Made by a program: the position numbers and the translations under genes
Shown here: piece after piece, positions 1 through 41,745 of the stretch
Position numbering within the stretch: position 1 is the stretch's first letter
Layout of the letters: each line of letters begins with the position of its first letter
The notes under the pieces: generated by a model
What the model was told of the DNA's origin: nothing
The model's database searches: none
What the model saw: the letters and a program-made list of their open reading frames with translations, nothing else
Virus record (IMG/VR): IMGVR_UViG_3300045988_173571
Coordinates: 1-41,745 of that record
Direction: 5' to 3' (one strand)
Length of the DNA stretch: 41,745 nucleotides
Source: a virus

Positions 1-55
1 CCTTGATATGGATTTATATATCAAGGTAAAAGAAGAAGCTCAAAAACAAGACCGA
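1..55. repeat. Terminal overlap, exact copy of 41691..41745
   Basis: ccttgatatggatttatatatcaaggtaaaagaagaagctcaaaaacaagaccga is present at both window ends. Confidence 0.95.
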
Positions 56-109
56 AGCGTAAATAATTTTATCCTTCAGGTCGTGATGAACGACGTCCAA
101 AATTCATGA
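1..109 (+). CDS. 3' end of the junction-spanning partition-partner ORF (second ribbon-helix-helix unit); nt 1..55 duplicate 41691..41745
   Basis: The frame opened at 41413 continues at nt 56 (agc gta aat ...) to TGA 107..109. Encoded ...KICLNLDMDLYIKVKEEAQKQDRSVNNFILQVVMNDVQNS has a beta-strand/helix/helix RHH pattern. Confidence 0.65.
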   Translation, partial: LDMDLYIKVKEEAQKQDRSVNNFILQVVMNDVQNS

Positions 110-165
110 GCTATTTTCAAATAAATACAAATTTCATATCTAATAGTCGAAACGCAAATTTGAAT

Positions 166-207
166 ATAAAAAAAGGAGTTACTGTTTTAGTAGCTCCTTT
201 TATTTTA
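166..207. terminator. Bidirectional intrinsic terminator between the convergent partition ORF (+) and the 62-aa ORF (-)
   Basis: Stem ggagttact (175-183) / agtagctcc (189-197), loop gtttt, flanked by an A-run upstream and a T-run downstream. Confidence 0.7.
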
Positions 208-388
208 TCGCCTTTTGGCAATCCTTATACCAAAGACATATATCATCACTGCATTTCTTAGTTGCATAGCAAGGATTATTTCCCTCTTGCTCCTGCAATA
301 TATGTATCATATCAGCTTTTTTTGCTTTCTTTGGTAGCTCTATAGCTCTATCTTTTGCTATAGCTTTTATATCTTTTATTGTTGGCAT
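200..388 (-). CDS. Small SAP/Rho_N-like protein with a C-terminal Cys cluster
   Basis: 62-aa ORF with RBS gaaggtgag upstream. N-terminal IKDIKAIAKDRAIELPKKAKKADMIHIL resembles SAP/Rho-N helix-extended-helix motifs. C-terminal C..C..C.W...C pattern. Confidence 0.55.
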   Translation of the reverse strand: MPTIKDIKAIAKDRAIELPKKAKKADMIHILQEQEGNNPCYATKKCSDDICLWYKDCQKAIK

Positions 389-502
389 CTACTCACCTTC
401 TTTCTATTGGTATATATAAATCTTTTAAAACTAGACACTAACTTTGGCTTTACTTCTGACCCAAAAAAGATTACGCTTGGGAGGATTGCGGAGCCGTGTT
501 CT

Positions 503-553
503 AGATATAGTTATACCTTTAGCGTTCTACTAAAGATATAACTATATTTTTTT
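503..553 (+). terminator. Terminator-like hairpin plus T7 run (may equally be a structural stem of a minus-strand RNA)
   Basis: atatagttata (505-515) pairs with tataactatat (537-547), followed by ttttttt. Confidence 0.35.
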
Positions 554-769
554 ACGCCTGGTTTTCTTGCGTCTGCCAGTCCAGTTTCTACTAGTTCCTG
601 CTTTTACACAGGTAGGATTTTTAACGGTTACCTCATTGCCCCAACCGCCATGCGTTTCCACATGTTATCCTAATACGGCTTACAGATAAAATCTGCAATC
701 CCAATCTGCAATCTAAAATTGCTTTAACCACCGTCGTCTACTTTTAACCATACAATTATATTAACCGCA

Positions 770-795
770 TAAAAAAAGAGCCTTAAAACGGCTCT
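770..795 (-). terminator. Intrinsic terminator on the minus strand inside the ORF-free region
   Basis: Minus strand reads agagcc-gttttaa-ggctct followed by ttttttt. Confidence 0.6.
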
Positions 796-1123
796 GATTT
801 GCAATTTATATAATAGGTTAGGCTTATTAAGGGAGTTTAACGACATTCCGCCCTCTTAGGTAAATTTGGATAGTAGAATATATCCAAATGCCCCGCCGAT
901 TTCCCTGCCTCTGCTGACGATACAGTGGATTACTTTCTGCAATCCTAGTTTATACACCTTGCCAAGTGTAGCTTTCGCTTTCCATGAATAAGCATCATGG
1001 CACGCTGATATGGTTTATTCCCATACCTGATTTTAGATACTAAAAAACACATTTATCATCATTCCCACATGGGAAAAATGTAAATGTGCCTACTTAACCT
1101 ACCTAAAATCATTAATAATTTAT

Positions 1124-1142
1124 GATATGTCGTTGACATATC
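1124..1142. promoter_or_regulatory. Inverted repeat GATATGTC-gtt-GACATATC (operator-like) overlapping the -35 of the sRNA promoter
   Basis: 8-bp perfect arms separated by 3 nt. Confidence 0.45.
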
Positions 1143-1161
1143 GCTAATATATAAGTATAAT
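1133..1161 (+). promoter_or_regulatory. Consensus sigma-70/sigma-A type promoter
   Basis: TTGACA (1133-1138), 17-nt spacer, TATAAT (1156-1161). Confidence 0.7.
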
Positions 1162-1167
1162 GAGTTT

Positions 1168-1250
1168 AGAAAACAACTCGGACAACTTATTTGTGGTAGG
1201 TTGTTCGGCAAGACCAATCGTGTTACCAGCACGTTTGGTCTTTTTTATTT
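1168..1250 (+). ncRNA. Candidate ~80-nt small RNA with two hairpins
   Basis: Lies downstream of the consensus promoter. Hairpin 1 is 1179-1186/1200-1207 with a 13-nt loop uuauuugugguag. Hairpin 2 is aagaccaa..cgtg-uuaccag-cacg..uuggucuu followed by UUUUUUAUUU. No ORF. Confidence 0.5.
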
Positions 1251-1326
1251 CTAAAAACTTTTTATTAAATTGTCAAATTATTTACACCTTTATAATATAT
1301 TAAATTAAACCTATTGTCAAACTAAA

Positions 1327-1360
1327 GTCGATATCAAAATATCGGCTTTTTCTTTTATTT
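1327..1360 (+). terminator. Intrinsic terminator-like hairpin
   Basis: gtcgatat-caaa-atatcggc followed by tttttcttttattt. Confidence 0.5.
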
Positions 1361-1406
1361 AAGTATTTTTATATCATTTTTATAATTATTATATTCTATA
1401 ATTATA

Positions 1407-1458
1407 TTGATTTTATATTATTTTTATAGTATTATTTAGGTAAATAAAGTGATATAAT
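1407..1458 (+). promoter_or_regulatory. Promoter region of the AP2/Zn-ribbon gene (two candidate promoters)
   Basis: TTGATT-17-TATTAT (1407-1435) and an extended -10 TGaTATAAT (1450-1458). Contains TTATATTATTTTT, which is also found in the 40103-40158 repeats. Confidence 0.5.
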
Positions 1459-1466
1459 AAAAAAGA

Positions 1467-1492
1467 GCATTTACTAATGCCCTAGTAAATGC
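1467..1492. promoter_or_regulatory. Hairpin H1 in the 5' leader of the AP2 gene; shares its loop/core with hairpin H2 at 40585..40612
   Basis: gcatttacta-atgccc-tagtaaatgc (10-bp stem), preceded by an A6 run. Core TTACTAATGCCCT(A/G)GTAA is common to both hairpins. Confidence 0.6.
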
Positions 1493-1574
1493 CCTTACAT
1501 CTAATGTTTCTATTAATCAGATGAGCTGTAAATATTATAGCTTATCTTTGATTATCTATCAAGGAGGAGTTTTT

Positions 1575-3272
1575 ATGGAAAAAGAAAATTTGGTAGGTAA
1601 AAAATTTAATATGTTAACTGTATTAGAAGAATTACCTCATTATAAAGTTCGTTGCAAGTGCGATTGTGGCAATGAAAAAATAATTGATAAATATAAGGTA
1701 AAAAATGGAATAATAAAATCTTGCGGTTGTTTAATTTTAAAACAACGAAGATTTCCAAAAGATTATACAGGTAAGAAATTTGGTATGCTTACCATTACCA
1801 AAGAATTAGGGAAGGGAAAAGTCCTAGCCAAATGTGATTGTGGCAGTGAAAAAATATATACAAAAAGTCCTATTATTGCTGGTAAAATAACTTCTTGTGG
1901 TTGTCAAAAAACTATAAATAAAGACTATACAGGACAAAAATTTAATCACCTAACTGTTATAAAAGAACTGGGTTCTGGTAAAATTCTTTGTCGTTGTGAT
2001 TGTGGCAATATCAAAGAGTATGTAAAAAATCCTGTTGTCAAAGGGAATATAAAGTCTTGTGGTTGTATTACACGTGAAGGCTTCCCAAGAGATTTAACAG
2101 GTAAAAAAATTGGATTGCTTACAGTTCTATATCCAACAGATGCAACTTATAAAACTTTTCATTGTCGCTGTGATTGTGGTAATGAAAAAGATATATCAAG
2201 AGGACATCTTGTATCTCAAAATATTAAATCATGTGGCTGTTTACGTGGAAAAAGACTTAAAGAAAATAAAAAAAAGAGCGAGTTTAATAACTTAAATATA
2301 AAAAGAATATTAAAAACAGATGCAAATTCTAATAATACTACCAGTGGGGTTCGTGGTATTATTTGGGCAAAAGAAAGAAATAAATGGAATGTCTATATAT
2401 CCAGAAAAAATCTTGGATATTATGATACCTTAGAAGAAGCTAAAAAAGTTAGAAAAGAAGCAGAAGAAAAATATTTTGCCCCAATTATAAAAGAATATTT
2501 TGCAAATAAAAAAGCAAAAGTTCGTAAATCTTATGTAGGTCAAAAATTTAATATGCTTACAATATTAGAGGAATTAGGTGGCAATAAAGTTCTTTGTCGC
2601 TGTGATTGTGGTAACGTAAAAATACTGACCAAATCAACCGTAATTAAGGGAGGAACCAAATCTTGTGGTTGCTTACTTACAGGTAGGAAAATAAAATCTT
2701 ATATAGGTAAAAAATTTAACCACCTTACTATTATTAAAGAAGATGGTGGCTACAGAACAAAAGCAATCTGCCAATGTGATTGCGGAAATATCATTAAAGC
2801 CCTAAAAAAAGATGTCATTTTAGGGGCGAAAAAATATTGTGGCGATAAAAACTGCCCTTATAAAACAAAAAGACATGTTACTTCAAAAAAAAATATAATA
2901 GGTAAAAAATTTAATATGTTAACTGTATTAGAAGAATTTTCTACTATAGATTCTAAAGGGCGAAGTATAAAAAAACTACGTTGTAAATGTGATTGTGGCA
3001 ATGTTGTTGAAGTAATAAAAGCAAACGTTACTCGTGGGCATACCAAATCTTGCGGGTGTTTAAATAAAAACAGACATATGATAAATAGAACAGGTCAAAA
3101 ATTCGGTATGCTCACCATTTTAAAAGAGCTAGGAAATAACAAAGTCCTTTGTCAATGCGATTGTGGAAGTATAAAAGAATATACAAAATCTTTAGTTGTC
3201 AAAGGTAATACTAAATCATGTGGGTGTACTAGAGTAGAAAGTATACGAAAAGCAAAAAAGACTACCAAATAA
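1575..3272 (+). CDS. AP2-domain DNA-binding protein carrying eight tandem Cys-rich Zn-ribbon repeats (4 + AP2 + 4)
   Basis: AGGAGG at 1563-1568 lies 6 nt before ATG 1575 (the track start at 1521 has no RBS). Eight units of G(K/Q)KF(N/G)xLT(V/I)...C.CDCG(N/S)...SCGC. Central SGVRGIIWAKERNKWNVYISRKNLGYYDTLEEAKKVRKEAE matches the AP2 pattern. Confidence 0.85.
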   Translation: MEKENLVGKKFNMLTVLEELPHYKVRCKCDCGNEKIIDKYKVKNGIIKSCGCLILKQRRFPKDYTGKKFGMLTITKELGKGKVLAKCDCGSEKIYTKSPIIAGKITSCGCQKTINKDYTGQKFNHLTVIKELGSGKILCRCDCGNIKEYVKNPVVKGNIKSCGCITREGFPRDLTGKKIGLLTVLYPTDATYKTFHCRCDCGNEKDISRGHLVSQNIKSCGCLRGKRLKENKKKSEFNNLNIKRILKTDANSNNTTSGVRGIIWAKERNKWNVYISRKNLGYYDTLEEAKKVRKEAEEKYFAPIIKEYFANKKAKVRKSYVGQKFNMLTILEELGGNKVLCRCDCGNVKILTKSTVIKGGTKSCGCLLTGRKIKSYIGKKFNHLTIIKEDGGYRTKAICQCDCGNIIKALKKDVILGAKKYCGDKNCPYKTKRHVTSKKNIIGKKFNMLTVLEEFSTIDSKGRSIKKLRCKCDCGNVVEVIKANVTRGHTKSCGCLNKNRHMINRTGQKFGMLTILKELGNNKVLCQCDCGSIKEYTKSLVVKGNTKSCGCTRVESIRKAKKTTK

Positions 3273-3288
3273 GGTAGTCTTTTTCTTT
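3259..3288 (+). terminator. Intrinsic terminator of the AP2 gene
   Basis: agactacc-aaataa-ggtagtct followed by ttttcttt. The loop contains the stop codon. Confidence 0.7.
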
Positions 3289-3290
3289 AC

Positions 3291-3333
3291 TAAAAAATAA
3301 GTTTTTCCGCAGATTAACTTATCAAAAACTTAT
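3291..3333 (-). terminator. Intrinsic terminator ending the minus-strand late unit
   Basis: 10-bp stem ataagttttt (3297-3306) / aaaaacttat (3324-3333), with a T-run on the minus strand. Confidence 0.65.
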
Positions 3334-3416
3334 CGCAACTAGTTTTTGTGTTCTTTTATTTAAATATCAATAATGTTCCTGCTATTATTTGCCATAATAG
3401 CCTTTGTTTTTTCAGT

Positions 3417-3854
3417 TTATTTTGCTCCTGCTCGGATATCTTCAATGATTGTGAGACTTTGTTCAATTCTTCGCTGGCTATCATCAATGAGTCCTGTGCT
3501 TGTTGTGATTGAGTCTTGAGCGTTTGTAATTGCTGTGTTAATGTTTGTATTTGTGTCTGTGATGTCATCAGCTGTGTCTTTAGCTTCGTTATTTGACTGT
3601 TCAATTCTTCCGACTGTTTCGATGCTGTCATCAATTCCTGATTGGATTTGTTCAATAGATTCTGTAGCTCGTTGTTGTTCTTCTTGAGCTGTATTAAGTT
3701 GGTTTCTAGTGTCGTTAGTTGTTCCTGTGTTATCGTATACGTTTGCGAACAGTAACCAGTAGGCAAAGCAAATACACAGCACAAGCAAAAAAACACAGCA
3801 CATTTTTTTATGTTCCTGGATAAAGCTTTTAATTTTACTAAGCACATTTATCAT
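3417..3854 (-). CDS. Membrane-anchored protein (N-terminal TM helix, acidic Asp/Glu/Asn/Thr-rich ectodomain with recurring IEQ motifs); function unknown
   Basis: ATG 3854 overlaps the TGA of the upstream ORF (coupling). Third codon positions are mostly A/T/C, as in the rest of the genome. TM segment is CCVFLLVLCICFAYWLLF. Confidence 0.55.
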   Translation of the reverse strand: MINVLSKIKSFIQEHKKMCCVFLLVLCICFAYWLLFANVYDNTGTTNDTRNQLNTAQEEQQRATESIEQIQSGIDDSIETVGRIEQSNNEAKDTADDITDTNTNINTAITNAQDSITTSTGLIDDSQRRIEQSLTIIEDIRAGAK

Positions 3855-4090
3855 CACACTTCAAATTCTTCAATAACTTTATTTTCTGCACGCTGTTCAC
3901 AGAAATAAATTACATCACCATGTTCACTATGTCCCATGGTCAAATATCTATTATCACCTTGTAAATTAAATTTGTCGTTAATATCGAGTAATGCACTATT
4001 AATATTCTTGGTATTAGTTTTATACACATTTTTAATATATGCCACTACTTCTTCAGGTAATTTTTTTGTACTAATAATTTTTACTAACAT
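3854..4090 (-). CDS. Hypothetical protein (78 aa)
   Basis: RBS aaggagta 7 nt before the ATG. Compact spacing within the operon. Confidence 0.6.
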   Translation of the reverse strand: MLVKIISTKKLPEEVVAYIKNVYKTNTKNINSALLDINDKFNLQGDNRYLTMGHSEHGDVIYFCEQRAENKVIEEFEV

Positions 4091-4119
4091 CTTTCATTAC
4101 TCCTTTTTTACTAATCTTA

Positions 4120-4302
4120 TTAACGTAAAAATTCAATTCTATGTTCTTCATCTACTCCACTTTCTATTGGTTCATGCTTTTCATTTAAAATAAATTTTAA
4201 TGGAGCAATTATTACAGTCTTCTCATCTGCATATATACATTTGTAGGGAATCAAATTATTTCCTTCAGCTAAATGCAAATAATCATTTGTACATAAATTC
4301 AT
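4120..4302 (-). CDS. Hypothetical protein (60 aa)
   Basis: RBS aaggaga 8 nt before the ATG. Confidence 0.5.
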   Translation of the reverse strand: MNLCTNDYLHLAEGNNLIPYKCIYADEKTVIIAPLKFILNEKHEPIESGVDEEHRIEFLR

Positions 4303-4499
4303 TGTTTTATTCTCCTTAAATTGAAATTTTATTTATTAATTAACCGTTGCATGCAGAAAATATCCTGGAAAAATTCTGCAATCTAATTTCAAAACACTAC
4401 ATACATACAACTATAAAAATACCTGGTATTTTGAATAAGCTAAAATCTAAAAGTCCTTTATTTATAAGGCTTTATAAGATTTTATAAATTACATTTTTT

Positions 4500-5192
4500 T
4501 CAAAGTCCTTCATTTTTTAATAGTTCTAATGCATCAGCTTTTTCATTAATAAAACGATTTCTAAGACCTATTTTTACTACGTCATAGCTACCATTTGCCC
4601 AATCTTTGGGGCTGTGATAAGTACCTTTAGAAGTCATATATGCATTATCACATTCTTGGATCAGAAAATCATATATGCATTCAATCATTTCTCTATCAAA
4701 GCATTTATCATCTACCCAGCTAATCTCTGGGTGTCCCATAAGTCTTACTGCTTCTGTCCAAAGCTCATACATATTATTTGGGCCATATTGAATGGCACGA
4801 CTAAATAATACAGCTTTCATAGCTTCACTATGTTTGGTGATGTCATATTTACTATTTAATAGATTAAAATAACCTGCATTATAATACATATCGCCTGCAT
4901 ATTCGTCTTGCAGTTTGCCAAAACCTTCGGCGTCTATTGTACCGATAGATTTCCATTCATTTATAAATTCTCTTGAATTAACTGGATAGGCATTTTTCAG
5001 GACTCTGCCATAATTTGCATAGCAGTCTTCAGGGTAATTGCACAGCCATTCAACAAAATTTTCAACTACTCCTGCTTCACTGGAAAACTGATACCTTCCA
5101 TAAGATTTACCGCCTAAATCTCCGCTTCCTGTACTGACTGTTGCAGGATTGCCACCTGCTTCATACTTAAGTACCAATTGATTGTTTAACAT
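4500..5192 (-). CDS. Putative endolysin, lysozyme-like peptidoglycan hydrolase (VgrG3 C-terminal / chitosanase-like pattern)
   Basis: N-terminal YEAGGNPATVSTGSGDLGGKSYGRYQFSS fits the E-x-GG...GG-x-SYG-x-YQ catalytic-region pattern of that lysozyme-like family. RBS aggagtg. Sits in the lysis region. Confidence 0.65.
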   Translation of the reverse strand: MLNNQLVLKYEAGGNPATVSTGSGDLGGKSYGRYQFSSEAGVVENFVEWLCNYPEDCYANYGRVLKNAYPVNSREFINEWKSIGTIDAEGFGKLQDEYAGDMYYNAGYFNLLNSKYDITKHSEAMKAVLFSRAIQYGPNNMYELWTEAVRLMGHPEISWVDDKCFDREMIECIYDFLIQECDNAYMTSKGTYHSPKDWANGSYDVVKIGLRNRFINEKADALELLKNEGL

Positions 5193-5204
5193 TTTTCACA
5201 CTCC

Positions 5205-5282
5205 TAAATAAGAAAACCGCCACAATATTAAGTTATTAGTAGCGGTTTTTACTGTTACTGTATTAAGTTTCCAAAATGTAAA
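5205..5282 (-). promoter_or_regulatory. Late regulatory element, copy A: promoter-like TTTACA...AGTAAC followed by a leader hairpin and T-run, upstream of the endolysin
   Basis: Minus strand reads TTTACATTTTGGAAACTTAATACAGTAAC..AACCGCTAC-17nt-GTGGCGGTT-TTCTTATTT. About 70 nt are closely similar to 32880..32956. Confidence 0.55.
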
Positions 5283-5301
5283 TTTTAAAGTCTATACCTT
5301 T

Positions 5302-5766
5302 TTAATAAATAATATAATTTTTTGCTATATATTCATCAAATATTTTACCTTCTTCGCCATCAATGTCATTTAGATATACGGCTTTGGCAAAGTCAATATA
5401 GGTACGTATATCATTTTTAAATACGTTACCTGCGTCAGAATAGAGCATATTTAAAAGATAATACCAATCATATTTATTTACTTTTAAATTATTTTGTGTA
5501 GCTAGATTACTAGTCTGCTCTATGCTCCAATGCTCACCAAAAGAACCATCAAAATGTTTCATTTTTCCTACTGCTTCTTTGGCCATGTTTTCGCAAAAAT
5601 GTTTTCCATGTTTTAATACATGCAATTTTAAACTAATGCGGTTGTATGTGCCCTCGTCAAAATGTTTCATCATGCGTAGCATTTTACAAGATAACTCTAT
5701 CGCTTCATCTTTTTTATAATCATCTTGCAAAAGTTCTTCATATATTTTTTCACAATTTATTTTCAT
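5302..5766 (-). CDS. Hypothetical protein (154 aa), family of unknown function with a HWSIEQT...YDWYYLLNMLYSD motif
   Basis: RBS gaggaaa 6 nt before ATG 5766. The longer track start at 5793 would overlap the upstream gene. Confidence 0.6.
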   Translation of the reverse strand: MKINCEKIYEELLQDDYKKDEAIELSCKMLRMMKHFDEGTYNRISLKLHVLKHGKHFCENMAKEAVGKMKHFDGSFGEHWSIEQTSNLATQNNLKVNKYDWYYLLNMLYSDAGNVFKNDIRTYIDFAKAVYLNDIDGEEGKIFDEYIAKNYIIY

Positions 5767-5776
5767 TGTATTTTCC

Positions 5777-6208
5777 TCATGCCAATTTGACAATTACTAA
5801 ATCTGCTGTATTTACCGTTACACCTGTTGTTTGTACCTGTAATTGTACATTTACATTATTGGCTGTAGGCGTACATGGGCAAGTGCAAGGAACTTCAATT
5901 ATTGTTGTAATACTTGCCGTATATTCTGTTGCGTCTGCTGTTGTTACTGTAGCACTAGCACCTGCTATAGCATTATTATTATTTAATAATTGTAATGTTA
6001 CAGGTCCAGCAGCAGTCCCCAAAAGATTTGCATTAACTGTTACTAAATAAAGCCCTGCTTTTTGTAACGTTGCTGGAGTAGTTCCTGCTGTGAATGCTAT
6101 GCTTTGCCCTGTTACGTTAGCACTGGTGAAAGTAACCAAGCTATTAGCAGTCAATGCCTGTGCTGTAGTATTTATAGCATTTAATGTAGATTTTCGATAA
6201 CAAGTCAT
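5777..6208 (-). CDS. Stand-alone BclA C-terminal-like (C1q/TNF-like jelly-roll) domain protein
   Basis: 143 aa. TAQALTANSLVTF...AGLYLVTVNANL...VTLQLLNNN...TTIIEV...ADLVIVKLA parallels the strand pattern of the Bacillus exosporium BclA C-terminal domain. No collagen-like repeats. Confidence 0.6.
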   Translation of the reverse strand: MTCYRKSTLNAINTTAQALTANSLVTFTSANVTGQSIAFTAGTTPATLQKAGLYLVTVNANLLGTAAGPVTLQLLNNNNAIAGASATVTTADATEYTASITTIIEVPCTCPCTPTANNVNVQLQVQTTGVTVNTADLVIVKLA

Positions 6209-6226
6209 TATATTTACCTTCTTTCA

Positions 6227-6253
6227 TAAAAAAGAGCGGAGTTGCTCCGCTCT
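6227..6253 (-). terminator. Intrinsic terminator between the 205-aa and BclA-C-like genes
   Basis: Minus strand reads agagcggag-caa-ctccgctct followed by tttttta. Confidence 0.65.
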
Positions 6254-6279
6254 TAGTGGTGCAATCTATGCACAATTAT

Positions 6280-6897
6280 TTAGTTGAAACAGCCATTGCC
6301 ATAATAGCAAGAGTTTGGATTTGGTACATTATACGCAGGTATTGCTGTTGGTCGTACCTGTGCAATTATGTTTGCAGTTTGAGCCAAGTTGCTAAGCTGT
6401 CCTTGAGCTGATTGAAGCTGTAAGGAAAGGTCTGCAATTCTTTGGTCTTTTGCATTTGATTCCATTTGACAAAGTTTATCTAAGATATGTTGCGTATTTG
6501 CTGTAGCATTTGTTGTTATAGCACAAGTATTTTGTGCTGCTTCATATCTTACAGCATCTATATTACGATTTGTTTCACAGCAGCAAGCTTGAGCTTGATA
6601 GCCATTTTGTGCAAGTTGCATTTGTAAGTTTGAACCTGCCTGCCAAATATCTTTTTGTGTTTGAAACTGTTGATTTGCTACTTGAGTAAATCCAGTATTT
6701 AGTGTGTTATTTAAATTGCTATAAATAAAATCATTATTGATTGTATTCACACCACTATTTCCTAAGCCACCAATACCACCGCCACCACATAAGAGGATAA
6801 CTAAGAGTAATACCCATACGTTACCGCCCATGCCGTCATTATCTCGGTTCATTTCATAAACGGGGAGTACGCCACCGCCATTCATCATGTCTGCCAT
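6280..6897 (-). CDS. Membrane protein with a Gly-rich TM segment and a Cys-containing Q/N/A-rich helical ectodomain (CCCETNRN motif)
   Basis: 205 aa. RBS gaggtg 6 nt before the ATG. TM segment VWVLLLVILLCGGGGIGGLG. Cysteines at ACCCE, NTCAI, KLCQ and a C-terminal SCYYGNGC. Confidence 0.65.
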   Translation of the reverse strand: MADMMNGGGVLPVYEMNRDNDGMGGNVWVLLLVILLCGGGGIGGLGNSGVNTINNDFIYSNLNNTLNTGFTQVANQQFQTQKDIWQAGSNLQMQLAQNGYQAQACCCETNRNIDAVRYEAAQNTCAITTNATANTQHILDKLCQMESNAKDQRIADLSLQLQSAQGQLSNLAQTANIIAQVRPTAIPAYNVPNPNSCYYGNGCFN

Positions 6898-6971
6898 TTT
6901 TTACACCTCATTTGTGTATTTATTTATTAAAAATTTAGGTGTGCACTCCCCAAAGTTTTAATCTTAAGTTG

Positions 6972-7208
6972 TTAAGGCTTTACGCCCATTTGAGCTAACA
7001 TTTGTTGTAGCTGCTCTTGTGGTATTCCTTGTTTTTGTGCTAGTTGCATTACCATTTGTTGCATTTGCTGTGGGCTTTTTCCTTGTACCATTTGCATTAC
7101 TTGTGCATAGTTTGGATTATTCCCATACATACCTTGCAACATACCTAAAGGATTAGCATTACCCCTTAGTTGGTTCATCATTCCCATTATTTGCATTGGA
7201 TTTATCAT
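6972..7208 (-). CDS. Small Met/Gln-rich protein (78 aa; 14 Met, 18 Gln)
   Basis: RBS aaggtggt 7 nt before ATG 7208. A/T-rich third codon positions. Overlaps the 3' end of the upstream gene by 50 nt. Confidence 0.6.
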   Translation of the reverse strand: MINPMQIMGMMNQLRGNANPLGMLQGMYGNNPNYAQVMQMVQGKSPQQMQQMVMQLAQKQGIPQEQLQQMLAQMGVKP

Positions 7209-7638
7209 TTGTCATACCACCTTTTATATAATTTTCTAAGCTGATAATCCTGTTTTCTAATATCTTCACACTGTTTGTATCTGCGTATACAGGCAATTCA
7301 TTTTGCCCTAATGTATATACATTAATAATTGATTGAGCATTCATATCTATGGTTTTCGTATAGATGCAATTTTGAGCAGGGCAAGGAAAATAATGAGTAT
7401 TACCATCTGCTTCTATCAAGATTGCTTTCACTTCTTCAACGTTTGTTACCACTCGCCCCTTAAGTCCAGTAGGTATCATCTGCTGTTGATTTTGTGGTTG
7501 ATTAGTAAATTGTGTATTGACCTGCTGATATGGGTTCATCTGATTATAATTTTGTGGTTGTCGCTGTTGCTGTTGAAAATTAGGATTATAATATGGATTC
7601 ATATTTTGATTTTGATAAAATGGTGTATTCTCAAACAT
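7159..7638 (-). CDS. Protein with a Q/N/Y/P-rich prion-like N-terminus and a globular C-terminal domain
   Basis: 159 aa. 29 of the first 55 residues are Q or N. RBS gaggtgg. Confidence 0.7.
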   Translation of the reverse strand: MFENTPFYQNQNMNPYYNPNFQQQQRQPQNYNQMNPYQQVNTQFTNQPQNQQQMIPTGLKGRVVTNVEEVKAILIEADGNTHYFPCPAQNCIYTKTIDMNAQSIINVYTLGQNELPVYADTNSVKILENRIISLENYIKGGMTNDKSNANNGNDEPTKG

Positions 7639-7671
7639 CTTGCCACCTCATTTCTTTAATTTAATTATAGA

Positions 7672-7764
7672 TGAAAAAATAAAGGCTAAAGTGTCGATAA
7701 AGCTTATAGTTTATGGGGTTTAAACCGTCATAAATCTGTAAAATTTATCTACTCTTTAGCCTTT
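7672..7764 (-). other. Structured intergenic element: 11-bp closing stem enclosing ~62 nt, followed by a T-run
   Basis: aaaggctaaag (7681-7691) pairs with ctttagccttt (7754-7764). Inner stems ataaat/atttat and ggttt/aaacc. Minus strand continues attttttc. Confidence 0.35.
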
Positions 7765-7767
7765 TTA

Positions 7768-8016
7768 TTATATGAATTTACTTTTTATCAGCGACTTACT
7801 TATAAGGTCATAGCTTCTTTTAATGTCTCTCTGGATTGTTTCTTCAGATAGGTTCATCATTTGAGCTATTTTCACTATTTCTATATTCTTAAGTATTCGC
7901 AGTTCTATTATTTTTTGCTGTCTAGGAGTAATCTTCGCATGATATAAGATATCTTCAAACGCTTGTCTATCTGCATTTATAAGCCAGTATCTGGCATTTT
8001 TTCTATTTTTATCCAT
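7768..8016 (-). CDS. Sigma-70 region-4-like HTH protein (82 aa), probable late-gene transcription regulator
   Basis: ITPRQQKIIELRILKNIEIVKIAQMMNLSEETIQRDIKRSYDLI matches the region 4 (LTPRQREV..L..S..EIA..LG.S..TV) pattern. No regions 2 or 3. Confidence 0.7.
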   Translation of the reverse strand: MDKNRKNARYWLINADRQAFEDILYHAKITPRQQKIIELRILKNIEIVKIAQMMNLSEETIQRDIKRSYDLISKSLIKSKFI

Positions 8017-8029
8017 GACCTTATTCCTT

Positions 8030-8479
8030 TTATTTTCTCATCACTTTATCATCAGCGAATTGTGCCAGTTTATCCTTGAATTTTTGGGGTACTGGTACAC
8101 CACAATTTGCTACATTTTCTAATATAGATAATCCCTCGTTTCCTAAGTAAAATAATGCAATAATATTGCGAGTCAAATCGTTTTGACCAATAGCATTATC
8201 AAAGAAGTGGCCAAGCATGACCATGATTAAAATTACGCCTTTTCGCTTTAATCCGTTCCAACCTTTTCTGCTGTCTAGCTTTTTGTGAGGATTTATCCAT
8301 GCAGACATGACCCCTGTTATATAATCAAAAAACATAAATACAATCAAAGTTTCTAAAAGCGGGGACCATTGCCCTAAAAAATAATTAACCACAGTACCAC
8401 AAAAAGCCACTATAACACCTACTTCTATTTCTAATCTTACTGGTATCAATGATTTTAAAAATATACTAAGCTCCTGCAT
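8030..8479 (-). CDS. Holin (Phage_holin_4_1 / Hol44-like, 3 TM)
   Basis: FDYITGVMSAW...SRKGWNGLKRKGVILIMV...GNEGLSILENVANCGVPVP is characteristic of this Firmicutes phage holin family. gaggtg lies 6 nt before ATG 8479. Confidence 0.8.
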   Translation of the reverse strand: MQELSIFLKSLIPVRLEIEVGVIVAFCGTVVNYFLGQWSPLLETLIVFMFFDYITGVMSAWINPHKKLDSRKGWNGLKRKGVILIMVMLGHFFDNAIGQNDLTRNIIALFYLGNEGLSILENVANCGVPVPQKFKDKLAQFADDKVMRK

Positions 8480-8498
8480 TTTCATCACCTCATTATCA

Positions 8499-8579
8499 AC
8501 TTTACTTTTTAGCTAAATCTACACACCTACTTTACTTTTAAAGTCAAGTAAATGTATAGATTTTTGCAAAAAGTAAAGT
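8499..8579. repeat. Three copies of the 11-mer ACTTTACTTTT (two direct, one inverted) upstream of the holin gene
   Basis: Copies at 8499-8509 and 8529-8539 (direct, 30 bp apart) and 8569-8579 (reverse complement). A related AAAAGTAAAG is at 32960-32969 next to late element B. Confidence 0.5.
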
Positions 8580-8583
8580 AAAC

Positions 8584-8883
8584 TTAAAATTCCTTTTTAT
8601 ATAGCGGTATCACTCCGCCCAAAACTGTAGCACCGATATCCGATTTACTGAATGTATCATCTACCCATTTTTCTTTTGCATAAGCAAGAAATGCCACTGT
8701 TGCCACCGCTTCAAGCTTACTCATGCCTGCATGTTGAAGTTCATTAGATATTACATAGCCAACACCAAAATGAGCAAATTTATCTGTACCTATATCATCT
8801 TGTATATCATGAAGGCTACTAGCAAAGCATGATATACAAGATGATATTAATAACATTGTCAGTATAATTATTTTTCTTAACAT
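8584..8883 (-). CDS. Small lipoprotein (99 aa)
   Basis: Strong RBS aaaggagag before ATG 8883. Signal peptide MLRKIIILTMLLISSC with a lipobox-like ISSC. The mature part, DKFAHFGVGY...KE..D, is reminiscent of YfiM/DUF2279-type lipoproteins. Confidence 0.6.
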   Translation of the reverse strand: MLRKIIILTMLLISSCISCFASSLHDIQDDIGTDKFAHFGVGYVISNELQHAGMSKLEAVATVAFLAYAKEKWVDDTFSKSDIGATVLGGVIPLYKKEF

Positions 8884-8897
8884 TATTCTCTCTCCTT

Positions 8898-10931
8898 TCA
8901 AGCGTCTGCTTGCCATGAAGCAATTCTTGTCCATCTTTTAAATGTTATACTATTATTAAAACCTAGACCATATCTTACATATAATGTTATTGTTTGGTCT
9001 GTTTCTAGAGTGTAAGCTTTTTGTAAAATATAAGCTTGGTTATTATTCCATGATTGAGGGGAACGTACTACTTCTAGCATTGTGTTTACATTTTTAGGAG
9101 CATTTTGTGCTGAAGGAAGCATAAAATAAGTACCTTCATATATAGCGTTATTAGCATTATCTATGCCTTGTGATTTTAGTCTATGCCAATTATCAAAAAA
9201 GGCATTATCGTTATTGTTACCAGCTATAGTTGTTGCTACAAAGGTGTAACTATTATAATCTGGAGTATCTGCTTTAACTACTTTAGCATTAGCGTTTTTA
9301 GATGTAAAAAAATAACTACCTATATCTGTAACTCTAGCACCATTATTTAAGACATATATAGCACCGCTATCAGTATCAGCTAGGTGGAAGAAGCAATCCC
9401 TAGTCCATACATCTACATGACTACTATCTGTGTTTTGTGTATTTATAACTCTTATAGCATATTGCGTTGTATCTGCATAACAACGAGTAAACACTGTACC
9501 AAAGCCTAGTGAAGCATTATCTGTATTATCTATCTCTGCTAGACAGCTATCTGTTACTATACCGCTATCAGGTAGTAACCAGTGGTGCATATTTGTCACC
9601 ATTGTTTTATCTCTTAGATAAATCCCCTTATGAACCCCTTCACTAAATATGTCCGTGAAAAAATTGTCGACATTACCGCAACGAATGGAAGTAGAACCAG
9701 TCCATTCTGTAGTATTTTTAAAGTACATATTATTACCTCTAAACCAATAAGAAGGTATATTATTTGGATTTGTATGCACTCCATAAAGCTTAAAATTTCT
9801 ACATGACACATCTTGATAAGAAAAGTAATTATAACTACTTGCTCCAAAACAACACTTAGCTTTATCATTGGCATCTAAAATACCACCTATAATACTACCA
9901 TTCCATTTAGTAGTCCCCCACCTACCAAGACGCACTAGATATTCTAAGTCCTCCGTGTTTGTAAATATTCTTGCGTTTTTTTCCATTCTTATACTACGTG
10001 GAAAATCTGTACTTGTTTCCAAAGTTTCAGATATTAGGTAATCACCATCAGGAAAATAAGCTGTTATACCTTTTATATAAGGGTTACCTGTCAAAAATAT
10101 TTTATTCTTTAAGACATTTGTATCATCATGGACGCCATCTCCGTATGCACCCATTTGTTTAACATTTAAAACGTCTTGTATTATTAAGTATGCATATAAT
10201 CTTTTTTGTAAAGTTATAATACTAGCTTCATCAGCTTCATCTTCACCTATATTATCTGTTATTAAATAATCAGCTCCACCACCATCATTTGGTTGATAGA
10301 AGCCTTGTGTTTTTATCAATCCTCCTGTTTTTAGATTATTGGCTTGCTTCATGCTCTCTACATTCGGGAAAGTTCGTATATTTATTGATTGAGCATTAGC
10401 ATTAGCATTTTGTGCATACTCTTGTGCTTCATTTGCTGATTGCTGGGCATTTTGTGCGGATTGGTTAGCGTCTGCTACGTTTTGTTTTATATCAGTCAGC
10501 AGTTCATCTGGTTTTACTTCACTGCCCATATCTACTTTTACAGAACGTTCAAGGGCTTCTTTCATCTCTTGGGATATCATGGTATTTTTATCTGTTCCAT
10601 TTTCTACAAAAGGCAGTGGATATTTAGAGCCAAAATCTATTTCTTGTGTTAGTGGTGTTTGTCTGTAAACTACTAACTTTTGATTTGCTTGTAGTACTGG
10701 TGGTATCTGTGCTTCTGGTGGTTCTTGTCCGCTTTGATATCCAGGATAAATCACTTCGTTTTTCTCACTGTCTACGAAAAAATCTTTAGTGAGTTCTGTT
10801 TGTACTTGTGTATCTATATCATAAATAGCCACATGTATATGTGCTTTATCGTTATATTTGAATTTGAATGGGAAATGGGTTGTCTGCCCATTCCCTACAT
10901 AGATAACCTTTGTTGTTTGGTCTTGTATCAT
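8898..10931 (-). CDS. Tailspike / tail fiber with a pectate-lyase-type beta-helix domain
   Basis: 677 aa. NVKQMGAYGDGVHDDTNVLKN matches the GA.GDG..DDT motif of Pectate_lyase_3 tailspikes. Has an N-terminal virion-attachment-like domain and an Ala/Gln/Asn coiled segment. Confidence 0.8.
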   Translation of the reverse strand: MIQDQTTKVIYVGNGQTTHFPFKFKYNDKAHIHVAIYDIDTQVQTELTKDFFVDSEKNEVIYPGYQSGQEPPEAQIPPVLQANQKLVVYRQTPLTQEIDFGSKYPLPFVENGTDKNTMISQEMKEALERSVKVDMGSEVKPDELLTDIKQNVADANQSAQNAQQSANEAQEYAQNANANAQSINIRTFPNVESMKQANNLKTGGLIKTQGFYQPNDGGGADYLITDNIGEDEADEASIITLQKRLYAYLIIQDVLNVKQMGAYGDGVHDDTNVLKNKIFLTGNPYIKGITAYFPDGDYLISETLETSTDFPRSIRMEKNARIFTNTEDLEYLVRLGRWGTTKWNGSIIGGILDANDKAKCCFGASSYNYFSYQDVSCRNFKLYGVHTNPNNIPSYWFRGNNMYFKNTTEWTGSTSIRCGNVDNFFTDIFSEGVHKGIYLRDKTMVTNMHHWLLPDSGIVTDSCLAEIDNTDNASLGFGTVFTRCYADTTQYAIRVINTQNTDSSHVDVWTRDCFFHLADTDSGAIYVLNNGARVTDIGSYFFTSKNANAKVVKADTPDYNSYTFVATTIAGNNNDNAFFDNWHRLKSQGIDNANNAIYEGTYFMLPSAQNAPKNVNTMLEVVRSPQSWNNNQAYILQKAYTLETDQTITLYVRYGLGFNNSITFKRWTRIASWQADA

Positions 10932-10933
10932 CT

Positions 10934-13900
10934 TTAATATCTCCTTACGTTCTTAGATTTCCCCTTTTTCTTTGGTTGTTTCGGTTTTTCTGGTATCACT
11001 CTTTCTACTGGCTTTTTATTAAAGAGTGCAGACCAAATAATATTTTTAAGGTTCGTATCATATCGACCATCACCATCAGCTATATATTGCATAGTGGTGA
11101 AGACACTATTTGCCATGGTACTTGTTATACCTGTTCTAGCTGCAAAAAATGTTGTACCTATTTCGCCTGTAGCTTTTGCTATATCTGCATAGGTTATGCG
11201 TTTTGGTGGCTTTTGGTACTGTTTATCTTCAAGCATGGTCTTTCTTTTCTTTGCCCCTGCCTTCATATATTCAGCTTGCCATTTAGCTTCCTTATCTGCT
11301 ATCTCTAAATCTTTTTCTGCTTTTTTATCTAGCAGTTTATATAGTGCAGTTATCTTTTCACCGCCAGCAAGTGCCACATTAGAAAAGCCAATACCTCTAC
11401 CATAATCTGTACCTTCAAAACTTTCATTGATAAAAAAGCTTGCTATATCTCGTACACCCCACATAGTGCCAGCCATAGTGGATAAAGTATTTTTGCCAAA
11501 CTGTGTCAAAAATCTTTGCATTGCAGGTATCTCTATTTTTTCTTCTGTACCCTCTGCATTTTTCACCTTTTCATATTTATGCTTATCATCATTTCCATCA
11601 CCGAGCAGTGCCATACGTAGCATAGTAGATAATGCAGAAGTAAGCACAATACGATATAGAAAAGACCTTGCCACAGGTAGCCACCTTGTAATATTTTCAC
11701 CCATTGTAGTCGGCTTCATAAATTTTCCTTTATAGTAAGCTTGCAAGATAGCATTAGCCTGCGTATTAAAGAAAGTGTAAAAAGGTGTAAATAATTTCAG
11801 CAACTCTCCACCTTTTTGGATAGATGCTAAATCTTTTGTCTGTCCACTTCCGAATACTTCACGAATAGATTTATCAGCTTCAGCAATGGAACGACTTTCA
11901 GCTTCAGCCAAGATTTCTTTATCTGTTAAGAATCTAAGCTCACTCGCATTATCTAGCTCTACTTCCGCCATATATAAATCTTTTTGTAGTTGATTTAATT
12001 CTTCTCTTGTATTTACAAAAGTCTTAAAATCCCCCACTTGATTTATATTTGTACCTTGCACATCAAAATTTGATTTCAATGCATTTTGTTGCAGGTCCAT
12101 TATTCTAGCTCTGATTGTAGATACCTTAGCTTGTGCATTTTGCAATTTTTCTACATTAGCTTCATTTTCTTTTTTTACCTCATTAAGTTTTTTAGCATAG
12201 GCATCTTTATAGCTTCTACACCATAACGGAGCAGAAAACATCAAATCACTATAGGTCATAAGTGTGTATGCATGTTCTTTTAAAAATCCTGTTACTAATC
12301 TATCTTCATCAAATAATCCCGGAATGTATTTTATATCCCTGTCCATATGATTTAGCCTATTCTTCATAAAGATTGATTTATGCAACACTTCTTGATATTT
12401 ACTTATATTTGTATAGTAATCTGCTATTGCTACTAAAGATTTCATAGCACCTAATTTATCCATCATTGGTGCAATGTTGGTCATATTTTCAATTATTGGA
12501 TAAAGTCTATATCCCATTATTGCAAATGTGGAATTTGTTCTTAAATAGCTAAGCATTTTAGACACTTTTTGCACTGTTTTATTATTACTAGCTTCTGGTA
12601 TCACTCGCCAATTATCCACTGCCCATTCATCTAATACCTGGTATATTTCTTTACCCATAGTTCTATTTACATATTCTTCAAATTGTTTATTTTTTACTAA
12701 TCTATAAACATCTCTTGCTGGTATTCTATGCGTTATATTGTGGATTACATTTGATAAATGGTCAGGTATTACACTAAATTCTAAAAGCAACGCTCTATCA
12801 ATATTTGCCTGTGAACGTGCCTTTGTAAATCCTCTGCCAGTGCCTAATACTTGTGCACCGCTCATAGTACGTCTTACCGCTTCATTTACCTCTTGTTCAT
12901 TGGCTCTATTGCTCTTTAGTGGATTAGCTACTATAGGATAATAGCCACCTTCTAAATGCAATATCTCGCCATCAGGTAACTTCACATCAAATGGTGTTGG
13001 CTGTTGCGGTTTTAGTGTTACGCCGTTTAATTCTTGCTCTACCCTTACTGTATCTTTCCAGAAAGAATGTAAATGATTCCATATATCTTGTACCATTTGC
13101 CAATCCTTTTTGGTCATATGCTTTTCAACAAATTCTTTGAGATATTCTTCTGTCAAGCCAAATCCTACAGCAAGACGGCTTCTATTTATATCATTACCTA
13201 GGTTTAGAGCCATACAGATAATATTTTCTTTTGATAGATTTTCTACTGTACCATCTTCAAATTCCAATTTATACTGCTGTTTCTTCCATGATAATTTTTC
13301 ACTATGGCTATAATCTTTTAAAATTTCTTTTATCTTATATACGTTTTTGGTCATCATTTCAGCTTCAAGATTAGATGCTCGCTCATACGTTTCATACAGA
13401 TATTTATGAGCTTTTGTTCCCAAAATATTTATTATTTCTTCTGGTTTCATCATGGAACTTAAATATTTTGCACCGCCACGAGCCATAGCGTCCCCAATAA
13501 GTGGTATCTTATCCACTAAATCGTTATAGCCAAGACCGCCTTTATCTGGATTTATCTTTTTATTTATTACCATTGACCTGTTATAAGCAGTATCATCAAG
13601 TATTATTTCATTTATAGCATCATCTATAGATTTCCCCTGTATAGTTTTTAGCTTGAATTTATCTCTACCTGTTGTATATAAGATATCTAGTGCTTCCACT
13701 GCGTCCTCGAATTGGGCTATAGTCATAGATTGATAACCGCTGAAATCACTACGGCTTGTTATCTCTAATATATCTGTTGGGGTATATTCTAAATCCAAGC
13801 TGTCTTGTAATCCCTTGAATAAATCTGCAAGTGGTGTTATTCCGTCTACAGGTGGATTAGCATCTTTATTTGTGATACCTAAGATATAGGCTAAATGTTT

Positions 13901-16900
13901 ATGCCAGTATCGTTCTTGTGCTGGTAATTTTATGGATCGTACTTTTAGCTGTTTATTCACCTTCTCTATTTTCTTTTGTATATACAATTTATTTTTCAAT
14001 GCCTTTTGAGCCATAGCAGCAGAAATATACTGTGCTTCTTTTTCTTTCATGGCACGCTCCCAGTTACTAGCCTTTACAGCTTGTTTTACTCTGCGTGCAT
14101 GCATACTTTCATTCTTACGATAAAGAGCTACATTACAAGCTTCAAAAATAGTTTTGCCGTCCAAAGCACGCTCTGCCATTTCCTTGAACATTTTCAATTT
14201 ACCTTCATGGGCTTTTTCTATGGCTTCACGATTTATCTTTTGCTGTTTTGTTTCTTCTACAAATTGTTTAAAAGCTTCAGCTAAAGTTTCTTTTGTATTG
14301 CTATTAAACATTGCTTCAATTTTTCCTAAATCTTTGGCATTCCATTTAGTGCTAAATCTAAGCTTATTCAAAGCGTTCATCACATTTTTTACTCTAGCAT
14401 CTTCTTTATCTACTTTTAAATCTGTGTAATCATCAAGGGCATTTAATTTATCTTCTACATCTTGCATAGCAACTTGCGTTTTAGAGCCTATTTTATTTAT
14501 CAATTTTACTTTTTCATTAAATATCCTAGTTTCCATTGCCACAAGTTTACTTGTATACTTACTATCTTCCATAGCCTGCAAGATATTTTCTTCGGATAAA
14601 TGGCTTTCCATTAGTTCAGTATCTAAAGTTTTTTCATACTGCTTCATGTATTCATCAAGTGCAGTCTGTATAGGCTTAGTATTTTTTAGGGCCTGTTTAT
14701 ATTCTTCTACGCTACCAAACCAATTAAGAACTATATTTATATCTCCTGCTTCTTTATAAGCTTCTTGAGCTATATATACAGGTTGATTTTCTAATTCATT
14801 TAGTTTATAAGCTCGCTCTTTTTCTACACGTTCATCAAATTTTGCTTTGGCTTCAGCTTTTAAATCTTGCATTACTATCTTCATTAAATGCTCTTTGGCT
14901 TCTTCTGTAGCTTCCTTGTGCCAACGTTTATAAGTTTGTTCTTCCGTTTCATCAAGTAGCTTTTCACCGCCTGCCTTAGTGATATCTCTATATCTATCAT
15001 CTAATGCCATTTGATTTATTTCTTCTTCTGTAGCCACCATACGTTGCATTATGGCTTCTACTTTTGAGCTTGCTACTCCGCCAATAGAAGTAAATCCAAT
15101 ATAGATATCACGCAAGAATTTTTTAAACTTACGGAACACATCTTTTAAGCCTTTACTTGGTGCAGTTCCTTTTTGTAAATATAATTCAAATGCCCTTGCA
15201 AATCGTTCTTGTCGCCATGCTTCTTTTAATTCTTCCACTTTGGCTACATCACCAGCATTTTTAGCATTTATTATACTTTCATGACGTGCTTTAAATTCTT
15301 TGTACCATGGAGCATTTTTATATTCATCAATGGATTTTTCATTTTTCCAACTTGCCCAATCATTTACTATATCCAATTCTTTTTTAGATAATTCATCAAT
15401 CTTAGCAAGCTCATCTAAATCCATTAAAAACATATGTGCCATTTCATGTACAAAAGTTGATTCATCAGCAGATTTATACAGATTGATAACACGCTGACCA
15501 TTACTCAATAAAGTGATATCACCTTTTATATTGGCAGTAGTTTCATTTTTTATTTTTTGTACCTTTTTCTGTACTACTTTTTTATTTTTTTCTTCTACTT
15601 TTTCAGCAGTTTCTTGTATGATATTTACTTCTTTATTGGTTAATTTAGGTGCTTCTTTTTTTGCTGTTATAATTACTTTCCCATCACTGCTAACAATTGC
15701 ATTTTCATCATGAATAGTTGGTTTATTTAATAGATTATAATCTCCTCTACCTACTCTATTAGCAGTTTCCCTTGCTTCTTGTTCACCCCCTAAATTCATA
15801 TAAACTTCTATATCATCTATTTTTTGCAAGTCCCAATATAACTTTGCTTTTTCAAATTTTTCTAAATCAGCATTTTTTAATGCTTCAAGTTCACTTGTTC
15901 CCTCTTTTCTCAAGTTTTCACTTTGAGCTTTTGATTTCCAAAAAGCACTATTATATGCTTTTATTTCCTTCAATACTTCATCATAAAGTTGGTCTAAAAT
16001 TTCTTGCTTAGAATTTAAATTTCCGCCACCTGCAAACCCTTCTATTTTCTGAATTAAGTGTTGTATTTCATGTACGATATTAATTTTCATTTTATCTGTA
16101 TCTACATTCAATCTATCATTTATTACTATTACACTTAATTTTTTGCCATTAATATCTACATCTCTAGCACTAGCTTGATGTTCTATACTTTTACTTTTTT
16201 CTTTTAAGACTAATATATCTCTAAGTTGTGGATAGGCTTCATATAGTTTTTCATTCTTATAAATCTTATCTAATGAAATAGAATTTGTTTCATCAAAACT
16301 GTTTGCTAAAGTTATATTATTTATTTTTTCGAGAGGTTTCATATCAAATAATTTAGTATCATCAGGTATTTCAAATCTCCATTTATTATCTTTTCCTTTT
16401 ACCCAACCTGTATATTGCCAAATTACCTCATCAGTATATTCACCCTCTGCATCTAATTGCTTAGCTATTTTTAATTGTTCAATGTTTTTATTTAGTGCCT
16501 TTTCGCCTGCAAATTGTTTATATGTTCCTTTTCCTTTTACAGTATTTAGAGCAAATCTTTCATTGTAATAAGTCATGGCTGTGTAGTTTTCATTGCCATG
16601 TCTTCGCATTATGTCTGCCACTATATCTGCATGTCTAGCAAATAAAATAGCACTCATACGGCTTGCACGTTTTACTTTTCCGCCAGCATTTTGAAGTTGT
16701 TTTGATAGGCGATTATATACTGCATATCCGTCTTTAGTAAGTCCTTCAGCCAACCTCATTTCTACACCATTTAAATTGCTAAGCTGTGGTTTTATCTCAT
16801 CTAATACCTTCAAATTATTATCTATATCATCTAGTATATTTTTATTTTCAGCCAAAGCTTGCACAGCTTCAGGAGTTGTTGCTTGCCATGTTGGTATAGA

Positions 16901-19405
16901 TGGTGCTGTTTCATCTCCTACAGTTAATTTATAAGCCATATCTTCAATTTCTTTATCAGTCATGGCTCTGTTATGTTTAGCATAGAATTCCTGATACCAT
17001 GTATCATTTTGTTCTATGCTCTTTTTTATGGCATCTATTGCAGGCACTAAAATATTATTTCTTTCATTTATCTGGTCATCACGGACTTGTTTCCAACCTT
17101 TAGCTGGATTAGATACATTATTGTAAATTACAGCTTGTGCCATAGTCTGCTGTTCTTTTGTACCATTTGCAAATTGTTCTTGCATTATGGCATCTATCAG
17201 CATACGTTGCTTATCTGCTGTTTTTTGTATACTATCTTGCATTTCACTTGTTATAGTTTCAGCATTTTTTCTTAGCTTGCCGATTGGATCTGCTTCTTGA
17301 TTGAAAGTTACAGCACGCATGATATCGCTTGTAGTTTCCGCTTGAGCAAATTTCGCTGTAGGAATTGCAAGCGTTCCACCTATTTCAATAGCTGTTTTTA
17401 AATCTTCCTGCGTATATCCTGCTGTCTTTGCCAATGTTTCAAGGTCTTGCTTTCCTGTTTGACTTTCAAGTGCTGTAGGTATATCTACATAAGCCATTTC
17501 AAAACCTGTATTATCCAGTTGGCTACGCAACAATCTTTCTTGTACCTTTGGTGCTGTCTTTTTTAATTTGCTATTTCTAACAGCAGATTGTAATCTTTCT
17601 AACATCAGTGTACCTGCGAAAGTTTGTCTAGTGCTTTGCTCCAATTTAGCATTATTACTCATCAATCTTTTTAGATTGCGAGAAAATCCCAAAGACTCAT
17701 TGAAGCCACCTACTCCAGCAGATATCACACCAAAGCCAATAGCTCCTGGTAGTGCTTCGCCTGCACTCATCAAAGCACGCTGTGCAATCTCTGTAGCTGT
17801 ATATACTCTATTTGTAGTATCGCCAGTATCTTGCATTATTTGATTGTGTACCAAATCATCAGATATTGATTGCAAACCTTCTTCGCCACTTTCCGCCATA
17901 GATACCTTAGCTATTGCACTTGCTCTATTAGTGAAGAAAGATTTTATACCTTCTTTGGCTAGTGCTTGTTTTTGTGCTGTAGCGATAATTTCTTTTACAG
18001 TCTGCTTGGCTACGTTGCCTGTGAATGCGTCCTTGATTAAACCAAAATCTAGCATTTCAATACCAGCATTTAATGCACCTGCTACTACTGCATAATCTTG
18101 AGCTGCTTCATCTGAAAGTAGTGGCTTTCCATCTTCGCCTTTCAAGTCTTTGAATTCTGCATAATATCCGCCAGTTGCAGGCTTTGCCATACCTGCAAAC
18201 ATTCCATATCTTGCTAGATATCCACCTGTTAATCTTGCTCCTTGCATAGCTCCTTGTCTTATGGTATTTGTCCTTATAACATTTAAAATACCACCACCGA
18301 CTGCACCTGCTAAACTACCACCTACATTACCTATTACAGGAACAGCTGAACCTGCTAAAGCACCTGCTACCATACCTGCACTAGCACCTATAGCAAAATC
18401 ATCTATCATCTCGCCCATAGACTGTATCATCATTGGCATAGAGCCAGCCACTCCGCCTGCTATTACAGCAAATGGATTATCTAAAAATGCAGGTAGATTT
18501 GGTGCTTGTTCTAATTGTTTTTTTAATTCATCAATGCGAGCCTTATCTTCTTCCGTTGCCTGCCCTGTCATTAATTTATAATTTAAATTGCTATATTCAA
18601 GATGTTTATTTCCGTACTCCCACATTTTATTAAAAGAGTCAATGACTCCCTGCGTTTCTCTTACGCTATTAATATCATGTAGAGCTAGTGCAGCTGATTG
18701 TGCGTCCATACTAGCTATATTTTTTAATTCTGGAAATTCATTAAATACATCATTCATATCTCCGCCAAGTTCTTTTTTCTTCTTAGCGTAGTTATAAATC
18801 TCAATGGCTTCACGATATGCAGTAGTATCATTTAAAAACTCTTTGGCTTTTATGCCTGTTTCATTTTCAATCTCAATGGCTTTTTGAAGTTTTTCCTCAT
18901 CAGTCATCATGTAATTTACATAGGCATTGCTCTCTTGTATTCCCTGTGCTACATCTTGCAATATGCTTTCATTGTCATCACTATAGCGATTTACAATGGC
19001 ACGGCTTACTTGTTTTAATGGTGAATAAATAAGTTCTTGCCCTGCCTGTTGTAAATTTTCTACAGCTTTATTTTGAAAACTATAATCGCCTGTTTCATTT
19101 GCTTGATTAATATTTGCTGTAGTATATGCTCCAGTAATATTTCTTTGCTCATCTAAAAAATTATGATAAGCATTGTTGATATCACTAGCTGTATTTACTA
19201 CTAAATCTATCCCTTGCCCTGCTGTTTGCAGTGCGTCCTGTGCAATTTCTGTAGACTCTTGGGCTACTTGTCTATTTATATCAGATTGATTTGTTACTAC
19301 TTCGCCAATCTGTTCAAATATGGATTTTTCTTCTTCAGGTGGCTGTTGCTTTTCTGCTACCTTTTTATTTACTAAATCACTAAATTTATTTACGTCTAAA
19401 GCCAT
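10934..19405 (-). CDS. Giant (2,823 aa) internal virion / DNA-ejection protein with polyvalent-protein features and two zincin HExxH motifs
   Basis: Single uninterrupted ORF with RBS taggagt. HEIQH at residue 1112 (nt 16058-16072) and HEMAH at residue 1320 (nt 15434-15448). Gly/Ala-rich hydrophobic segments around residues 310-385. Occupies the T7 gp16 position. Confidence 0.9.
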   Translation of the reverse strand: MALDVNKFSDLVNKKVAEKQQPPEEEKSIFEQIGEVVTNQSDINRQVAQESTEIAQDALQTAGQGIDLVVNTASDINNAYHNFLDEQRNITGAYTTANINQANETGDYSFQNKAVENLQQAGQELIYSPLKQVSRAIVNRYSDDNESILQDVAQGIQESNAYVNYMMTDEEKLQKAIEIENETGIKAKEFLNDTTAYREAIEIYNYAKKKKELGGDMNDVFNEFPELKNIASMDAQSAALALHDINSVRETQGVIDSFNKMWEYGNKHLEYSNLNYKLMTGQATEEDKARIDELKKQLEQAPNLPAFLDNPFAVIAGGVAGSMPMMIQSMGEMIDDFAIGASAGMVAGALAGSAVPVIGNVGGSLAGAVGGGILNVIRTNTIRQGAMQGARLTGGYLARYGMFAGMAKPATGGYYAEFKDLKGEDGKPLLSDEAAQDYAVVAGALNAGIEMLDFGLIKDAFTGNVAKQTVKEIIATAQKQALAKEGIKSFFTNRASAIAKVSMAESGEEGLQSISDDLVHNQIMQDTGDTTNRVYTATEIAQRALMSAGEALPGAIGFGVISAGVGGFNESLGFSRNLKRLMSNNAKLEQSTRQTFAGTLMLERLQSAVRNSKLKKTAPKVQERLLRSQLDNTGFEMAYVDIPTALESQTGKQDLETLAKTAGYTQEDLKTAIEIGGTLAIPTAKFAQAETTSDIMRAVTFNQEADPIGKLRKNAETITSEMQDSIQKTADKQRMLIDAIMQEQFANGTKEQQTMAQAVIYNNVSNPAKGWKQVRDDQINERNNILVPAIDAIKKSIEQNDTWYQEFYAKHNRAMTDKEIEDMAYKLTVGDETAPSIPTWQATTPEAVQALAENKNILDDIDNNLKVLDEIKPQLSNLNGVEMRLAEGLTKDGYAVYNRLSKQLQNAGGKVKRASRMSAILFARHADIVADIMRRHGNENYTAMTYYNERFALNTVKGKGTYKQFAGEKALNKNIEQLKIAKQLDAEGEYTDEVIWQYTGWVKGKDNKWRFEIPDDTKLFDMKPLEKINNITLANSFDETNSISLDKIYKNEKLYEAYPQLRDILVLKEKSKSIEHQASARDVDINGKKLSVIVINDRLNVDTDKMKINIVHEIQHLIQKIEGFAGGGNLNSKQEILDQLYDEVLKEIKAYNSAFWKSKAQSENLRKEGTSELEALKNADLEKFEKAKLYWDLQKIDDIEVYMNLGGEQEARETANRVGRGDYNLLNKPTIHDENAIVSSDGKVIITAKKEAPKLTNKEVNIIQETAEKVEEKNKKVVQKKVQKIKNETTANIKGDITLLSNGQRVINLYKSADESTFVHEMAHMFLMDLDELAKIDELSKKELDIVNDWASWKNEKSIDEYKNAPWYKEFKARHESIINAKNAGDVAKVEELKEAWRQERFARAFELYLQKGTAPSKGLKDVFRKFKKFLRDIYIGFTSIGGVASSKVEAIMQRMVATEEEINQMALDDRYRDITKAGGEKLLDETEEQTYKRWHKEATEEAKEHLMKIVMQDLKAEAKAKFDERVEKERAYKLNELENQPVYIAQEAYKEAGDINIVLNWFGSVEEYKQALKNTKPIQTALDEYMKQYEKTLDTELMESHLSEENILQAMEDSKYTSKLVAMETRIFNEKVKLINKIGSKTQVAMQDVEDKLNALDDYTDLKVDKEDARVKNVMNALNKLRFSTKWNAKDLGKIEAMFNSNTKETLAEAFKQFVEETKQQKINREAIEKAHEGKLKMFKEMAERALDGKTIFEACNVALYRKNESMHARRVKQAVKASNWERAMKEKEAQYISAAMAQKALKNKLYIQKKIEKVNKQLKVRSIKLPAQERYWHKHLAYILGITNKDANPPVDGITPLADLFKGLQDSLDLEYTPTDILEITSRSDFSGYQSMTIAQFEDAVEALDILYTTGRDKFKLKTIQGKSIDDAINEIILDDTAYNRSMVINKKINPDKGGLGYNDLVDKIPLIGDAMARGGAKYLSSMMKPEEIINILGTKAHKYLYETYERASNLEAEMMTKNVYKIKEILKDYSHSEKLSWKKQQYKLEFEDGTVENLSKENIICMALNLGNDINRSRLAVGFGLTEEYLKEFVEKHMTKKDWQMVQDIWNHLHSFWKDTVRVEQELNGVTLKPQQPTPFDVKLPDGEILHLEGGYYPIVANPLKSNRANEQEVNEAVRRTMSGAQVLGTGRGFTKARSQANIDRALLLEFSVIPDHLSNVIHNITHRIPARDVYRLVKNKQFEEYVNRTMGKEIYQVLDEWAVDNWRVIPEASNNKTVQKVSKMLSYLRTNSTFAIMGYRLYPIIENMTNIAPMMDKLGAMKSLVAIADYYTNISKYQEVLHKSIFMKNRLNHMDRDIKYIPGLFDEDRLVTGFLKEHAYTLMTYSDLMFSAPLWCRSYKDAYAKKLNEVKKENEANVEKLQNAQAKVSTIRARIMDLQQNALKSNFDVQGTNINQVGDFKTFVNTREELNQLQKDLYMAEVELDNASELRFLTDKEILAEAESRSIAEADKSIREVFGSGQTKDLASIQKGGELLKLFTPFYTFFNTQANAILQAYYKGKFMKPTTMGENITRWLPVARSFLYRIVLTSALSTMLRMALLGDGNDDKHKYEKVKNAEGTEEKIEIPAMQRFLTQFGKNTLSTMAGTMWGVRDIASFFINESFEGTDYGRGIGFSNVALAGGEKITALYKLLDKKAEKDLEIADKEAKWQAEYMKAGAKKRKTMLEDKQYQKPPKRITYADIAKATGEIGTTFFAARTGITSTMANSVFTTMQYIADGDGRYDTNLKNIIWSALFNKKPVERVIPEKPKQPKKKGKSKNVRRY

Positions 19406-19414
19406 ATTTTACTC

Positions 19415-21670
19415 CTATTCATAATACGAATTATCTATTGTAGAAATATAATAATTCGCTGTATATTCTGATGCTCCTGAAGCCATTAACATTTCTTTTA
19501 TATCATCTGGCGTTTCACCATTATCAAGAAGTGTAGTAATATTACTTATAACCTTTTTATTATTTAAGTCTGCTCCACCTATTGCATAACCATTTTCAAT
19601 AAGTCTTGCACTAGCTTCATTTCCAGCTATAATCTGCTCTGCTGTTAAATCTTCTCCCATTTGTAAACGCAATTGATTTACAGATAAAGTATGCTGGTCT
19701 TTTGTTGGATTATACGCTTTACCGCTTCCAGTTCCTTTTGCCTGTCCTGTAGCTACATTGATATTGTATTTATCACCAGCAATTTTTAATAAATTATCAT
19801 GTTCTGTCCATGATATATTTTTATTTTCCGCCTCTGTATCCAACATCTGCTTAGTAGCAATATAACTTCCAGTAGCACCTTTTCTTATACTTTCTTCTAA
19901 GCCTGTAACATAACTATTATGCTGTTGATTTTTTATAGCAGTTTCTTCTTTATATTTGCCTTCAATTATGCTCATTATGTCTAATTGCTTTTGCATATCG
20001 TAGCCTGATACTTGCCTACCTGTTACACCAGTTTTAATAATTCTCTGCGGTGTCAGTCCTTCTATGTTGTAGTTATCGCCATGCATGGTGATATTATTTG
20101 AGCTACTATTTCCATAATATCCGCCATTGCCGTCATAGATTACTACATGAGAATCACTGCCCTGTGATGGGCTAGAGTAGACAATCAAATCACCTTTTTT
20201 AAGATTATTTGCGTCAAAGTCTGTTACTTGAATTCCAGCACTTCTAGCATTTTCAACTAGCGTAGGTACATAGACTACACCTTTATCAAACTCTTGTTTT
20301 AAGAATGGGCTATACATAGAGCCTGCTTTTGTTACATATTCAGCACAGCCATTTTTGCCATTATCCATGGTTTGATTTAGCCATGCATTAGCACCTGCGT
20401 CTACCATATCACTTGTTATACCGCTAGATTTTTTACGGCTATTGGCGATATTATCAATATCTACAGCATACTGATTTGGATTACTTGTGAAATATCCGCC
20501 ATTATACATAATATTTGCGTATTCTGTAGCAGTAGATGCGTTTTGCCAACCTTTATATCTATCTTGCATTAATGTATCAGCATAGGCTTGTACAAAATCA
20601 TCATCACTTGCAAACGGCCCATTAGTAAGCCCTGCATAATTATGGTCTTCTATAGCATAGCGAGATTTACCATGGTCAGACTCTAAGCTCATTTGTCCAT
20701 AGATAAAATCTGGATTACCGCCAGTTATCTTCGTTACTCTCAAAGCTAAATCATATAAATGGTCATATGGTGCGTCATTTTCATAACGTACTGCATTTCT
20801 ACCATATTTATTTTCTACATTCTTTCTACTAGCTTCTAAATCTATATTTCCGTCTTTATCTCGTACAATCAGATTATCTGCTTCAATGTACATATCATTT
20901 ACTTCTTTTTTCTTTTTAATGCTATTTACAAGCTTGCCATATGTTCCTTGGTCCATATCTTTTCTATAATTATTGGCAATCTCCAAAGCTCTATCATCAG
21001 CATTATCATTTAGGGCTGATTGCACTGCACTTGCTACTATTTGCGTTATCATCTTTTGTCTATTGGCTTCAAATATAGCTCCTGTCCAGCCTTTAGTTTT
21101 TCCTCTAGTGATTAAATCTCTTTCTGTATCACGTATGATATTTGTTACCATATTTTGTACGCTATAAGTGTTGCCTGCTAATATTGCTTTATTAGAGAGT
21201 AGTGCGTCCCAATTTGCATTATCTGTGGCTTCTTTTTGTTCTCGTTCCTGCCCCATAGCAATTCTTTGAAAGTTATTTATATTATCCGTGATGCTATTTT
21301 TCAAGCGATAAGCCACTCTAGGATTTTGCATTTTGATTACTTCATCTGTAGTTTTCTGTATCGCTTGATTTACTCTATCCGTTAATCCTTGTGCATTTTG
21401 CCCTACTCCTGTAGTAAGCAAGCCATTTTCTGAATTATATAGTTGGTCTGTCAGGCTAGATATGATTTTATTTTTAGCATCTAATACTGCTGTAGCATCT
21501 TCATCATCACGCTGTTGTGCTAGGACTTTGTTTACCTGTCCTAGTGCCGAAGCCATATCACCATAATTATTACCCTTACCGCCATAAGCGTTTATATCTG
21601 TAGTTACTTGTCTTGATGGGCCACTAATCACACTAGGATTTACAGCCTGACGATATGTCGTTATCTTCAT
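19415..21670 (-). CDS. Internal virion protein with two peptidoglycan hydrolase domains (glucosaminidase-like and CHAP/NlpC-P60-like)
   Basis: 751 aa. YGQMSLESDHGKSRYAIEDHNYAGL fits the glucosaminidase pattern. NGKNGCAEYV...SHVVIYDGNGGYYGNSS fits a Cys/His amidase-peptidase pattern. Confidence 0.8.
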   Translation of the reverse strand: MKITTYRQAVNPSVISGPSRQVTTDINAYGGKGNNYGDMASALGQVNKVLAQQRDDEDATAVLDAKNKIISSLTDQLYNSENGLLTTGVGQNAQGLTDRVNQAIQKTTDEVIKMQNPRVAYRLKNSITDNINNFQRIAMGQEREQKEATDNANWDALLSNKAILAGNTYSVQNMVTNIIRDTERDLITRGKTKGWTGAIFEANRQKMITQIVASAVQSALNDNADDRALEIANNYRKDMDQGTYGKLVNSIKKKKEVNDMYIEADNLIVRDKDGNIDLEASRKNVENKYGRNAVRYENDAPYDHLYDLALRVTKITGGNPDFIYGQMSLESDHGKSRYAIEDHNYAGLTNGPFASDDDFVQAYADTLMQDRYKGWQNASTATEYANIMYNGGYFTSNPNQYAVDIDNIANSRKKSSGITSDMVDAGANAWLNQTMDNGKNGCAEYVTKAGSMYSPFLKQEFDKGVVYVPTLVENARSAGIQVTDFDANNLKKGDLIVYSSPSQGSDSHVVIYDGNGGYYGNSSSNNITMHGDNYNIEGLTPQRIIKTGVTGRQVSGYDMQKQLDIMSIIEGKYKEETAIKNQQHNSYVTGLEESIRKGATGSYIATKQMLDTEAENKNISWTEHDNLLKIAGDKYNINVATGQAKGTGSGKAYNPTKDQHTLSVNQLRLQMGEDLTAEQIIAGNEASARLIENGYAIGGADLNNKKVISNITTLLDNGETPDDIKEMLMASGASEYTANYYISTIDNSYYE

Positions 21671-21673
21671 TTT

Positions 21674-22426
21674 TTACCACCCCATAAGATTTAAATTCTG
21701 ATTGAATAATTTATTCTTCTTATTATTAAAAGCAGTATTTCCGCCAAAATAATTTACTGTAGCACTTGTTTGCGGTGTCATGCCTGTTTGATTTGTACCA
21801 GAATAATAATCTATTGCCATGTTTGTTCCTGCACCAGCTGTATTTGATTTACCAGTATAATAATTTATCGCCATGTTCGTTCCTGCACTGGTAATAGCTC
21901 CTACAGCATTACTGCCACTACTTGCTTTTTTCCATGGTTGTTCTATGCCATAGATACTAGCAGCAGTCCCCAAAAGTGTCGGAAGCCATGAACTTTTTGC
22001 TTGGCTTTTTACATTTGAAGCTGATGCTCGCATAGCGTTTGCCTGATTTAGATAATTTGTCTGTGCTACACGGCTTGCATAATTATCATTTCTTTGATTA
22101 TTCAATAAATTAACTTGGTCTTGATTGTATGCTTCTAGTCCGCTAGATAATATATCCATAGAGCTTCCGCTAAAATCTAAACCTGATGCACCTGTTTGAG
22201 CTCTTTGGGCTCCTTCAGATAAACGCTGTCTTGCTCTTAAGCGTCTAGCTTCTTGAGCATAATTATCTGCAATCTGCTCTTGTTTTCTAGCTTCTACTCT
22301 TGCATTTTGTTCAGCTACTTGTGCTTGTGCATTATAAGCTTGTGCTTGTGCGTCTGCTATTTGTCTATTTTGTCTATAGCCTAAATATCCACCAAGAGCT
22401 GTAAGTCCTGCCATTACACTACACAT
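21674..22426 (-). CDS. Putative internal virion/ejection protein (N-terminal TM, Ala/Gln coiled region)
   Basis: 250 aa. Lies in the T7 gp14 position between the nozzle and the large ejection proteins. Confidence 0.55.
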   Translation of the reverse strand: MCSVMAGLTALGGYLGYRQNRQIADAQAQAYNAQAQVAEQNARVEARKQEQIADNYAQEARRLRARQRLSEGAQRAQTGASGLDFSGSSMDILSSGLEAYNQDQVNLLNNQRNDNYASRVAQTNYLNQANAMRASASNVKSQAKSSWLPTLLGTAASIYGIEQPWKKASSGSNAVGAITSAGTNMAINYYTGKSNTAGAGTNMAIDYYSGTNQTGMTPQTSATVNYFGGNTAFNNKKNKLFNQNLNLMGW

Positions 22427-22455
22427 AAAAACACTCCCTTTCTTTTAAACTTTAT

Positions 22456-22935
22456 TTATAAAACGAATTTCATAAAATATTTATCATCTTCACCGACTGG
22501 AAATGGTTCAGAAAAAGTTGCACCTAGATATTTTAGCCATGCAATAGCTTTTTTATTATCTACAGATACACAGTTGTACATTGTTCCATATTGTTTTTTC
22601 CAGTTACCTAATATATGTTTACTCATCTTCACAAAGCTTTTTTTATACTTCATTAGTTCATTTGTGCCTACACACCATATTAAATATCCTTCAACACCTT
22701 TGATTTTAGTTACACCATAGATACATAATGGTTTATCATCTGGGCTTAATACTTTTATAGCTACACTACTATTCATTAAACTTTCTTCTAGTTCTTTATG
22801 GATATCATTTCTTAGAGCAGATATTTCTTCAATATCTGCTTTTCTCATATCTTTCAAAAATTCATTCAAGAATTTTTCTTCATGTTTTTTACATCGTAAA
22901 AAATTAAAATTATTGACTACTGCCAAGGGTAACAC
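22456..22935 (-). CDS. Hypothetical protein in the position of T7 gp13-like assembly/internal protein; start uncertain
   Basis: The 159-aa ORF opens with GTG and overlaps the upstream gene by 26 nt. The first ATG is at codon 30. Confidence 0.45.
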   Translation of the reverse strand: MLPLAVVNNFNFLRCKKHEEKFLNEFLKDMRKADIEEISALRNDIHKELEESLMNSSVAIKVLSPDDKPLCIYGVTKIKGVEGYLIWCVGTNELMKYKKSFVKMSKHILGNWKKQYGTMYNCVSVDNKKAIAWLKYLGATFSEPFPVGEDDKYFMKFVL

Positions 22936-25189
22936 TCCTTATTATTGCTGATACACTAAAAGAATATGGTGTATCGTGTTTTATATATATTCTTCCTTCA
23001 TTATTAAATCCGCCACGAATAGGGATTTCTAAATCTCCGCTATAAAGTATTTTGCTTTCATCATCTATTTGCATGTACTCATTGTCATATCGTATATCAT
23101 CTAAACAATCTTTATTTGCTCCTACATAGCCACCATAAGAATTTTGTAAACGTAAGATACATTTTTGTACTGCTTTTTTTCTTGCCTGCATTGTGCCTGT
23201 ATCTTGCGTTGTCATATCAAAATTAGGCTGTTCAATTATCATGGTATAAGGTAGTCCTACATAAGCATTTTTAGTTTGTTTTGGTAAATTTAATTTACCT
23301 TCAGCTACAGTCATTTTATCTAGCAAATAACCATCAGCCATTACATAGACTTCTTTTCCTTCAAGATATTCAAGTCCAGTAAGTTCAGTTGTTGCTTCTT
23401 CAAAAGAATATGTCTTCGTGCAATCTGTCATGATGTGGTCCTGCTGATATGTGCTGTTATTTTCCACGACAAATTGCTCTATATATCTTTTTGTCTGCCC
23501 ATTTATAGTGCGATTGATTACTGCATAGATAACATCATTATTTGCTTGTGCTGTAGATGTTATAGCTTCTATTTTTCCATCTGTTACTATATGCCACCAT
23601 GCGTATACTTTTTGGTCAGGTACATAAGTTAAGCAAATTAAAACTCCATCATCTCGAACAAAGTACAGCACACTATCAGGCTCTTGTGTAAAAGTGCTAT
23701 AGCTTATCTCGTGATTACGAATAAGATGTTTTGCAAGTAGAGTTAAATCCATGCCAATATAGCTATCTGTATCGTAGCTATATCCCATATCTCGAATTAT
23801 GCTACCTCGTCTTTGTACATAAACAATTCTATTGCTCACACGCACAGGAATAGTATCATTACAGCCATAGTTTTGCTGATTTCGTGGGGTGATGTTAGTC
23901 GGTGTTACTGTTTCACCGCCAGATATACTCCACTCATTTCCTTCTGTCATTACCATCAAATCATTGCCTGCGTCTACATGTTTGATGGTATATGCTTTAA
24001 GGTTAATCAAATCTGCTGTTATGGCACTATCATCTGTTACAGTTCCTGCTTCTTTATCTACAGAAAAGTTTCCATAATCTCCTGTCCTACTAAGCCAAAT
24101 ACGTGATGGCTTAGCCGTAGAGCCTGCAAATACTAATCTATCTTGAAAAAACATACAACACATTGGATATCCATTTTGTTTGCTCCATGCAGATAAATAC
24201 CAATCAATTGTTTTTTCAGTAGAGCCTAAAACACTTATACTATCTTGTACCTGTGCTTTTACCTGCTTAGCATTTGTATATTCCGTTATTTTTGCATATC
24301 CAGTATGTGTATATGGATAGCTAGATAAATCTGCTGTACAGCTTCCACTCGTTATATTTAAGACCAATCTCATCAAGCAGTATTCTTCTACGCTTCCGCT
24401 TTCTGTAGGATTATAGTCATCACTACTTGTATACTGTCTTTCTTGTAGCCATGTATCACCATTATCTATAGATTTTTCTATAGTAACGCTACCAGTCCAT
24501 GTCCCATGAGTGATTACTTTCCAGGTATCACCAACGGCAATATTTCCTGATGTACCTGTTGTTTTTTGCGTTACTGTCTTACCTGTGATGCGTTGCTCTA
24601 TTTTTATCCAGTCGCCTACCATATCTGCTGTGAAAGTATCTTTAGTAGCTGTTATGGTTATCGTTCCTGTTGTGCCTGACGGTGTAAGGTAATTATCTTC
24701 ATCTTTATTTAAATCACCAAAAGCAGGTGGGTAAAATTCCATATCTTCAATTCGCCAATCATCTTCTGCATATCGCATAAGCTTTTTGACTTGATATTTT
24801 CCACTGGTGATATAAACTACATCTACAGATTGTACAAATCTTAAATTTGGCAAATCTGCTTCTTCAAATGGCGTTGCAAGTTCCTTATTCAAGTATGTAT
24901 TGCCTTTCCATATGCGAATATATTTGTAGCCAATTTCTAACATATAGGAAAGCTCTACAGTAAAATCAAAGCGAACTAGAATAGATTTTTTGTCGGCATA
25001 CTTAGTTTCTCCACAAAAAATCGTTCCAGTTCGCTTTTGTACAGAACCATAAGGACGTACTACTGCATTTTCTGCTTGTAGTAATGCCATAGAATATTTA
25101 TCTAAATCTATCCTACTTGCAACGTCTTGACTAATTTCACCGCCAGCACAATTTGGCTGTATTACATAAAAATTATTAGGTCCTGCCAT
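22910..25189 (-). CDS. Tail hub / nozzle protein (T7 gp12 / P22 gp10-like position)
   Basis: 759 aa, directly downstream of the adaptor gene. Size and order are typical of podoviral tail tube B/stabilisation proteins. Confidence 0.7.
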   Translation of the reverse strand: MAGPNNFYVIQPNCAGGEISQDVASRIDLDKYSMALLQAENAVVRPYGSVQKRTGTIFCGETKYADKKSILVRFDFTVELSYMLEIGYKYIRIWKGNTYLNKELATPFEEADLPNLRFVQSVDVVYITSGKYQVKKLMRYAEDDWRIEDMEFYPPAFGDLNKDEDNYLTPSGTTGTITITATKDTFTADMVGDWIKIEQRITGKTVTQKTTGTSGNIAVGDTWKVITHGTWTGSVTIEKSIDNGDTWLQERQYTSSDDYNPTESGSVEEYCLMRLVLNITSGSCTADLSSYPYTHTGYAKITEYTNAKQVKAQVQDSISVLGSTEKTIDWYLSAWSKQNGYPMCCMFFQDRLVFAGSTAKPSRIWLSRTGDYGNFSVDKEAGTVTDDSAITADLINLKAYTIKHVDAGNDLMVMTEGNEWSISGGETVTPTNITPRNQQNYGCNDTIPVRVSNRIVYVQRRGSIIRDMGYSYDTDSYIGMDLTLLAKHLIRNHEISYSTFTQEPDSVLYFVRDDGVLICLTYVPDQKVYAWWHIVTDGKIEAITSTAQANNDVIYAVINRTINGQTKRYIEQFVVENNSTYQQDHIMTDCTKTYSFEEATTELTGLEYLEGKEVYVMADGYLLDKMTVAEGKLNLPKQTKNAYVGLPYTMIIEQPNFDMTTQDTGTMQARKKAVQKCILRLQNSYGGYVGANKDCLDDIRYDNEYMQIDDESKILYSGDLEIPIRGGFNNEGRIYIKHDTPYSFSVSAIIRSVTLGSSQ

Positions 25190-25201
25190 TATTTCACCTC
25201 A

Positions 25202-25801
25202 TTAATCTGAAAATCTAGCATTAGCATATTTTAGTGGCCATCTAGGTTTTTGCTGTACTTCCTGTGCTACTGCAAGTTTTGCCGAATTCAAAGCCACTTG
25301 ATACAGCTGATAATTATTAGCCTGTATATTTGTATTTCCTGTAAGCTCTATAGCCATATGACTTGCCAAAAGCCTTGCTAGTGCTTCAATGAATTCTTCG
25401 CTAAATCTTTCTGTATTGGTCAAATCATATGTATATTCACACCATGCATTTTGTACATCTGTAGCTATGCCCTGTGTATCATCACTAAGGCATACAGTTT
25501 CAAATTCACTTCTTTTTGCAGATTTTACTCTTGCTAGTTCTTCAGGAAATATAAATCTTATTCCTAAGCATTTTTGAGGATATGCGTATACATATCCCCA
25601 GCCTGCTACCTTTTCATCAACCTGTGCCAACTGCTCAACTTTTTTCGCAAATCCCCATGTATAACTGCGTAAAACAATTCTTCTGCAATGTTCATAATGT
25701 GTCTTGCAAAGTCTAGCTGTTTGCGTATTATCATTGATACTTAATATGCCTTGATTGCCTAAATAACTAAGTGCCAGATTACATATATCTGTATTATTCA
25801 T
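25202..25801 (-). CDS. Head-to-tail adaptor (T7 gp11 / P22 gp4-like)
   Basis: 199 aa. N-terminal ICNLALSYLGNQG resembles the conserved N-terminus of podoviral adaptor proteins. Assignment also rests on gene order. Confidence 0.6.
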   Translation of the reverse strand: MNNTDICNLALSYLGNQGILSINDNTQTARLCKTHYEHCRRIVLRSYTWGFAKKVEQLAQVDEKVAGWGYVYAYPQKCLGIRFIFPEELARVKSAKRSEFETVCLSDDTQGIATDVQNAWCEYTYDLTNTERFSEEFIEALARLLASHMAIELTGNTNIQANNYQLYQVALNSAKLAVAQEVQQKPRWPLKYANARFSD

Positions 25802-25807
25802 TTTTCT

Positions 25808-26152
25808 CTACCATGCTGTATCTACATCTAATACTAAGCCTGCTGTTACTGTACCGCTTGTATAATCACAAGTAGATTTAAGTCTTAAATATCCTTTATT
25901 TCCTTTTGGTAATTTCACCTTAAAAGATGTACCTGTAAATGTTCCAAGCTCTGTAGGGCTAGACATATCTGATTTATCGCTTGTTTCAATCACAGTAGAT
26001 AAGCTACTGCCACCACCTGCATTTGATGTCATAAATACCACCCATGGTGGCTCTCCTGCTTCGCCTGTACCATAACTAATAACATCTGATTCTAAAGCAG
26101 AATTAGATAACGCTTTTTCTTTAAAAAATAAATTCTCACCATCAAAAATCAT
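25808..26152 (-). CDS. Possible head decoration/cement protein
   Basis: 114-aa beta-rich ORF immediately after the capsid gene. Assigned by position only. Confidence 0.4.
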   Translation of the reverse strand: MIFDGENLFFKEKALSNSALESDVISYGTGEAGEPPWVVFMTSNAGGGSSLSTVIETSDKSDMSSPTELGTFTGTSFKVKLPKGNKGYLRLKSTCDYTSGTVTAGLVLDVDTAW

Positions 26153-26166
26153 TTTTATTCACTCCT

Positions 26167-27189
26167 TTATGCTGTAGCTACTTGTGCTTCTTTTTCCGAG
26201 ATAGCATCACATCTTTCAACTGGTATTCCTCTAAAATACATAGTCGGTGGTTGTCCCATTACTTCTTTCACTGATACATATACATTATTTTTATCTAATT
26301 GATAATTTTCCATAAAAGTATAAACATTATCAGATACATACATTTTGTATTTAATCTTTTTATTATCTAATTGGCGAATAGTATTTTTAGTTTTTACAAG
26401 TTTTTTCATAAATTCAAGAGATTGTGCACTAGTTAAAGTATCAAGTTTTGATACATCAATGTTTCGTAAAAGTGCATTAGAGCGAATATCTTGAACAGAT
26501 AAACCACATTTCCATGTAAATAAAGTTGTTAATGCTCTAAATTTATTACCTTCTTCATCTGTTGCGTCTTGCTCGCCTAAATCCCTTTGGCTTAATCCTG
26601 CACTAGAACCTTGAGGATAAATACCTACAGTATTACGCTGTCCCCAACCTACAATATAAATACTTGTATTTGTGCCAGAACCAGGTGTTCCAGCAGAAAC
26701 AGTTTGATATCCTGCTGTATTTTTTTCACCACCACAAATATTGTATCGAGCAGATAAACCATTAAATTCAAAAGGATTAATTGAAGTATCTCCATAAATC
26801 ATATTTTTTGCTACTGAATTTGCAAAACCTTGTACATATGCTCTATCTTCACTATGTCTAAAAGCTTCACCATTTGGACTTGCTAATGCAATCATTTCTG
26901 TATCAACTTCAGAACGGTCTTCTAAAATGATACAAGTATCTTCAATCTGTCTAGTTGTAGATTTAGAATTTTTTACACCACGGTTAATAAGTCTAATGCT
27001 TGGTTCTGGTAAAGAAGCACGGACAGTTGTTCTATTACCTGTTTTTAAATTACCTGCAATCCAAACGGCATCATCTACAATTGGATTAACTCCCTCTAAA
27101 GCTTCAATGATATCCGCTACACTATTATCTGGATTAATTCGTTTTCTATAATCTGCAAGCGTTAACGCTTCCATTCCTAATACTGCCAT
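26167..27189 (-). CDS. Major capsid protein
   Basis: 340 aa, directly after the scaffold gene. Size and order are typical of HK97-fold capsid proteins. Confidence 0.75.
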   Translation of the reverse strand: MAVLGMEALTLADYRKRINPDNSVADIIEALEGVNPIVDDAVWIAGNLKTGNRTTVRASLPEPSIRLINRGVKNSKSTTRQIEDTCIILEDRSEVDTEMIALASPNGEAFRHSEDRAYVQGFANSVAKNMIYGDTSINPFEFNGLSARYNICGGEKNTAGYQTVSAGTPGSGTNTSIYIVGWGQRNTVGIYPQGSSAGLSQRDLGEQDATDEEGNKFRALTTLFTWKCGLSVQDIRSNALLRNIDVSKLDTLTSAQSLEFMKKLVKTKNTIRQLDNKKIKYKMYVSDNVYTFMENYQLDKNNVYVSVKEVMGQPPTMYFRGIPVERCDAISEKEAQVATA

Positions 27190-27201
27190 TTTTCATCACT
27201 C

Positions 27202-27897
27202 CTATTTATACATATCAAAATTTGTATTTGGATATAAATTTGTTTTTCCTCCTACTCCGCCAGTACCTTCTACTCTTGGAGTATCTTCACCGACTAGATT
27301 TCCCATATAGGCTAATAGCTGTATAGCTTCGATACGATTTCCTACACCTGTTTCATTTAAAAAGTTCACTAGGTTTGGTATAGGTGCTTGATTAGTCTGT
27401 GGATTTACTCTTGTCAATGCTTCGATTGCCTTACCTGCACTAGACAAATACTCTGGATATCGTCCGCCAAGTTCTTGCTTGGCTTGTTCTGCCCAGCCTT
27501 GTATAGTTTGTTCATGTTGTGCTTCAATTTGTTGGGCTACTTGCTGGGCATACTCAATACCAAAGCTACCGATTTTATTAGCCTGCTCTTGCGTTAGATT
27601 GCAACTTTTAGCAATCTCGGCAAAATTATTGCTAACTGTTTCATCAAGCATTGCACCTTCAGGAATAATACTTGTGAAGTCGTATTGTTCAGGTACAGTA
27701 GCCCCTTGCGTATTATCGTCTTTATCATCTGTTTTTGATGTCGGTGGCTGTGCTGGGTCTTGATTTGTCTGTGTGCCAATACCGCCAAGAATTGTAGTAT
27801 TAGGTTCAGTGCCACCTTGACCACTGCCATTATCACTAGTAGCAGGTTCTACTCCGCCAACATCTTCAGCAAATAGCTGTAAATCAAAATTATCCAT
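27202..27897 (-). CDS. Scaffolding protein
   Basis: Start reset to ATG 27897 (MDNFDLQLFA..., an N-terminus typical of Firmicutes phage scaffold proteins), just after the upstream stop at 27899. Acidic, Gln-rich and helical. Confidence 0.7.
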   Translation of the reverse strand: MDNFDLQLFAEDVGGVEPATSDNGSGQGGTEPNTTILGGIGTQTNQDPAQPPTSKTDDKDDNTQGATVPEQYDFTSIIPEGAMLDETVSNNFAEIAKSCNLTQEQANKIGSFGIEYAQQVAQQIEAQHEQTIQGWAEQAKQELGGRYPEYLSSAGKAIEALTRVNPQTNQAPIPNLVNFLNETGVGNRIEAIQLLAYMGNLVGEDTPRVEGTGGVGGKTNLYPNTNFDMYK

Positions 27898-27898
27898 T

Positions 27899-28330
27899 TT
27901 ATTTATCCCCTTTAAATCCACATTTAGCACATAACCATAAGAAGCCTAAAAAATCCCATACTTTATTTTCTATTTTCTTCATGCAGATTTGTTCACCAAT
28001 TTTCATATCAAAATTTTTAGCATCTATCGGTGAGCTTGTTTCTTCTATCGTAAAATTATTTTTTAATTTTACCTGTGTAATAGTTGTTTTTTCTCCTATT
28101 TGGCAAGACTCTACTTTATCAATGAAATTATTAACATCTTCTTGTGTTACAGTATCTTCTTTTTGCATTTCTAAATACTGGGCTTCAAAGATATCTTTAG
28201 GACACCAAGATACATAACCATCAGGATAATAAATTTTATATCCTTCATCACCTTCTTTATGACCTTTGAAGTCTTTCCATGCCTTACAAGGTTCTGCTTT
28301 CACTATTTTTACGCTAATATAATTATTCAT
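27899..28330 (-). CDS. N4 gp49 / Sf6 gp66-family protein
   Basis: The C-terminal half ...TITQVKLKNNFTIEETSSPIDAKNFDMKIGEQICMKKIENKVWDFLGF fits the Phage_gp49_66 pattern. ATG 28330 has RBS aaggaa. Confidence 0.6.
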   Translation of the reverse strand: MNNYISVKIVKAEPCKAWKDFKGHKEGDEGYKIYYPDGYVSWCPKDIFEAQYLEMQKEDTVTQEDVNNFIDKVESCQIGEKTTITQVKLKNNFTIEETSSPIDAKNFDMKIGEQICMKKIENKVWDFLGFLWLCAKCGFKGDK

Positions 28331-28332
28331 TT

Positions 28333-28947
28333 TTACCATTCCTTATCTACATCTATTAAACTTGATAGATATGTTTTATATTGTTCATATTCATTTATGG
28401 CTAACTGCTTCTTTTGTAGTTGGTTAAATTTTGTTATTAATTTGTTTAGACAAAACGCTACTTGTCTTTCGCCTTCCCATTTATACAGGTAATCTGTTTT
28501 GGTGATATCTGCATAAGGTAAGGCTGTTATGTGGCAATAATTATATAATCTTGCCAGGAACCAACGTCCATTTTTATCGTTAAGTATATAGTCCATAGCC
28601 TCTTTTAATCTTCTTTTTTCGCCTAGCTTGTTTCTAAGATACTTAATAATATTTTTTGGTCGTTGGTTTTCTGTTTCCATCAATTCAAAATTCTTGGCCA
28701 CTTGTTTATTTTTTTTGGCCAACTCATAAATTGAGTTATAAGTGGCAAGTGCTATTTGTCTTTTACCTTCATTTTTAAGCATTTTCGCTTTTAAAATACT
28801 GTAGGTAGTTGTATTTATTTTGCAGTATGCAAACAACCATGATAAAAAATATCTTCCTTGTGGTTGTTCCAACATGTAACTTATGGCACTTATATCATTT
28901 TCTAATAACTTTTGAGCTATTACCTTTTGTTTTGCTGTATCCATCAT
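28333..28947 (-). CDS. Protein made of two tandem copies of a ~95-aa domain (Bbp19-like?)
   Basis: QGRYFLSWLFAYCKINTTTY...EGKRQIALATYNSI is repeated as NGRWFLARLYNYCHITALPY...EGERQVAFCLNKLI. Confidence 0.6.
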   Translation of the reverse strand: MMDTAKQKVIAQKLLENDISAISYMLEQPQGRYFLSWLFAYCKINTTTYSILKAKMLKNEGKRQIALATYNSIYELAKKNKQVAKNFELMETENQRPKNIIKYLRNKLGEKRRLKEAMDYILNDKNGRWFLARLYNYCHITALPYADITKTDYLYKWEGERQVAFCLNKLITKFNQLQKKQLAINEYEQYKTYLSSLIDVDKEW

Positions 28948-30695
28948 GTTCCACCAATCCCCAAAAATTGTTGAAGTGCTGGATTTCCGTCGTTTGCCGC
29001 TTCGGTTGCATTCTTAGCAGCTTGTGCCGCTGGAACTGCTGCTTGTATCATATTCATTGCATTTTGTTCCGCTTCTTGTTTTTGTGCCTGCTGTTGCAAT
29101 CCTTGCATTATCTGATTGTATTCATCATCAGTGCGACGAATTGTAGATGGTGCCCCTAGCATTTCAAAATAACGATTTAACGCTTCCACAAAATTAAATT
29201 TGTGTAGTATATTTGGATCGCCTTGTGCTAGTTGCATTACAAATGCATAAGCCTGCTCGATATTGACAAGTCCACTCATTTTCTGGGCTTGTGCGAGTGG
29301 TGAGATATATTCAATTTTTATTTCTTCACCATTTAAGATTTCTTGCATGTCAGGGTCTTCAATTGGTGGGAAAATCCCTGCACGGTCTAGGATATTATAG
29401 ACACGTTCGATTATTGGACTTAAAAACTCAAATTGTAATCTTTCGACTACAGGGCCTAATTGTTGCAAATTTTCTTGTGTTCTTGCTATTGTTTCACGAG
29501 CTGTCATATTTTTATCATTTTGAGCTTGTGTAAACATACGGAACAAATCTGCACTATAAGCTCGTTTTACTCTTTCCTCTAACTGTTGTATTTTTTCATG
29601 TAGATGCTGTAAATTGACACCGACTTGAAATAATGGCTTTATCCCGTCTTCTGTTTCCGTCACATTGAAACTACCTGGAGCGAGATTGACACCTTTCATT
29701 GCTGTATTTGCACTGCCTTGCATTGGTGGTTTTACTCCTAATTCCACCGCCACTAAATCGTCTTTTTCTAATACCTGCAATGACCTATTATCTGCTTCTG
29801 CAAACCAGCCAGGTGCTTTAGCATACGTTTCATTGCCATTGACTAGATATCTAGCTACAGGAGCAGGGAACTCCTGAAATCCGCCAATACTCAACCATTC
29901 ATTTTCTTCGGCTTCATCTAGCCAATATACAGAAATAAACGGCATGTGAAATTTATCTATTTTATTGGCATCTGCCATGCGATTAGGTTCTACAAGCCAG
30001 TTAACAGTATATTTAGCATCTACCGATTGATTATTTTTTAAATTGTTTTGTATTATCTGTGGCAATACCTCAATACCGAATTTATCTTGCAGTTGCAGTG
30101 CTGTCATTTTTGTTTTTACCAGTATAGTATTTACATTTCTATCTGGGCCCTGCTCGATATAATACGTACCTATGGTATATGGCACAAAATGTACACCTGT
30201 TTTAGAGTCTGGGAAAATAGACAATACCGCTTGACCAAAAGCGATTTCAAGATAATCAGAATGTATTGCATTGTAAAAATTAGATTTATTTAGTACGTCA
30301 TTTAATATTTCAAGCCTTTGGTCAAGTATTGCCCCAAAATTAGAATTGTCGCTTAGCTCTCTATTTGTGAAAGCTAATCGAAACCATTGACGTGATGGTG
30401 GTGTTAATCCACTCATCAAACCTGATGCGAAAATTATATTTGACTCCCATGCCACCCCATTATAAATTTTGGTATCACGACGGCGAGCATAGTTCGTACT
30501 ATCTTCCGTATCATCAAAGTATCCTATATGTGGCAGTTGATAATCTCTTATATTTTTCCATCTTTTTTCATAATCATATCTTGCAGATTCTAGCTGTTTT
30601 ATTTTCTGCTTATATCTTCTTTTGTCCAGCTTAAGTCTTGTAGCTACATCATTTACATTAACCAATGAATTTACTATAGATTGTAGATTTAACAT
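28944..30695 (-). CDS. Portal protein (podoviral head-to-tail connector)
   Basis: 583 aa, downstream of terL, with a Gln/Ala-rich C-terminal tail. Size and order are typical. Confidence 0.85.
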   Translation of the reverse strand: MLNLQSIVNSLVNVNDVATRLKLDKRRYKQKIKQLESARYDYEKRWKNIRDYQLPHIGYFDDTEDSTNYARRRDTKIYNGVAWESNIIFASGLMSGLTPPSRQWFRLAFTNRELSDNSNFGAILDQRLEILNDVLNKSNFYNAIHSDYLEIAFGQAVLSIFPDSKTGVHFVPYTIGTYYIEQGPDRNVNTILVKTKMTALQLQDKFGIEVLPQIIQNNLKNNQSVDAKYTVNWLVEPNRMADANKIDKFHMPFISVYWLDEAEENEWLSIGGFQEFPAPVARYLVNGNETYAKAPGWFAEADNRSLQVLEKDDLVAVELGVKPPMQGSANTAMKGVNLAPGSFNVTETEDGIKPLFQVGVNLQHLHEKIQQLEERVKRAYSADLFRMFTQAQNDKNMTARETIARTQENLQQLGPVVERLQFEFLSPIIERVYNILDRAGIFPPIEDPDMQEILNGEEIKIEYISPLAQAQKMSGLVNIEQAYAFVMQLAQGDPNILHKFNFVEALNRYFEMLGAPSTIRRTDDEYNQIMQGLQQQAQKQEAEQNAMNMIQAAVPAAQAAKNATEAANDGNPALQQFLGIGGT

Positions 30696-30699
30696 TTCA

Positions 30700-30930
30700 T
30701 CACCCTAATGTTTGTCTGCCAGTAGCATTACTTACTAATTCGCCGAGAGTAGTATTTCTATCTGCACTTAAATAGTTAGAAGAAATACCACGTTTTTTAC
30801 GTTGTTTAGTATTTGCTTGTTGCTGGGCTGATGTAGTAGATGTAGTAACATCTGTTACTTGAGTTGGCAATGGGTCTGATTTTTGTACTGTAGTTGTTGT
30901 ACCGCCTCCGCCTGTACACATATCTTTCAC
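30700..30930 (-). CDS. Hypothetical Thr/Gly-rich small protein
   Basis: 76-aa ORF tightly packed between terL and the portal gene. Confidence 0.45.
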   Translation of the reverse strand: MKDMCTGGGGTTTTVQKSDPLPTQVTDVTTSTTSAQQQANTKQRKKRGISSNYLSADRNTTLGELVSNATGRQTLG

Positions 30931-30944
30931 CTTCTTTCTAAAGA

Positions 30945-32405
30945 TTAAAAGTCTGCAAATGGGTCATAATCTGTATTGCATTTTGTTATTCTTTGGCTTT
31001 TCTTAACAACATTGATTGCAAATGTAAGTGCTAATGCGTCTGCTCTGTTTGGTGAAGCCAATCCTCTTTTTTTCATGGATTCTTTACTTTCAAGTAAGAT
31101 TTCGCCTTTACTATTTATCGTGTATTCTGGGGACGTTAAATCATCTTTTAATTGTTGGTCATCTTCGATAGCCCCGCCATCTATTAACCACTGCTTTGTT
31201 TCTCCCCATATCTCTGCACGCTTATTGGCAAATCCTTTCTTATCCGCTTTAGAACCAAACTGGATTAAATTCCAACTTCTGCCCATGCTAAGACCTGCAC
31301 TATAGATACCAGTACCATAGCCAAAATCTATATTTACGGCATCAGCTTTATACTCATCTTCAAACTTAGCTATAATGTTAGCCATTCGCATATCATCATC
31401 ATTTTTTTGATATTCGCCTAGCAGTTTGCAATATAGCCCTTGTCTTAAATAAATATCCGTTGTATCTCCGCCAGTCCATGCAGGGTCAACACCAATTATC
31501 ACAGGTGCAAACGATACTTGATATTCAAGTATTTTTCTTTTGCTTGCTTCATCAACGATTTTCCTAGGTATAAACTGGTATTCACTAGCATTAGGGAATA
31601 AGCCTCGTACACGCACTCTGACAAAGTCGCTATCTTCACCATAAGTGTCAACCCATTGCTGAAGCTGTTCTTTATTAGATATATCTACAGTTCGGCTATC
31701 TATTTGCCTACATTTCCAAAGATTTCTATGCTTATGGAAACACTCAAAAAACCTTCCTGTATTTCTTGTACCATTTCCAAAAACACACCAGATAATCTGT
31801 GTATCTTTATCTGTTAAAGCACCTTCTGCTACTTCCCAGATTAAGTTTTCAATCGCTGAACCTTCATCGAAAACAAGCAAAATTCTTTTCCCTTGATTGT
31901 GTAGACCTGCGAAAGCTTCGGAATTTTCCTTGCTCCATGGTATAGCGTTTGCTTGCCACGTTTTTTGATGAGCAAATTCTTTTGTAGTAAGTGTAGTAGC
32001 CGTACAGATAAACAAATCTTTTAAAATAAATTTATGAAACCACTTTTGAACTTCTGGCCATGTTTTAGATTTTAGCTGGCTATCTGTATTTGCTGTAACT
32101 ACTGCCCTACTATCTGGATAAGTAGTTATGGACCATAATAAAATCCATGCCACCAAAGCAGACTTACCGATACCATGTCCACTAGATACTGCTATTCTTA
32201 TAGCTGTTTTAGTAGTGAGTAAGTTATCTTTTATATCCTGCAATATATCAAGTTGCCATTCTTGCGGTGATTTTCCTTTTAGCGTTGGGTCATGTTCCCA
32301 GTCAAACGCTGCTTTCACAAATCCTACTGGGTCATTGGTAAAACGTGCCAAAAAATCCAAAGCAGAATTTAATTCATCTTTTGTTTTTATCTCAAAATCA
32401 TTCAT
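30945..32405 (-). CDS. terL: Terminase large subunit
   Basis: Walker A SSGHGIGKS, Walker B ILLVFDEGS, and a nuclease-domain IGVDPAWTGGD motif. Confidence 0.92.
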   Translation of the reverse strand: MNDFEIKTKDELNSALDFLARFTNDPVGFVKAAFDWEHDPTLKGKSPQEWQLDILQDIKDNLLTTKTAIRIAVSSGHGIGKSALVAWILLWSITTYPDSRAVVTANTDSQLKSKTWPEVQKWFHKFILKDLFICTATTLTTKEFAHQKTWQANAIPWSKENSEAFAGLHNQGKRILLVFDEGSAIENLIWEVAEGALTDKDTQIIWCVFGNGTRNTGRFFECFHKHRNLWKCRQIDSRTVDISNKEQLQQWVDTYGEDSDFVRVRVRGLFPNASEYQFIPRKIVDEASKRKILEYQVSFAPVIIGVDPAWTGGDTTDIYLRQGLYCKLLGEYQKNDDDMRMANIIAKFEDEYKADAVNIDFGYGTGIYSAGLSMGRSWNLIQFGSKADKKGFANKRAEIWGETKQWLIDGGAIEDDQQLKDDLTSPEYTINSKGEILLESKESMKKRGLASPNRADALALTFAINVVKKSQRITKCNTDYDPFADF

Positions 32406-32868
32406 CTGCTTTTCTTATCCTTTCCGCCAAAGCGTCTGTTAAGTTTTCATTTTTTACAGTTATATCTGTCTTAACAGTGCTATCCACAACTTGCTTATAT
32501 TTTTCTGGGCAATTAGCTCTAAGTAACATCTGTAGCAAAGTATCAGAGTATTCTTTTTCAGTCGCTATTTCTTCGCCTTTATAATAGATGCCTTTATTAA
32601 TTCCCTTTACTGCCCTTCTATAAGCTTCATCTTCTAGTAGTGATGTAACCATTGGTCTTGCTTCTTGCGTATATGCTTTTCTAAATAGTTCATCATTTCT
32701 AAGCCAACTATAAAAAGTAGTTCGTGATATTTTTCTTTTTTTACAGGTGTCTGTTACAGAGCCACACAATACATATTCATTTAGCCATTTATTTTTATCA
32801 GACTTATTTTTAATCTTTATATTTTTATCGAAAAACTGATATTGATATAAAGATTTTGTTGCTGGCAT
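32398..32868 (-). CDS. terS: Terminase small subunit (HTH type)
   Basis: AGGAGG lies 5 nt before ATG 32868. ...CKKRKISRTTFYSWLRNDELFRKAY...LLEDEAYRRAVKG... is typical of HTH small terminases. Overlaps terL by 8 nt. Confidence 0.75.
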   Translation of the reverse strand: MPATKSLYQYQFFDKNIKIKNKSDKNKWLNEYVLCGSVTDTCKKRKISRTTFYSWLRNDELFRKAYTQEARPMVTSLLEDEAYRRAVKGINKGIYYKGEEIATEKEYSDTLLQMLLRANCPEKYKQVVDSTVKTDITVKNENLTDALAERIRKADE

Positions 32869-32879
32869 AAACACCTCCT

Positions 32880-32956
32880 AGATATAAAAAACCGCTACCA
32901 ATATTAAATTACTAGTAGCGGTTAACCATTACTGTTTTTAGCTTCCAAAATGTCAA
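32880..32956 (-). promoter_or_regulatory. Late regulatory element, copy B: TTGACA...AGTAAT followed by a leader hairpin and T6, upstream of terS
   Basis: Minus strand reads TTGACATTTTGGAAGCTAAAAACAGTAAT..AACCGCTAC-16nt-GTAGCGGTT-TTTTAT. A near-duplicate lies at 5205..5282. Confidence 0.55.
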
Positions 32957-32980
32957 CAAAAAAGTAAAGAGGTTTTTTAT

Positions 32981-33220
32981 TTATTTTTTTATAAAATTTA
33001 TTCCTAAAACTTCGCACAATGCACTTACATCACCAGCACGCATATCATTTCTACCTAATAAGTAAAACCTAAGTCCAAAATAATTTACCTTGCTAATATT
33101 TGCTAGTGTTCTTATATCCATTCCTGTTTCTTTTATTTTGCTAACTATTCTACTTCTAAGCTCATCACTCTTGTCCTTGTTGTAATTTATATTCATGTTA
33201 GTTTCCTCTGCCAAACTCAT
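32981..33220 (-). CDS. Small HTH DNA-binding protein (79 aa), last gene of the early unit
   Basis: GMDIRTLANISKVNYFGLRFYLLGRNDMRAGDVSALCEVLGI has an XRE-like helix-turn-helix pattern. Confidence 0.6.
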   Translation of the reverse strand: MSLAEETNMNINYNKDKSDELRSRIVSKIKETGMDIRTLANISKVNYFGLRFYLLGRNDMRAGDVSALCEVLGINFIKK

Positions 33221-33245
33221 AATATACTATCTATCTTTATTTAAT

Positions 33246-33623
33246 TCACCCATTTATTATTTCTTCTATTCTCTTTATATTTATATTTAATTTATAATGC
33301 TTCTTTTTCGCCCTCAAGAAAAAGCATTTGTTCAATGTTGTATATCTTATCTTAGGATTATTTTTATTATTAGGTATTGCATCTTCTTCTATCTGTACTT
33401 CAACTATTCTTTTTCCCATAATGTCGCAAGTTTCTTTGTTTGGTTTTAGATAAGGGCAATTACTTTTAGTCAAATCACACATAAAGCCATTACCTTCTTC
33501 ATAAAAAGTATTTTTGCAACTCATGTCTTTTTCTTCCTCTCTTGTTGTATTCGGGATATTGCTATCTACCCCATTATCTTTTTTGCTTCTTATCTTATTC
33601 CATATGTTTTTAAATATACTCAT
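33246..33623 (-). CDS. Hypothetical Cys-containing protein (125 aa)
   Basis: The ATG overlaps the upstream stop (ATGA). Confidence 0.5.
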   Translation of the reverse strand: MSIFKNIWNKIRSKKDNGVDSNIPNTTREEEKDMSCKNTFYEEGNGFMCDLTKSNCPYLKPNKETCDIMGKRIVEVQIEEDAIPNNKNNPKIRYTTLNKCFFLRAKKKHYKLNINIKRIEEIING

Positions 33624-33796
33624 TTTGCAAATACTTCCTCTCTTGTGCCATTATCATTTACTAAAAAGAATTTATCATCTTTCTTTTTATCTATCATATT
33701 TGTATTGCTCATGCACATCACAAGCGACCTCAACATTTTTTCCGTTCCAGGGATAACACCTTGAATTATATTTTTATATTCATATACTAATTTCAT
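33620..33796 (-). CDS. Hypothetical protein (58 aa)
   Basis: ATG 33796 is preceded by ggaga at 8 nt. The track start at 33811 is GTG. Confidence 0.4.
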   Translation of the reverse strand: MKLVYEYKNIIQGVIPGTEKMLRSLVMCMSNTNMIDKKKDDKFFLVNDNGTREEVFAK

Positions 33797-33986
33797 TATT
33801 TCTATCTCCACTTTTCTTCAATACTTCTTTCACAAAAACACAGCCTGTGCCTTCATTTTGTATAAACTTATTTTTTACTATCTTCTCTGCTTCTGATATA
33901 CTATTAGCCTTTTGTACTACAGTATATTTAACAACTCTTTTTTCTTTAGTTCTGATTACACTTACTTTTGCAATATATTCATTCAT
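33780..33986 (-). CDS. Hypothetical protein (68 aa)
   Basis: ORF in the operon that overlaps its neighbours by a few nt. Confidence 0.45.
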   Translation of the reverse strand: MNEYIAKVSVIRTKEKRVVKYTVVQKANSISEAEKIVKNKFIQNEGTGCVFVKEVLKKSGDRNNEISI

Positions 33987-34209
33987 CTTTATCTCTTCCT
34001 AAATACTTATTAACTGCTTTTGTTATACCTCTATCACAGCTTGAGCAATAGAATTTTTCTTTGTATACAGTTGTATATTCCATATCTCCATCAACTTCTT
34101 CGCCAAATTCATCAAACCATAAATTTTGTATACTTCTCATAGATTGTTCAGACCTAAATCCTTCTGATTGTTTACAATATGGGCATACAAACGCTTCTTT
34201 ATCTTTCAT
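33979..34209 (-). CDS. Zn-ribbon mini-protein (76 aa)
   Basis: CPYC...CSSC pairs. ATG 34209 overlaps the upstream TGA (ATGA) and follows gaggat. Confidence 0.5.
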   Translation of the reverse strand: MKDKEAFVCPYCKQSEGFRSEQSMRSIQNLWFDEFGEEVDGDMEYTTVYKEKFYCSSCDRGITKAVNKYLGRDKDE

Positions 34210-34982
34210 TCTTCTATCCTCTTCATTAAATATTTTGTATCCCATTTATTGCCACATAATTCAATATTACTTAAAGACTCAAGACTTTCTGTTAAACTAA
34301 AGCTTCTTACCAAAAAACCACAACTTTCATTTTCATATTCTACTATTCCATAATATTCATCATCTATTAATAAAATATCTCCCTCAAATATCTGTTCACC
34401 ATAATAATCTGTTATTACATATTGACTAACTGTATTACTATCAACTTTTATTTTGTCATTTGTACCATAGTCAAAAATATAAGTTTCTCCATCATATATA
34501 AATAATGAACCATGTACCCATTCTCCTTTTTCATATCCTGGTTCATCATATCCAGAAACTTTACCTCTAAATAAAATCGTTCTATGCAAAATCTTATTAT
34601 CATTATTTTTCATTTCATCAACATCTATATCTTCTATATATTCGCCTAACGCATACATATGATAAACAAGAATACATTGAATAACTTTCATATCTTCTGT
34701 AAACTTTATTCCATATTCATCAAAATATTTATAAAACATAGGTATCTGTTTTATAAACTTATCAAGACAATAAAATTCATCTTCGTGATTACTTATACAT
34801 TCGAGAATTTTATTATTTAAGTTTAAAATTCTATTTTTCAATTCTTTATATTGACCTTTTTCTATTTTAACTATTTCATTTAAAGCTATATTATATCTTC
34901 TACATCTATAAACATCTGTATTTATATAGTTATACTTTATATATTCTCTTGTTTTATTTATTGCTTCTTGTATCATTTTCAT
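34206..34982 (-). CDS. YopX-domain protein with an N-terminal extension
   Basis: The C-terminal half ...FRGKV...VDSNTVSQYVITDYYGEQIFEGDILLIDDEYYGIVEYENESCGFLV fits the YopX pattern. Confidence 0.7.
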   Translation of the reverse strand: MKMIQEAINKTREYIKYNYINTDVYRCRRYNIALNEIVKIEKGQYKELKNRILNLNNKILECISNHEDEFYCLDKFIKQIPMFYKYFDEYGIKFTEDMKVIQCILVYHMYALGEYIEDIDVDEMKNNDNKILHRTILFRGKVSGYDEPGYEKGEWVHGSLFIYDGETYIFDYGTNDKIKVDSNTVSQYVITDYYGEQIFEGDILLIDDEYYGIVEYENESCGFLVRSFSLTESLESLSNIELCGNKWDTKYLMKRIEE

Positions 34983-35062
34983 TTCTCCTTATTCACCTGC
35001 ACTAAACACATCAATAACACTCCCATAAATCCGCCAAACATAAACATCAAAATGTATCCCAT
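34979..35062 (-). CDS. Possible 27-aa hydrophobic micropeptide (MGYILMFMFGGFMGVLLMCLVQVNKEK)
   Basis: GGAGTG lies 5 nt before ATG 35062. Its TGA overlaps the ATG of the YopX gene. Fills the 35066-34983 gap. Confidence 0.3.
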   Translation of the reverse strand: MGYILMFMFGGFMGVLLMCLVQVNKEK

Positions 35063-35066
35063 ATCA

Positions 35067-36035
35067 TCACTCCTTTTTGTATTTCCAGTTACCTGAATAA
35101 TAATCTTCAAATCTATCAATACTTTTAAAAATGTATTTACAATTTACATATCGTTGTAATTTCTTTACATTCTTTGGAGCATTTGGTTTATCGTATATCA
35201 TTACGTAAGGTTCAAATCCATTATCTCTAAGCCAATAAACCCTGTTTAAATCATCATCAAAACTACTCCAGTAATTAGTTAGTACATAAACTCTCATTTT
35301 TTCTGGTCGATAATTTAAGTTTTGCCTAATGAAATATAGATAATCTTTCATTTTTTCTGTTCTAGGATTATCCCATGCAAAATGTATCATCTTTATCTTC
35401 ATTTGTTGAATAAGTTTTAGATTGCTCAAATTTGTACATCTTGCATCTAAGCCTTGTGTAAAATCTATCCATGCTTTACTCTCTACTAATTGTTCTAGTA
35501 GATTAATATGTTCATCACACGCAAGTATATTTGGATCCAACAATTTTATAATAGATTGGTCTTCATAAAACTCATATAAATCAGCTACTTTGATTGATTT
35601 ATTTCCTTCTTTTCCGCTAACTATACAGAAAGGGCAACTACGAGGACAACCACGAGTAAGAAAACCATATGCTATATCTTTAAACTCATCATATAATTCA
35701 TAATCTGGATATATATGTTCTATTTCAGGTGCTAATTTTTTAATGATATTTTTATCATCAATATCACTGACACCTGTTCCACCTATCATCACGCCCATAC
35801 CATGAAGTTTAATCGCTACATTTCTATTATCTGTAAAAACACAAGCACCATATATACTGTCATATTCATTATCAAACCACATTGGCTGACCATTAAGTAT
35901 TGCAGTTTTATCAGCTTTTGTAAGTTTTATAAAATCAACATCATTATCATTTTGTTTAAGAAATGCCGATAACTTCATCAGCGATAAGTTGGGGAAATTA
36001 TGGCTATCAATATCAATTAATAATACTTTTTTCAT
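35067..36035 (-). CDS. Radical SAM enzyme
   Basis: GCPRSCPFC gives the CX3CX2C 4Fe-4S/SAM motif after a Rossmann-like N-terminal region (KVLLIDIDS...NLSLMKLSAFLKQ). Confidence 0.75.
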   Translation of the reverse strand: MKKVLLIDIDSHNFPNLSLMKLSAFLKQNDNDVDFIKLTKADKTAILNGQPMWFDNEYDSIYGACVFTDNRNVAIKLHGMGVMIGGTGVSDIDDKNIIKKLAPEIEHIYPDYELYDEFKDIAYGFLTRGCPRSCPFCIVSGKEGNKSIKVADLYEFYEDQSIIKLLDPNILACDEHINLLEQLVESKAWIDFTQGLDARCTNLSNLKLIQQMKIKMIHFAWDNPRTEKMKDYLYFIRQNLNYRPEKMRVYVLTNYWSSFDDDLNRVYWLRDNGFEPYVMIYDKPNAPKNVKKLQRYVNCKYIFKSIDRFEDYYSGNWKYKKE

Positions 36036-36036
36036 A

Positions 36037-36438
36037 TCAACACCCCAACAAAAAGCACGATGTATGCTCTTTGGATATATTTATTTTTCTATATTCATCT
36101 TGTTTTAATGGCTTAGCATTTCCGATGCTTTGCTCATATTTTGCTTTAGCTAGTATTTTTTCTATATTTGGATATAAAGAATTTAAAATTCCATAATGCA
36201 ATCCTGTTACTTTAGCTATAGCAGAAACTATATCCATTCTTTTTATTTTTGGCTCTTTAAGCTTTTTTATTTTTTCCGCTTTTACTATTCCCCTATATTC
36301 ATATCTACATTTATCACTGCAATAAATTCTATTCAAACATCTCGTTTCAAAAATTTTTCCACAGTTTTTGCAGATTACTACTTTTACTCGCCCTTTCCAA
36401 GATTTTTCTCTGTCTAATACATCACTCATCATGTTCAC
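36037..36438 (-). CDS. Zn-ribbon protein (133 aa)
   Basis: CKNCGKIFETRCLNRIYCSDKCRYEY motif. Immediately downstream of rep. Confidence 0.55.
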   Translation of the reverse strand: MNMMSDVLDREKSWKGRVKVVICKNCGKIFETRCLNRIYCSDKCRYEYRGIVKAEKIKKLKEPKIKRMDIVSAIAKVTGLHYGILNSLYPNIEKILAKAKYEQSIGNAKPLKQDEYRKINISKEHTSCFLLGC

Positions 36439-36479
36439 CTCATTTTTTATTTTTTTTGTAAAGTAAATCCTAGAGCAAA

Positions 36480-37382
36480 TTAGCTCGTATTGCTTTTGCT
36501 TCTAGGCTTTTTGTATTTTATTAAGAAATTTACTTTGTTTAAATCCTGTGTAAAGTAGATTTCTTTTTTGAGTCTTTTAGCTTCCATTTTTTCCTGCAAG
36601 TTTATTCGCCTTGTAGGTTTATCAATTTTTATTAGTCTGTAAAATTGGTATTCATAATCGCTTTCTCCGTTACCGAATGTATAAATACCATTTATAAGAC
36701 TGTTTTTGTCCAGCATGTATCCTTTTGGAATTCTTGGTTCTCTTAGCCAATATTTCCTACGCACAATAACGCTAGTAACCTGCGGTTTTCGCAAGTTTTT
36801 GCTAGCGTTGTACCTTTTTTTATATATAGTTGGAGCAGTAAAGAAAGCATTTCTATTTTTCTTTACCATATAATTTGCGAGGTCTTCGGCATCTGTTATT
36901 TGTCCGCCATAGATTTTTACAGATACGAAGCCATGACCCCAAAGATTTTTTATATCCGTTGGATTTACCTCACAGCCTTCAACTTTTAAAAGCAAATGAT
37001 GGTGAATTCTCTGCTGTTTTGAAGTACATTCCGTACAAAATATATACTTCACCACAGCATTTTTCTTTTTATAGAAACGAATTAGCTTCTGCCTAAAATT
37101 AGCCAAATGCTTTTTTGCTTCTTCTGGTGTCGGTTCTTTTTTATTTTCCTCTTTCTTATCTTTATAAGTTAGAGATAGAAATAAATCCCCATCACCAAAA
37201 TTATTTAGAATAAGAAGCCTTAACAAATTTATAGAATTCTTGTTGTTTACTTCTTCTTGTGCCAAAGGAGTAAGTCCCATTTTTGGGCTTCTTATATTAT
37301 TCTTTACAGGTAATTTCTTGGTGTAATATATCTCCAAGATATTATTATTATTTATACTTGTCTGTTTCTTAACATAAGACAT
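36480..37382 (-). CDS. HUH rolling-circle replication initiator (pC194 / phiX174 A superfamily-like)
   Basis: Motif 1 FLSLTY, motif 2 RIHHHLLLK, motif 3 LANYMVKK, in the canonical order and spacing. Confidence 0.75.
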   Translation of the reverse strand: MSYVKKQTSINNNNILEIYYTKKLPVKNNIRSPKMGLTPLAQEEVNNKNSINLLRLLILNNFGDGDLFLSLTYKDKKEENKKEPTPEEAKKHLANFRQKLIRFYKKKNAVVKYIFCTECTSKQQRIHHHLLLKVEGCEVNPTDIKNLWGHGFVSVKIYGGQITDAEDLANYMVKKNRNAFFTAPTIYKKRYNASKNLRKPQVTSVIVRRKYWLREPRIPKGYMLDKNSLINGIYTFGNGESDYEYQFYRLIKIDKPTRRINLQEKMEAKRLKKEIYFTQDLNKVNFLIKYKKPRSKSNTS

Positions 37383-37462
37383 ATTGCTTACTCCTTTCTT
37401 TTATTTTTTATGTATTTTTATTTATATAAATATGTACTGCATGATTATTAAAATAATATCTT

Positions 37463-37470
37463 TATCAAGT
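37463..37470 (-). promoter_or_regulatory. ACTTGATA, candidate double-strand-origin nick core upstream of rep
   Basis: Minus strand reads ..ccccttttatgACTTGATAaagatatt... CTTGATA is the nick core of pC194-family plasmids and phiX174. A 7-mer alone is weak evidence. Confidence 0.3.
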
Positions 37471-37473
37471 CAT

Positions 37474-37495
37474 AAAAGGGGCGAGAACCCCTTTT
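37474..37495. terminator. GC-rich hairpin with flanking A/T runs (bidirectional terminator-like)
   Basis: aaaagggg-cgagaa-cccctttt. Confidence 0.55.
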
Positions 37496-37532
37496 AAAAA
37501 AGACCTGATAAAGATTTTACTTTTCTATTTTT

Positions 37533-37688
37533 TTAAAGCTTATTAACTTCTACAATTGGTATAAATACATCATCAGAAATGATTTTTACCGACATTTGGT
37601 CGATAATGATTTTCTGATGCGTATTTCCATTTTCTCTAAGATATTTGACTAGTGGCTTTGCCACTTCTTTTAACTCTTTTAAATCCAT
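37533..37688 (-). CDS. Hypothetical early protein (51 aa)
   Basis: gaggaag lies 7 nt before ATG 37688 (MDLKELKEVAKPL...). The longer track ORF has no RBS. Confidence 0.45.
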   Translation of the reverse strand: MDLKELKEVAKPLVKYLRENGNTHQKIIIDQMSVKIISDDVFIPIVEVNKL

Positions 37689-37938
37689 ATTTAATCTTCC
37701 TCTCTGCATGCATTCCCAAAGACTGCACCGCCAATAATATTCCATAATTATGTACAATCTTGCGAAGTTATTTTACCTTCATTAATTTTCCATATCCTAA
37801 TCTGTACATAATCATCACTCCTTTTATTAAGTAGACAAGCCCAGCAAATTTATATTTACTTTTTTACTTTTTAGAGATAGGGTTTGGGTGCGTTGCTGGG
37901 CTTGTATTACTCAATAAAACCATAGTTATTAAAATAAG

Positions 37939-38031
37939 TGTTATAATAACCAAGACAAAGCTTTCTTTATTTCTGCAAGTAGATATATAACTTATCTCAA
38001 AATCTCTCTATATATCTACTTGCATTTTTTT
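37939..38031 (+). ncRNA. Candidate cis-antisense small RNA within the early leader
   Basis: Extended -10 TGtTATAAT (37939-37947), then a perfect 15-bp hairpin gcaagtagatatata (37975-37989) / tatatatctacttgc (38009-38023) followed by a T-run. Confidence 0.4.
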
Positions 38032-38046
38032 AACTAAAAATAAACC

Positions 38047-38199
38047 TCATGCAATTTTTTCTTCTTTAGCTATTTTTAAACCAATAGCAATACCTTTAAG
38101 AAGAACCATATCTTTTCCCTGTTCCTTATATTTTTTAAGATTAGGAATTACATCTTCTAATAGTTCTTTTTTTATTTCATTTAAATCTTGATTTTTCAT
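38047..38199 (-). CDS. First early ORF (50 aa) in the Cro position; no obvious HTH
   Basis: aaggagtg lies 6 nt before ATG 38199. MKNQDLNEIKKELLEDVIPNLKKYKEQGKDMVLLKGIAIGLKIAKEEKIA. Below the track length cutoff. Confidence 0.45.
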   Translation of the reverse strand: MKNQDLNEIKKELLEDVIPNLKKYKEQGKDMVLLKGIAIGLKIAKEEKIA

Positions 38200-38212
38200 A
38201 ATATCACTCCTT

Positions 38213-38318
38213 GTGTTATTAACACATTTGAATTTATCCTAAACACATTATAATAAATATTTTTTGTGCTGTCAACACATTTTGAATATTTATTATTTTT
38301 ATTTTGTGTTGACAACAC
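38213..38318. promoter_or_regulatory. Three 13-bp operators GTGTT-N3-AACAC of the lysis/lysogeny switch
   Basis: O1 gtgttattaacac (38213-38225), O2 gtgctgtcaacac (38266-38278), O3 gtgttgacaacac (38306-38318), plus a half-site aaacacatt at 38241. Confidence 0.65.
38247..38275 (-). promoter_or_regulatory. Early promoter (consensus)
   Basis: Minus strand reads TTGACA (38275-38270), 17 nt, TATAAT (38252-38247). O2 overlaps the -35. Confidence 0.7.
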
Positions 38319-38337
38319 ATTTTAAATATATGATAAT
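38309..38337 (+). promoter_or_regulatory. Repressor promoter
   Basis: TTGACA (38309-38314), 17 nt, GATAAT (38332-38337). O3 overlaps the -35. Confidence 0.6.
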
Positions 38338-38357
38338 ATATACAAGGAGGTGTTAAT

Positions 38358-38855
38358 ATGCTAGATGAAAATATAAAAGAGCGTATAAAGGAAATAAGAA
38401 AATATTACCAATTAAATCAAGACGATTTTGGAAAAAAACTTGGTATAACTAGAAGTGTAGTTGTTAATATTGAATTAGGTAGAGCTCCAATAAAGAATTT
38501 ATTAATAGACCATGTTTGTGATATCTATTCTATTAATAAAGAATGGTTATTATATGGAGCTGGTGAAATGCTTAAAAGTACAGAACAAAATTTGCTAAAT
38601 GACCTAGTAAAAGAATTCGATTTAGATGAAGATGAATTATCAATTATAAAAAGCTATATAAATCTTCCTAAAATTCAGCGTAAAAATTTTGTTTCTATTT
38701 TAAAAGCTATGGTAAGTCCTTCTGATGAAGAAAAAACTTACGACGAAAAGCTTAATCAAGTCGCTGATGAACTTAAGGTAACAGAGAAAAAAGGAACATA
38801 TCAAGTTTCCACTACTACAAATACTACAAACAGTTCCACAGAAAAAAGGGCATAA
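38358..38855 (+). CDS. XRE/CI-like repressor
   Basis: IKEIRKYYQLNQDDFGKKLGITRSVVVNIELGR is an XRE HTH. Has a C-terminal extension and RBS aaggagg. Divergent from the early unit. Confidence 0.85.
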   Translation: MLDENIKERIKEIRKYYQLNQDDFGKKLGITRSVVVNIELGRAPIKNLLIDHVCDIYSINKEWLLYGAGEMLKSTEQNLLNDLVKEFDLDEDELSIIKSYINLPKIQRKNFVSILKAMVSPSDEEKTYDEKLNQVADELKVTEKKGTYQVSTTTNTTNSSTEKRA

Positions 38856-38859
38856 AAAA

Positions 38860-38888
38860 AGACCACCTATAATGGTGGTCTTTCCTAT
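38860..38888 (+). terminator. Intrinsic terminator after the repressor gene
   Basis: agaccacc-tataat-ggtggtct followed by a T-rich tail. Confidence 0.6.
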
Positions 38889-39044
38889 TATGTAAAAATA
38901 CCACCCAGATTTGCATATAATCTAGGTGGTATAACTTGCATCACAATAATTGTTTTTGTAAATAATAAAACTTCGATTTTGCACATATTTAATTTCTACT
39001 AACTATACCATTATTTTACATATTTGTCTACAATTTTCTTAAAA

Positions 39045-39073
39045 TTTACTATATTATATTAAAGTTATATAAT
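39045..39073 (+). promoter_or_regulatory. Promoter of the two-gene moron
   Basis: TTTACT, 17 nt, TATAAT (39068-39073). Confidence 0.55.
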
Positions 39074-39094
39074 AAAACAAAAAGGAGTATTGCC

Positions 39095-39601
39095 ATGAAA
39101 AAAAGTATTATTTTATTAATATTATCATTTTTTATCATTATCCCAACATCTTTTGCTAGTACTAAAATAAAGACTGAAAATTGTACAGTATTTTGGGATA
39201 TATCACCATTAACTACAGAAATAAGCCTTGGATATTCTAGTATAATAATAACAACGCCTTTTTATAGCAGTTATTTTTTAGAATCAGAAAACAATGAGTA
39301 CTTTAATATCCATGACATATTCTATGTTCCTTATAACGTAAATTCAAAAAACTTTTTAAATGAATGGGAAAACAATATAAAAAACAAGTTTAATAATATT
39401 ATATATATAGAAAAAATACCTATAAAAAATGGAATTATTTATATACTAAGAAATACCAATAATACTAAAGAAATAAAGACATATTATTATAAAAATGGTA
39501 GAGTTTATTCTTGTTTTATTTCTTTTTATGATAGTAGTATATCTTTAAATCAATTAAAGGACTTTGCATACAAAGCAATAGAAAGCATTTATCCAAACTA
39601 A
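39095..39601 (+). CDS. Secreted protein (168 aa) with a cleavable signal peptide
   Basis: MKKSIILLILSFFIIIPTSFA/ST. RBS aaaggag. Confidence 0.65.
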   Translation: MKKSIILLILSFFIIIPTSFASTKIKTENCTVFWDISPLTTEISLGYSSIIITTPFYSSYFLESENNEYFNIHDIFYVPYNVNSKNFLNEWENNIKNKFNNIIYIEKIPIKNGIIYILRNTNNTKEIKTYYYKNGRVYSCFISFYDSSISLNQLKDFAYKAIESIYPN

Positions 39602-39618
39602 TAAAGAGGACTTTCATC

Positions 39619-39900
39619 ATGTATAAACAAAAACAAAAATTTTATGAATACGTAACAAATAAAAGATTATATACTGATAAAGATTTATTTTTTCCTAAAT
39701 TTTTAATAATACTTGGTATCATATTTGTAGTATCTATTCTAATAATAAATCTATTTTCTGATTGGGACGATATCACCTTTTTAAATAATCTAACTTATGC
39801 TTTAGCATATTTAGCATTTGTCGGTATAGCATGTTTTTACCATATTTTATCCATACTATATAAAGTTTTAGATGCCTTAAAAAAAGAAATAAATAAATAG
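39619..39900 (+). CDS. Small membrane protein (93 aa, two TM helices)
   Basis: FLIILGIIFVVSILIINLF and LTYALAYLAFVGIACFYHILSIL. Confidence 0.6.
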   Translation: MYKQKQKFYEYVTNKRLYTDKDLFFPKFLIILGIIFVVSILIINLFSDWDDITFLNNLTYALAYLAFVGIACFYHILSILYKVLDALKKEINK

Positions 39901-39958
39901 TGTTCCACGTGAAACATTTAACTTCATATTTTGTAAGAAATAGGAAGTAAAAATATCA

Positions 39959-40005
39959 AGGTAGATGCTAGAAACACAATATCTAGTATCTACCTTTTTT
40001 ATTTT
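39959..40005 (+). terminator. Intrinsic terminator of the moron
   Basis: aggtagat ... atctacct followed by ttttttatttt. Confidence 0.65.
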
Positions 40006-40102
40006 GCCAAAAATATGTATTCTCTAAATGGATTTTATCAAAAATTTGACCGAGTTTGATTGACTCTGCCAAAAATACTATATATTGTGTTTTATTCTAA
40101 AT

Positions 40103-40158
40103 TTATATTATTTTTATGGTATTTTTATATTATTTTTCTATTGACATTATATTATTTA
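40103..40158. repeat. Three direct repeats TTATATTATTT(T) with an exact 22-bp period
   Basis: Copies start at 40103, 40125 and 40147. A fourth copy is at 1413 in the AP2 promoter. Confidence 0.55.
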
Positions 40159-40169
40159 TATGGTATTAT
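40141..40169 (+). promoter_or_regulatory. Promoter of the acidic-protein gene
   Basis: TTGACA (40141-40146), 17 nt, TGgTATTAT extended -10. Confidence 0.6.
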
Positions 40170-40222
40170 ATAAGTGTAGTAAGGAACTACAAGAAATAAA
40201 TAACAAAAAGAGGTAATTAATC

Positions 40223-40576
40223 ATGATGAGCAAACAAGAAACTATTAACGAAGCAAAAAAATTATTAGGTGAAACAATTGATTTATTTGCAATTGACACT
40301 GAAATGGTAAAACTAGGTGGAAAATCTATTTTCGATTATGAAGATGGTGAAAACTTGGTAGAAGATAAAAATCCATCATTCGCATTTTATGATAAAGAAG
40401 AAGACGAAGCGTATGATATAATGGTAGAATTTGTTTTTGTAAATAAAGAAGATGAAGCAAAAGCTAAATCAATCGTAGAAAAGTATTACAATGATGAAAT
40501 TGATGGTTCAGATTTATTTGACGAATTATTAGAAAATCATTTTGAAGTAAAAATTACAGCTGTTGATGAACTTTAA
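40223..40576 (+). CDS. Highly acidic small protein (117 aa; 33 Asp/Glu, 12 Lys, 0 Arg)
   Basis: RBS aagaggt. Residue counts made by hand from the translation. Confidence 0.7.
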   Translation: MMSKQETINEAKKLLGETIDLFAIDTEMVKLGGKSIFDYEDGENLVEDKNPSFAFYDKEEDEAYDIMVEFVFVNKEDEAKAKSIVEKYYNDEIDGSDLFDELLENHFEVKITAVDEL

Positions 40577-40584
40577 TAAAAAAA

Positions 40585-40612
40585 GGATATTACTAATGCC
40601 CTGGTAATATCC
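40585..40612. terminator. Hairpin H2 (bidirectional terminator form) sharing its core with H1
   Basis: ggatattac-taatgccct-ggtaatatcc, flanked by an A-run and T6. Confidence 0.7.
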
Positions 40613-40674
40613 TTTTTTGTTATAAAAATATTATAAATAAAATATAATAATACTATATTTTATAATTAATTGTA

Positions 40675-40683
40675 TGGTATAAT
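40675..40683 (+). promoter_or_regulatory. Extended -10 (TGgTATAAT) upstream of parA
   Basis: tgtatggtataat lies 24 nt before the parA ATG. Confidence 0.45.
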
Positions 40684-40706
40684 TATATTAAAAAGGTGGT
40701 AGAATT

Positions 40707-41423
40707 ATGATAATTAGTATTGTAAACCAAAAAGGCGGTGTTGGTAAAACTACTACTGCCCAAAACCTAGCAGCAGGACTAAGAAAATTTTATAAAAAGA
40801 AAGTCTTGCTAATTGACCTAGATTCACAATGCAATTTATCTAATGCAGAAAATTGCATGAATAATAAGTATAATATTTTCGATATGCTCACAGAAGAAAC
40901 AGCTGTAGATGAGTGTATCCAAAACGATATGATTGCTGGCTCGCCTGATATCGTAAAAATTCAAGGTGGTGCAGGATATGAATTTATCTTGCACGATTTA
41001 CTCATGCCCATAAAAGATAAATATGACTACATCATTATTGATACAGCTCCAGCACTTGGAATTACTACAATTAATGCTTTATGTGCGAGTGATTATATAA
41101 TCATCACTGCCCATGCAGATACTTTTTCTGCACAGGGTATAAATATCTTGATAGAAAAAATACAAAAGGTGCAAGTAAAAATAATGGGTGTTCTTCTAAC
41201 TAGATTTAAAGCTAGAACTATAATAGCTCAAAACATATTAGAAGACTTAAAAATAAAAACAGTTGATTATGGAACAAGAGTTTTTGATACGCAAATAAGA
41301 GAATGCGTAGCTATTCCAGAAGCTCAAAACTTAAAGCAAAATATTTTCGATTATGCAAAATATAGTAATGCTGGTCGAGATTATAAAAGTTTCGTTAACG
41401 AGGTAATAAATTATGGCAAATAA
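40707..41423 (+). CDS. parA: Partition ATPase, small type Ib ParA
   Basis: Deviant Walker A NQKGGVGKTTT, IIIDTAP Walker B-like motif, 238 aa with no N-terminal HTH domain. Confidence 0.92.
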   Translation: MIISIVNQKGGVGKTTTAQNLAAGLRKFYKKKVLLIDLDSQCNLSNAENCMNNKYNIFDMLTEETAVDECIQNDMIAGSPDIVKIQGGAGYEFILHDLLMPIKDKYDYIIIDTAPALGITTINALCASDYIIITAHADTFSAQGINILIEKIQKVQVKIMGVLLTRFKARTIIAQNILEDLKIKTVDYGTRVFDTQIRECVAIPEAQNLKQNIFDYAKYSNAGRDYKSFVNEVINYGK

Positions 41424-41745
41424 AAAGTTCACTGTAGCATCGGAATTTTTCACAGATAAAAAACCGATCGAAGATAAAATTAAAAAACCAATACCAACAC
41501 CTACAAAAAATACTAAAAAAACAGTATTTCTCTATGTTACAGAAGAAATAAAAGCTCGTCTAAAAGATAAAGCTACTAGCGTAGGCAGAACAGTAACAGG
41601 CTACATTAAGCAGACTTTAAAAAAGAATATGTATAATGAGCTTAATGATGTAGAAAAACTGTTTAAACCACAAGGTAAAATATGTTTAAACCTTGATATG
41701 GATTTATATATCAAGGTAAAAGAAGAAGCTCAAAAACAAGACCGA
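41413..41745 (+). CDS. 5' part of the partition-partner ORF (tandem ribbon-helix-helix, ParG/CopG-like); continues at nt 56..109
   Basis: The ATG overlaps the end of parA by 11 nt. The first RHH unit is TVFLYVTEEIKARLKDKATSVGRTVTGYIKQTLKK. There is no stop before the window end. 128 codons in total across the junction. Confidence 0.7.
   Translation, partial: MANKKFTVASEFFTDKKPIEDKIKKPIPTPTKNTKKTVFLYVTEEIKARLKDKATSVGRTVTGYIKQTLKKNMYNELNDVEKLFKPQGKICLNLDMDLYIKVKEEAQKQDR
41691..41745. repeat. Terminal overlap, exact copy of 1..55
   Basis: Same 55-mer as the window start. Confidence 0.95.

What the first reader, a model, noticed from the sequence alone, without database searches (positions are those of the whole stretch)
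410..1120. ~700-nt ORF-free, GC-elevated, strand-skewed and stem-rich segment: candidate large structured RNA or single-strand origin
There is no ORF >=60 aa on either strand from 389 to 1520. The stretch ~410..1120 stands out compositionally from the AT-rich genome. By hand count, G+C is 28/60 in 601-660 and 27/60 in 841-900, versus 20/60 in a parA coding block. The plus strand is C-rich and G-poor (ccgccctc, ccccgccg, ccctgcctctgc, ccccaaccgcc, ccaccgtcgtc), so a minus-strand transcript would be G-rich and able to form G-U pairs. Local stems are visible at 505-515/537-547, 864-872/881-889 and 982-987/995-1000. A minus-strand intrinsic terminator (770-795) splits the region into a ~330-nt upstream part and a ~380-nt part that would form a long leader of the 62-aa ORF. 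Two explanations fit. One is a large phage-borne structured ncRNA, a class that includes the ROOL and GOLLD RNAs, which are often found in prophages of low-GC bacteria. The other is the structured single-strand origin that a rolling-circle (HUH Rep) replicon needs.
Basis: partly seen in the sequence, partly recalled or inferred. Interest (0 to 1): 0.75.

Follow-up and report, generated by a model that had tools for sequence, protein, structure and literature searches.

The report
New plasmid-borne structured RNA locus
The gene-free stretch encodes a previously undescribed, roughly 600-850-nt folded RNA with its own small antisense RNA. It travels with a plasmid-partition cassette in phage-plasmids and plasmids of a gut bacterium, and it may be the RNA part of their plasmid-state replication or maintenance machinery.

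Summary
Window 389-1520 has no ORF of 60 aa or more, and the stems and the minus-strand terminator are real. The GC rise and the strand skew are modest and not unusual for this genome.

The feature is a conserved, structured non-coding RNA locus on the minus strand, spanning about 1320 to 476. About 35 homologous loci were found, all on extrachromosomal elements: podovirus-like phage-plasmids, a Megamonas funiformis conjugative plasmid and a resistance plasmid. They give strong covariation: 84 consensus pairs, about 98% paired, 39 pairs with compensatory changes. G-U pairs, GNRA-to-UNCG tetraloop swaps and conserved promoters and terminators indicate RNA rather than ssDNA.

The layout is: promoter, leader targeted by an ~80-nt cis-antisense RNA, hairpin T1, domain 1, terminator T2, domain 2.

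No Rfam family matches. It is not ROOL or GOLLD, and a weak local GEBRO hit is not reproducible.

The locus always lies convergent to one ParA/ParB family. It is far better conserved than Rep or ParA, and some homologues have no downstream ORF.

My best inference (about 0.4) is an antisense-controlled replication or maintenance RNA of the plasmid state, working like ColE1. The rivals are another trans-acting plasmid RNA and a single-strand origin.

The parts
1292..1320 (-). Upstream promoter P_up (TTGACA, 17-nt spacer, TATTAT), pointing into the element.
   Evidence: scores it 11 of 12. In 19 homologues both hexamers are kept while the spacer sequence varies. The TSS at about 1285 is inferred.
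1113..1285 (-). Leader RNA. It includes the target of the antisense RNA (1168-1250) and box X, AACCUACC (1195-1202).
   Evidence: The 17-nt flank TTGCCGAACAACCTACC is invariant in 19 of 19 sequences. X can pair with GGUAGGUU in box Y, with partial compensatory support in L057, L096, L087 and L086.
1133..1161 (+). Promoter of the cis-antisense small RNA (TTGACA, 17-nt spacer, TATAAT; 12 of 12).
   Evidence: The hexamers are invariant and the spacer varies across 19 homologues.
1168..1249 (+). An ~80-nt cis-antisense RNA (countertranscript). It has a 5' hairpin (1178-1208) and a terminator hairpin (1210-1242) followed by a U run.
   Evidence: MFE is -31.4 kcal/mol, z = -6.4. In 19 of 19 homologues the plus strand folds better than the minus strand (mean -30.9 vs -21.2 kcal/mol). 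The loop is hypervariable, with 11 variants in 19 sequences. One search lists the terminator.
1096..1111 (-). Box Y (UGAUUUUAGGUAGGUU). Its 5' part pairs with box Z and its 3' part can pair with box X.
   Evidence: It is conserved in all sequences of the phage-plasmid and L087/L102 clades.
1042..1088 (-). T1: a long hairpin followed by a U6-7 run, directly upstream of domain 1. It is either an attenuator or the tip of a ~40-bp processing stem.
   Evidence: The stem sequence is replaced wholesale in L013-type and L106-type homologues. L082 has a compensatory CACAU/AUGUG to UACAU/AUGUA change. The U run is kept in 19 of 19.
1028..1039 (-). Box Z (UAUCUAAAAUCA), invariant in all 24 aligned sequences. 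It pairs with Y around T1.
796..1027 (-). Domain 1, with these helices:
- P1: 1027-1021 / 1013-1007.
- P2: 1000-995 / 987-982, with the invariant loop AUGCUUAUU.
- P3: tetraloop hairpin, 979-970.
- P4: 969-964 / 959-954.
- P5: 945-927.
- P6: 925-922 / 914-911.
- P8: 894-859.
- P9: 855-851 / 833-829.
   Evidence: Alignment A3 holds 24 sequences. The consensus has 47 pairs, 98.2% of cells paired, and 18 pairs with changes on both sides. None of 500 shuffles reached the observed values, and slid controls pair at 40-54%. tabulate the helix variants.
770..795 (-). T2: an intrinsic terminator (hairpin 795-777 plus a U run) between the two domains.
   Evidence: The hairpin and a U6-9 run are kept in 24 of 24 homologues, including the Megamonas clade.
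476..745 (-). Domain 2, with these features:
- A long-range closing helix, UGGG 703-700 with CCCA 481-478.
- A three-way junction at 672-613 containing a GAAA hairpin at 662-651.
- A hairpin at 612-597.
- A 19-bp hairpin at 547-505.
   Evidence: Alignment A4 has 37 pairs, 97.8% paired, and 21 pairs with changes on both sides. None of 500 shuffles reached the observed values, and slid controls pair at 29-48%. The Megamonas clade replaces the long hairpin with a different sequence of the same shape.
200..388 (-). A 62-aa HeH/SAP-like, Cys-rich protein. It is frequently linked to the cassette but is not always downstream of the RNA.
   Evidence: Weak Pfam hits to Rho_N and HeH. It belongs to a small family that one source names 'HeH/LEM domain protein'. 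It sits upstream of parA in L106-L109 and beside a resolvase in the Megamonas plasmid.
40707..41745 (+). The parA (40707-41423) and parB (41413-41745, continuing at 56-109) operon. It is convergent with the RNA locus on the circular genome.
   Evidence: with circularity. The same ParA family (44-56% identity) lies convergent to the RNA in every context seen.

Best explanation
SHOWN.
- Window ~1320 to ~476 (minus strand) is a conserved non-coding RNA locus of a family absent from Rfam.
- A strong, conserved promoter (P_up) reads into a leader.
- That leader overlaps, in antisense, an ~80-nt plus-strand RNA made from a perfect consensus promoter.
- Next come a long hairpin with a U run (T1) and a ~230-nt multi-helix domain 1.
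- A conserved intrinsic terminator (T2) follows, then a ~270-nt closed domain 2.
- The structure lies on the minus strand and has RNA-type hallmarks.
- The locus is one half of a mobile cassette; the other half is a type-Ib parA-parB operon. The cassette occurs only on extrachromosomal elements of a gut Negativicute lineage, and Megamonas funiformis is the only named host.

INFERRED.
- The long RNA is the cis-acting RNA of the plasmid-state replication or copy-control function and works like ColE1 RNA II.
- The antisense RNA would work like RNA I. Its concentration would track copy number, and pairing with the leader (boxes X, Y, Z and T1) would decide whether productive full-length RNA is made.
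- The folded RNA would then prime or license DNA synthesis.
- The HUH Rep of the phage-plasmid would serve lytic replication.

The replication role itself is not demonstrated.
For: Structure:
- Domain 1 has 47 pairs with 98.2% of cells paired, and domain 2 has 37 pairs with 97.8% paired.
- 18 and 21 pairs carry compensatory changes. None of 500 shuffles reached the observed values, and slid controls pair at 29-54%.
- P1 has more than 10 different perfectly pairing stems, P2 has 6 and P5 has 8.

Strand:
- RNAalifold energy is -52.4 vs -28.4 for domain 1 and -28.7 vs -20.5 for domain 2, sense vs opposite strand.
- G-U cells number 94 and 115, against 5 and 3 A-C cells.

RNA rather than ssDNA:
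- The P3 loop is GAAA, GAGA or GGAA, and UACG in L106/L107, on the same stem.
- Domain 2 carries an invariant GAAA hairpin.
- U-tract terminators are kept in 19 of 19 (T1) and 24 of 24 (T2) sequences.

Antisense control module:
- Both promoters keep their hexamers while the spacers drift.
- The small RNA folds better on the plus strand in 19 of 19 sequences.
- Its loop is hypervariable (11 variants in 19) beside an invariant 17-mer. This pattern matches antisense specificity loops.
- Y pairs with Z around T1.

Plasmid-maintenance context:
- Every arrangement places the RNA convergent to the same ParA family.
- The carriers are phage-plasmids, a conjugative plasmid and a resistance plasmid.
- No chromosomal copy appeared in 185,579 representative genomes with a pattern that matches all known copies.
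- The RNA is ~80-96% identical between phage-plasmids whose Rep is 29% and ParA 46-53% identical.
- The complete Megamonas plasmid has no recognisable replication initiator.

Not a coding region or leader: no conserved small ORF, and some contexts have no downstream ORF.
Against: - There is no direct evidence for replication: no mapped origin, no RNA ends, and GC skew is uninformative.
- ColE1 RNA II has no internal intrinsic terminators. Here T1 and T2 would have to be leaky or regulated for domain 2 to be transcribed, and no convincing internal promoter was found.
- The window itself encodes an HUH Rep, so it does not need a Rep-independent origin.
- The Megamonas plasmid could replicate from its relaxase or from an unrecognised protein.
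- The Megamonas-type copies lack the same antisense RNA and T1. In their place is a repeat-containing plus-strand transcript.
- The host range rests on one named record.
Confidence: 0.4

Rival explanations
1. It is a trans-acting structured RNA with another benefit to the plasmid. Options include an RNA-only addiction module (an RNA 'toxin' held in check by the unstable antisense RNA), an anti-defence decoy, a sponge or scaffold for a host or cassette protein such as the 62-aa HeH protein or ParB, or a ROOL/GOLLD-style assembly.
For: - The structural and contextual evidence is the same as for the main explanation.
- Several loops are invariant in all copies, which suggests contacts with an external partner: the P2 loop AUGCUUAUU, and the motifs GUGUAUAAA and AAACUCCC.
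- Domain 1 ends at a terminator, like a discrete small-RNA gene.
- Stability and addiction loci classically sit next to par loci, and an antisense RNA from a strong promoter facing a structured target is also the hok/sok layout (established knowledge).
Against: - No conserved peptide is encoded, so this would have to be an RNA-only toxin, for which precedent is scarce.
- No target was identified. Complements of the invariant loops do not recur in the window above chance.
- This reading does not explain why the Megamonas plasmid lacks a recognisable replicon.
Confidence: 0.3
2. It is a single-strand origin or initiation signal (sso/ssi). The folded minus-strand DNA, exposed by rolling-circle replication (HUH Rep) or by conjugative transfer (relaxase), would recruit RNA polymerase or primase for complementary-strand synthesis.
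For: - The window has an HUH Rep on the same strand as the structure, and so do L048, L051, L085, L093, L097 and L106-L109.
- The Megamonas plasmid has a MobA/MobL relaxase and no Rep.
- An sso is known on the conjugative element ICEBs1, and sso function depends on structure more than on sequence, so covariation alone cannot exclude this reading (PMC4595007).
- Authors have raised the same possibility for plasmid-associated motifs (PMC5737381).
Against: - The P3 loop swaps between GNRA and UNCG, and U-tract terminators and promoters are conserved in the sense orientation. These are RNA features.
- The cassette is inverted relative to the 86-89% identical ArdA/SSB block in L102 compared with the Megamonas plasmid. 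An sso works in one orientation only (which strand is transferred is inferred).
- A 57%-identical Rep relative (L112) has no such element in 18.8 kb.
- The ssoA CS-6-like TAGCGT sits on the wrong strand and is not conserved.
- At ~600 nt in two closed multi-helix domains, it is much larger than the described ssos (my knowledge).
Confidence: 0.1
3. It is a cis-regulatory leader or attenuator of the 62-aa ORF. Domains 1 and 2 would sense a signal and control read-through of T1 and T2 into the ORF.
For: In the window, and in most phage-plasmids and the L102 plasmid, the ORF follows domain 2 on the same strand with no obvious promoter of its own. Two terminators in series resemble attenuators.
Against: - The Megamonas-clade copies have no downstream ORF.
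- The L106-L109 copies also have none; there the ORF is upstream of parA, on the other side of the operon.
- In L089/L082/L094 an unrelated 106-aa ORF follows.
- The RNA is better conserved than the ORF: 1 change in ~470 nt against ~20 in 186 nt for the window vs L003.
Confidence: 0.05
4. It is a diverged member of a known Rfam family (GEBRO, ROOL, GOLLD, ARRPOF), or a decayed pseudogene with only chance structure.
For: There is a local GEBRO hit at 597-676(-): 20.7 bits, E about 1e-3, covering model positions 255-338 of 350. It overlays the three-way junction of domain 2.
Against: - The GEBRO gathering score is 284.7 bits.
- The hit disappears in the Megamonas copy and in four other homologues.
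- No other family has an E-value below 0.05.
- The pseudogene reading is contradicted by compensatory changes, by indels that ignore reading frame, and by the lack of a conserved ORF.
Confidence: 0.03

Closest known systems
ColE1/pMB1 replication RNAs (RNA II preprimer and RNA I antisense)
   Same: - A long (~550 nt there, ~600-850 nt here) structured, non-coding RNA sits in the maintenance region of a plasmid.
- A short cis-antisense RNA from a strong promoter is complementary to its 5' part.
- The antisense loops are variable.
- A small nucleic-acid-binding protein gene lies just downstream (Rom there, the 62-aa ORF here; this is an analogy only).
   Different: - There is no sequence or Rfam relationship (RNAI, RF00106, is not hit).
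- Internal terminators T1 and T2 are present here.
- The hosts are Negativicutes rather than Enterobacteria.
- Priming, RNase H processing and Pol I dependence are untested.
- The Megamonas-clade copies use a different upstream module.
Plasmid-associated structured motifs ARRPOF, GEBRO and PAGEV (Weinberg et al. 2017, PMC5737381)
   Same: - They are moderately long structured motifs found on plasmids in or near replication regions.
- Their function is unknown and suspected to involve replication.
- ARRPOF lies in a gene-free ~1 kb region that is sufficient for Rep-independent replication of a Fusobacterium plasmid.
   Different: - No homology was detected; only a weak, non-reproducible local GEBRO hit.
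- This element is about twice as long and has two domains.
- It has an antisense partner, is linked to par, and also occurs on tailed phage-plasmids.
Countertranscript-driven attenuation in pT181 and pIP501/pAMbeta1
   Same: A cis-antisense RNA targets a leader, and a terminator (T1) lies ~75 nt downstream of the target. Alternative pairings (X-Y or Y-Z) are available.
   Different: The controlled product here is a non-coding RNA, not a rep mRNA. Whether T1 is regulated is untested.
Single-strand origins (ssoA/T/U/W; ICEBs1 sso1)
   Same: - It is a strand-specific, structure-rich, non-coding segment on elements that replicate through HUH nucleases.
- Structure is conserved more than sequence.
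   Different: - It has RNA-type tetraloops and sense-strand promoters and terminators.
- The cassette can be inverted.
- It is much larger.
- The ssoA CS-6/RSB motifs are absent.
Large 'ornate' bacterial and phage RNAs (ROOL, GOLLD, OLE)
   Same: It is several hundred nucleotides long, with many covarying helices. It is carried by mobile elements, and its biochemical function is unknown.
   Different: There is no Rfam match. It is linked to a par operon and an antisense RNA rather than to tRNA clusters, and it has two domains split by a terminator.
hok/sok-type (type I) plasmid addiction loci
   Same: A highly structured target RNA faces a short antisense RNA from a strong promoter, located in a plasmid stability region.
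   Different: No conserved toxin ORF is present. The only recurrent reading frame varies from 6 to 43 codons.

Membership tests
ROOL / GOLLD (Rfam) | A match to the family covariance model at the gathering score. | tested here: not met
   No hit at gathering over the whole window. Neither family appears even at E <= 10 in 150-1600 or 389-1135.
GEBRO (RF02988) | A full-length match (350-position model, gathering score 284.7 bits). | tested here: not met
   Only a local 20.7-bit hit to model positions 255-338, at window 597-676(-).
GEBRO (RF02988) | The similarity is reproducible in homologues of the element. | tested here: not met
   No GEBRO hit in L001, L051, L035, L057 or L013, nor in L001 2480-3120 at E <= 10.
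Single-strand origin (sso/ssi) | A fixed orientation relative to the strand displaced by Rep or the relaxase. | tested here: inconclusive
   The element is on the same strand as the HUH Rep in all phage-plasmids, but these are syntenic and so not independent. It is inverted relative to the shared ArdA/SSB block in L102 compared with the Megamonas plasmid. oriT and the transferred strand were not mapped.
Single-strand origin (ssoA type) | Conserved CS-6 (TAGCGT) in the terminal loop, and RSB. | tested here: not met
   TAGCGT occurs only on the plus strand at the 505-547 hairpin. It changes to TAGCAG or TAGCAT in homologues.
Single-strand origin (sso/ssi) | It promotes conversion of ssDNA to dsDNA. 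| not testable with these tools
   This needs ssDNA accumulation or plasmid stability assays.
ColE1-type RNA-primed replicon | A long structured non-coding RNA transcribed toward the origin. | tested here: met
   The P_up promoter is conserved, and the downstream RNA structure is supported by covariation. That an origin lies downstream is not shown.
ColE1-type RNA-primed replicon | A cis-antisense RNA against the 5' part of the long RNA, made from a strong promoter. | tested here: met
   A 12-of-12 promoter and an ~80-nt RNA with plus-strand structural selection. This was seen in 19 sequences of the phage-plasmid, L087 and L102 types, but not in the Megamonas-plasmid type.
ColE1-type RNA-primed replicon | Replication without a plasmid-encoded initiator. 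| tested here: inconclusive
   The complete Megamonas plasmid has no recognisable Rep. The window, however, encodes an HUH Rep.
ColE1-type RNA-primed replicon | RNase H-processed RNA-DNA hybrid, Pol I extension, and homology to RNA I/RNA II. | not testable with these tools
   The biochemistry cannot be tested here. At sequence level Rfam RNAI is not hit, so this would be an analogue, not a member.
Countertranscript attenuation (pT181/pIP501) | The attenuator is followed by a rep open reading frame. | tested here: not met
   T1 is followed by the non-coding domain 1. No conserved ORF is present.
Type I toxin-antitoxin (hok/sok-like) | A conserved small hydrophobic toxin ORF in the target RNA. 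| tested here: not met
   ORF scan of nine representative sequences covering all clades. The only recurrent frame varies from 6 to 43 codons and is absent in some.

The most novel reading that the evidence does not exclude
A Rep-independent replicon, primed or licensed by RNA and controlled by an antisense RNA, exists outside the Enterobacteria. This functional analogue of ColE1 would be packaged with a parAB operon as a portable maintenance cassette. Tailed phage-plasmids, conjugative plasmids and resistance plasmids of gut Negativicutes would share it. The ~600-nt two-domain RNA would be its core.
Probability: 0.3. Interest if true: 0.85.

Novelty: new variant of a known kind. Interest (0 to 1): 0.7.

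Why it matters
- It adds a well-supported new family to the short list of large structured bacterial RNAs: 84 consensus pairs, 39 of them with compensatory changes.
- Unlike most of these, it comes with a built-in regulatory partner (a cis-antisense RNA) and a sharply defined genetic context (a par cassette on episomes). That makes its function directly testable.
- If it is a replication RNA, it would be the first ColE1-like system in Negativicutes. It would explain how an apparently Rep-less Megamonas conjugative plasmid replicates.
- It would also identify the plasmid-state replicon of a group of gut phage-plasmids.
- It would provide a replicon and an incompatibility determinant for genetics in a common but hard-to-manipulate gut genus.
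- The same cassette sits beside erm-like and ant(6)-like resistance genes (assigned by eye), so it bears on how resistance plasmids persist in the gut.

Tried and rejected
- Rfam at gathering and at permissive E-values gave nothing. The local GEBRO hit was followed up and not reproduced.
- blastn against the GenBank phage collection gave no match. PLSDB returned only the Megamonas plasmid.
- The genome contigs pattern scan gave 19 hits in unrelated taxa, none confirmed by nhmmer. It therefore gave no host information.
- Cumulative GC skew, tried as a way to locate an origin, simply follows gene orientation.
- Small circular contigs that might be minimal replicons were looked for and not found.
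- A conserved small ORF (type I toxin) was searched for and rejected.
- An own promoter for domain 1 was considered.
  - The -10-like TAAAAT lies 3 nt from P1, too close for a transcription start.
  - TAGTAT has no usable -35.
  - The Y-Z pairing implies the transcript starts upstream of T1.
- A P1-loop/P2-loop kissing interaction and an 11-nt GAAA tetraloop receptor (UAUGG/CCUAAG) were considered by eye. The Megamonas-clade sequences do not support either.
- The ssoA CS-6 motif is on the wrong strand and is not conserved.
- Complements of the invariant loops were searched for elsewhere in the window and found only at chance level, apart from Y-Z.
- A pseudoknot between the P6 loop (CGUC) and GGCG at ~891-901 covaries within the phage-plasmid clade. 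It competes with a local hairpin in the Megamonas clade and is left unresolved.
- No covariance model was built.
Full report
**Observation**

The window is a circular assembly; bases 1-55 repeat at 41691-41745. It has the genes of a tailed phage-plasmid:
- terminase, portal and tail genes on the minus strand;
- a TerL 52% identical to epsilon15-like podoviruses;
- an HUH Rep of the PF23343 family at 36480-37382;
- a parA-parB operon at 40707 to 109.

Between 389 and 1520 the longest ORF on either strand is 57 aa. G+C of 410-1120 is 0.373 against 0.326 for the genome. That is only in the top 12% of equal-sized windows, and the C>G skew is typical of this genome. Composition alone is therefore not remarkable.

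The folding energy is remarkable. The minus strand gives z = -7.5 and the plus strand z = -4.9.

**Homologues**

Collection searches gave little:
- blastn against the phage collection gave no match.
- PLSDB gave one hit, the 46-kb Megamonas funiformis plasmid NZ_CP048628.1.

Patterns built from blocks shared with that plasmid retrieved more. nhmmer confirmed 31 loci, which reduce to 24 distinct full-length core sequences. Eight further loci came from neighbours of the 62-aa protein family.

The copies fall into three groups:
- a phage-plasmid clade, 80-96% identical to the window, plus a more divergent branch, L106-L109;
- plasmid-type copies L087 and L102-L105, ~59% identical for L087;
- a Megamonas-plasmid clade, ~57% identical.

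A scan of 185,579 representative genomes gave only chance hits.

**Structure**

MAFFT alignments of 24 sequences were made for domain 1 (A3, window 1046-768) and domain 2 (A4, window 767-452). RNAalifold predicted 47 and 37 consensus pairs.

Counting these pairs gave the following:

| Measure | Domain 1 | Domain 2 |
|---|---|---|
| Cells forming standard pairs | 98.2% | 97.8% |
| Pairs with changes on both sides | 18 | 21 |
| Shuffles reaching the observed value | 0 of 500 | 0 of 500 |
| Pairing when the 3' partner is slid 1-3 columns | 40-54% | 29-48% |

Individual helices make the same point:
- P1 occurs as at least ten different perfectly pairing 7-bp stems.
- P2 occurs as six stems around an invariant loop, AUGCUUAUU.
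- P5 occurs as eight stems.
- The 19-bp hairpin at 505-547 is replaced in the Megamonas clade by a different sequence of the same shape.
- Domain 2 is closed by a long-range helix, UGGG 703-700 with CCCA 481-478, with a U-A to C-G change.

**Strand and chemistry**

The structure belongs to the minus strand.
- Consensus folding energy is -52.4 vs -28.4 for domain 1 and -28.7 vs -20.5 for domain 2, sense vs opposite strand.
- G-U cells outnumber A-C cells 94 to 5 and 115 to 3. This count is partly biased, because the structure was predicted on this strand.

Covariation cannot separate RNA from single-stranded DNA. Three other observations can.
- The P3 hairpin keeps its stem while the loop moves within GNRA (GAAA, GAGA, GGAA) and to UNCG (UACG) in L106/L107. 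Domain 2 has an invariant GAAA hairpin.
- Two hairpin-plus-U-run signals lie in the sense orientation. T1 is kept in 19 of 19 sequences and T2 in 24 of 24, while their stems change.
- A sense-oriented promoter is conserved (next section).

**Transcription signals**

The locus extends beyond the reported interval.
- On the minus strand, TTGACA-17-TATTAT at 1320-1292 keeps both hexamers in 19 homologues while the spacer drifts.
- Facing it on the plus strand, a 12-of-12 promoter at 1133-1161 drives an ~80-nt RNA (about 1168-1249). This RNA has two hairpins and a terminator.
- That RNA folds better on the plus strand than its complement does in all 19 homologues: -30.9 vs -21.2 kcal/mol on average.
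- Its first loop is hypervariable, with 11 variants in 19 sequences, next to an invariant 17-mer. This is the usual pattern of a cis-antisense specificity loop.
- The invariant 12-mer just upstream of P1, box Z (UAUCUAAAAUCA, 1039-1028), is complementary to box Y (1111-1100), which lies just upstream of T1. T1 therefore sits at the tip of a ~40-bp extended hairpin.
- Box Y also overlaps a sequence that can pair with box X inside the antisense target.
- I infer that domain 1 is made by transcription from P_up through T1. A separate promoter is unlikely, because the only -10-like hexamers are too close to P1 or lack a -35.

The Megamonas-plasmid clade keeps a promoter pair in the same layout. 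Between them, however, it has a different, repeat-containing plus-strand transcript and no T1.

**Context**

In every arrangement the RNA lies convergent to a parA-parB operon of one ParA family, 44-56% identical. The arrangements are:
- window: parA, parB, then the 62-aa ORF and the RNA on the opposite strand;
- L106-L109: ORF, parA, parB, then the RNA on the opposite strand;
- L102-L105: ArdA, the RNA, the ORF, then parB and parA on the opposite strand;
- Megamonas plasmid: ParA2, ParB2, a ~4-kb insertion, then the RNA on the opposite strand;
- L087 and L089: variants of these.

Other points of context:
- The carriers are phage-plasmids, a conjugative plasmid with a T4SS and a MobA/MobL relaxase, and a plasmid fragment (L087). 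By eye, two L087 ORFs look like erm and ant(6) resistance genes.
- Between phage-plasmids the RNA is ~85% identical, while Rep is 29% and ParA 46-53% identical.
- Between the window and its nearest relative, the ~470-nt core has one substitution. The adjacent 186-nt ORF has about twenty.
- The 62-aa HeH-like ORF is not always downstream, so the RNA is not simply its leader.
- No small ORF is conserved.
- The complete Megamonas plasmid has no recognisable replication initiator among its annotated or unannotated ORFs.
- A Rep relative with a different ParA (L112) lacks the RNA. The RNA thus follows the par cassette, not Rep.

**How it most likely works**

Shown: this is an antisense-paired, structured non-coding RNA locus that belongs to a par-linked maintenance cassette of episomes.

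Inferred, with about 0.4 confidence: it is the RNA component of plasmid-state replication or copy control, working like ColE1 RNA II and RNA I. Four features fit this reading:
- a long structured non-coding RNA with a constitutive cis-antisense RNA against its 5' part;
- variable antisense loops;
- a location where plasmid-prophages keep their plasmid replicon (my knowledge of P1-type layouts);
- a host plasmid without a Rep.

Four features do not fit, or are untested:
- T1 and T2 have no counterpart in ColE1;
- no origin has been mapped;
- the window has its own HUH Rep;
- the Megamonas-type copies have a different upstream module.

The main rival (0.3) is a trans-acting RNA with another plasmid function: RNA-only addiction, a decoy or a scaffold. 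The invariant loops and the terminator-bounded domain 1 fit that reading well.

A single-strand origin (0.1) is attractive because both HUH Rep replicons and relaxase-driven elements produce ssDNA. An sso is known on ICEBs1 (PMC4595007). It is weakened by three things:
- the RNA-type features;
- the inversion of the cassette relative to the 86-89% identical ArdA/SSB block between L102 and the Megamonas plasmid;
- L112.

**Comparison with what is known**

No Rfam 15 family matches. The weak local GEBRO hit overlays the three-way junction of domain 2. It is far below threshold and absent from homologues.

The closest described things are the plasmid-associated motifs ARRPOF, GEBRO and PAGEV. Their authors suspected roles in replication and noted possible ssDNA function (PMC5737381). 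This element is unrelated in sequence and about twice as long. It has two domains and an antisense partner, is linked to par, and is shared with tailed phage-plasmids. I file it as a new family within a known kind.

**Limits**

- Host assignment rests on one named record, plus composition and the podovirus affinity.
- The alignments are MAFFT-based. Several helices (P3, P5, P7 or a pseudoknot) are misregistered between clades and were judged from extracted hairpins.
- RNA ends, read-through of T1 and T2, and any replication role are inferences.

Noticed in passing
window 1-55 and 41691-41745: The two ends are identical over 55 nt, so the window is a circular ~41.69-kb genome. parB runs across the junction (41413-41745, then 56-109).
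   Followed up: yes
window 1219-1233; L003, L035, L048 and others: The apical part of the antisense-RNA terminator hairpin occurs in both orientations among near-identical relatives (GCTGGTAAC vs GTTACCAGC; GCTACCAAC vs GTTGGTAGC). This suggests repeated hairpin-loop inversions, probably by template switching.
   Followed up: partly
window 1375-1496, 40100-40175 and 40582-40700: Look-alike AT-rich arrays of TATAAT/TATTAT-like repeats occur three times around the par region. Two near-identical terminator hairpins (…ACTAATGCCCT.GTA…) accompany them. They may be ParB operator or centromere sites.
   Followed up: no
window 1521-3272 (+): A 583-aa ORF made of about nine Cys-rich repeat units (…CDCGN…SCGC…). 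It matches phrog_374 'HNH endonuclease' through nine stretches and has no Pfam hit.
   Followed up: partly
L001 3158-3360 (= NZ_CP048628.1 ~45.2-45.4 kb): In the Megamonas plasmid, the place of the 80-nt antisense RNA is taken by a ~170-nt unit between a 12-of-12 promoter and a terminator. It contains 3 copies of TATAAAC and 6 copies of TAGTAG(C/T)TTT at an 11-nt period. It could be iterons or a protein-binding RNA.
   Followed up: no
L087 3400-5564: By eye, two ORFs on this plasmid fragment look like an erm-type rRNA methylase and an ant(6)-type aminoglycoside nucleotidyltransferase. They lie ~0.5 kb from the RNA element, on a contig with 342x coverage.
   Followed up: no
window 597-676 (-): The three-way junction of domain 2 (a GAAA hairpin plus a hairpin with a 13-nt loop, GGGGCAAUGAGGU) gives a local Rfam GEBRO hit (20.7 bits, E ~1e-3). 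It may reflect a shared local motif rather than homology.
   Followed up: yes
window 10934-19405 (-): A single 2823-aa ORF lies in the structural gene block. This is very large for a ~42-kb podovirus-like genome.
   Followed up: no
window 3356-3857 (-): Two long overlapping ORFs in different frames of the same strand (163 aa and 146 aa). The 163-aa one gives weak coiled-coil-type Pfam hits.
   Followed up: no
L101 (NZ_CP048628.1), whole record: The complete 46-kb conjugative plasmid has two ParA genes and no recognisable replication initiator in Pfam scans of its hypothetical and unannotated ORFs. PLSDB types it as non-mobilizable, although it carries a T4SS and a MobA/MobL relaxase.
   Followed up: partly
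L112 8035-9681: A contig carries a 57%-identical HUH Rep directly followed by a distant ParA (29% identity). It has no copy of the RNA element in 18.8 kb.
   Followed up: partly

Follow-up and report, generated by a model that had tools for sequence, protein, structure and literature searches.

What kind of protein is encoded by a phage gene that strings eight cysteine-rich units around one AP2-like domain, and what might such a protein act upon? The gene lies at positions 1575 to 3272 of a 41,745-nucleotide stretch of viral DNA, the whole of which is referred to here as the window, and its source element is a gut phage-plasmid. An earlier note on this DNA had read the product as a zinc-ribbon protein with an exceptional number of repeats, served by its own expression signals and probably expressed in the lysogen.

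Architecture of the 565-residue protein

The list of open reading frames enters the frame as 1521 to 3272 on the plus strand, and translation from the ATG at 1575, which stands 5 nucleotides past AAGGAGGAG (1561 to 1569), gives a product of 565 amino acids. The protein is very basic (lysine and arginine account for 22% of residues), and its eight units, the AP2-like domain, and the linkers together cover all 565 residues in the AlphaFold2 model and by a hidden Markov model (HMM) built from 308 homologous units. A regular expression run alongside the unit HMM located the same eight units, and the two agree on the order given in the earlier note, four units of about 55 amino acids, one AP2-type domain, and four more units. 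The features of the locus are as follows.

1450 to 1458, plus strand: extended -10 element TGATATAAT, read from the sequence, putative promoter, upstream end of the conserved cassette
1455 to 1574, plus strand: conserved 5' leader with two hairpins (1463 to 1496 and 1519 to 1547) and the ribosome-binding site AAGGAGGAG
1575 to 3272, plus strand: coding sequence for four CapR-type units, a helical linker, the AP2-like domain, and four CapR-type units (565 amino acids, pI 9.7, 39 cysteines)
1587 to 1733, plus strand: CapR-type unit 1, residues 5 to 53 (unit HMM E value 3e-19; three strands and a helix in AlphaFold2, pLDDT about 90)
1758 to 1910, plus strand: CapR-type unit 2, residues 62 to 112, first cysteine missing (AKCDCG; regular expression and unit HMM)
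1920 to 2072, plus strand: CapR-type unit 3, residues 116 to 166 (regular expression and unit HMM)
2088 to 2246, plus strand: CapR-type unit 4, residues 172 to 224, forming a CasPR-like core with the linker and the AP2-like domain
2340 to 2516, plus strand: AP2-like domain, residues 256 to 314, three strands and a long helix in AlphaFold2 (Pfam AP2, E value 0.005)
2529 to 2675, plus strand: CapR-type unit 5, residues 319 to 367 (unit HMM)
2697 to 2852, plus strand: CapR-type unit 6, residues 375 to 426, variant second knuckle YCGDKNC (regular expression and unit HMM)
2889 to 3068, plus strand: CapR-type unit 7, residues 439 to 498, longer first hairpin (unit HMM)
3087 to 3233, plus strand: CapR-type unit 8, residues 505 to 553 (unit HMM)
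3254 to 3292, no strand assigned: terminator-like hairpin between an A run and a T run, stop codon in the loop, downstream end of the cassette

The unit motif noted before holds, G(K/Q)K(F/I)(N/G)xLT followed by CxCDCG, x17, and SCGC, with refinements at units 2 and 6. Seven of the eight units retain the pattern CxCxC...CxC; the first cysteine is absent from unit 2, and unit 6 has a CX4C ending that is kept in orthologs (RCNDKNC in the P0006 product). A unit has five cysteines, of which the first is dispensable, and the zinc ligands are likely the two CxC pairs, one within CDCG and the other within SCGC. Identity between units ranges from 37 to 65% in protein and from 58 to 76% in DNA. The cysteines are retained among relatives: in MAFFT alignments of the full-length sequences, made with no motif selection, conservation of the Cys/Gly scaffold is at least 90%. 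Matches at an E value of 1e-3 or below were found in 36,230 cluster representatives, and AlphaFold2 gives every unit the same fold of three strands and a short helix (pLDDT about 85 to 93). Because the scaffold is conserved, the matches are that numerous, and all units fold alike, the array is not a product of chance. The description as an AP2-type protein with Cys4-type zinc modules on both sides was borne out; that the modules bind zinc, that the protein binds DNA and represses, and what it would target, as discussed below, are our inferences.

The AP2 assignment draws on several sources. The Pfam AP2 model matches the 565-residue protein with 17.5 bits, below its gathering score of 33.3, and matches 46 of 60 aligned core homologs, the best at an E value of 9e-8. 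AlphaFold2 places helices at residues 222 to 246 and a strand-strand-strand-helix arrangement at residues 262 to 311, with a mean pLDDT of 90.5 for the core. A Foldseek search against the PDB returned no match at an E value of 0.001 or below for the full model or the 147-residue core, and no significant AP2 match; we regard this result as uninformative rather than negative, since small domains and a bead-like model make poor queries. A sequence search of the PDB with the protein gave no meaningful match.

Further, searches of the protein against Pfam, NCBIfam, and PADLOC found no HNH, GIY-YIG, T5orf172, or other nuclease domain. The family to which it belongs (PHROG phrog_374, E value 2e-108, nine stretches) is named "HNH endonuclease" in both PHROG and RefSeq. 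This label is by association, and it is misleading for the 565-residue protein because no nuclease domain is present; nuclease-free CapR-AP2 proteins called "HNH endonuclease" amount to a widespread annotation error. Among other families in the same three collections, the whole protein and the single units gave only the weak AP2 match and one at 23 bits to the sactipeptide family CA_C0660, whose cutoff is 60; we take the latter for noise from the cysteine pattern.

CapR homology and the CasPR-like core

The CapR homology domain was first described in the repressor CapR of the Vibrio satellite PLE and in homing endonucleases of phage ICP1; PLE CapR represses the ICP1 capsid operon, and Cys-to-Ser mutants of CapR lose DNA binding (Netter 2021, PMC8096241). 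Tandem arrays of this type in T5orf172 homing endonucleases have been likened to beads on a string (Barth 2023, PMC10448857). The combination of CapR with AP2 defines the CasPR architecture, described only in 2026 for phage anti-CRISPRs that bind DNA and stop transcription within cas genes, with CapR domains assigned by HHpred (Sanderson et al., bioRxiv 10.64898/2026.02.23.707548).

Sequence comparison identifies the units of the window protein as the CapR homology domain (Pfam PF21817) rather than an unnamed zinc ribbon. The Pfam model itself finds no match by hmmscan in the whole protein at an E value of 1 or below or in any single unit at 10 or below, and it likewise misses the CasPRIB1 ortholog gp22 of Listeria phage A006; it matches one core homolog (E value 0.0047), and it matches ICP1 gp165 and gp174 at 1e-57 to 1e-63 in four stretches each. 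The relation was seen solely by profile-profile comparison. An hhalign alignment of the 308-unit profile with four ICP1 gp165/gp174 repeats gave a probability of 72% and an E value of 3.3e-5 over 53 columns, keeping the register of G..F, L.V, both knuckles, and L..G..CGC, while scores were near zero when the unit HMM was run against the same two proteins by hmmsearch. Profile-level homology to bona fide CapR repeats thereby has support that is moderate rather than strong.

The closest link to a characterized system comes from the core. Residues 173 to 305 (unit 4, linker, and AP2-like domain) are collinear with A006 gp22 as far as the helix that follows AP2 (35% identity, E value 9e-23, BLASTP); gp22 holds every residue mutated in CasPRIB1 (C33/35/37, C56/58, R138, and R149). 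The mutations of these cysteines and arginines abolish CasPRIB1 activity, and R138 and R149 are described as conserved among Listeria representatives only (bioRxiv 10.64898/2026.02.23.707548). In the alignment, C33/35/37 and C56/58 of gp22 correspond to C197/199/201 and C220/222 of unit 4, R149 corresponds to R293, and the position of R138 is occupied by Tyr282.

Like the CasPRs, the window protein is basic, has the CapR-type cysteine module (CxCxC...CxC), a helical linker, and AP2 with no nuclease, and is encoded on a temperate element opposite the late and lysis genes. It differs in the number of CapR units, eight, half of which follow AP2, against one or two in the characterized CasPRs (bioRxiv 10.64898/2026.02.23.707548), all N-terminal; it has none of the HTH domains of CasPRIB2 and no recognizable acr neighbor, and an anti-CRISPR role could be assigned to it only by analogy. 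With PLE CapR and the ICP1 domain it shares the small Cys4 zinc-finger-like module (G-x-x-F ... L-x-V ... C..C ... L-x-x-G ... CGC), although the first knuckle is CxxC there and CxC, within CxCxC, in the window protein. The ICP1 T5orf172 homing endonucleases offer the same beads-on-a-string arrays with repeats that recombine with each other; their partner is T5orf172/GIY-YIG instead of AP2, and the window array is longer. HNH-AP2 homing endonucleases and the plant and apicomplexan AP2/ERF factors (PF00847) have in common with the window protein a three-strand-plus-helix AP2-like DNA-binding domain and the signature GVRG..W...KW.A.I...LG.F.T.EEA; the window protein, however, lacks HNH, scores 17.5 bits where the Pfam gathering threshold for AP2 is 33.3, and sets AP2 between zinc-module arrays. 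Eukaryotic C2H2 poly-zinc-finger and TALE arrays are a functional analogy only, with tandem small modules that vary in a short segment; their fold and ligand pattern are unrelated, their units span 28 to 34 amino acids against about 55, and no recognition code is demonstrated for a CapR array.

How unusual is the array? The earlier note called it exceptional, which is too strong, since 43 of 358 retrieved relatives, the window protein among them, have 8 to 13 units in a sample biased toward long proteins, and tandem arrays are already published (PMC10448857). The same survey upheld the statement that the module usually stands once or twice beside AP2 (1 unit in 36 and 2 units in 71 of the 187 retrieved AP2-containing relatives), and it found AP2 in only ten of the 43 long-array relatives. 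Eight units are rare, not unique. As both the CapR module and the CasPRs are already named with experimental backing, the protein does not found a new class of poly-zinc-finger; judged by its domains, it is an unusually long version of known CasPR-type repressors. Among relatives with a named source, the nearest is from Megamonas hypermegale (43% identity). Across 185,579 representative genomes there was no close ortholog, the best matches (26 to 45% identity) coming from Clostridia and others, and a megablast search of window positions 1 to 8000 against phage records gave no match.

A mobile cassette with mosaic alleles

The gene is a mobile cassette: its leader (about 97%) and terminator (about 90%) stay conserved between two backbones that are unrelated, one of a ParA phage-plasmid and one of P22-like prophages adjoining the host PEPCK gene. 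The block common to the ortholog loci begins at TGATATAAT and runs on to about 3340, with positions 3280 to 3340 being 90% conserved; beyond 3340, the flanks of these loci are unrelated. The 115-nucleotide leader is 97 to 98% identical to those of loci L004, L002, and L087, whose proteins are just 53 to 62% identical, and its predicted RNA fold has a dG of -33.7 kcal/mol (z -4.4). Hairpin 1 can also be read as a minus-strand terminator. At the downstream end, the hairpin at 3254 to 3285 is followed by TTTTTCTTT and reads as bidirectional, since it is listed on the minus strand and a plus-strand T run is read from the sequence. These elements agree with the promoter-like, leader-hairpin, and terminator-like signals proposed before; the promoter scan does not list the TGATATAAT site, its nearest plus-strand match being a 9-of-12 at 1407 to 1435. 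Searches with Rfam of the window and of positions 1 to 1600 gave no match at gathering scores.

The setting is likewise as the earlier note had it, opposite the late genes and alongside maintenance genes. Tail and terminase genes fill a minus-strand block from about 3356 to 37382, the ParA and HTH repressor genes lie on the plus strand, and the gene stands beside ParA and a ribbon-helix-helix (RHH) protein, adjoining a 1.1-kb ORF-poor region. This position resembles that of A006 gp22, downstream of the lysis/late block and on the opposite strand; gp22 adjoins AcrIIA1 and lies between the lysin gene and attP. Neither an acr gene nor a small companion gene is recognizable beside the gene in the window. 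The ortholog loci have two to three small genes, one encoding an upstream 149-residue HTH protein; as a candidate AcrIIA1 it was rejected, having no similarity to that protein and an N terminus that weakly resembles HigA/HipB-type HTH domains. CasPRIB1 is active during lysogeny (bioRxiv 10.64898/2026.02.23.707548), which makes expression of the window gene in the carrier state plausible by analogy.

Units are positionally orthologous across alleles, and the variation between alleles is a block-wise mosaic with gene conversion, in which blocks of 97 to 100% identity stand beside blocks of about 60%. Units 5 to 8 are 72 to 98% identical to those of P0007, the N-terminal units about 60% in DNA, and in P0365 unit 8 carries the variable segment of unit 7. 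Substitutions between alleles cluster between the two cysteine knuckles (register +5 to +17) on an invariant scaffold. The claim that the gene is still evolving by internal duplication calls for amendment: the 40-nucleotide tract common to units 1 and 7 (1594 to 1633 and 2899 to 2938) is exact, but mosaicism and conversion, not fresh duplication, are the main route. Full-length orthologs were found in many samples and in both backbones. Truncated or split copies in the same phage-plasmid population (P0372 and P0370/P0371) suggest that the gene is dispensable at least sometimes, unless these copies are assembly errors.

Proposed function and alternatives

We hypothesize, with a probability of roughly 60%, that the protein is a nuclease-free, sequence-specific DNA-binding repressor of the CapR/AP2 (CasPR) type whose target lies outside the cassette. 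The eight CapR units would be small zinc-stabilized modules of three strands and a helix, and the central AP2-like domain would be a DNA reader of a second kind; the nine modules, like beads on a string with short flexible linkers between them, could jointly recognize a DNA site that is long or composite. Once bound, the protein would repress transcription through promoter occupancy or as a roadblock to RNA polymerase, and a precedent for the latter is CasPRIB1, which stalls RNA polymerase and has its 30-bp binding site within cas8b (bioRxiv 10.64898/2026.02.23.707548). By analogy with CasPRIB1, CasPRIB2, CasPRIIA1, and PLE CapR, the target is most likely external to the cassette, either a locus of host immunity, with cas genes as the first candidates, or a mobile element in competition with this one, and it would be kept silent for as long as the cell carries the phage-plasmid. 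The gene, equipped with a promoter, a leader, and a terminator of its own, would then be a self-contained moron whose specificity may be re-assorted through unit-scale recombination. Points that weigh against this hypothesis are the missing acr neighbor, the CapR and AP2 results below the Pfam thresholds, Tyr282 in place of R138, and the truncated or split copies.

The protein might instead regulate its own element, an alternative that we consider unlikely: it would bind its own leader or sites elsewhere on the phage-plasmid (the late operon or the replication/partition region, for example) and would control copy number or the choice between carrier state and lytic growth. A leader conserved at 97 to 98%, next to N-terminal units only about 60% identical in DNA, would fit an operator read by the better-conserved C-terminal units, the neighborhood of ParA, the RHH protein, and the ORF-poor region fits as well, and for the extra domains of CasPRs a part in autoregulation is suggested by the authors who described them (bioRxiv 10.64898/2026.02.23.707548). 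However, the leader conservation fits an RNA element or a recombination anchor equally well, and ParA with the RHH protein already makes a complete partition pair. The cassette also occurs in integrated P22-like prophages, which have a different backbone and no ParA, so it is not tied to the maintenance of this replicon, and on the same ground a partition protein was rejected as the primary explanation.

A target in a rival is the next alternative, and a rather improbable one in our estimate: in the manner of PLE CapR, the protein would shut down essential (e.g., structural) genes of a competing phage or satellite and so exclude it. The founding CapR protein acts in just this way on the ICP1 capsid operon (PMC8096241), the possibility is raised by the CasPR authors (bioRxiv 10.64898/2026.02.23.707548), and a block-wise mosaic of alleles typifies arms-race loci. 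Against it, there is no known candidate for the rival or for the sequence targeted, and the characterized CapR+AP2 proteins have so far all targeted cas genes (bioRxiv 10.64898/2026.02.23.707548). Least probable, and hardly to be expected, is a remnant of a homing endonuclease (a decayed or orphaned DNA-binding arm, or the targeting subunit of a nuclease encoded elsewhere), as the family label and the truncated or split copies might suggest, given a 565-codon frame that is intact, with all its cysteine knuckles, its own ribosome-binding site, promoter, and terminator, full-length orthologs in many samples and two backbones, no nuclease domain in the gene or adjoining it, and nuclease-free CapR+AP2 proteins that demonstrably function as repressors (bioRxiv 10.64898/2026.02.23.707548).

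Returning to the CapR/AP2 repressor with an external target, how its modules would read DNA is a further question; for the CasPRs, the reading of DNA by CapR and AP2 and the contribution of extra CapR domains are left open by their authors (bioRxiv 10.64898/2026.02.23.707548). A speculative and, on balance, improbable proposal is that the array is a naturally re-programmable modular DNA reader, in which the variable segment between the knuckles of each CapR unit reads a short DNA word under a decipherable code, and which phages re-target to host defense genes by swapping or converting units. The mosaicism, the conversion from unit 7 to unit 8, and the clustering at +5 to +17 are compatible with this proposal and are not proof of it. 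If it is true, poly-zinc-finger and TALE arrays would have a prokaryotic counterpart in this protein. The mosaic alleles of phage-plasmids and prophages form a natural series in which units are swapped, converted, or lost, and this series could show whether the contributions of single units to the length and specificity of the site are additive, which residues read bases, and whether defense silencing takes place in gut anaerobes beyond Listeria and Streptococcus.

As a side observation, to which we attach no link with the protein, TCTGCAATC boxes number 20 at up to one mismatch against 12 ± 3.7 expected, and three exact copies lie within positions 692 to 944.

Domain architecture and CapR-type identity

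The open reading frame listed for the window at 1521..3272(+) has its biologically sensible start at ATG 1575, 5 nt past AAGGAGGAG (1561-1569), which gives a product of 565 aa. A motif scan and an HMM trained on 308 homologous units agree on eight units and a single AP2-like segment, confirming the composition claimed in the earlier note:

Residues 5-53, 62-112, 116-166 and 172-224: units 1 to 4
Residues 256-314: AP2-like segment, single copy
Residues 319-367, 375-426, 439-498 and 505-553: units 5 to 8

Each unit follows the pattern G(K/Q)K(F/I)(N/G)xLT, a hairpin, (C)xCDCG, 17 residues, and SCGC. The first Cys is lost in unit 2 (AKCDCG), and the terminal knuckle of unit 6 is YCGDKNC, a variant noticed previously and kept in orthologs. 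The protein is strongly basic (pI 9.7; 123 K+R versus 49 D+E). A full-length AlphaFold2 model (40 sequences in, mean pLDDT 80) predicts eight equivalent modules, each of three strands and a short helix (pLDDT about 85 to 93), with low-confidence linkers between them and a central part of helices 222-246, strands 262-283, and long helix 286-311. A second model, of unit 4, linker, and AP2 (60 sequences), reached a mean pLDDT of 90.5. Foldseek found no significant match to either model in the PDB, a result that domains this small make uninformative. A sub-threshold match of 1575-3272 to NCBIfam NF035954 (CA_C0660 family putative sactipeptide bacteriocin; 23 bits, cutoff 60, three stretches) was also seen, and this 64-aa family may have the CxC...CGC pattern in common with the units.

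The Pfam scan of the protein returned AP2 alone, weakly, while the PHROGs match was phrog_374 'HNH endonuclease' (E 2e-108, nine stretches). No nuclease domain was found in the protein, and the 'HNH endonuclease' label in PHROGs and RefSeq is an association with AP2. A more informative comparison is with CasPRs, phage proteins built from CapR and AP2 domains that silence CRISPR systems of type I-B or II-A; they bind at specific sites within cas genes and stall RNA polymerase (Sanderson et al., bioRxiv 10.64898/2026.02.23.707548). The activity of one member, CasPRIB1, is abolished by each of C33/35/37S, C56/58S, R138E, and R149E (bioRxiv 10.64898/2026.02.23.707548). Residues C33, C35, C37, C56, C58, R138, and R149 are all present in gp22 of Listeria phage A006, whose gene directly follows AcrIIA1, with the lysin on one side, attP on the other, and the late genes opposite. 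We take A006 gp22 as a CasPRIB1 ortholog because of these residues and this locus. Window residues 173-305 (unit 4, linker, and AP2) align collinearly with A006 gp22 (35% identity, E 9e-23), and the CapR part of gp22 is alignable to the remaining units too.

The proteins from which the CapR domain was defined are the Vibrio PLE repressor CapR and the T5orf172 homing endonucleases of phage ICP1, and DNA binding is lost on Cys-to-Ser change (PMC8096241). Tandem CapR-type arrays in T5orf172 homing endonucleases have been likened to 'beads on a string', and recombination takes place between their repeats (PMC10448857). ICP1 gp165 and gp174 match the Pfam CapR family PF21817 at 1e-57 to 1e-63 in four stretches each. 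By hmmscan, PF21817 matched neither the window units nor A006 gp22, and the unit HMM scored near zero against the ICP1 proteins. When the unit profile was aligned with four ICP1 CapR repeats by hhalign, the two matched collinearly across 53 columns (probability 72%, E 3.3e-5), and both Cys knuckles lined up. CapR's CxxC is paired there with the CDC of CxCDCG, consistent with a first Cys that is dispensable, as in unit 2. On the basis of this match and the A006 gp22 alignment, we assign the units as true, if distant, CapR-type modules and the core as CasPR-like. The earlier description, AP2 with Zn-ribbon repeats, was right about Cys modules around AP2, but these modules already had a name. The CapR and CasPR experiments suggest that the window protein likewise binds zinc and DNA and acts in repression.

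Nuclease-free CapR-AP2 proteins carry the 'HNH endonuclease' label in both RefSeq and PHROGs (e.g., A006 gp22, 3983-4480 of its locus L001, and phrog_374), which looks like systematic mis-annotation.

Length of the unit array

The family, counted on clusters at 50% identity, is large, with 36,230 matching representatives at E<=1e-3, 10,770 at E<=1e-10, and 443 at E<=1e-30. Most short relatives retrieved with the core as the query combine AP2 with one or two units, and the same holds for the AP2-bearing subset of the retrieved proteins, as the earlier note had supposed.

AP2-bearing retrieved proteins (n=187) by number of units
1 to 4 units: 36, 71, 13, and 21 proteins, respectively
5 to 8 units: 20, 8, 8, and 6 proteins, respectively
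10 to 12 units: 1, 2, and 1 proteins, respectively

Eight units lie at the far end of this distribution, yet are not unique. The window protein exceeds the characterised CasPRs (1 to 2 units) and the ICP1 homing endonucleases examined (four Pfam stretches); however, at least 8 units occur in 43 of the 358 retrieved proteins, a set biased toward long proteins, with a maximum of 13, so the array is less exceptional than had been claimed. Within the retrieved set, the 4-AP2-4 layout is restricted to the window protein and five orthologs (P0001, P0002, P0004, P0005, and P0006). It is a new architecture of the already known CapR-plus-AP2 kind. Further large AP2-bearing layouts, with C for a unit and A for AP2, are C9-A-C3, C8-A-C3, C7-A-C3, and C11-A, some with HTH_3 added.

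A mosaic, mobile cassette on a probable phage-plasmid

The window derives from human gut metagenomic sequence, and its first and last 55 nt are an exact direct overlap (1-55 = 41691-41745), so the assembly is a circle of 41,690 bp. Terminase and tail genes lie within a long minus-strand block, and the element also carries the following:

36480-37382 (-): replication initiator
38358-38855 (+): HTH repressor
40081-40162: AT-rich repeat of 22-bp period, upstream of the par region
40707-41423 (+): ParA
41413 to about 106, across the junction: RHH/Arc-like gene, 128 aa, directly 3' of ParA

With a maintenance set of plasmid type in a phage genome, the element is probably a phage-plasmid. Its CapR-AP2 gene is the last of the plus-strand block and converges with the last of the late genes, in agreement with the transcription opposite to the late genes noted before; topologically, A006 gp22 occupies the same position. 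Other samples yielded fourteen near-identical alleles, on contigs of about 42 kb. Three orthologs (P0006, P0007, and P0009; 53-62% identity) lie in a P22-like prophage unlike the window backbone, at the prophage edge adjoining host PEPCK, with two or three small genes upstream; these include a 149-aa HTH protein with no detectable relationship to AcrIIA1. A relative at 43% identity is annotated from Megamonas hypermegale, and GTDB representative genomes held no close ortholog. Elsewhere in the window, a radical SAM domain protein (35067-36035(-); phrog_9298, E 6e-83) lies between replication and packaging genes, and the tail region contains one 2,823-aa ORF (10934-19405(-)) adjoining a 677-aa tail-fibre-like ORF.

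Alignment of the window with three ortholog loci (L002, L004, and L087) shows similarity from the -10 region (about 1450) to about 3340 between unrelated flanks. Identity is 97-98% in the leader (1480-1540) and 90% in the terminator block, while the N-terminal units reach about 60% DNA identity only. The C-terminal units are a patchwork, and in L002 units 6 and 8 stand at 97-100% beside blocks of about 70%. Alleles of the phage-plasmid population hardly differ in units 1-4 and vary in units 5-8. Gene conversion is indicated by the allele P0365, whose unit 8 has a variable segment belonging to unit 7. Another allele (P0372, 455 aa) ends after unit 6, and in P0370/P0371 the gene is split within AP2 on one 37.9-kb contig, reflecting either occasional gene loss or assembly errors. 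Pooled over units, ortholog differences cluster between the knuckles (register +5 to +17, several positions at 41-58%), against 0-8% for the Cys/Gly/Lys scaffold. This mosaic pattern fits unit-scale recombination that would re-assort specificity, as proposed for CapR arrays of homing endonucleases (PMC10448857). The 40-nt identity previously reported is exact (1594-1633 = 2899-2938), but the ongoing internal duplication drawn from it does not fit the block-wise patchwork and gene conversion: units share 37-65% identity in protein and 58-76% in DNA and, despite the exact tract, are old copies overall.

Expression signals and proposed role

The promoter, leader hairpin, and terminator attributed to the gene all have counterparts in the window:

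1450-1458 (+): promoter-like extended -10 TGATATAAT, upstream of the leader
1463-1496 and 1519-1547: leader hairpins (dG -33.7 kcal/mol, z -4.4)
3254-3285: terminator-like hairpin with the stop codon in its loop and runs on both sides

Hairpin 1, which can also be read as a terminator on the minus strand, differs in L002 and L087 by one double change, G-C to A-T, and the 3254-3285 hairpin looks like a bidirectional terminator. Just past it, at 3356-3857(-), overlapping ORFs of 163 aa and 146 aa in different frames look coiled-coil or low-complexity.

We propose, with a probability of roughly 0.6, that the window protein is a CasPR-type repressor that binds DNA sequence-specifically and has no nuclease. 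The nine modules, eight CapR and one AP2, would together read a long or composite DNA site, the gene's own promoter would drive it in the carrier state, and the most likely target would be either an immunity locus of the host or a competing element. The units, AP2, and signals reported earlier thus stand, while the interpretation placed on them is supported in part only. Conservation is higher in the leader than in the coding sequence; the leader could serve as an operator for autoregulation, as an RNA element, or as an anchor for recombination. Self-regulation through it is an unlikely account of the protein. Exclusion of a rival phage in the manner of CapR is more doubtful still. The weakest rival, an orphaned homing-endonuclease arm, is quite improbable because the reading frame, the scaffold, and the signals for expression are each intact, and because many samples contain the cassette. 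The value of a CasPR-type repressor with this array would lie mainly in offering a natural system for learning how CapR arrays read DNA.

The ORF-poor region upstream (400-1500) holds a perfect sigma-70 consensus, TTGACA-17-TATAAT (12/12), at 1133-1161(+), and downstream of it a terminator-like hairpin with a T run (1324-1349(+)). The interval 1133-1349 may encode a small RNA, about 190 nt long; it had no Rfam match. Between 400 and 1100, G+C is 35-40%, above the flanks, with no ORF longer than about 45 aa. Three exact TCTGCAATC boxes cluster in this ORF-poor region (692-700, 705-713, and 936-944(+)), and window-wide the box occurs 20 times with at most 1 mismatch, a mild excess over the 12 +/- 3.7 expected.

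Follow-up and report, generated by a model that had tools for sequence, protein, structure and literature searches.

A Bbp10-type internal virion protein with two predicted metallopeptidase domains, one of them on an accessory cassette, in a human-gut podovirus

Gene order and integrity of the giant reading frame

The window analysed here is the whole 41,745-nucleotide stretch of IMG/VR record IMGVR_UViG_3300045988_173571. Exactly 55 nt are repeated at both of its ends, so the assembly is circular, with a genome unit of 41,690 bp that contains a Rep/ParA replication module. The genes of the virion module are arranged in the order: portal; scaffold/protease-like protein; capsid; tail tube A; tail tube B; an internal virion protein (IVP; phrog_308); a second IVP (phrog_418; Pfam T7_gp14); a 751-aa lysin; the giant ORF; and a tail fibre (Table 1). 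The giant ORF therefore occupies the gp16 position, and the synteny with T7-type IVP genes confirms the first-pass annotation, which had placed it where T7-like phages encode their largest internal virion protein. The T7-like context holds for this gene position (gp16/IVP-D) but not for the phage itself, which is an epsilon15/BPP-1-group podovirus of the human gut and not T7-like proper. A search for near-identical DNA in cultured phages gave no match, and a scan for prophage relatives among bacterial genome contigs found none; the host is probably a bacterium of the human gut with a low GC content. P0023, which lies on a 43.8-kb contig and was expected to represent a related phage, proved to be an isolated remnant amid bacterial housekeeping genes.

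The ORF starts with ATG and runs for 8,472 nt (2,823 aa) without any internal stop, amounting to 20.3% of the genome unit. The single uninterrupted frame of 8.5 kb, about 20% of the genome, that had been read from the sequence is thus confirmed in its coordinates, its length and its freedom from stops. Given the metagenomic origin of the DNA, and given that the closest IMG/VR relatives lack the cassette described below, it might be argued that the ORF or the cassette was created artificially during assembly, by the fusion of genes or by a chimeric insertion. However, an identical 2,823-aa protein is encoded on five contigs obtained from different samples with different assemblers (including the human gut run ERR589863), which excludes mis-assembly or frameshifting; the cassette junctions are in frame; and the cultured phage AF and the related contig L005 show the same domain order. 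The frame had been put forward with the caveat that independent assemblies might show it interrupted by frameshifts: none were found, and the giant ORF is also unbroken in five of five related IMG/VR contigs (L002 to L006). The artefact explanation can be considered effectively refuted.

Table 1. Coordinates of the giant ORF, its parts and its neighbours in the window (A1, A2, A7 and A8 are alignments)
Feature	Position	Strand	Basis
Giant polyvalent internal virion (ejection) protein, gp16/IVP-D position	10934..19405	-	synteny, intact relatives
N-terminal scaffold, aa 1-954	16544..19405	-	blastp; hhalign to Bbp10-type proteins
Divergent LPD22-like region, ~aa 169-260	18626..18901	-	aligns to Bbp10 LPD22 (aa 41-138), hhalign
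Gly/Ala-rich hydrophobic region, aa ~300-460, candidate membrane-inserting	18026..18508	-	composition, glycine-zipper-like spacing
Accessory cargo cassette, aa ~955-1284: LPD23 + zincin-1	15527..16543	-	blastp/blastn junctions, GC
LPD23 (PF18838), aa 964-1017, N-terminal subdomain of zincin-1 module	16355..16516	-	Pfam E=1.2e-18
Zincin-1 active-site motif H1112-E-x-Q-H1116-x-x-Q-x-x-E1122	16040..16072	-	invariant in A1, A7
Zincin-1 second helix G1207-E1208-Q-E1210-A-R1212...R1217, candidate third ligand	15755..15787	-	invariant in A7
Zincin-2, constant core MPTase (CLCA_X-type), aa ~1285-1460	15026..15553	-	conserved in all relatives
Zincin-2 HExxH, H1320-E1321-M-A-H1324, after invariant S1316-T1317	15434..15448	-	invariant in A2, A8
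Zincin-2 second helix E1400-R-F-A1403-R1404-A-F-E1407-L-Y1409, candidate ligand E1400	15179..15208	-	A8
C-terminal scaffold, aa ~1740-2823, mostly helical	10937..14188	-	phrog_9880, homology to Bbp10-type proteins
Basic C-terminal tail, last 30 aa	10937..11026	-	12 K/R vs 2 D/E
751-aa gp15-position protein (virion muralytic)	19415..21670	-	Pfam Glucosaminidase + weak NlpC/P60
Internal virion protein B, T7_gp14 family	21674..22426	-	phrog_418; PF24072 T7_gp14
Tail fibre or spike, directly downstream	8898..10931	-	PHROG tail fibre matches; weak pectate-lyase-like match

Scaffold regions

The N-terminal scaffold is kept in L005 (40% identity) and L006 (23% identity) by blastp, and is collinear with the N-termini of Bbp10, AF_016, SR18 and MZH0603. 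When alignments A5 and A6 were compared by hhalign, aa 169-728 matched Bbp10 aa 53-521 with a probability of 96% (E=3e-9, 471 columns). The LPD22 domain has no direct Pfam match in the giant protein. Within the Gly/Ala-rich region, G+A amounts to 36% over aa 301-400, an uncharged run extends over aa 337-377, and 13 [GAS]xxx[GAS]xxx[GAS] patterns fall in aa 300-460 against an average of about 2.8 per 160 aa; similar uncharged runs are present in L005 (aa 219-263) and Bbp10 (aa 216-261). The Gly/Ala-rich segment that had been picked out by eye is therefore real, and it may be membrane-active.

The C-terminal scaffold matches phrog_9880 with E=3e-138 and, by tblastn and blastp against cultured phages (alignment A4), is homologous to Bbp10 (blastp E=1.4e-41), AF_016, SR18 gp40 and others. 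Some 1,500 aa follow zincin-2 in six of nine diverse representatives, as they do in the window protein. The AF2 model of aa 1290-1760 is predicted to be almost all helix, in agreement with the long helical regions described earlier, and the basic tail that had also been described is borne out by its composition; it is common to L005 and in part to L006 but absent from the distant cultured homologues. Nothing significant came from a PDB sequence search with the whole protein or from PDB searches with profiles A1, A2, A4, A7 and A8, and an NCBIfam search found nothing.

Two predicted zincin modules

Two separate HExxH motifs are present as earlier described, at H1112 (VHEIQHLIQKIEGFAGGG) and at H1320 (FVHEMAHMFLMDL), where the H and E content of the protein would let 0.035 be expected by chance. 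Both lie in invariant columns and each is followed by an invariant Glu-bearing helix, so that the objection that they might occupy non-conserved positions falls at the sequence level. LPD3, ART-PolyVal, MuF_C and SprT-like domains accompany the relatives of both modules in their proteins, and nine diverse representatives have zincin-1 on the N-terminal side of zincin-2.

The zincin-1 family is very large, with 5,732 cluster representatives. HExxHx5E is found in 226 of 232 domain instances, and 175 of those 226 carry GExE[AS]R downstream at variable spacing. The AF2 model predicts three strands (positions 116-147) and then the HExxH helix (154-173); the downstream helix is of low confidence, but the candidate ligands E1122, E1208 and E1210 are invariant. 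Eight of 25 family members match the Pfam zincin family DUF6782 (E=5.6e-8), and other Pfam zincin matches in the family are to M78, eCIS_core, M91, WLM and SprT-like, the last above the Pfam cut-off in P0023 and L005. LPD23 always precedes the HExQH motif in the relatives and is modelled inside one confident globular unit (AF2 positions 11-175), which suggests that the Pfam LPD23 domain is simply the N-terminal part of the metallopeptidase-like domain.

Zincin-2 is kept in BPP-1 Bbp10, AF_016, SR18 gp40, MZH0603 and Nsp-JY18, and over 17 diverse members (alignment A8) both S-T-x-x-H-E-x-x-H and E-x-x-A-R-x-x-E-x-Y are invariant, the candidate third ligands E1400 and E1407 included. Its AF2 model is predicted to hold the HExxH helix at positions 26-45, the E1400 helix at 98-123 and two short strands only. 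Pfam gave sporadic, sub-threshold zincin matches for this domain, and Foldseek of its model against BFVD recovered its own uncharacterised family only. By blastp, aa 1306-1546 match Bbp10 aa 783-1019 (E=1.4e-13), so that zincin-2 is homologous to a Bbp10 segment (aa 700-1000) that served as a seed for the CLCA_X zincins. The CLCA_X family is sister to the CLCA_N protease domain, and it occurs chiefly in long proteins of phages, prophages and plasmids (Lenart et al. 2013, PMC3650047). The published CLCA_X consensus is HExxHxxxD (PMC3650047), whereas zincin-2 reads HEMAHMFLMD, with the Asp at +5 and not at +4; Bbp10 has a Glu at +4 after the HExxH. In zincin-2 the best-conserved downstream acidic residue is instead E1400, in the E-R-F-A-R-x-F-E helix. 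We predict that zincin-2 is probably a processing peptidase.

That the HExxH domains are catalytically dead, kept as structural or metal-binding modules for packing or scaffold geometry, appears very unlikely to us. Such a reading could draw on the structure searches, in which the zincin fold went unconfirmed: neither AF2 model significantly matched a solved zincin in the PDB by Foldseek (best E=0.4 and 1.3), a result that we ascribe to the long helices dominating the models. Against it, hundreds of copies that are less than 50% identical to each other all retain the catalytic Glu and the two His, and the second acidic helix is invariant as well, which together is the pattern of an active enzyme. 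The zincin assignment as such is limited by PDB profile searches, whose scores were no better than E=0.85-2.7 (for the HExxH helix in M1 aminopeptidases and IrrE), and by hhalign of zincin-1 against zincin-2, which gave a probability of 20% only. The general base is usually lost in inactive homologues of enzymes.

The accessory cassette and the cargo bay

Of immediate interest is the segment immediately upstream of zincin-2. By blastp and by blastn junctions, the whole LPD23 plus zincin-1 cassette is precisely absent from the sister genomes L002, L003 and L004, which are 96-98% identical in nucleotide sequence in the cassette flanks. Its GC content is 27.8% against 33-36% in the flanks, and its GC3 is 13.6% against about 21%. 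By its composition the cassette is foreign. At the same junction, L005 carries an LPD23-zincin together with ART-PolyVal; L006 carries LPD3 and ART-PolyVal; and L002 to L004 carry no cargo. The cultured homologues have LPD22 plus PBECR1, LPD23-zincin or ART-PolyVal directly ahead of this same core zincin, which is retained also in MZH0603, a homologue with no recognisable cargo. The protein thus has a cargo bay at a fixed junction (...YYNERFALN|...), filled here by one acquired cassette of LPD23 and zincin-1. A model in which the cargo interrupts the zincin-2 fold, with the helix and strand ...ILFARHADIV...YYNERFALN as the first elements of that fold, was rejected because Bbp10, SR18, MZH0603 and Nsp-JY18 do not conserve this stretch ahead of zincin-2.

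The two zincins are therefore not equivalent. Both had been put forward in the first-pass annotation as candidates for injected proteases; zincin-1 alone behaves as swappable cargo, and zincin-2 is the constant core of the family. The resulting polymorphism is a clean natural experiment, in which phages with about 97% identical DNA differ by one in-frame 330-aa cassette, placed exactly where ADP-ribosyltransferase or predicted RNase domains are found in relatives. It makes the delivery of optional effectors, and their release by a constant zincin, directly testable.

Comparison with known internal virion and polyvalent proteins

On sequence grounds the window protein is a member of the Bbp10-type (PHROG 9880) family of polyvalent internal virion proteins. 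In this family (Bbp10 of Bordetella phage BPP-1, AF gp16, gp40 of Caulobacter phage SR18, and QGT52254 of Vibrio phage MZH0603) the gene occupies the same position after IVP-A, IVP-B and a structural lysin, and the N-terminal scaffold, cargo site, core zincin and C-terminal scaffold are collinear with those of the window protein; gp16 of Pseudomonas phage AF even has the same order of LPD23-zincin-1 and then zincin-2. Identity is 22-27% only, however, and the window protein differs in being longer (2,823 aa versus 1,902-2,213 aa), with some 160 extra N-terminal residues, an LPD22 that Pfam does not recognise and a basic C-terminal tail; the genome that encodes it differs in being that of a low-GC human-gut phage with a Rep/ParA module. 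The paper on Ab31 and AF reports no virion proteomics of the AF gp16 homologue.

Bbp10 was identified as a homologue of IVP-D (T7 gp16) in the epsilon15 subgroup, a connection resting solely on chained family HMMs (Hardies et al. 2016, PMC4819975). With single sequences, our direct hhalign comparisons gave homology probabilities of 0.3% for T7 gp16 (A4) and 0.2% for epsilon15 gp17, and likewise no more than 0.4% for epsilon15 gp16. The window protein has in common with T7 gp16 the gene position, large size, helical character and a presumed role in the core and ejectosome, but its length is 2.1 times that of gp16 and it contains zincin domains. No muralytic Pfam domain was found in the giant ORF, and the N-terminal lytic transglycosylase of T7 gp16 in particular is missing, since the adjacent gene encodes the muralytic domains.

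The likeness to polyvalent proteins that the first-pass annotation had seen is upheld: LPD23 is recognised by Pfam, relatives of both modules carry polyvalent domains, and the cultured homologues have LPD22 and cargo. Like the polyvalent proteins of Iyer et al. (2017, PMC5512222), the window protein is giant, multidomain and encoded among virion genes, and combines LPD with zincin-like MPTases; we find several unrelated domains (including an LPD), two MPTase copies (at the level of motif and family) and a location within the virion genes. It differs in that it has no non-protease enzymatic head: its polyvalent relatives combine ART-PolyVal, PBECR1, LPD3 and MuF_C, while the only cargo of this copy is a second MPTase. 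In polyvalent proteins the MPTase is the hub domain, for which a role in processing these proteins was predicted (PMC5512222). The text of Iyer et al. (PMC5512222) makes no mention of gp16, ejection or internal virion proteins, and the explicit link between polyvalent proteins and the IVP-D scaffold therefore comes from Hardies et al.

Two further giants (>2,800 aa) with LPD and peptidase domains, phi24B gp47 and N4 gp50, can be likened to the window protein by description. Virions of the podovirus phi24B contain a 2,811-aa polyvalent protein for which a role in ejection was proposed (bioRxiv 10.64898/2026.04.10.717836); gp47 is thus virion-packaged, and its LPD set is a different one (LPD5, LPD1, LPD38 and MuF-C). 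N4 gp50 embeds the vRNAP as cargo in an IVP-D homologue (PMC4819975), so that its cargo is an RNA polymerase where that of the window protein is zincin-1.

The concept itself has already been published (Hardies 2016, PMC4819975; Iyer 2017, PMC5512222; Lenart 2013, PMC3650047), and the value of the present case is accordingly that of a well-resolved example, not of a discovery. Few phage proteins are as poorly understood as the giant internal virion proteins, which are routinely labelled "hypothetical", "coil containing" or "crystallin motif"; our analysis suggests a better annotation for the Bbp10/AF gp16 family.

Proposed role and alternatives

We consider it probable that the ORF of this epsilon15/BPP-1-group podovirus encodes a giant ejection protein of the internal core, composed of scaffold, cargo and core zincin, which is ejected, cuts itself and so frees its cargo. 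In its layout, an N-terminal scaffold, the cargo bay and the core zincin are followed by a C-terminal scaffold, which is helical and about 1,400 aa long, and the basic tail. The protein would be packaged in the capsid core beside the gp14-like protein and the 751-aa lysin, and would leave through the tail at infection, when its hydrophobic and helical scaffolds may help to build a trans-envelope conduit. Its central part would enter the cytoplasm, consistent with the statement that IVPs host domains destined for that compartment (PMC4819975), and the core zincin would cut the polyprotein in cis, releasing the cargo. Early in infection, the freed zincin-1 could then serve as an accessory protease against a target in the host or in a competitor. 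Autoprocessing cannot be taken for granted, because N4 vRNAP, ArdC and TraC1 carry MPTases and are nevertheless delivered unprocessed (PMC5512222).

A first alternative is that the zincins serve virion morphogenesis only, trimming the giant protein, or other proteins of the core, ahead of packaging or within the capsid, with no host target after injection. In its favour, P1 DdrB is cited as cleaved before encapsidation and in-capsid processing was suggested for N4-like proteins (PMC5512222), and the constancy of zincin-2 whatever the cargo, down to the cargo-less MZH0603, would fit such a housekeeping role. It leaves unexplained, however, why phages that are 98% identical should gain or lose an optional second zincin, and why ART-PolyVal and PBECR1, with their predicted cytoplasmic substrates, occupy the same bay; on balance we judge it unlikely.

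Still less probable, in our view, is that one or both zincins act on the envelope (peptidoglycan peptides, lipoproteins or the periplasmic barrier) for passage of the conduit. The weak Pfam affinities of the zincin-1 family are with M78/IrrE, SprT/WLM, DUF6782 and M91, which are cytoplasmic or effector-type families and are not known as cell-wall peptidases; the sister phages lack zincin-1; and Glucosaminidase and the weak NlpC/P60 match sit on the neighbouring 751-aa protein. In its favour, muralytic domains are common in IVPs (PMC4819975), and a role of this kind was suggested for the metallopeptidase domain of gp47 by the phi24B authors (bioRxiv 10.64898/2026.04.10.717836).

Returning to the ejected, self-cutting protein, we can extend it tentatively to the clade as a whole: the junction N-terminal to the core zincin might be a hot-swappable effector bay throughout, and the injected accessory zincin might disable a host-defence or prophage factor. 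Since such a protease would act against a specific host factor, the content of the bay would then set host range at the strain level. Co-circulating, near-identical gut phages might, by the same speculative reasoning, differ only in the presence of the LPD23-zincin. Conceivably, too, a recurrent phi-x-Q motif at the module boundaries marks the cleavage sites of the core zincin.

The giant ORF and its genome

The giant ORF opens with ATG and continues for 2,823 codons without a stop, occupying 20.3% of the genome. The first-pass annotation had described a single ORF of about 20% of the genome, with two HExxH motifs, a Gly/Ala-rich segment and a basic C-terminal tail, and this observation is confirmed in all details. 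The motifs are at H1112 in VHEIQHLIQKIEGFAGGG and H1320 in FVHEMAHMFLMDL, 0.035 HExxH being the number expected by chance from the H and E composition of the protein; Gly+Ala make up 36% of aa 301-400, with an uncharged stretch of 41 residues (aa 337-377); and the C-terminal 30 residues include 12 K/R and 2 D/E. The ORF is unbroken in all five related IMG/VR contigs (2,489, 2,492, 2,599, at least 3,206, and 2,964 aa; the fourth value is a lower bound since the contig end cuts the ORF), and an identical protein occurs on five contigs of independent assemblies, including the human-gut run ERR589863. The objection of a frameshift or mis-assembly therefore falls, and the chance that the ORF is an assembly artefact is negligible.

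The first and last 55 nt of the window are exact direct repeats, so that it represents a circular assembly and a complete genome of 41,690 bp. One strand carries, in this order, genes for the portal, a scaffold/protease-like protein, the major capsid protein, tail tubes A and B, two internal virion proteins (phrog_308; phrog_418, Pfam T7_gp14), a 751-aa protein, the giant ORF, and the tail fibre. Around the giant ORF this is the gp13-gp14-gp15-gp16-gp17 order of T7. The proposed T7-like position of the largest internal virion protein thus stands, but a T7-like phage overall does not: the genome has no phage RNA polymerase or DNA polymerase, and encodes a Rep-like protein and a ParA/AAA_31 ATPase. 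Replication and partition would hence be plasmid-like, and the element may be a phage-plasmid. No prophage relatives appeared among the representative bacterial genomes scanned. The closest portals are those of Cobetia phage Carin1, Pseudomonas phage HU1 and epsilon15-like phages (32-35% identity); together with a Bbp19-like domain on one small protein, they place the phage among podoviruses of the epsilon15/BPP-1 structural group. The opposite strand carries a 583-aa ORF composed of 4-5 internal repeats of ~144-168 nt, in which a GKKFNMLTVLEE-like motif recurs, and the identical contig L014 has a holin gene (Phage_holin_4_1) close to the tail fibre gene.

Coordinates of the features discussed (in the window unless another record is named)
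Feature	Position (nt)	Strand	Remarks
Terminal direct repeat	1-55; 41691-41745		
583-aa ORF	1521-3272	+	Pfam search without match
Lysis/accessory region	4321-8896		~82% identical in L002-L004
230-aa protein, probably endolysin	4500-5192	-	T6SS VgrG3-like C-terminal domain, 1e-31
Tail fibre, C-terminal part	~8896-10190		no DNA match in L002-L004
Giant ORF	10934-19405	-	2,823 aa
Zincin-1 cassette	15527-16542		GC 27.8%, GC3 13.6%
Boundary motif (aa 962-968)	~16502-16522		N-edge of LPD23
751-aa gp15-position protein	19415-21670	-	Glucosaminidase (3e-9), weak NlpC/P60
Rep-like protein	36480-37382	-	PF23343 REP_ORF2-G2P, 6e-17
ParA/AAA_31 ATPase	40707-41423	+	6e-42
P0023 (contig L001)	10001-12403		800-aa fragment
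Nsp-JY18 homologue (L010)	CDS to 8852		4,012 aa, annotated lysin
Epsilon15 gp16 (L013)	8670-10571		
Epsilon15 gp17 (L013)	10574-13327		

Relationship to the Bbp10-type proteins

The only significant Pfam domain in the giant protein is LPD23 (aa 964-1017, E=1.2e-18); the PHROGs match is phrog_9880, of unknown function (aa 1739-2409, 3e-138). From about aa 1306 on, tblastn against cultured phages finds homologues at 22-27% identity: BPP-1 Bbp10, Pseudomonas phage AF gp16, Caulobacter SR18 gp40 and its relatives, and proteins of Vibrio, Xanthomonas, Nostoc and Microcystis podophages. Every inspected genome that shows the upstream genes has internal virion proteins and a structural lysin of ~540-760 aa before the homologue. 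For the N-terminus, a 954-aa profile built from the window protein and its divergent relatives L005 and L006 was matched by hhalign to a profile of the N-termini of Bbp10, AF_016, SR18 and MZH0603 (probability 96%, E=3e-9, 471 columns); the matched columns take in the region that Pfam calls LPD22 in them. The window protein is thus collinear with the Bbp10-type family from end to end. The suspected resemblance to polyvalent proteins is borne out by this collinearity and by LPD23, the relatives carrying LPD22, LPD3, ART-PolyVal or PBECR1. Direct comparisons detect no similarity to T7 gp16 or to epsilon15 gp16 and gp17; the assignment to the T7 gp16-type internal virion proteins (IVP-D) consequently rests on synteny and on the chained HMMs that tie Bbp10 to IVP-D (Hardies et al., PMC4819975). 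The window protein adds a new and divergent member, from the human gut, to the Bbp10-type polyvalent IVP-D proteins, a kind already described.

Epsilon15 gp16 aligns, non-significantly, on SYQD.[RK]..G[LV] of the N-terminal scaffold; gp16 and gp17 may be a split giant protein with neither cargo nor zincin. In the Nostoc phage Nsp-JY18 homologue, Pfam matches nothing in the ~1,700 aa that precede the core zincin; this region may hold undescribed cargo domains.

The core zincin and the cargo bay

Zincin-2 (aa ~1285-1460) is found in all relatives. Its residues S1316, T1317, H1320, E1321 and H1324, and a helix farther downstream, E1400-x-x-A-R-x-x-E1407-x-Y1409, do not vary among 17 members with identities as low as 21%. 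The members include Nsp-JY18, and the core HExxH lies at position 797 in Bbp10, 1007 in AF_016, 783 in SR18 gp40, and 648 in MZH0603. Pfam zincin families match them only sporadically and weakly. Residues 700-1000 of Bbp10 served as a seed of the CLCA_X zincin family, joined to the CLCA_N protease domain by profile-profile comparison (Lenart et al., PMC3650047), and phage-type MPTases are the hub domain of polyvalent proteins (Iyer et al., PMC5512222).

The zincin-1 segment (aa ~955-1284), by contrast, is exactly missing in the sister genomes L002, L003 and L004 (the L002 and L003 giant proteins are ~98% identical). The sisters read ...YYNERFALN/IK... at the junction (slash), and the window ...YYNERFALN/TVKGKGTYKQFAGE...module.../IKNETTANIKGDITLL. 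The cassette has no DNA counterpart in the sisters, while both flanks are 96-98% identical; its composition is low against these flanks (GC 33-36%, GC3 ~21%), which favours acquisition over deletion. The same junction holds a weak LPD3, LPD23 with zincin-1, and ART-PolyVal in L005 (46% identity), and LPD3 and ART-PolyVal in L006 (26% identity). Among the cultured phages, Bbp10 has PBECR1, a predicted RNase, in the segment that directly precedes the core zincin, AF gp16 has LPD23 with zincin-1, and SR18 gp40 has ART-PolyVal; MZH0603 has no recognisable domain there. Metagenomic relatives place MuF_C, ART-PolyVal, LPD3 or LPD23-zincin before zincin-2. In nine diverse representatives zincin-1 lies 147-682 aa upstream of zincin-2, which is followed by ~1,500-1,570 residues in six of them (full range 1,257-2,586; window 1,503). 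Judged from these sequences, zincin-1 is accessory cargo and zincin-2 the core, with distinct evolutionary behaviour, and the junction N-terminal to the core zincin is a cargo bay fixed across the family.

Three points are added to the literature consulted: this fixed junction, family-wide and polymorphic between ~97%-identical genomes; LPD23 as part of a metallopeptidase-like domain; and two HExxH modules that evolve differently, as core and as cargo. Current views are not overturned by any of them.

Zincin-1 and LPD23

An exhaustive HMMER search with zincin-1 returned 5,732 cluster representatives (E<=1e-3), mostly giant proteins, some with up to ten matched stretches. Among 232 domain instances from 148 representatives, 231 have HExxH, 226 HExxHx5E, and 175 a GExE[AS]R at variable spacing downstream. 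The residues that show no variation across a trimmed alignment of 25 diverse copies are H1112, E1113, Q1115, H1116, Q1119, E1122, F1124 and G1127, and further downstream Y1202, G1207, E1208, E1210, R1212 and R1217. Wss1/SprT-type proteases have the spacing HExxHx5H, which HExxHx5[E] presumably mirrors, making E1122 another candidate third ligand. LPD23 matches all 25 copies, always ahead of the HExxH motif, and the AF2 model is confident over positions 11-175, a single unit in which the HExxH helix comes after three strands. On this basis LPD23 is most plausibly the N-terminal subdomain of the zincin-1 metallopeptidase-like domain and not an independent domain.

Secondary Pfam matches in the 25 copies are to DUF6782 (8/25, best 5.6e-8), Peptidase_M78/IrrE (4), eCIS_core (2), and M91, YgjP-like, WLM and SprT-like (one each), families regarded, in part on Pfam's own descriptions, as metallopeptidases or effector proteases; GrpE and PRTRC_E are stray single-member matches. 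SprT-like exceeds the Pfam cut-off in P0023 and L005. Foldseek found no significant PDB match for either AF2 model, and PDB profile searches reached E=0.85-2.7 at best, with matches to the M1 aminopeptidase and IrrE active-site helices. The two zincins align in register over a strand and the HExxH helix (probability only 20%). The first-pass annotation had allowed for motifs in non-conserved positions; the motif columns proved invariant or nearly so in both modules, each with a conserved downstream Glu stretch, and that the HExxH domains are dead and purely structural is very improbable.

P0023 stands alone among bacterial housekeeping genes, with an adjoining HicA toxin. It is a truncated fragment of a polyvalent protein, with LPD23, zincin-1, LPD3, a partial ART and the start of zincin-2, and resembles a decayed remnant more than a prophage.

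Proposed mechanism

The proposal draws on the analogy to T7-type internal core proteins and on Hardies et al. and Iyer et al. The giant protein would be packaged in the core of the capsid and then leave it by ejection upon infection, its Gly/Ala-rich segment and helical scaffolds helping to form an envelope-spanning conduit. The central bay would arrive in the cytoplasm, where the constant zincin-2 could cut in cis and release the cargo, and the optional zincin-1 would then attack a host or competitor target. Phi24B gp47 is a precedent for a giant polyvalent protein packaged in the virion (bioRxiv 10.64898/2026.04.10.717836), and MPTases are predicted to process polyvalent proteins (Iyer et al., PMC5512222). 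Zincins acting only in morphogenetic processing are, by our estimate, the foremost rival, ahead of envelope-directed proteolysis, dead domains and, last, an artefact; it is nevertheless unlikely, as zincin-1 is optional and ART and RNase domains share its bay in relatives, which argues for cytoplasmic effector delivery. Envelope-directed proteolysis by the zincins is less probable still: T7 has its muralytic domain on the gp16-position protein, whereas here this function is carried by the neighbouring gp15-position protein.

Other polymorphisms and a boundary motif

Structural genes of L002-L004 are 96-98% identical to those of the window, and the lysis/accessory region is far less so. The unmatched C-terminal part of the tail fibre indicates that the receptor-binding module was swapped in addition to the cargo cassette. 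L004 has a different in-frame insert of ~119 aa (aa 1607-1725 of its giant ORF) in the C-terminal scaffold, between window aa 1937 and 1950, with 32% identity to the helical part that follows zincin-2 in the window protein (aa 1336-1428); this may be a second insertion-tolerant site. The motif phi-x-Q-[FM]-A-G-E occurs at the N-edge of LPD23 in 57 of 178 instances, and these make up over half of the pattern's occurrences in the proteins concerned. In many relatives a similar [FY]-x-Q precedes the first zincin-2 strand by 8-15 residues, and the phi-x-Q boundary motif is a candidate processing site.

Follow-up and report, generated by a model that had tools for sequence, protein, structure and literature searches.

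The window analyzed here, a viral stretch of 41,745 nt (IMG/VR record IMGVR_UViG_3300045988_173571), has ends that are identical over 55 nt, indicating a circular assembly of ~41.7 kb. It encodes ParA, a rolling-circle-type Rep and a CI-like helix-turn-helix (HTH) protein with divergent consensus promoters, and no integrase was found among its genes. Its morphogenesis genes are podovirus-like, with a T7-type portal and a tail-fiber N-terminal domain, and its TerL is ~52% identical to that of epsilon15-like phages. On the minus strand, a sigma-A-type consensus early promoter (TTGACA-17-TATAAT, 38247-38275) heads a leftward unit of ~35 kb. The terS gene (32398-32879, minus strand; phrog_4044, 1e-26) carries the SD sequence AGGAGG at 32879-32874 and its ATG at 32868, and is directly preceded by the cassette described below and by the last early gene, which encodes a 79-aa XRE/Cro-type HTH protein (32981-33220, minus strand). 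The putative endolysin, a VgrG3-C-like peptidoglycan hydrolase (4500-5205, minus strand; PF21277, 1.2e-31), has the SD sequence AGGAG at 5205-5201 and its ATG at 5192.

Both genes are headed by the same ~95-base minus-strand control cassette, in which an unusual promoter-like box comes first and an RNA hairpin resembling a terminator second; one copy (32980-32884) lies 5' of the DNA-packaging gene terS and the other (5303-5207) 5' of the cell-wall-lysis gene, that of the VgrG3-C-type hydrolase. A duplicated late-gene signal before terS and the endolysin had been proposed in an earlier note on this DNA, and the minus-strand sequences quoted there are present where the note had located them, in two copies that each head a gene block. 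Compared with the note's ~70-nt element, the conserved unit reaches ~25 nt further upstream and also contains an A-tract and a -35-like hexamer. The endolysin also has, as the note had it, a copy of its own apart from the holin, the gene for which (PF05105) lies at 8030-8488. Whole-window searches revealed no cassette beyond these two. The copies show a mean column identity of 83% over the 141 columns of their alignment, and the genes flanking each of them are unrelated. At up to three mismatches, the window contains exactly two instances of the 25-nt hairpin core AACCGCTACTARTAAYTTAATATTG, which never arose in 100 dinucleotide shuffles (0.00 expected). Taken alone at up to three mismatches, the 17-nt segment formed by the note's -35 and TTTTGGAA is not beyond chance (2 found versus 1.16 expected), and it is significant on account of being linked to the hairpin and conserved among the relatives. 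The exact cassette motif had no match in IMG/VR, the terS region had none among GenBank phages by blastn, and a literature search on the box string returned nothing informative.

No annotated phage resembles the window at the DNA level, and its relatives were recovered by protein searches. The sister genomes, an IMG/VR trio together with L160 and L207, carry the cassette at both sites, as the window does; L207 was considered as the lysin side of the L136 genome, an assignment that was rejected on finding it to be a trio-type genome. In further relatives (L136-138, L143 and L148; TerS 71–83% identical), the box precedes terS with no hairpin after it, and a canonical terminator, differing in sequence by genome type, is located upstream of the box. 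The lysis region of L144/L145 is syntenic with that of the window (holin, 82-aa sigma-70 region 4 [r4] gene, DUF7841, lysin), and its lysin gene is preceded by a canonical terminator, then CTTGACAAAATAATTTACCATTTTGGAAATT, then the SD sequence, 9 nt after GGAA. A second, more distant set of genomes (group B: L139-142 and L151; TerS 59–64% identical) lacks the box of group A and features, directly 5' of terS, a 117–124 aa DUF1492/LtrB-like protein followed by a conserved TTACGCTATA motif, with a homologous hairpin of the same shape and a T-run immediately 5' of the terS SD sequence. Still more distant TerS relatives and phage phi11 show the classical order of terminator, promoter and terS, and scans of genomes and metagenomes with a TerS profile added one more trio-type locus and distant relatives of classical layout, with no isolate host among them.

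The promoter-like module has the same architecture in all eight box-anchored copies of group A, which represent six genome types: an A-tract, a -35-like hexamer (TTGACA, TTTACT, TAGACT or TTGCTT), 16–17 nt and a GGAA within the invariant ATTTTGGAA(A/G)(C/T)T. In the terS copy (32940-32980, minus strand), the A-tract occupies 32978-32973, the hexamer TTTACT 32968-32963 and, after a 16-nt spacer, the box ATTTTGGAAGCT 32951-32940, the latter being invariant in alignment A2. In the lysin copy (5266-5303, minus strand), delimited by its sequence and its alignment with the other copies, the A-tract (5303-5299) shares bases with the DUF7841 stop codon, TAGACT lies at 5294-5289, and a spacer of 16 nt leads to the box ATTTTGGAAACT at 5277-5266. 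In answer to the check for box conservation in relatives advocated by the earlier note, ATTTTGGAA..T is invariant across the group-A copies. The hexamers of the canonical sigma-70 frame that the note had assigned to this region are not conserved at a fixed spacing in relatives. The proposed -35 (TTGACA/TTTACA, abutting TTTTGGAA), which in the terS copy falls inside the 16-nt spacer (32956-32951), reads GTGAGA in the sister phages, while the proposed -10 (AGTAAT/AGTAAC, at 17 nt) varies to GGTAAT and AGTAAG and in L144 lands on the SD sequence, placing the start after it.

The arrangement in L144 is informative as to how the module might work. There, the box lies 9 nt from the SD sequence, only 23 nt separate GGAA from the ATG, and a strong terminator stands just 5' of the module. 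This spacing, together with the upstream terminator, implies that any start site there lies within ~10 nt after the box, and the short distance between box and SD sequence argues that the box is part of the core promoter and not an element upstream of it. On account of the 23-nt gap between GGAA and ATG, the box was also rejected as a -35 element for an ECF-like factor. The box would presumably replace the -10 region, its GAAnnT keeping the A-11 and T-7 positions. Given that this genome has perfect TTGACA-17-TATAAT sequences as its early and lysogeny promoters, the non-canonical form of the late module appears to be deliberate, which in turn implies a dedicated factor; we know of no factor that recognizes ATTTTGGAA. 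A search of IMG/VR with the box-only pattern matched at least 119 stretches and, among the matches listed, all but the known trio contigs are attributable to chance.

The second module of the cassette is a stem-loop followed by a T-run. In the terS copy (32884-32923, minus strand), the stem (32923-32890) comprises 14 bp, including two G·U pairs, around the loop AUUUAA, with six T at 32891-32886, and folds at -19.1 kcal/mol (z = -5.9 versus shuffles). The lysin copy (5207-5249, minus strand) has a stem (5249-5213) with one bulge and one U·G pair and an interrupted T-run (UUUUCUUAUU), and folds at -15.4 kcal/mol (z = -6.5 versus shuffles). These energies equal those of the other terminators predicted in the window. 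The hairpin starts 17–20 nt past the end of the 9-nt core box ATTTTGGAA, and in the terS copy it lies 21 nt from the ATG. The earlier note had described a 9-bp hairpin with a T-run between promoter and RBS; its placement, between a promoter-like element and the SD sequence, is confirmed, whereas its length has to be revised to a stem of 13–14 bp, G·U pairs included, with a 6-nt loop. A T-run follows the stem in every copy, the 3' tails being UUUUUUAU at terS, UUUUCUUAUU at the lysin, CUUUUUAU and UUAUUUUAU in the trio and U5–6 in group B. A 5-codon mini-ORF extends over the 5' arm in the terS copies, lacks an SD sequence, is missing from the lysin copies and probably arose by chance.

Several observations indicate that this stem is maintained as RNA. 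Across eight aligned hairpins from groups A and B, a small sample of about six independent sequences, 97% of cells are paired, compared with 26–61% when the 3' partners are slid; four pairs show changes on both sides, and wherever pairing departs from Watson-Crick it does so as G·U of the sense strand. The earlier note had asked for a search for covariation in relatives, and these comparisons show that the hairpin is conserved at the RNA level. The restriction of G·U exceptions to the sense strand points to an RNA helix in the gene direction; neither an antisense transcript nor a palindrome in the DNA would fit. A role of the hairpin as DNA, whether as a palindrome, an operator or a pac site, was rejected on this count, as well as on the 16-nt separation of the arms and the lack of sense in having two pac sites. 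Among the four hairpin-type copies, the hairpin is the best-conserved segment of the cassette (88–97% identity). The segment 3' of it tracks gene orthology, and the proximal upstream part has been homogenized between the trio paralogs.

Beyond its shape, little in the hairpin points to a specialized role. Loop sequences differ between groups A and B, and no protein was found that is specific to the hairpin carriers (window, trio and group B) and absent from hairpin-less genomes, which rules out a trans-acting factor peculiar to them. The stem was also discarded as a special recognition sequence, given that the group-B stem occurs in 36 IMG/VR stretches belonging to ~10 unrelated families, as grouped by eye from the listed contexts, mostly as stem-loops with a T-run at gene ends and in some cases within coding sequence. 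Searches with a pattern for the hairpin apex returned three extra contigs, all of them coding-sequence coincidences, and Rfam 15, including its cis-antitermination RNAs, gave over the terS hairpin only a chance-level match to mir-451 (23 bits against a gathering threshold of 66.5). No competing RNA fold was found in the leaders, where the hairpin dominates whole-leader folds, and an antiterminator fold was rejected on these grounds. The unconserved loops, the occurrence of the stem in unrelated phages, the lack of a co-occurring protein and the absence of a rival fold jointly argue for a generic structural role, namely termination, and against a partner that recognizes the sequence. The similarity of the group A and group B hairpins could be partly convergent, as like stems terminate genes in unrelated phages.

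The distribution of terminators among the relatives provides the strongest indirect support for a genuine terminator function. Every hairpin-less junction (terS in L136, L143 and L148; the lysin in L144) has a canonical, non-homologous terminator 5' of the box module, and every hairpin-bearing junction has no terminator upstream of the module. The two modules of the cassette are hence separable, and their terminators complementary in placement. Because close relatives carry the same box and the same r4 protein without a leader hairpin, the hairpin appears to be dispensable for the switch, and it is likely a functional terminator, yet one that is non-essential to late gene activation. In the window, no strong terminator-like structure lies between the 38275-38247 promoter and the terS hairpin. 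On its coding strand, the leftward unit has three terminator-like hairpins in all within it: those of the terS and lysin cassettes and a canonical intrinsic terminator in the late region (6232-6254, minus strand). Each of the three has an SD sequence and a start codon within ~10 nt, leaving no room for a promoter. At 6254-6232, these belong to a 143-aa gene, a layout also conserved in L144, L005 and L207, and, as no promoter follows the terminator, this would be a third site that needs read-through.

Two small proteins of the window qualify as candidate factors for the late module. The first is an 82-aa, LtrA-like protein consisting of sigma-70 region 4 only (7768-8016, minus strand), encoded directly after the holin gene. 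It exceeds the cut-off of PF04545 (Sigma70_r4; 29.3 bits against 24.1), shares PHROG 36/248 with the LtrB/DUF1492-like proteins of group B, and has a predicted fold (pLDDT 89) that matches sigmaE region 4 bound to -35 DNA, making the sigma-r4-like protein singled out by the earlier note a reasonable candidate. The protein was found in all group-A genomes examined and only in this phage group, always after the holin; a homolog at NCBI is annotated as Veillonella sp., and tblastn against annotated phages gave no match. The second is the 79-aa HTH protein, an alternative candidate activator by virtue of its position, with a predicted fold (pLDDT 84) resembling HipB, ClgR, SinR and C-proteins (TM ~0.7) and homologs in L136, L143, L148 and the trio that are encoded at the corresponding site. 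Throughout group A, the box is accompanied by both proteins. With Pfam, PHROGs and NCBIfam, no Q-, N- or NusG-like gene was detected in the window above threshold, the only antiterminator-like match being that of PF06530 (Phage_antitermQ) to the HTH of the r4 protein, at an E-value of 0.084, far below threshold. With no such gene, no competing leader fold and close relatives devoid of the leader hairpin, an obligatory antiterminator, which the earlier note had proposed alongside a dedicated activator or sigma factor, is unproven.

The best explanation for these observations, to which we give a little better than an even chance, is that the cassette is a duplicated factor-dependent late promoter with an intrinsic terminator in its leader that serves as an insulator and attenuator. 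The late promoter would consist of the A-tract, the -35-like hexamer and, 16–17 nt further on, ATTTTGGAA(A/G)(C/T)T as a stand-in for the -10 region, and transcription, with the start site placed from spacing only, would begin a few nucleotides past the box, near a conserved ACAG. The hairpin would then be transcribed within the leader, ~10 nt before the SD sequence, insulating two dangerous blocks, packaging/morphogenesis and the endolysin, by stopping incoming transcription, such as that of the early operon from ~38275 with no other terminator in between, as well as the basal activity of the late promoter. The two blocks would be productively expressed once a phage protein, be it the 82-aa sigma-region-4 protein, the 79-aa XRE-type HTH protein or both, activates the promoter, with polymerase passing the hairpin either through incomplete termination or as a termination-resistant activated complex, two options that appear roughly equally likely. 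On the one hand, active relief of termination is favored by the position of the hairpin downstream of the promoter module, by the strength of the terS terminator and by the 6254-6232 terminator, which has no promoter after it. On the other hand, it is disfavored by the lack of an antiterminator gene, by the second promoter copy at the lysin and by the dispensability of the hairpin in close relatives.

Several considerations count against the reading of the cassette as an insulated late promoter. A terminator with U6 and -19 kcal/mol heading a 27-kb structural operon would be costly if left unrelieved, and neither an antiterminator gene nor an alternative RNA fold was detected; the r4 gene sits inside the late region and not upstream of terS, so that it is unclear how it would first be expressed; and GAAnnT is a very poor -10 element. 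Among the alternatives, the model of the earlier note, taken literally, postulates a sigma-70 promoter (-35 TTGACA/TTTACA, 17 nt, -10 AGTAAT/AGTAAC) that starts at the hairpin base, an efficient terminator in the hairpin and an obligatory processive antiterminator loaded at the promoter, with TTTTGGAA in the spacer as the factor-binding element. The hexamers do exist in the window, an invariant spacer element with a nearby terminator is reminiscent of QBE and PR'-tR', the promoter-less terminator at 6254-6232 would also demand read-through, and the 82-aa protein yields the faint Phage_antitermQ match (E = 0.084, far below threshold). The sequence of the relatives nonetheless speaks against it: the -35 is GTGAGA in trio-type phages, the -10 is variable and in L144 sits on the SD sequence with the start beyond it, and relatives with the box and the r4 protein have no leader terminator. 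Moreover, a processively modified polymerase would have no need for two promoter copies, no gene of the Q, N or NusG families is present, and the 82-aa protein is predicted to fold as a plain sigma region 4 and not as a Q-like protein. The literal model is hence considered unlikely. A related proposal, in which the 82-aa r4-only protein would bind the ECF-(-35)-like GGAA(A/G)(C/T)T box and join the transcribing complex, making polymerase from both cassettes resistant to the leader hairpins and to the 6254-6232 terminator, is regarded as somewhat less probable still. If it were true, it would amount to Q-like antitermination, loaded at the promoter and derived from a sigma domain that stands alone, in an epsilon15-like phage-plasmid associated with Veillonella, and the location of the r4 gene in the late operon would imply a positive-feedback late switch with a threshold set by terminator leakage.

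A further alternative, given the same low weight, nests the promoter within the hairpin. The box and the adjoining ACAGTAA would then be an upstream activator site, the hairpin apex (TTTAAT/TAATAT) the -10, and transcription would start in the 3' arm or T-run and yield a ~25-nt leader, so that late transcripts would escape termination for want of a full hairpin while early read-through would be stopped. This proposal requires no antitermination, draws on the presence of a -10-like hexamer in all group A and B apices (TTTAAT, TAATAT, TAGATT, GATATT), and has parallels in phi11, where the -35 region of the RinA-dependent start overlaps with the hairpin of the terminator and a 23-nt leader has been mapped for terS. 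Yet AT-rich loops carry -10-like hexamers by chance, and no acceptable -35 lies 16–18 nt from those in the apices. The complete box module, furthermore, stands without any hairpin in L136, L143, L148 and L144, at 9–36 nt from the SD sequence, which identifies the module most simply as a self-contained promoter.

Slightly less probable again is a post-transcriptional role, with the hairpin acting as a 5' stabilizer against 5'-end-dependent RNases, as a processing site or as the target of an RNA-binding protein that sets the translation of terS and the lysin. Conservation at the RNA level within ~10 nt of the SD sequence would fit such a role, as would a stem longer, and an apex more AT-rich, than in typical terminators, and in some group-B leaders an upstream anti-SD-like CCUCC can pair with the SD sequence around the hairpin. 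The T-run in every copy and the matching of hairpin loss by upstream terminator gain are, by contrast, the marks of a terminator, and the SD sequence is not sequestered in group A, the loops are unconserved between groups and no protein co-occurs specifically with the hairpin. Lastly, the cassette could be a promoter-less recombination scar or mosaic-boundary sequence, copied with its terminator between module junctions while late genes are read from the early promoter, but even though phage mosaic joints often bear repeated sequences and the paralogs are homogenized in the trio genomes, this is very improbable in view of a box that is invariant across genomes with diverged flanks, that persists immediately 3' of strong canonical terminators, past which transcription has to start anew, and that keeps its 16–17 nt spacing to the other conserved block.

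If the preferred reading of the cassette as a factor-dependent late promoter with a leader terminator is correct, this phage group would have its early/late insulator inside the late leader instead of before the late promoter, and the endolysin would have a private copy of the switch. Both read-through from upstream and leakage from the promoter would thereby be suppressed for genes whose expression in the carrier state is lethal or wasteful, a plausible requirement where a phage also persists as a plasmid. The natural variants, with a terminator before or after the same module, constitute a ready-made test of the effect of terminator placement on the tightness and timing of lysis, and could show whether the role of small Ltr proteins of the sigma-r4 type is confined to activating initiation or extends to the passage of polymerase through terminators, a question left open in phi11, where the RinA binding site is distant (PMC3152322). 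From a practical standpoint, the ATTTTGGAA box could be used to annotate late promoters in a largely uncharacterized set of phages that are probably associated with Veillonella.

Among known systems, the Ltr-type control of late operons in Firmicutes phages offers the closest parallel. Its activators comprise RinA, ArpU, the sigma70_r4-like LtrA, LtrB (DUF1492) and LtrC, and have been described together with a terminator between ltr and terS and with a single late promoter (PMC3753634, PMC3152322). The window shares with these systems a non-canonical, here putative, promoter just 5' of terS, where a small phage activator is presumed to act, and a terminator that would insulate terS from the early operon; it also encodes a sigma70_r4-only, LtrA-like protein of the kind found in the Ltr family, and group B has a DUF1492/LtrB-like gene directly 5' of terS. 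The known order, however, is ltr, terminator, promoter and terS, whereas the hairpin of the window and the trio lies downstream of the module, with none upstream. The order terminator, promoter, terS is seen in L136, L143, L148, L144 and phi11; in the latter, the ATG is 48 nt from the end of the hairpin and 23 nt from the transcription start, whereas in the window the hairpin follows the promoter module and lies 21 nt from the ATG. The window further departs from the Ltr layout in that its r4 gene follows the holin and does not adjoin terS, the gene upstream of which encodes an XRE-type HTH protein instead, and in that the lysin has a second promoter copy.

The lambdoid PR'-tR'/Q system resembles the cassette in the intrinsic terminator close behind the late promoter, if the module is indeed a promoter, in the conserved element within the promoter region and in the presence of further terminators inside the late unit. 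Nevertheless, the window has two cassettes instead of one and no Q-family protein, its close relatives do without a leader terminator, and no promoter-proximal pause signal, in the form of a clear -10-like element, could be identified in the cassettes. In the systems governed by P2 Ogr, Mu C and TP901-1 Alt, one and the same non-canonical promoter recurs at several late units and is recognized by way of a single phage activator. The window would share with these systems the repetition of a non-canonical promoter at late units, yet their promoters have no leader terminators, and their activators bind inverted or direct repeats located 5' of the -35, in contrast to the -10-proximal box observed here. 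As far as its sequence allows it to be compared, the cassette appears to work most like Ltr-type control combined with a terminator placed as in lambda PR'-tR', while having the defining layout of neither.

The putative requirement for read-through of intrinsic terminators extends beyond the two leaders to a further site inside the late region. A strong canonical terminator (stem AAGAGCGGAG-CAA-CUCCGCUCUU followed by U6) lies on the minus strand at 6232-6254, and the 143-aa gene has its Shine-Dalgarno (SD) sequence and ATG within ~10 nt of it on the downstream side. Since this leaves no space for a promoter, the 143-aa gene and the DUF7841 gene would also be expressed only through read-through of the terminator. 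The same terminator/SD/ATG layout is kept in L144, the hairpin-less locus syntenic with the lysis region of the window, in L005 and in the sister genome L207.

The terS leaders display further features. In the more distant group B (L139-L142 and L151), a TTACGCTATA motif is conserved just past the LtrB-like gene, and some of these leaders (L141, L142, and L140) contain an anti-SD-like CCUCC able to base-pair across the hairpin with the SD of terS, suggesting additional translational control. In the window, the 5' arm of the hairpin before terS is overlapped by a 5-codon mini-ORF (ATG GTT AAC CGC TAC TAG; 32929-32912, minus strand). The terS copies of the trio of sister genomes have a counterpart (ATG GGA AAC CGC TAC TAA), which is missing from the lysin copies. 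The mini-ORF lacks an SD and is probably fortuitous.

The terminal 55 nt of the window (1-55 and 41691-41745) are identical, indicating that it represents a complete, circularly assembled genome of ~41.69 kb. Its gene content includes several features of phage-plasmids: an RCR-type Rep (PF23343; 36480-37382), a CI-like HTH_19 protein (38358-38855), whose gene is flanked by divergent consensus promoters at 38275 (minus) and 38309 (plus), and ParA (40707-41423). The window lacks an integrase; in contrast, a serine recombinase is encoded by some relatives (L140 and L146). Two clusters of AT-rich direct repeats, with TTATATTATTTTTAT-like units spaced at 11, 22, and 33 nt, map to 40069-40175, upstream of the 117-aa ORF/ParA region, and to 1368-1441, near a 583-aa ORF, and could constitute iterons, parS sites or operator arrays. 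The 583-aa ORF itself (1521-3272, plus strand) has no Pfam match and comprises ~7 diverged repeats, adjacent ones roughly 160-175 nt apart, each with a TGTGATTGTGG (Cys-Asp-Cys-Gly) motif. It shares only 57% identity with its counterparts in the sister genomes, which are otherwise ~95% identical to the window, and therefore evolves fast; its role may be accessory or related to defence.

The window has a GC content of 32.6%, and the sole hint of a host comes from a homolog (P0096, WP_295282181.1) of the 82-aa sigma region-4 protein (7768-8016), annotated at NCBI as an "ECF-type sigma factor [Veillonella sp.]". In the tail/ejection region, a 2823-aa ORF (10934-19405, minus strand) has a homolog in L207 that matches PF18838 (LPD23, large polyvalent protein domain), and the TerL of the window is ~52% identical to that of epsilon15-like podoviruses.
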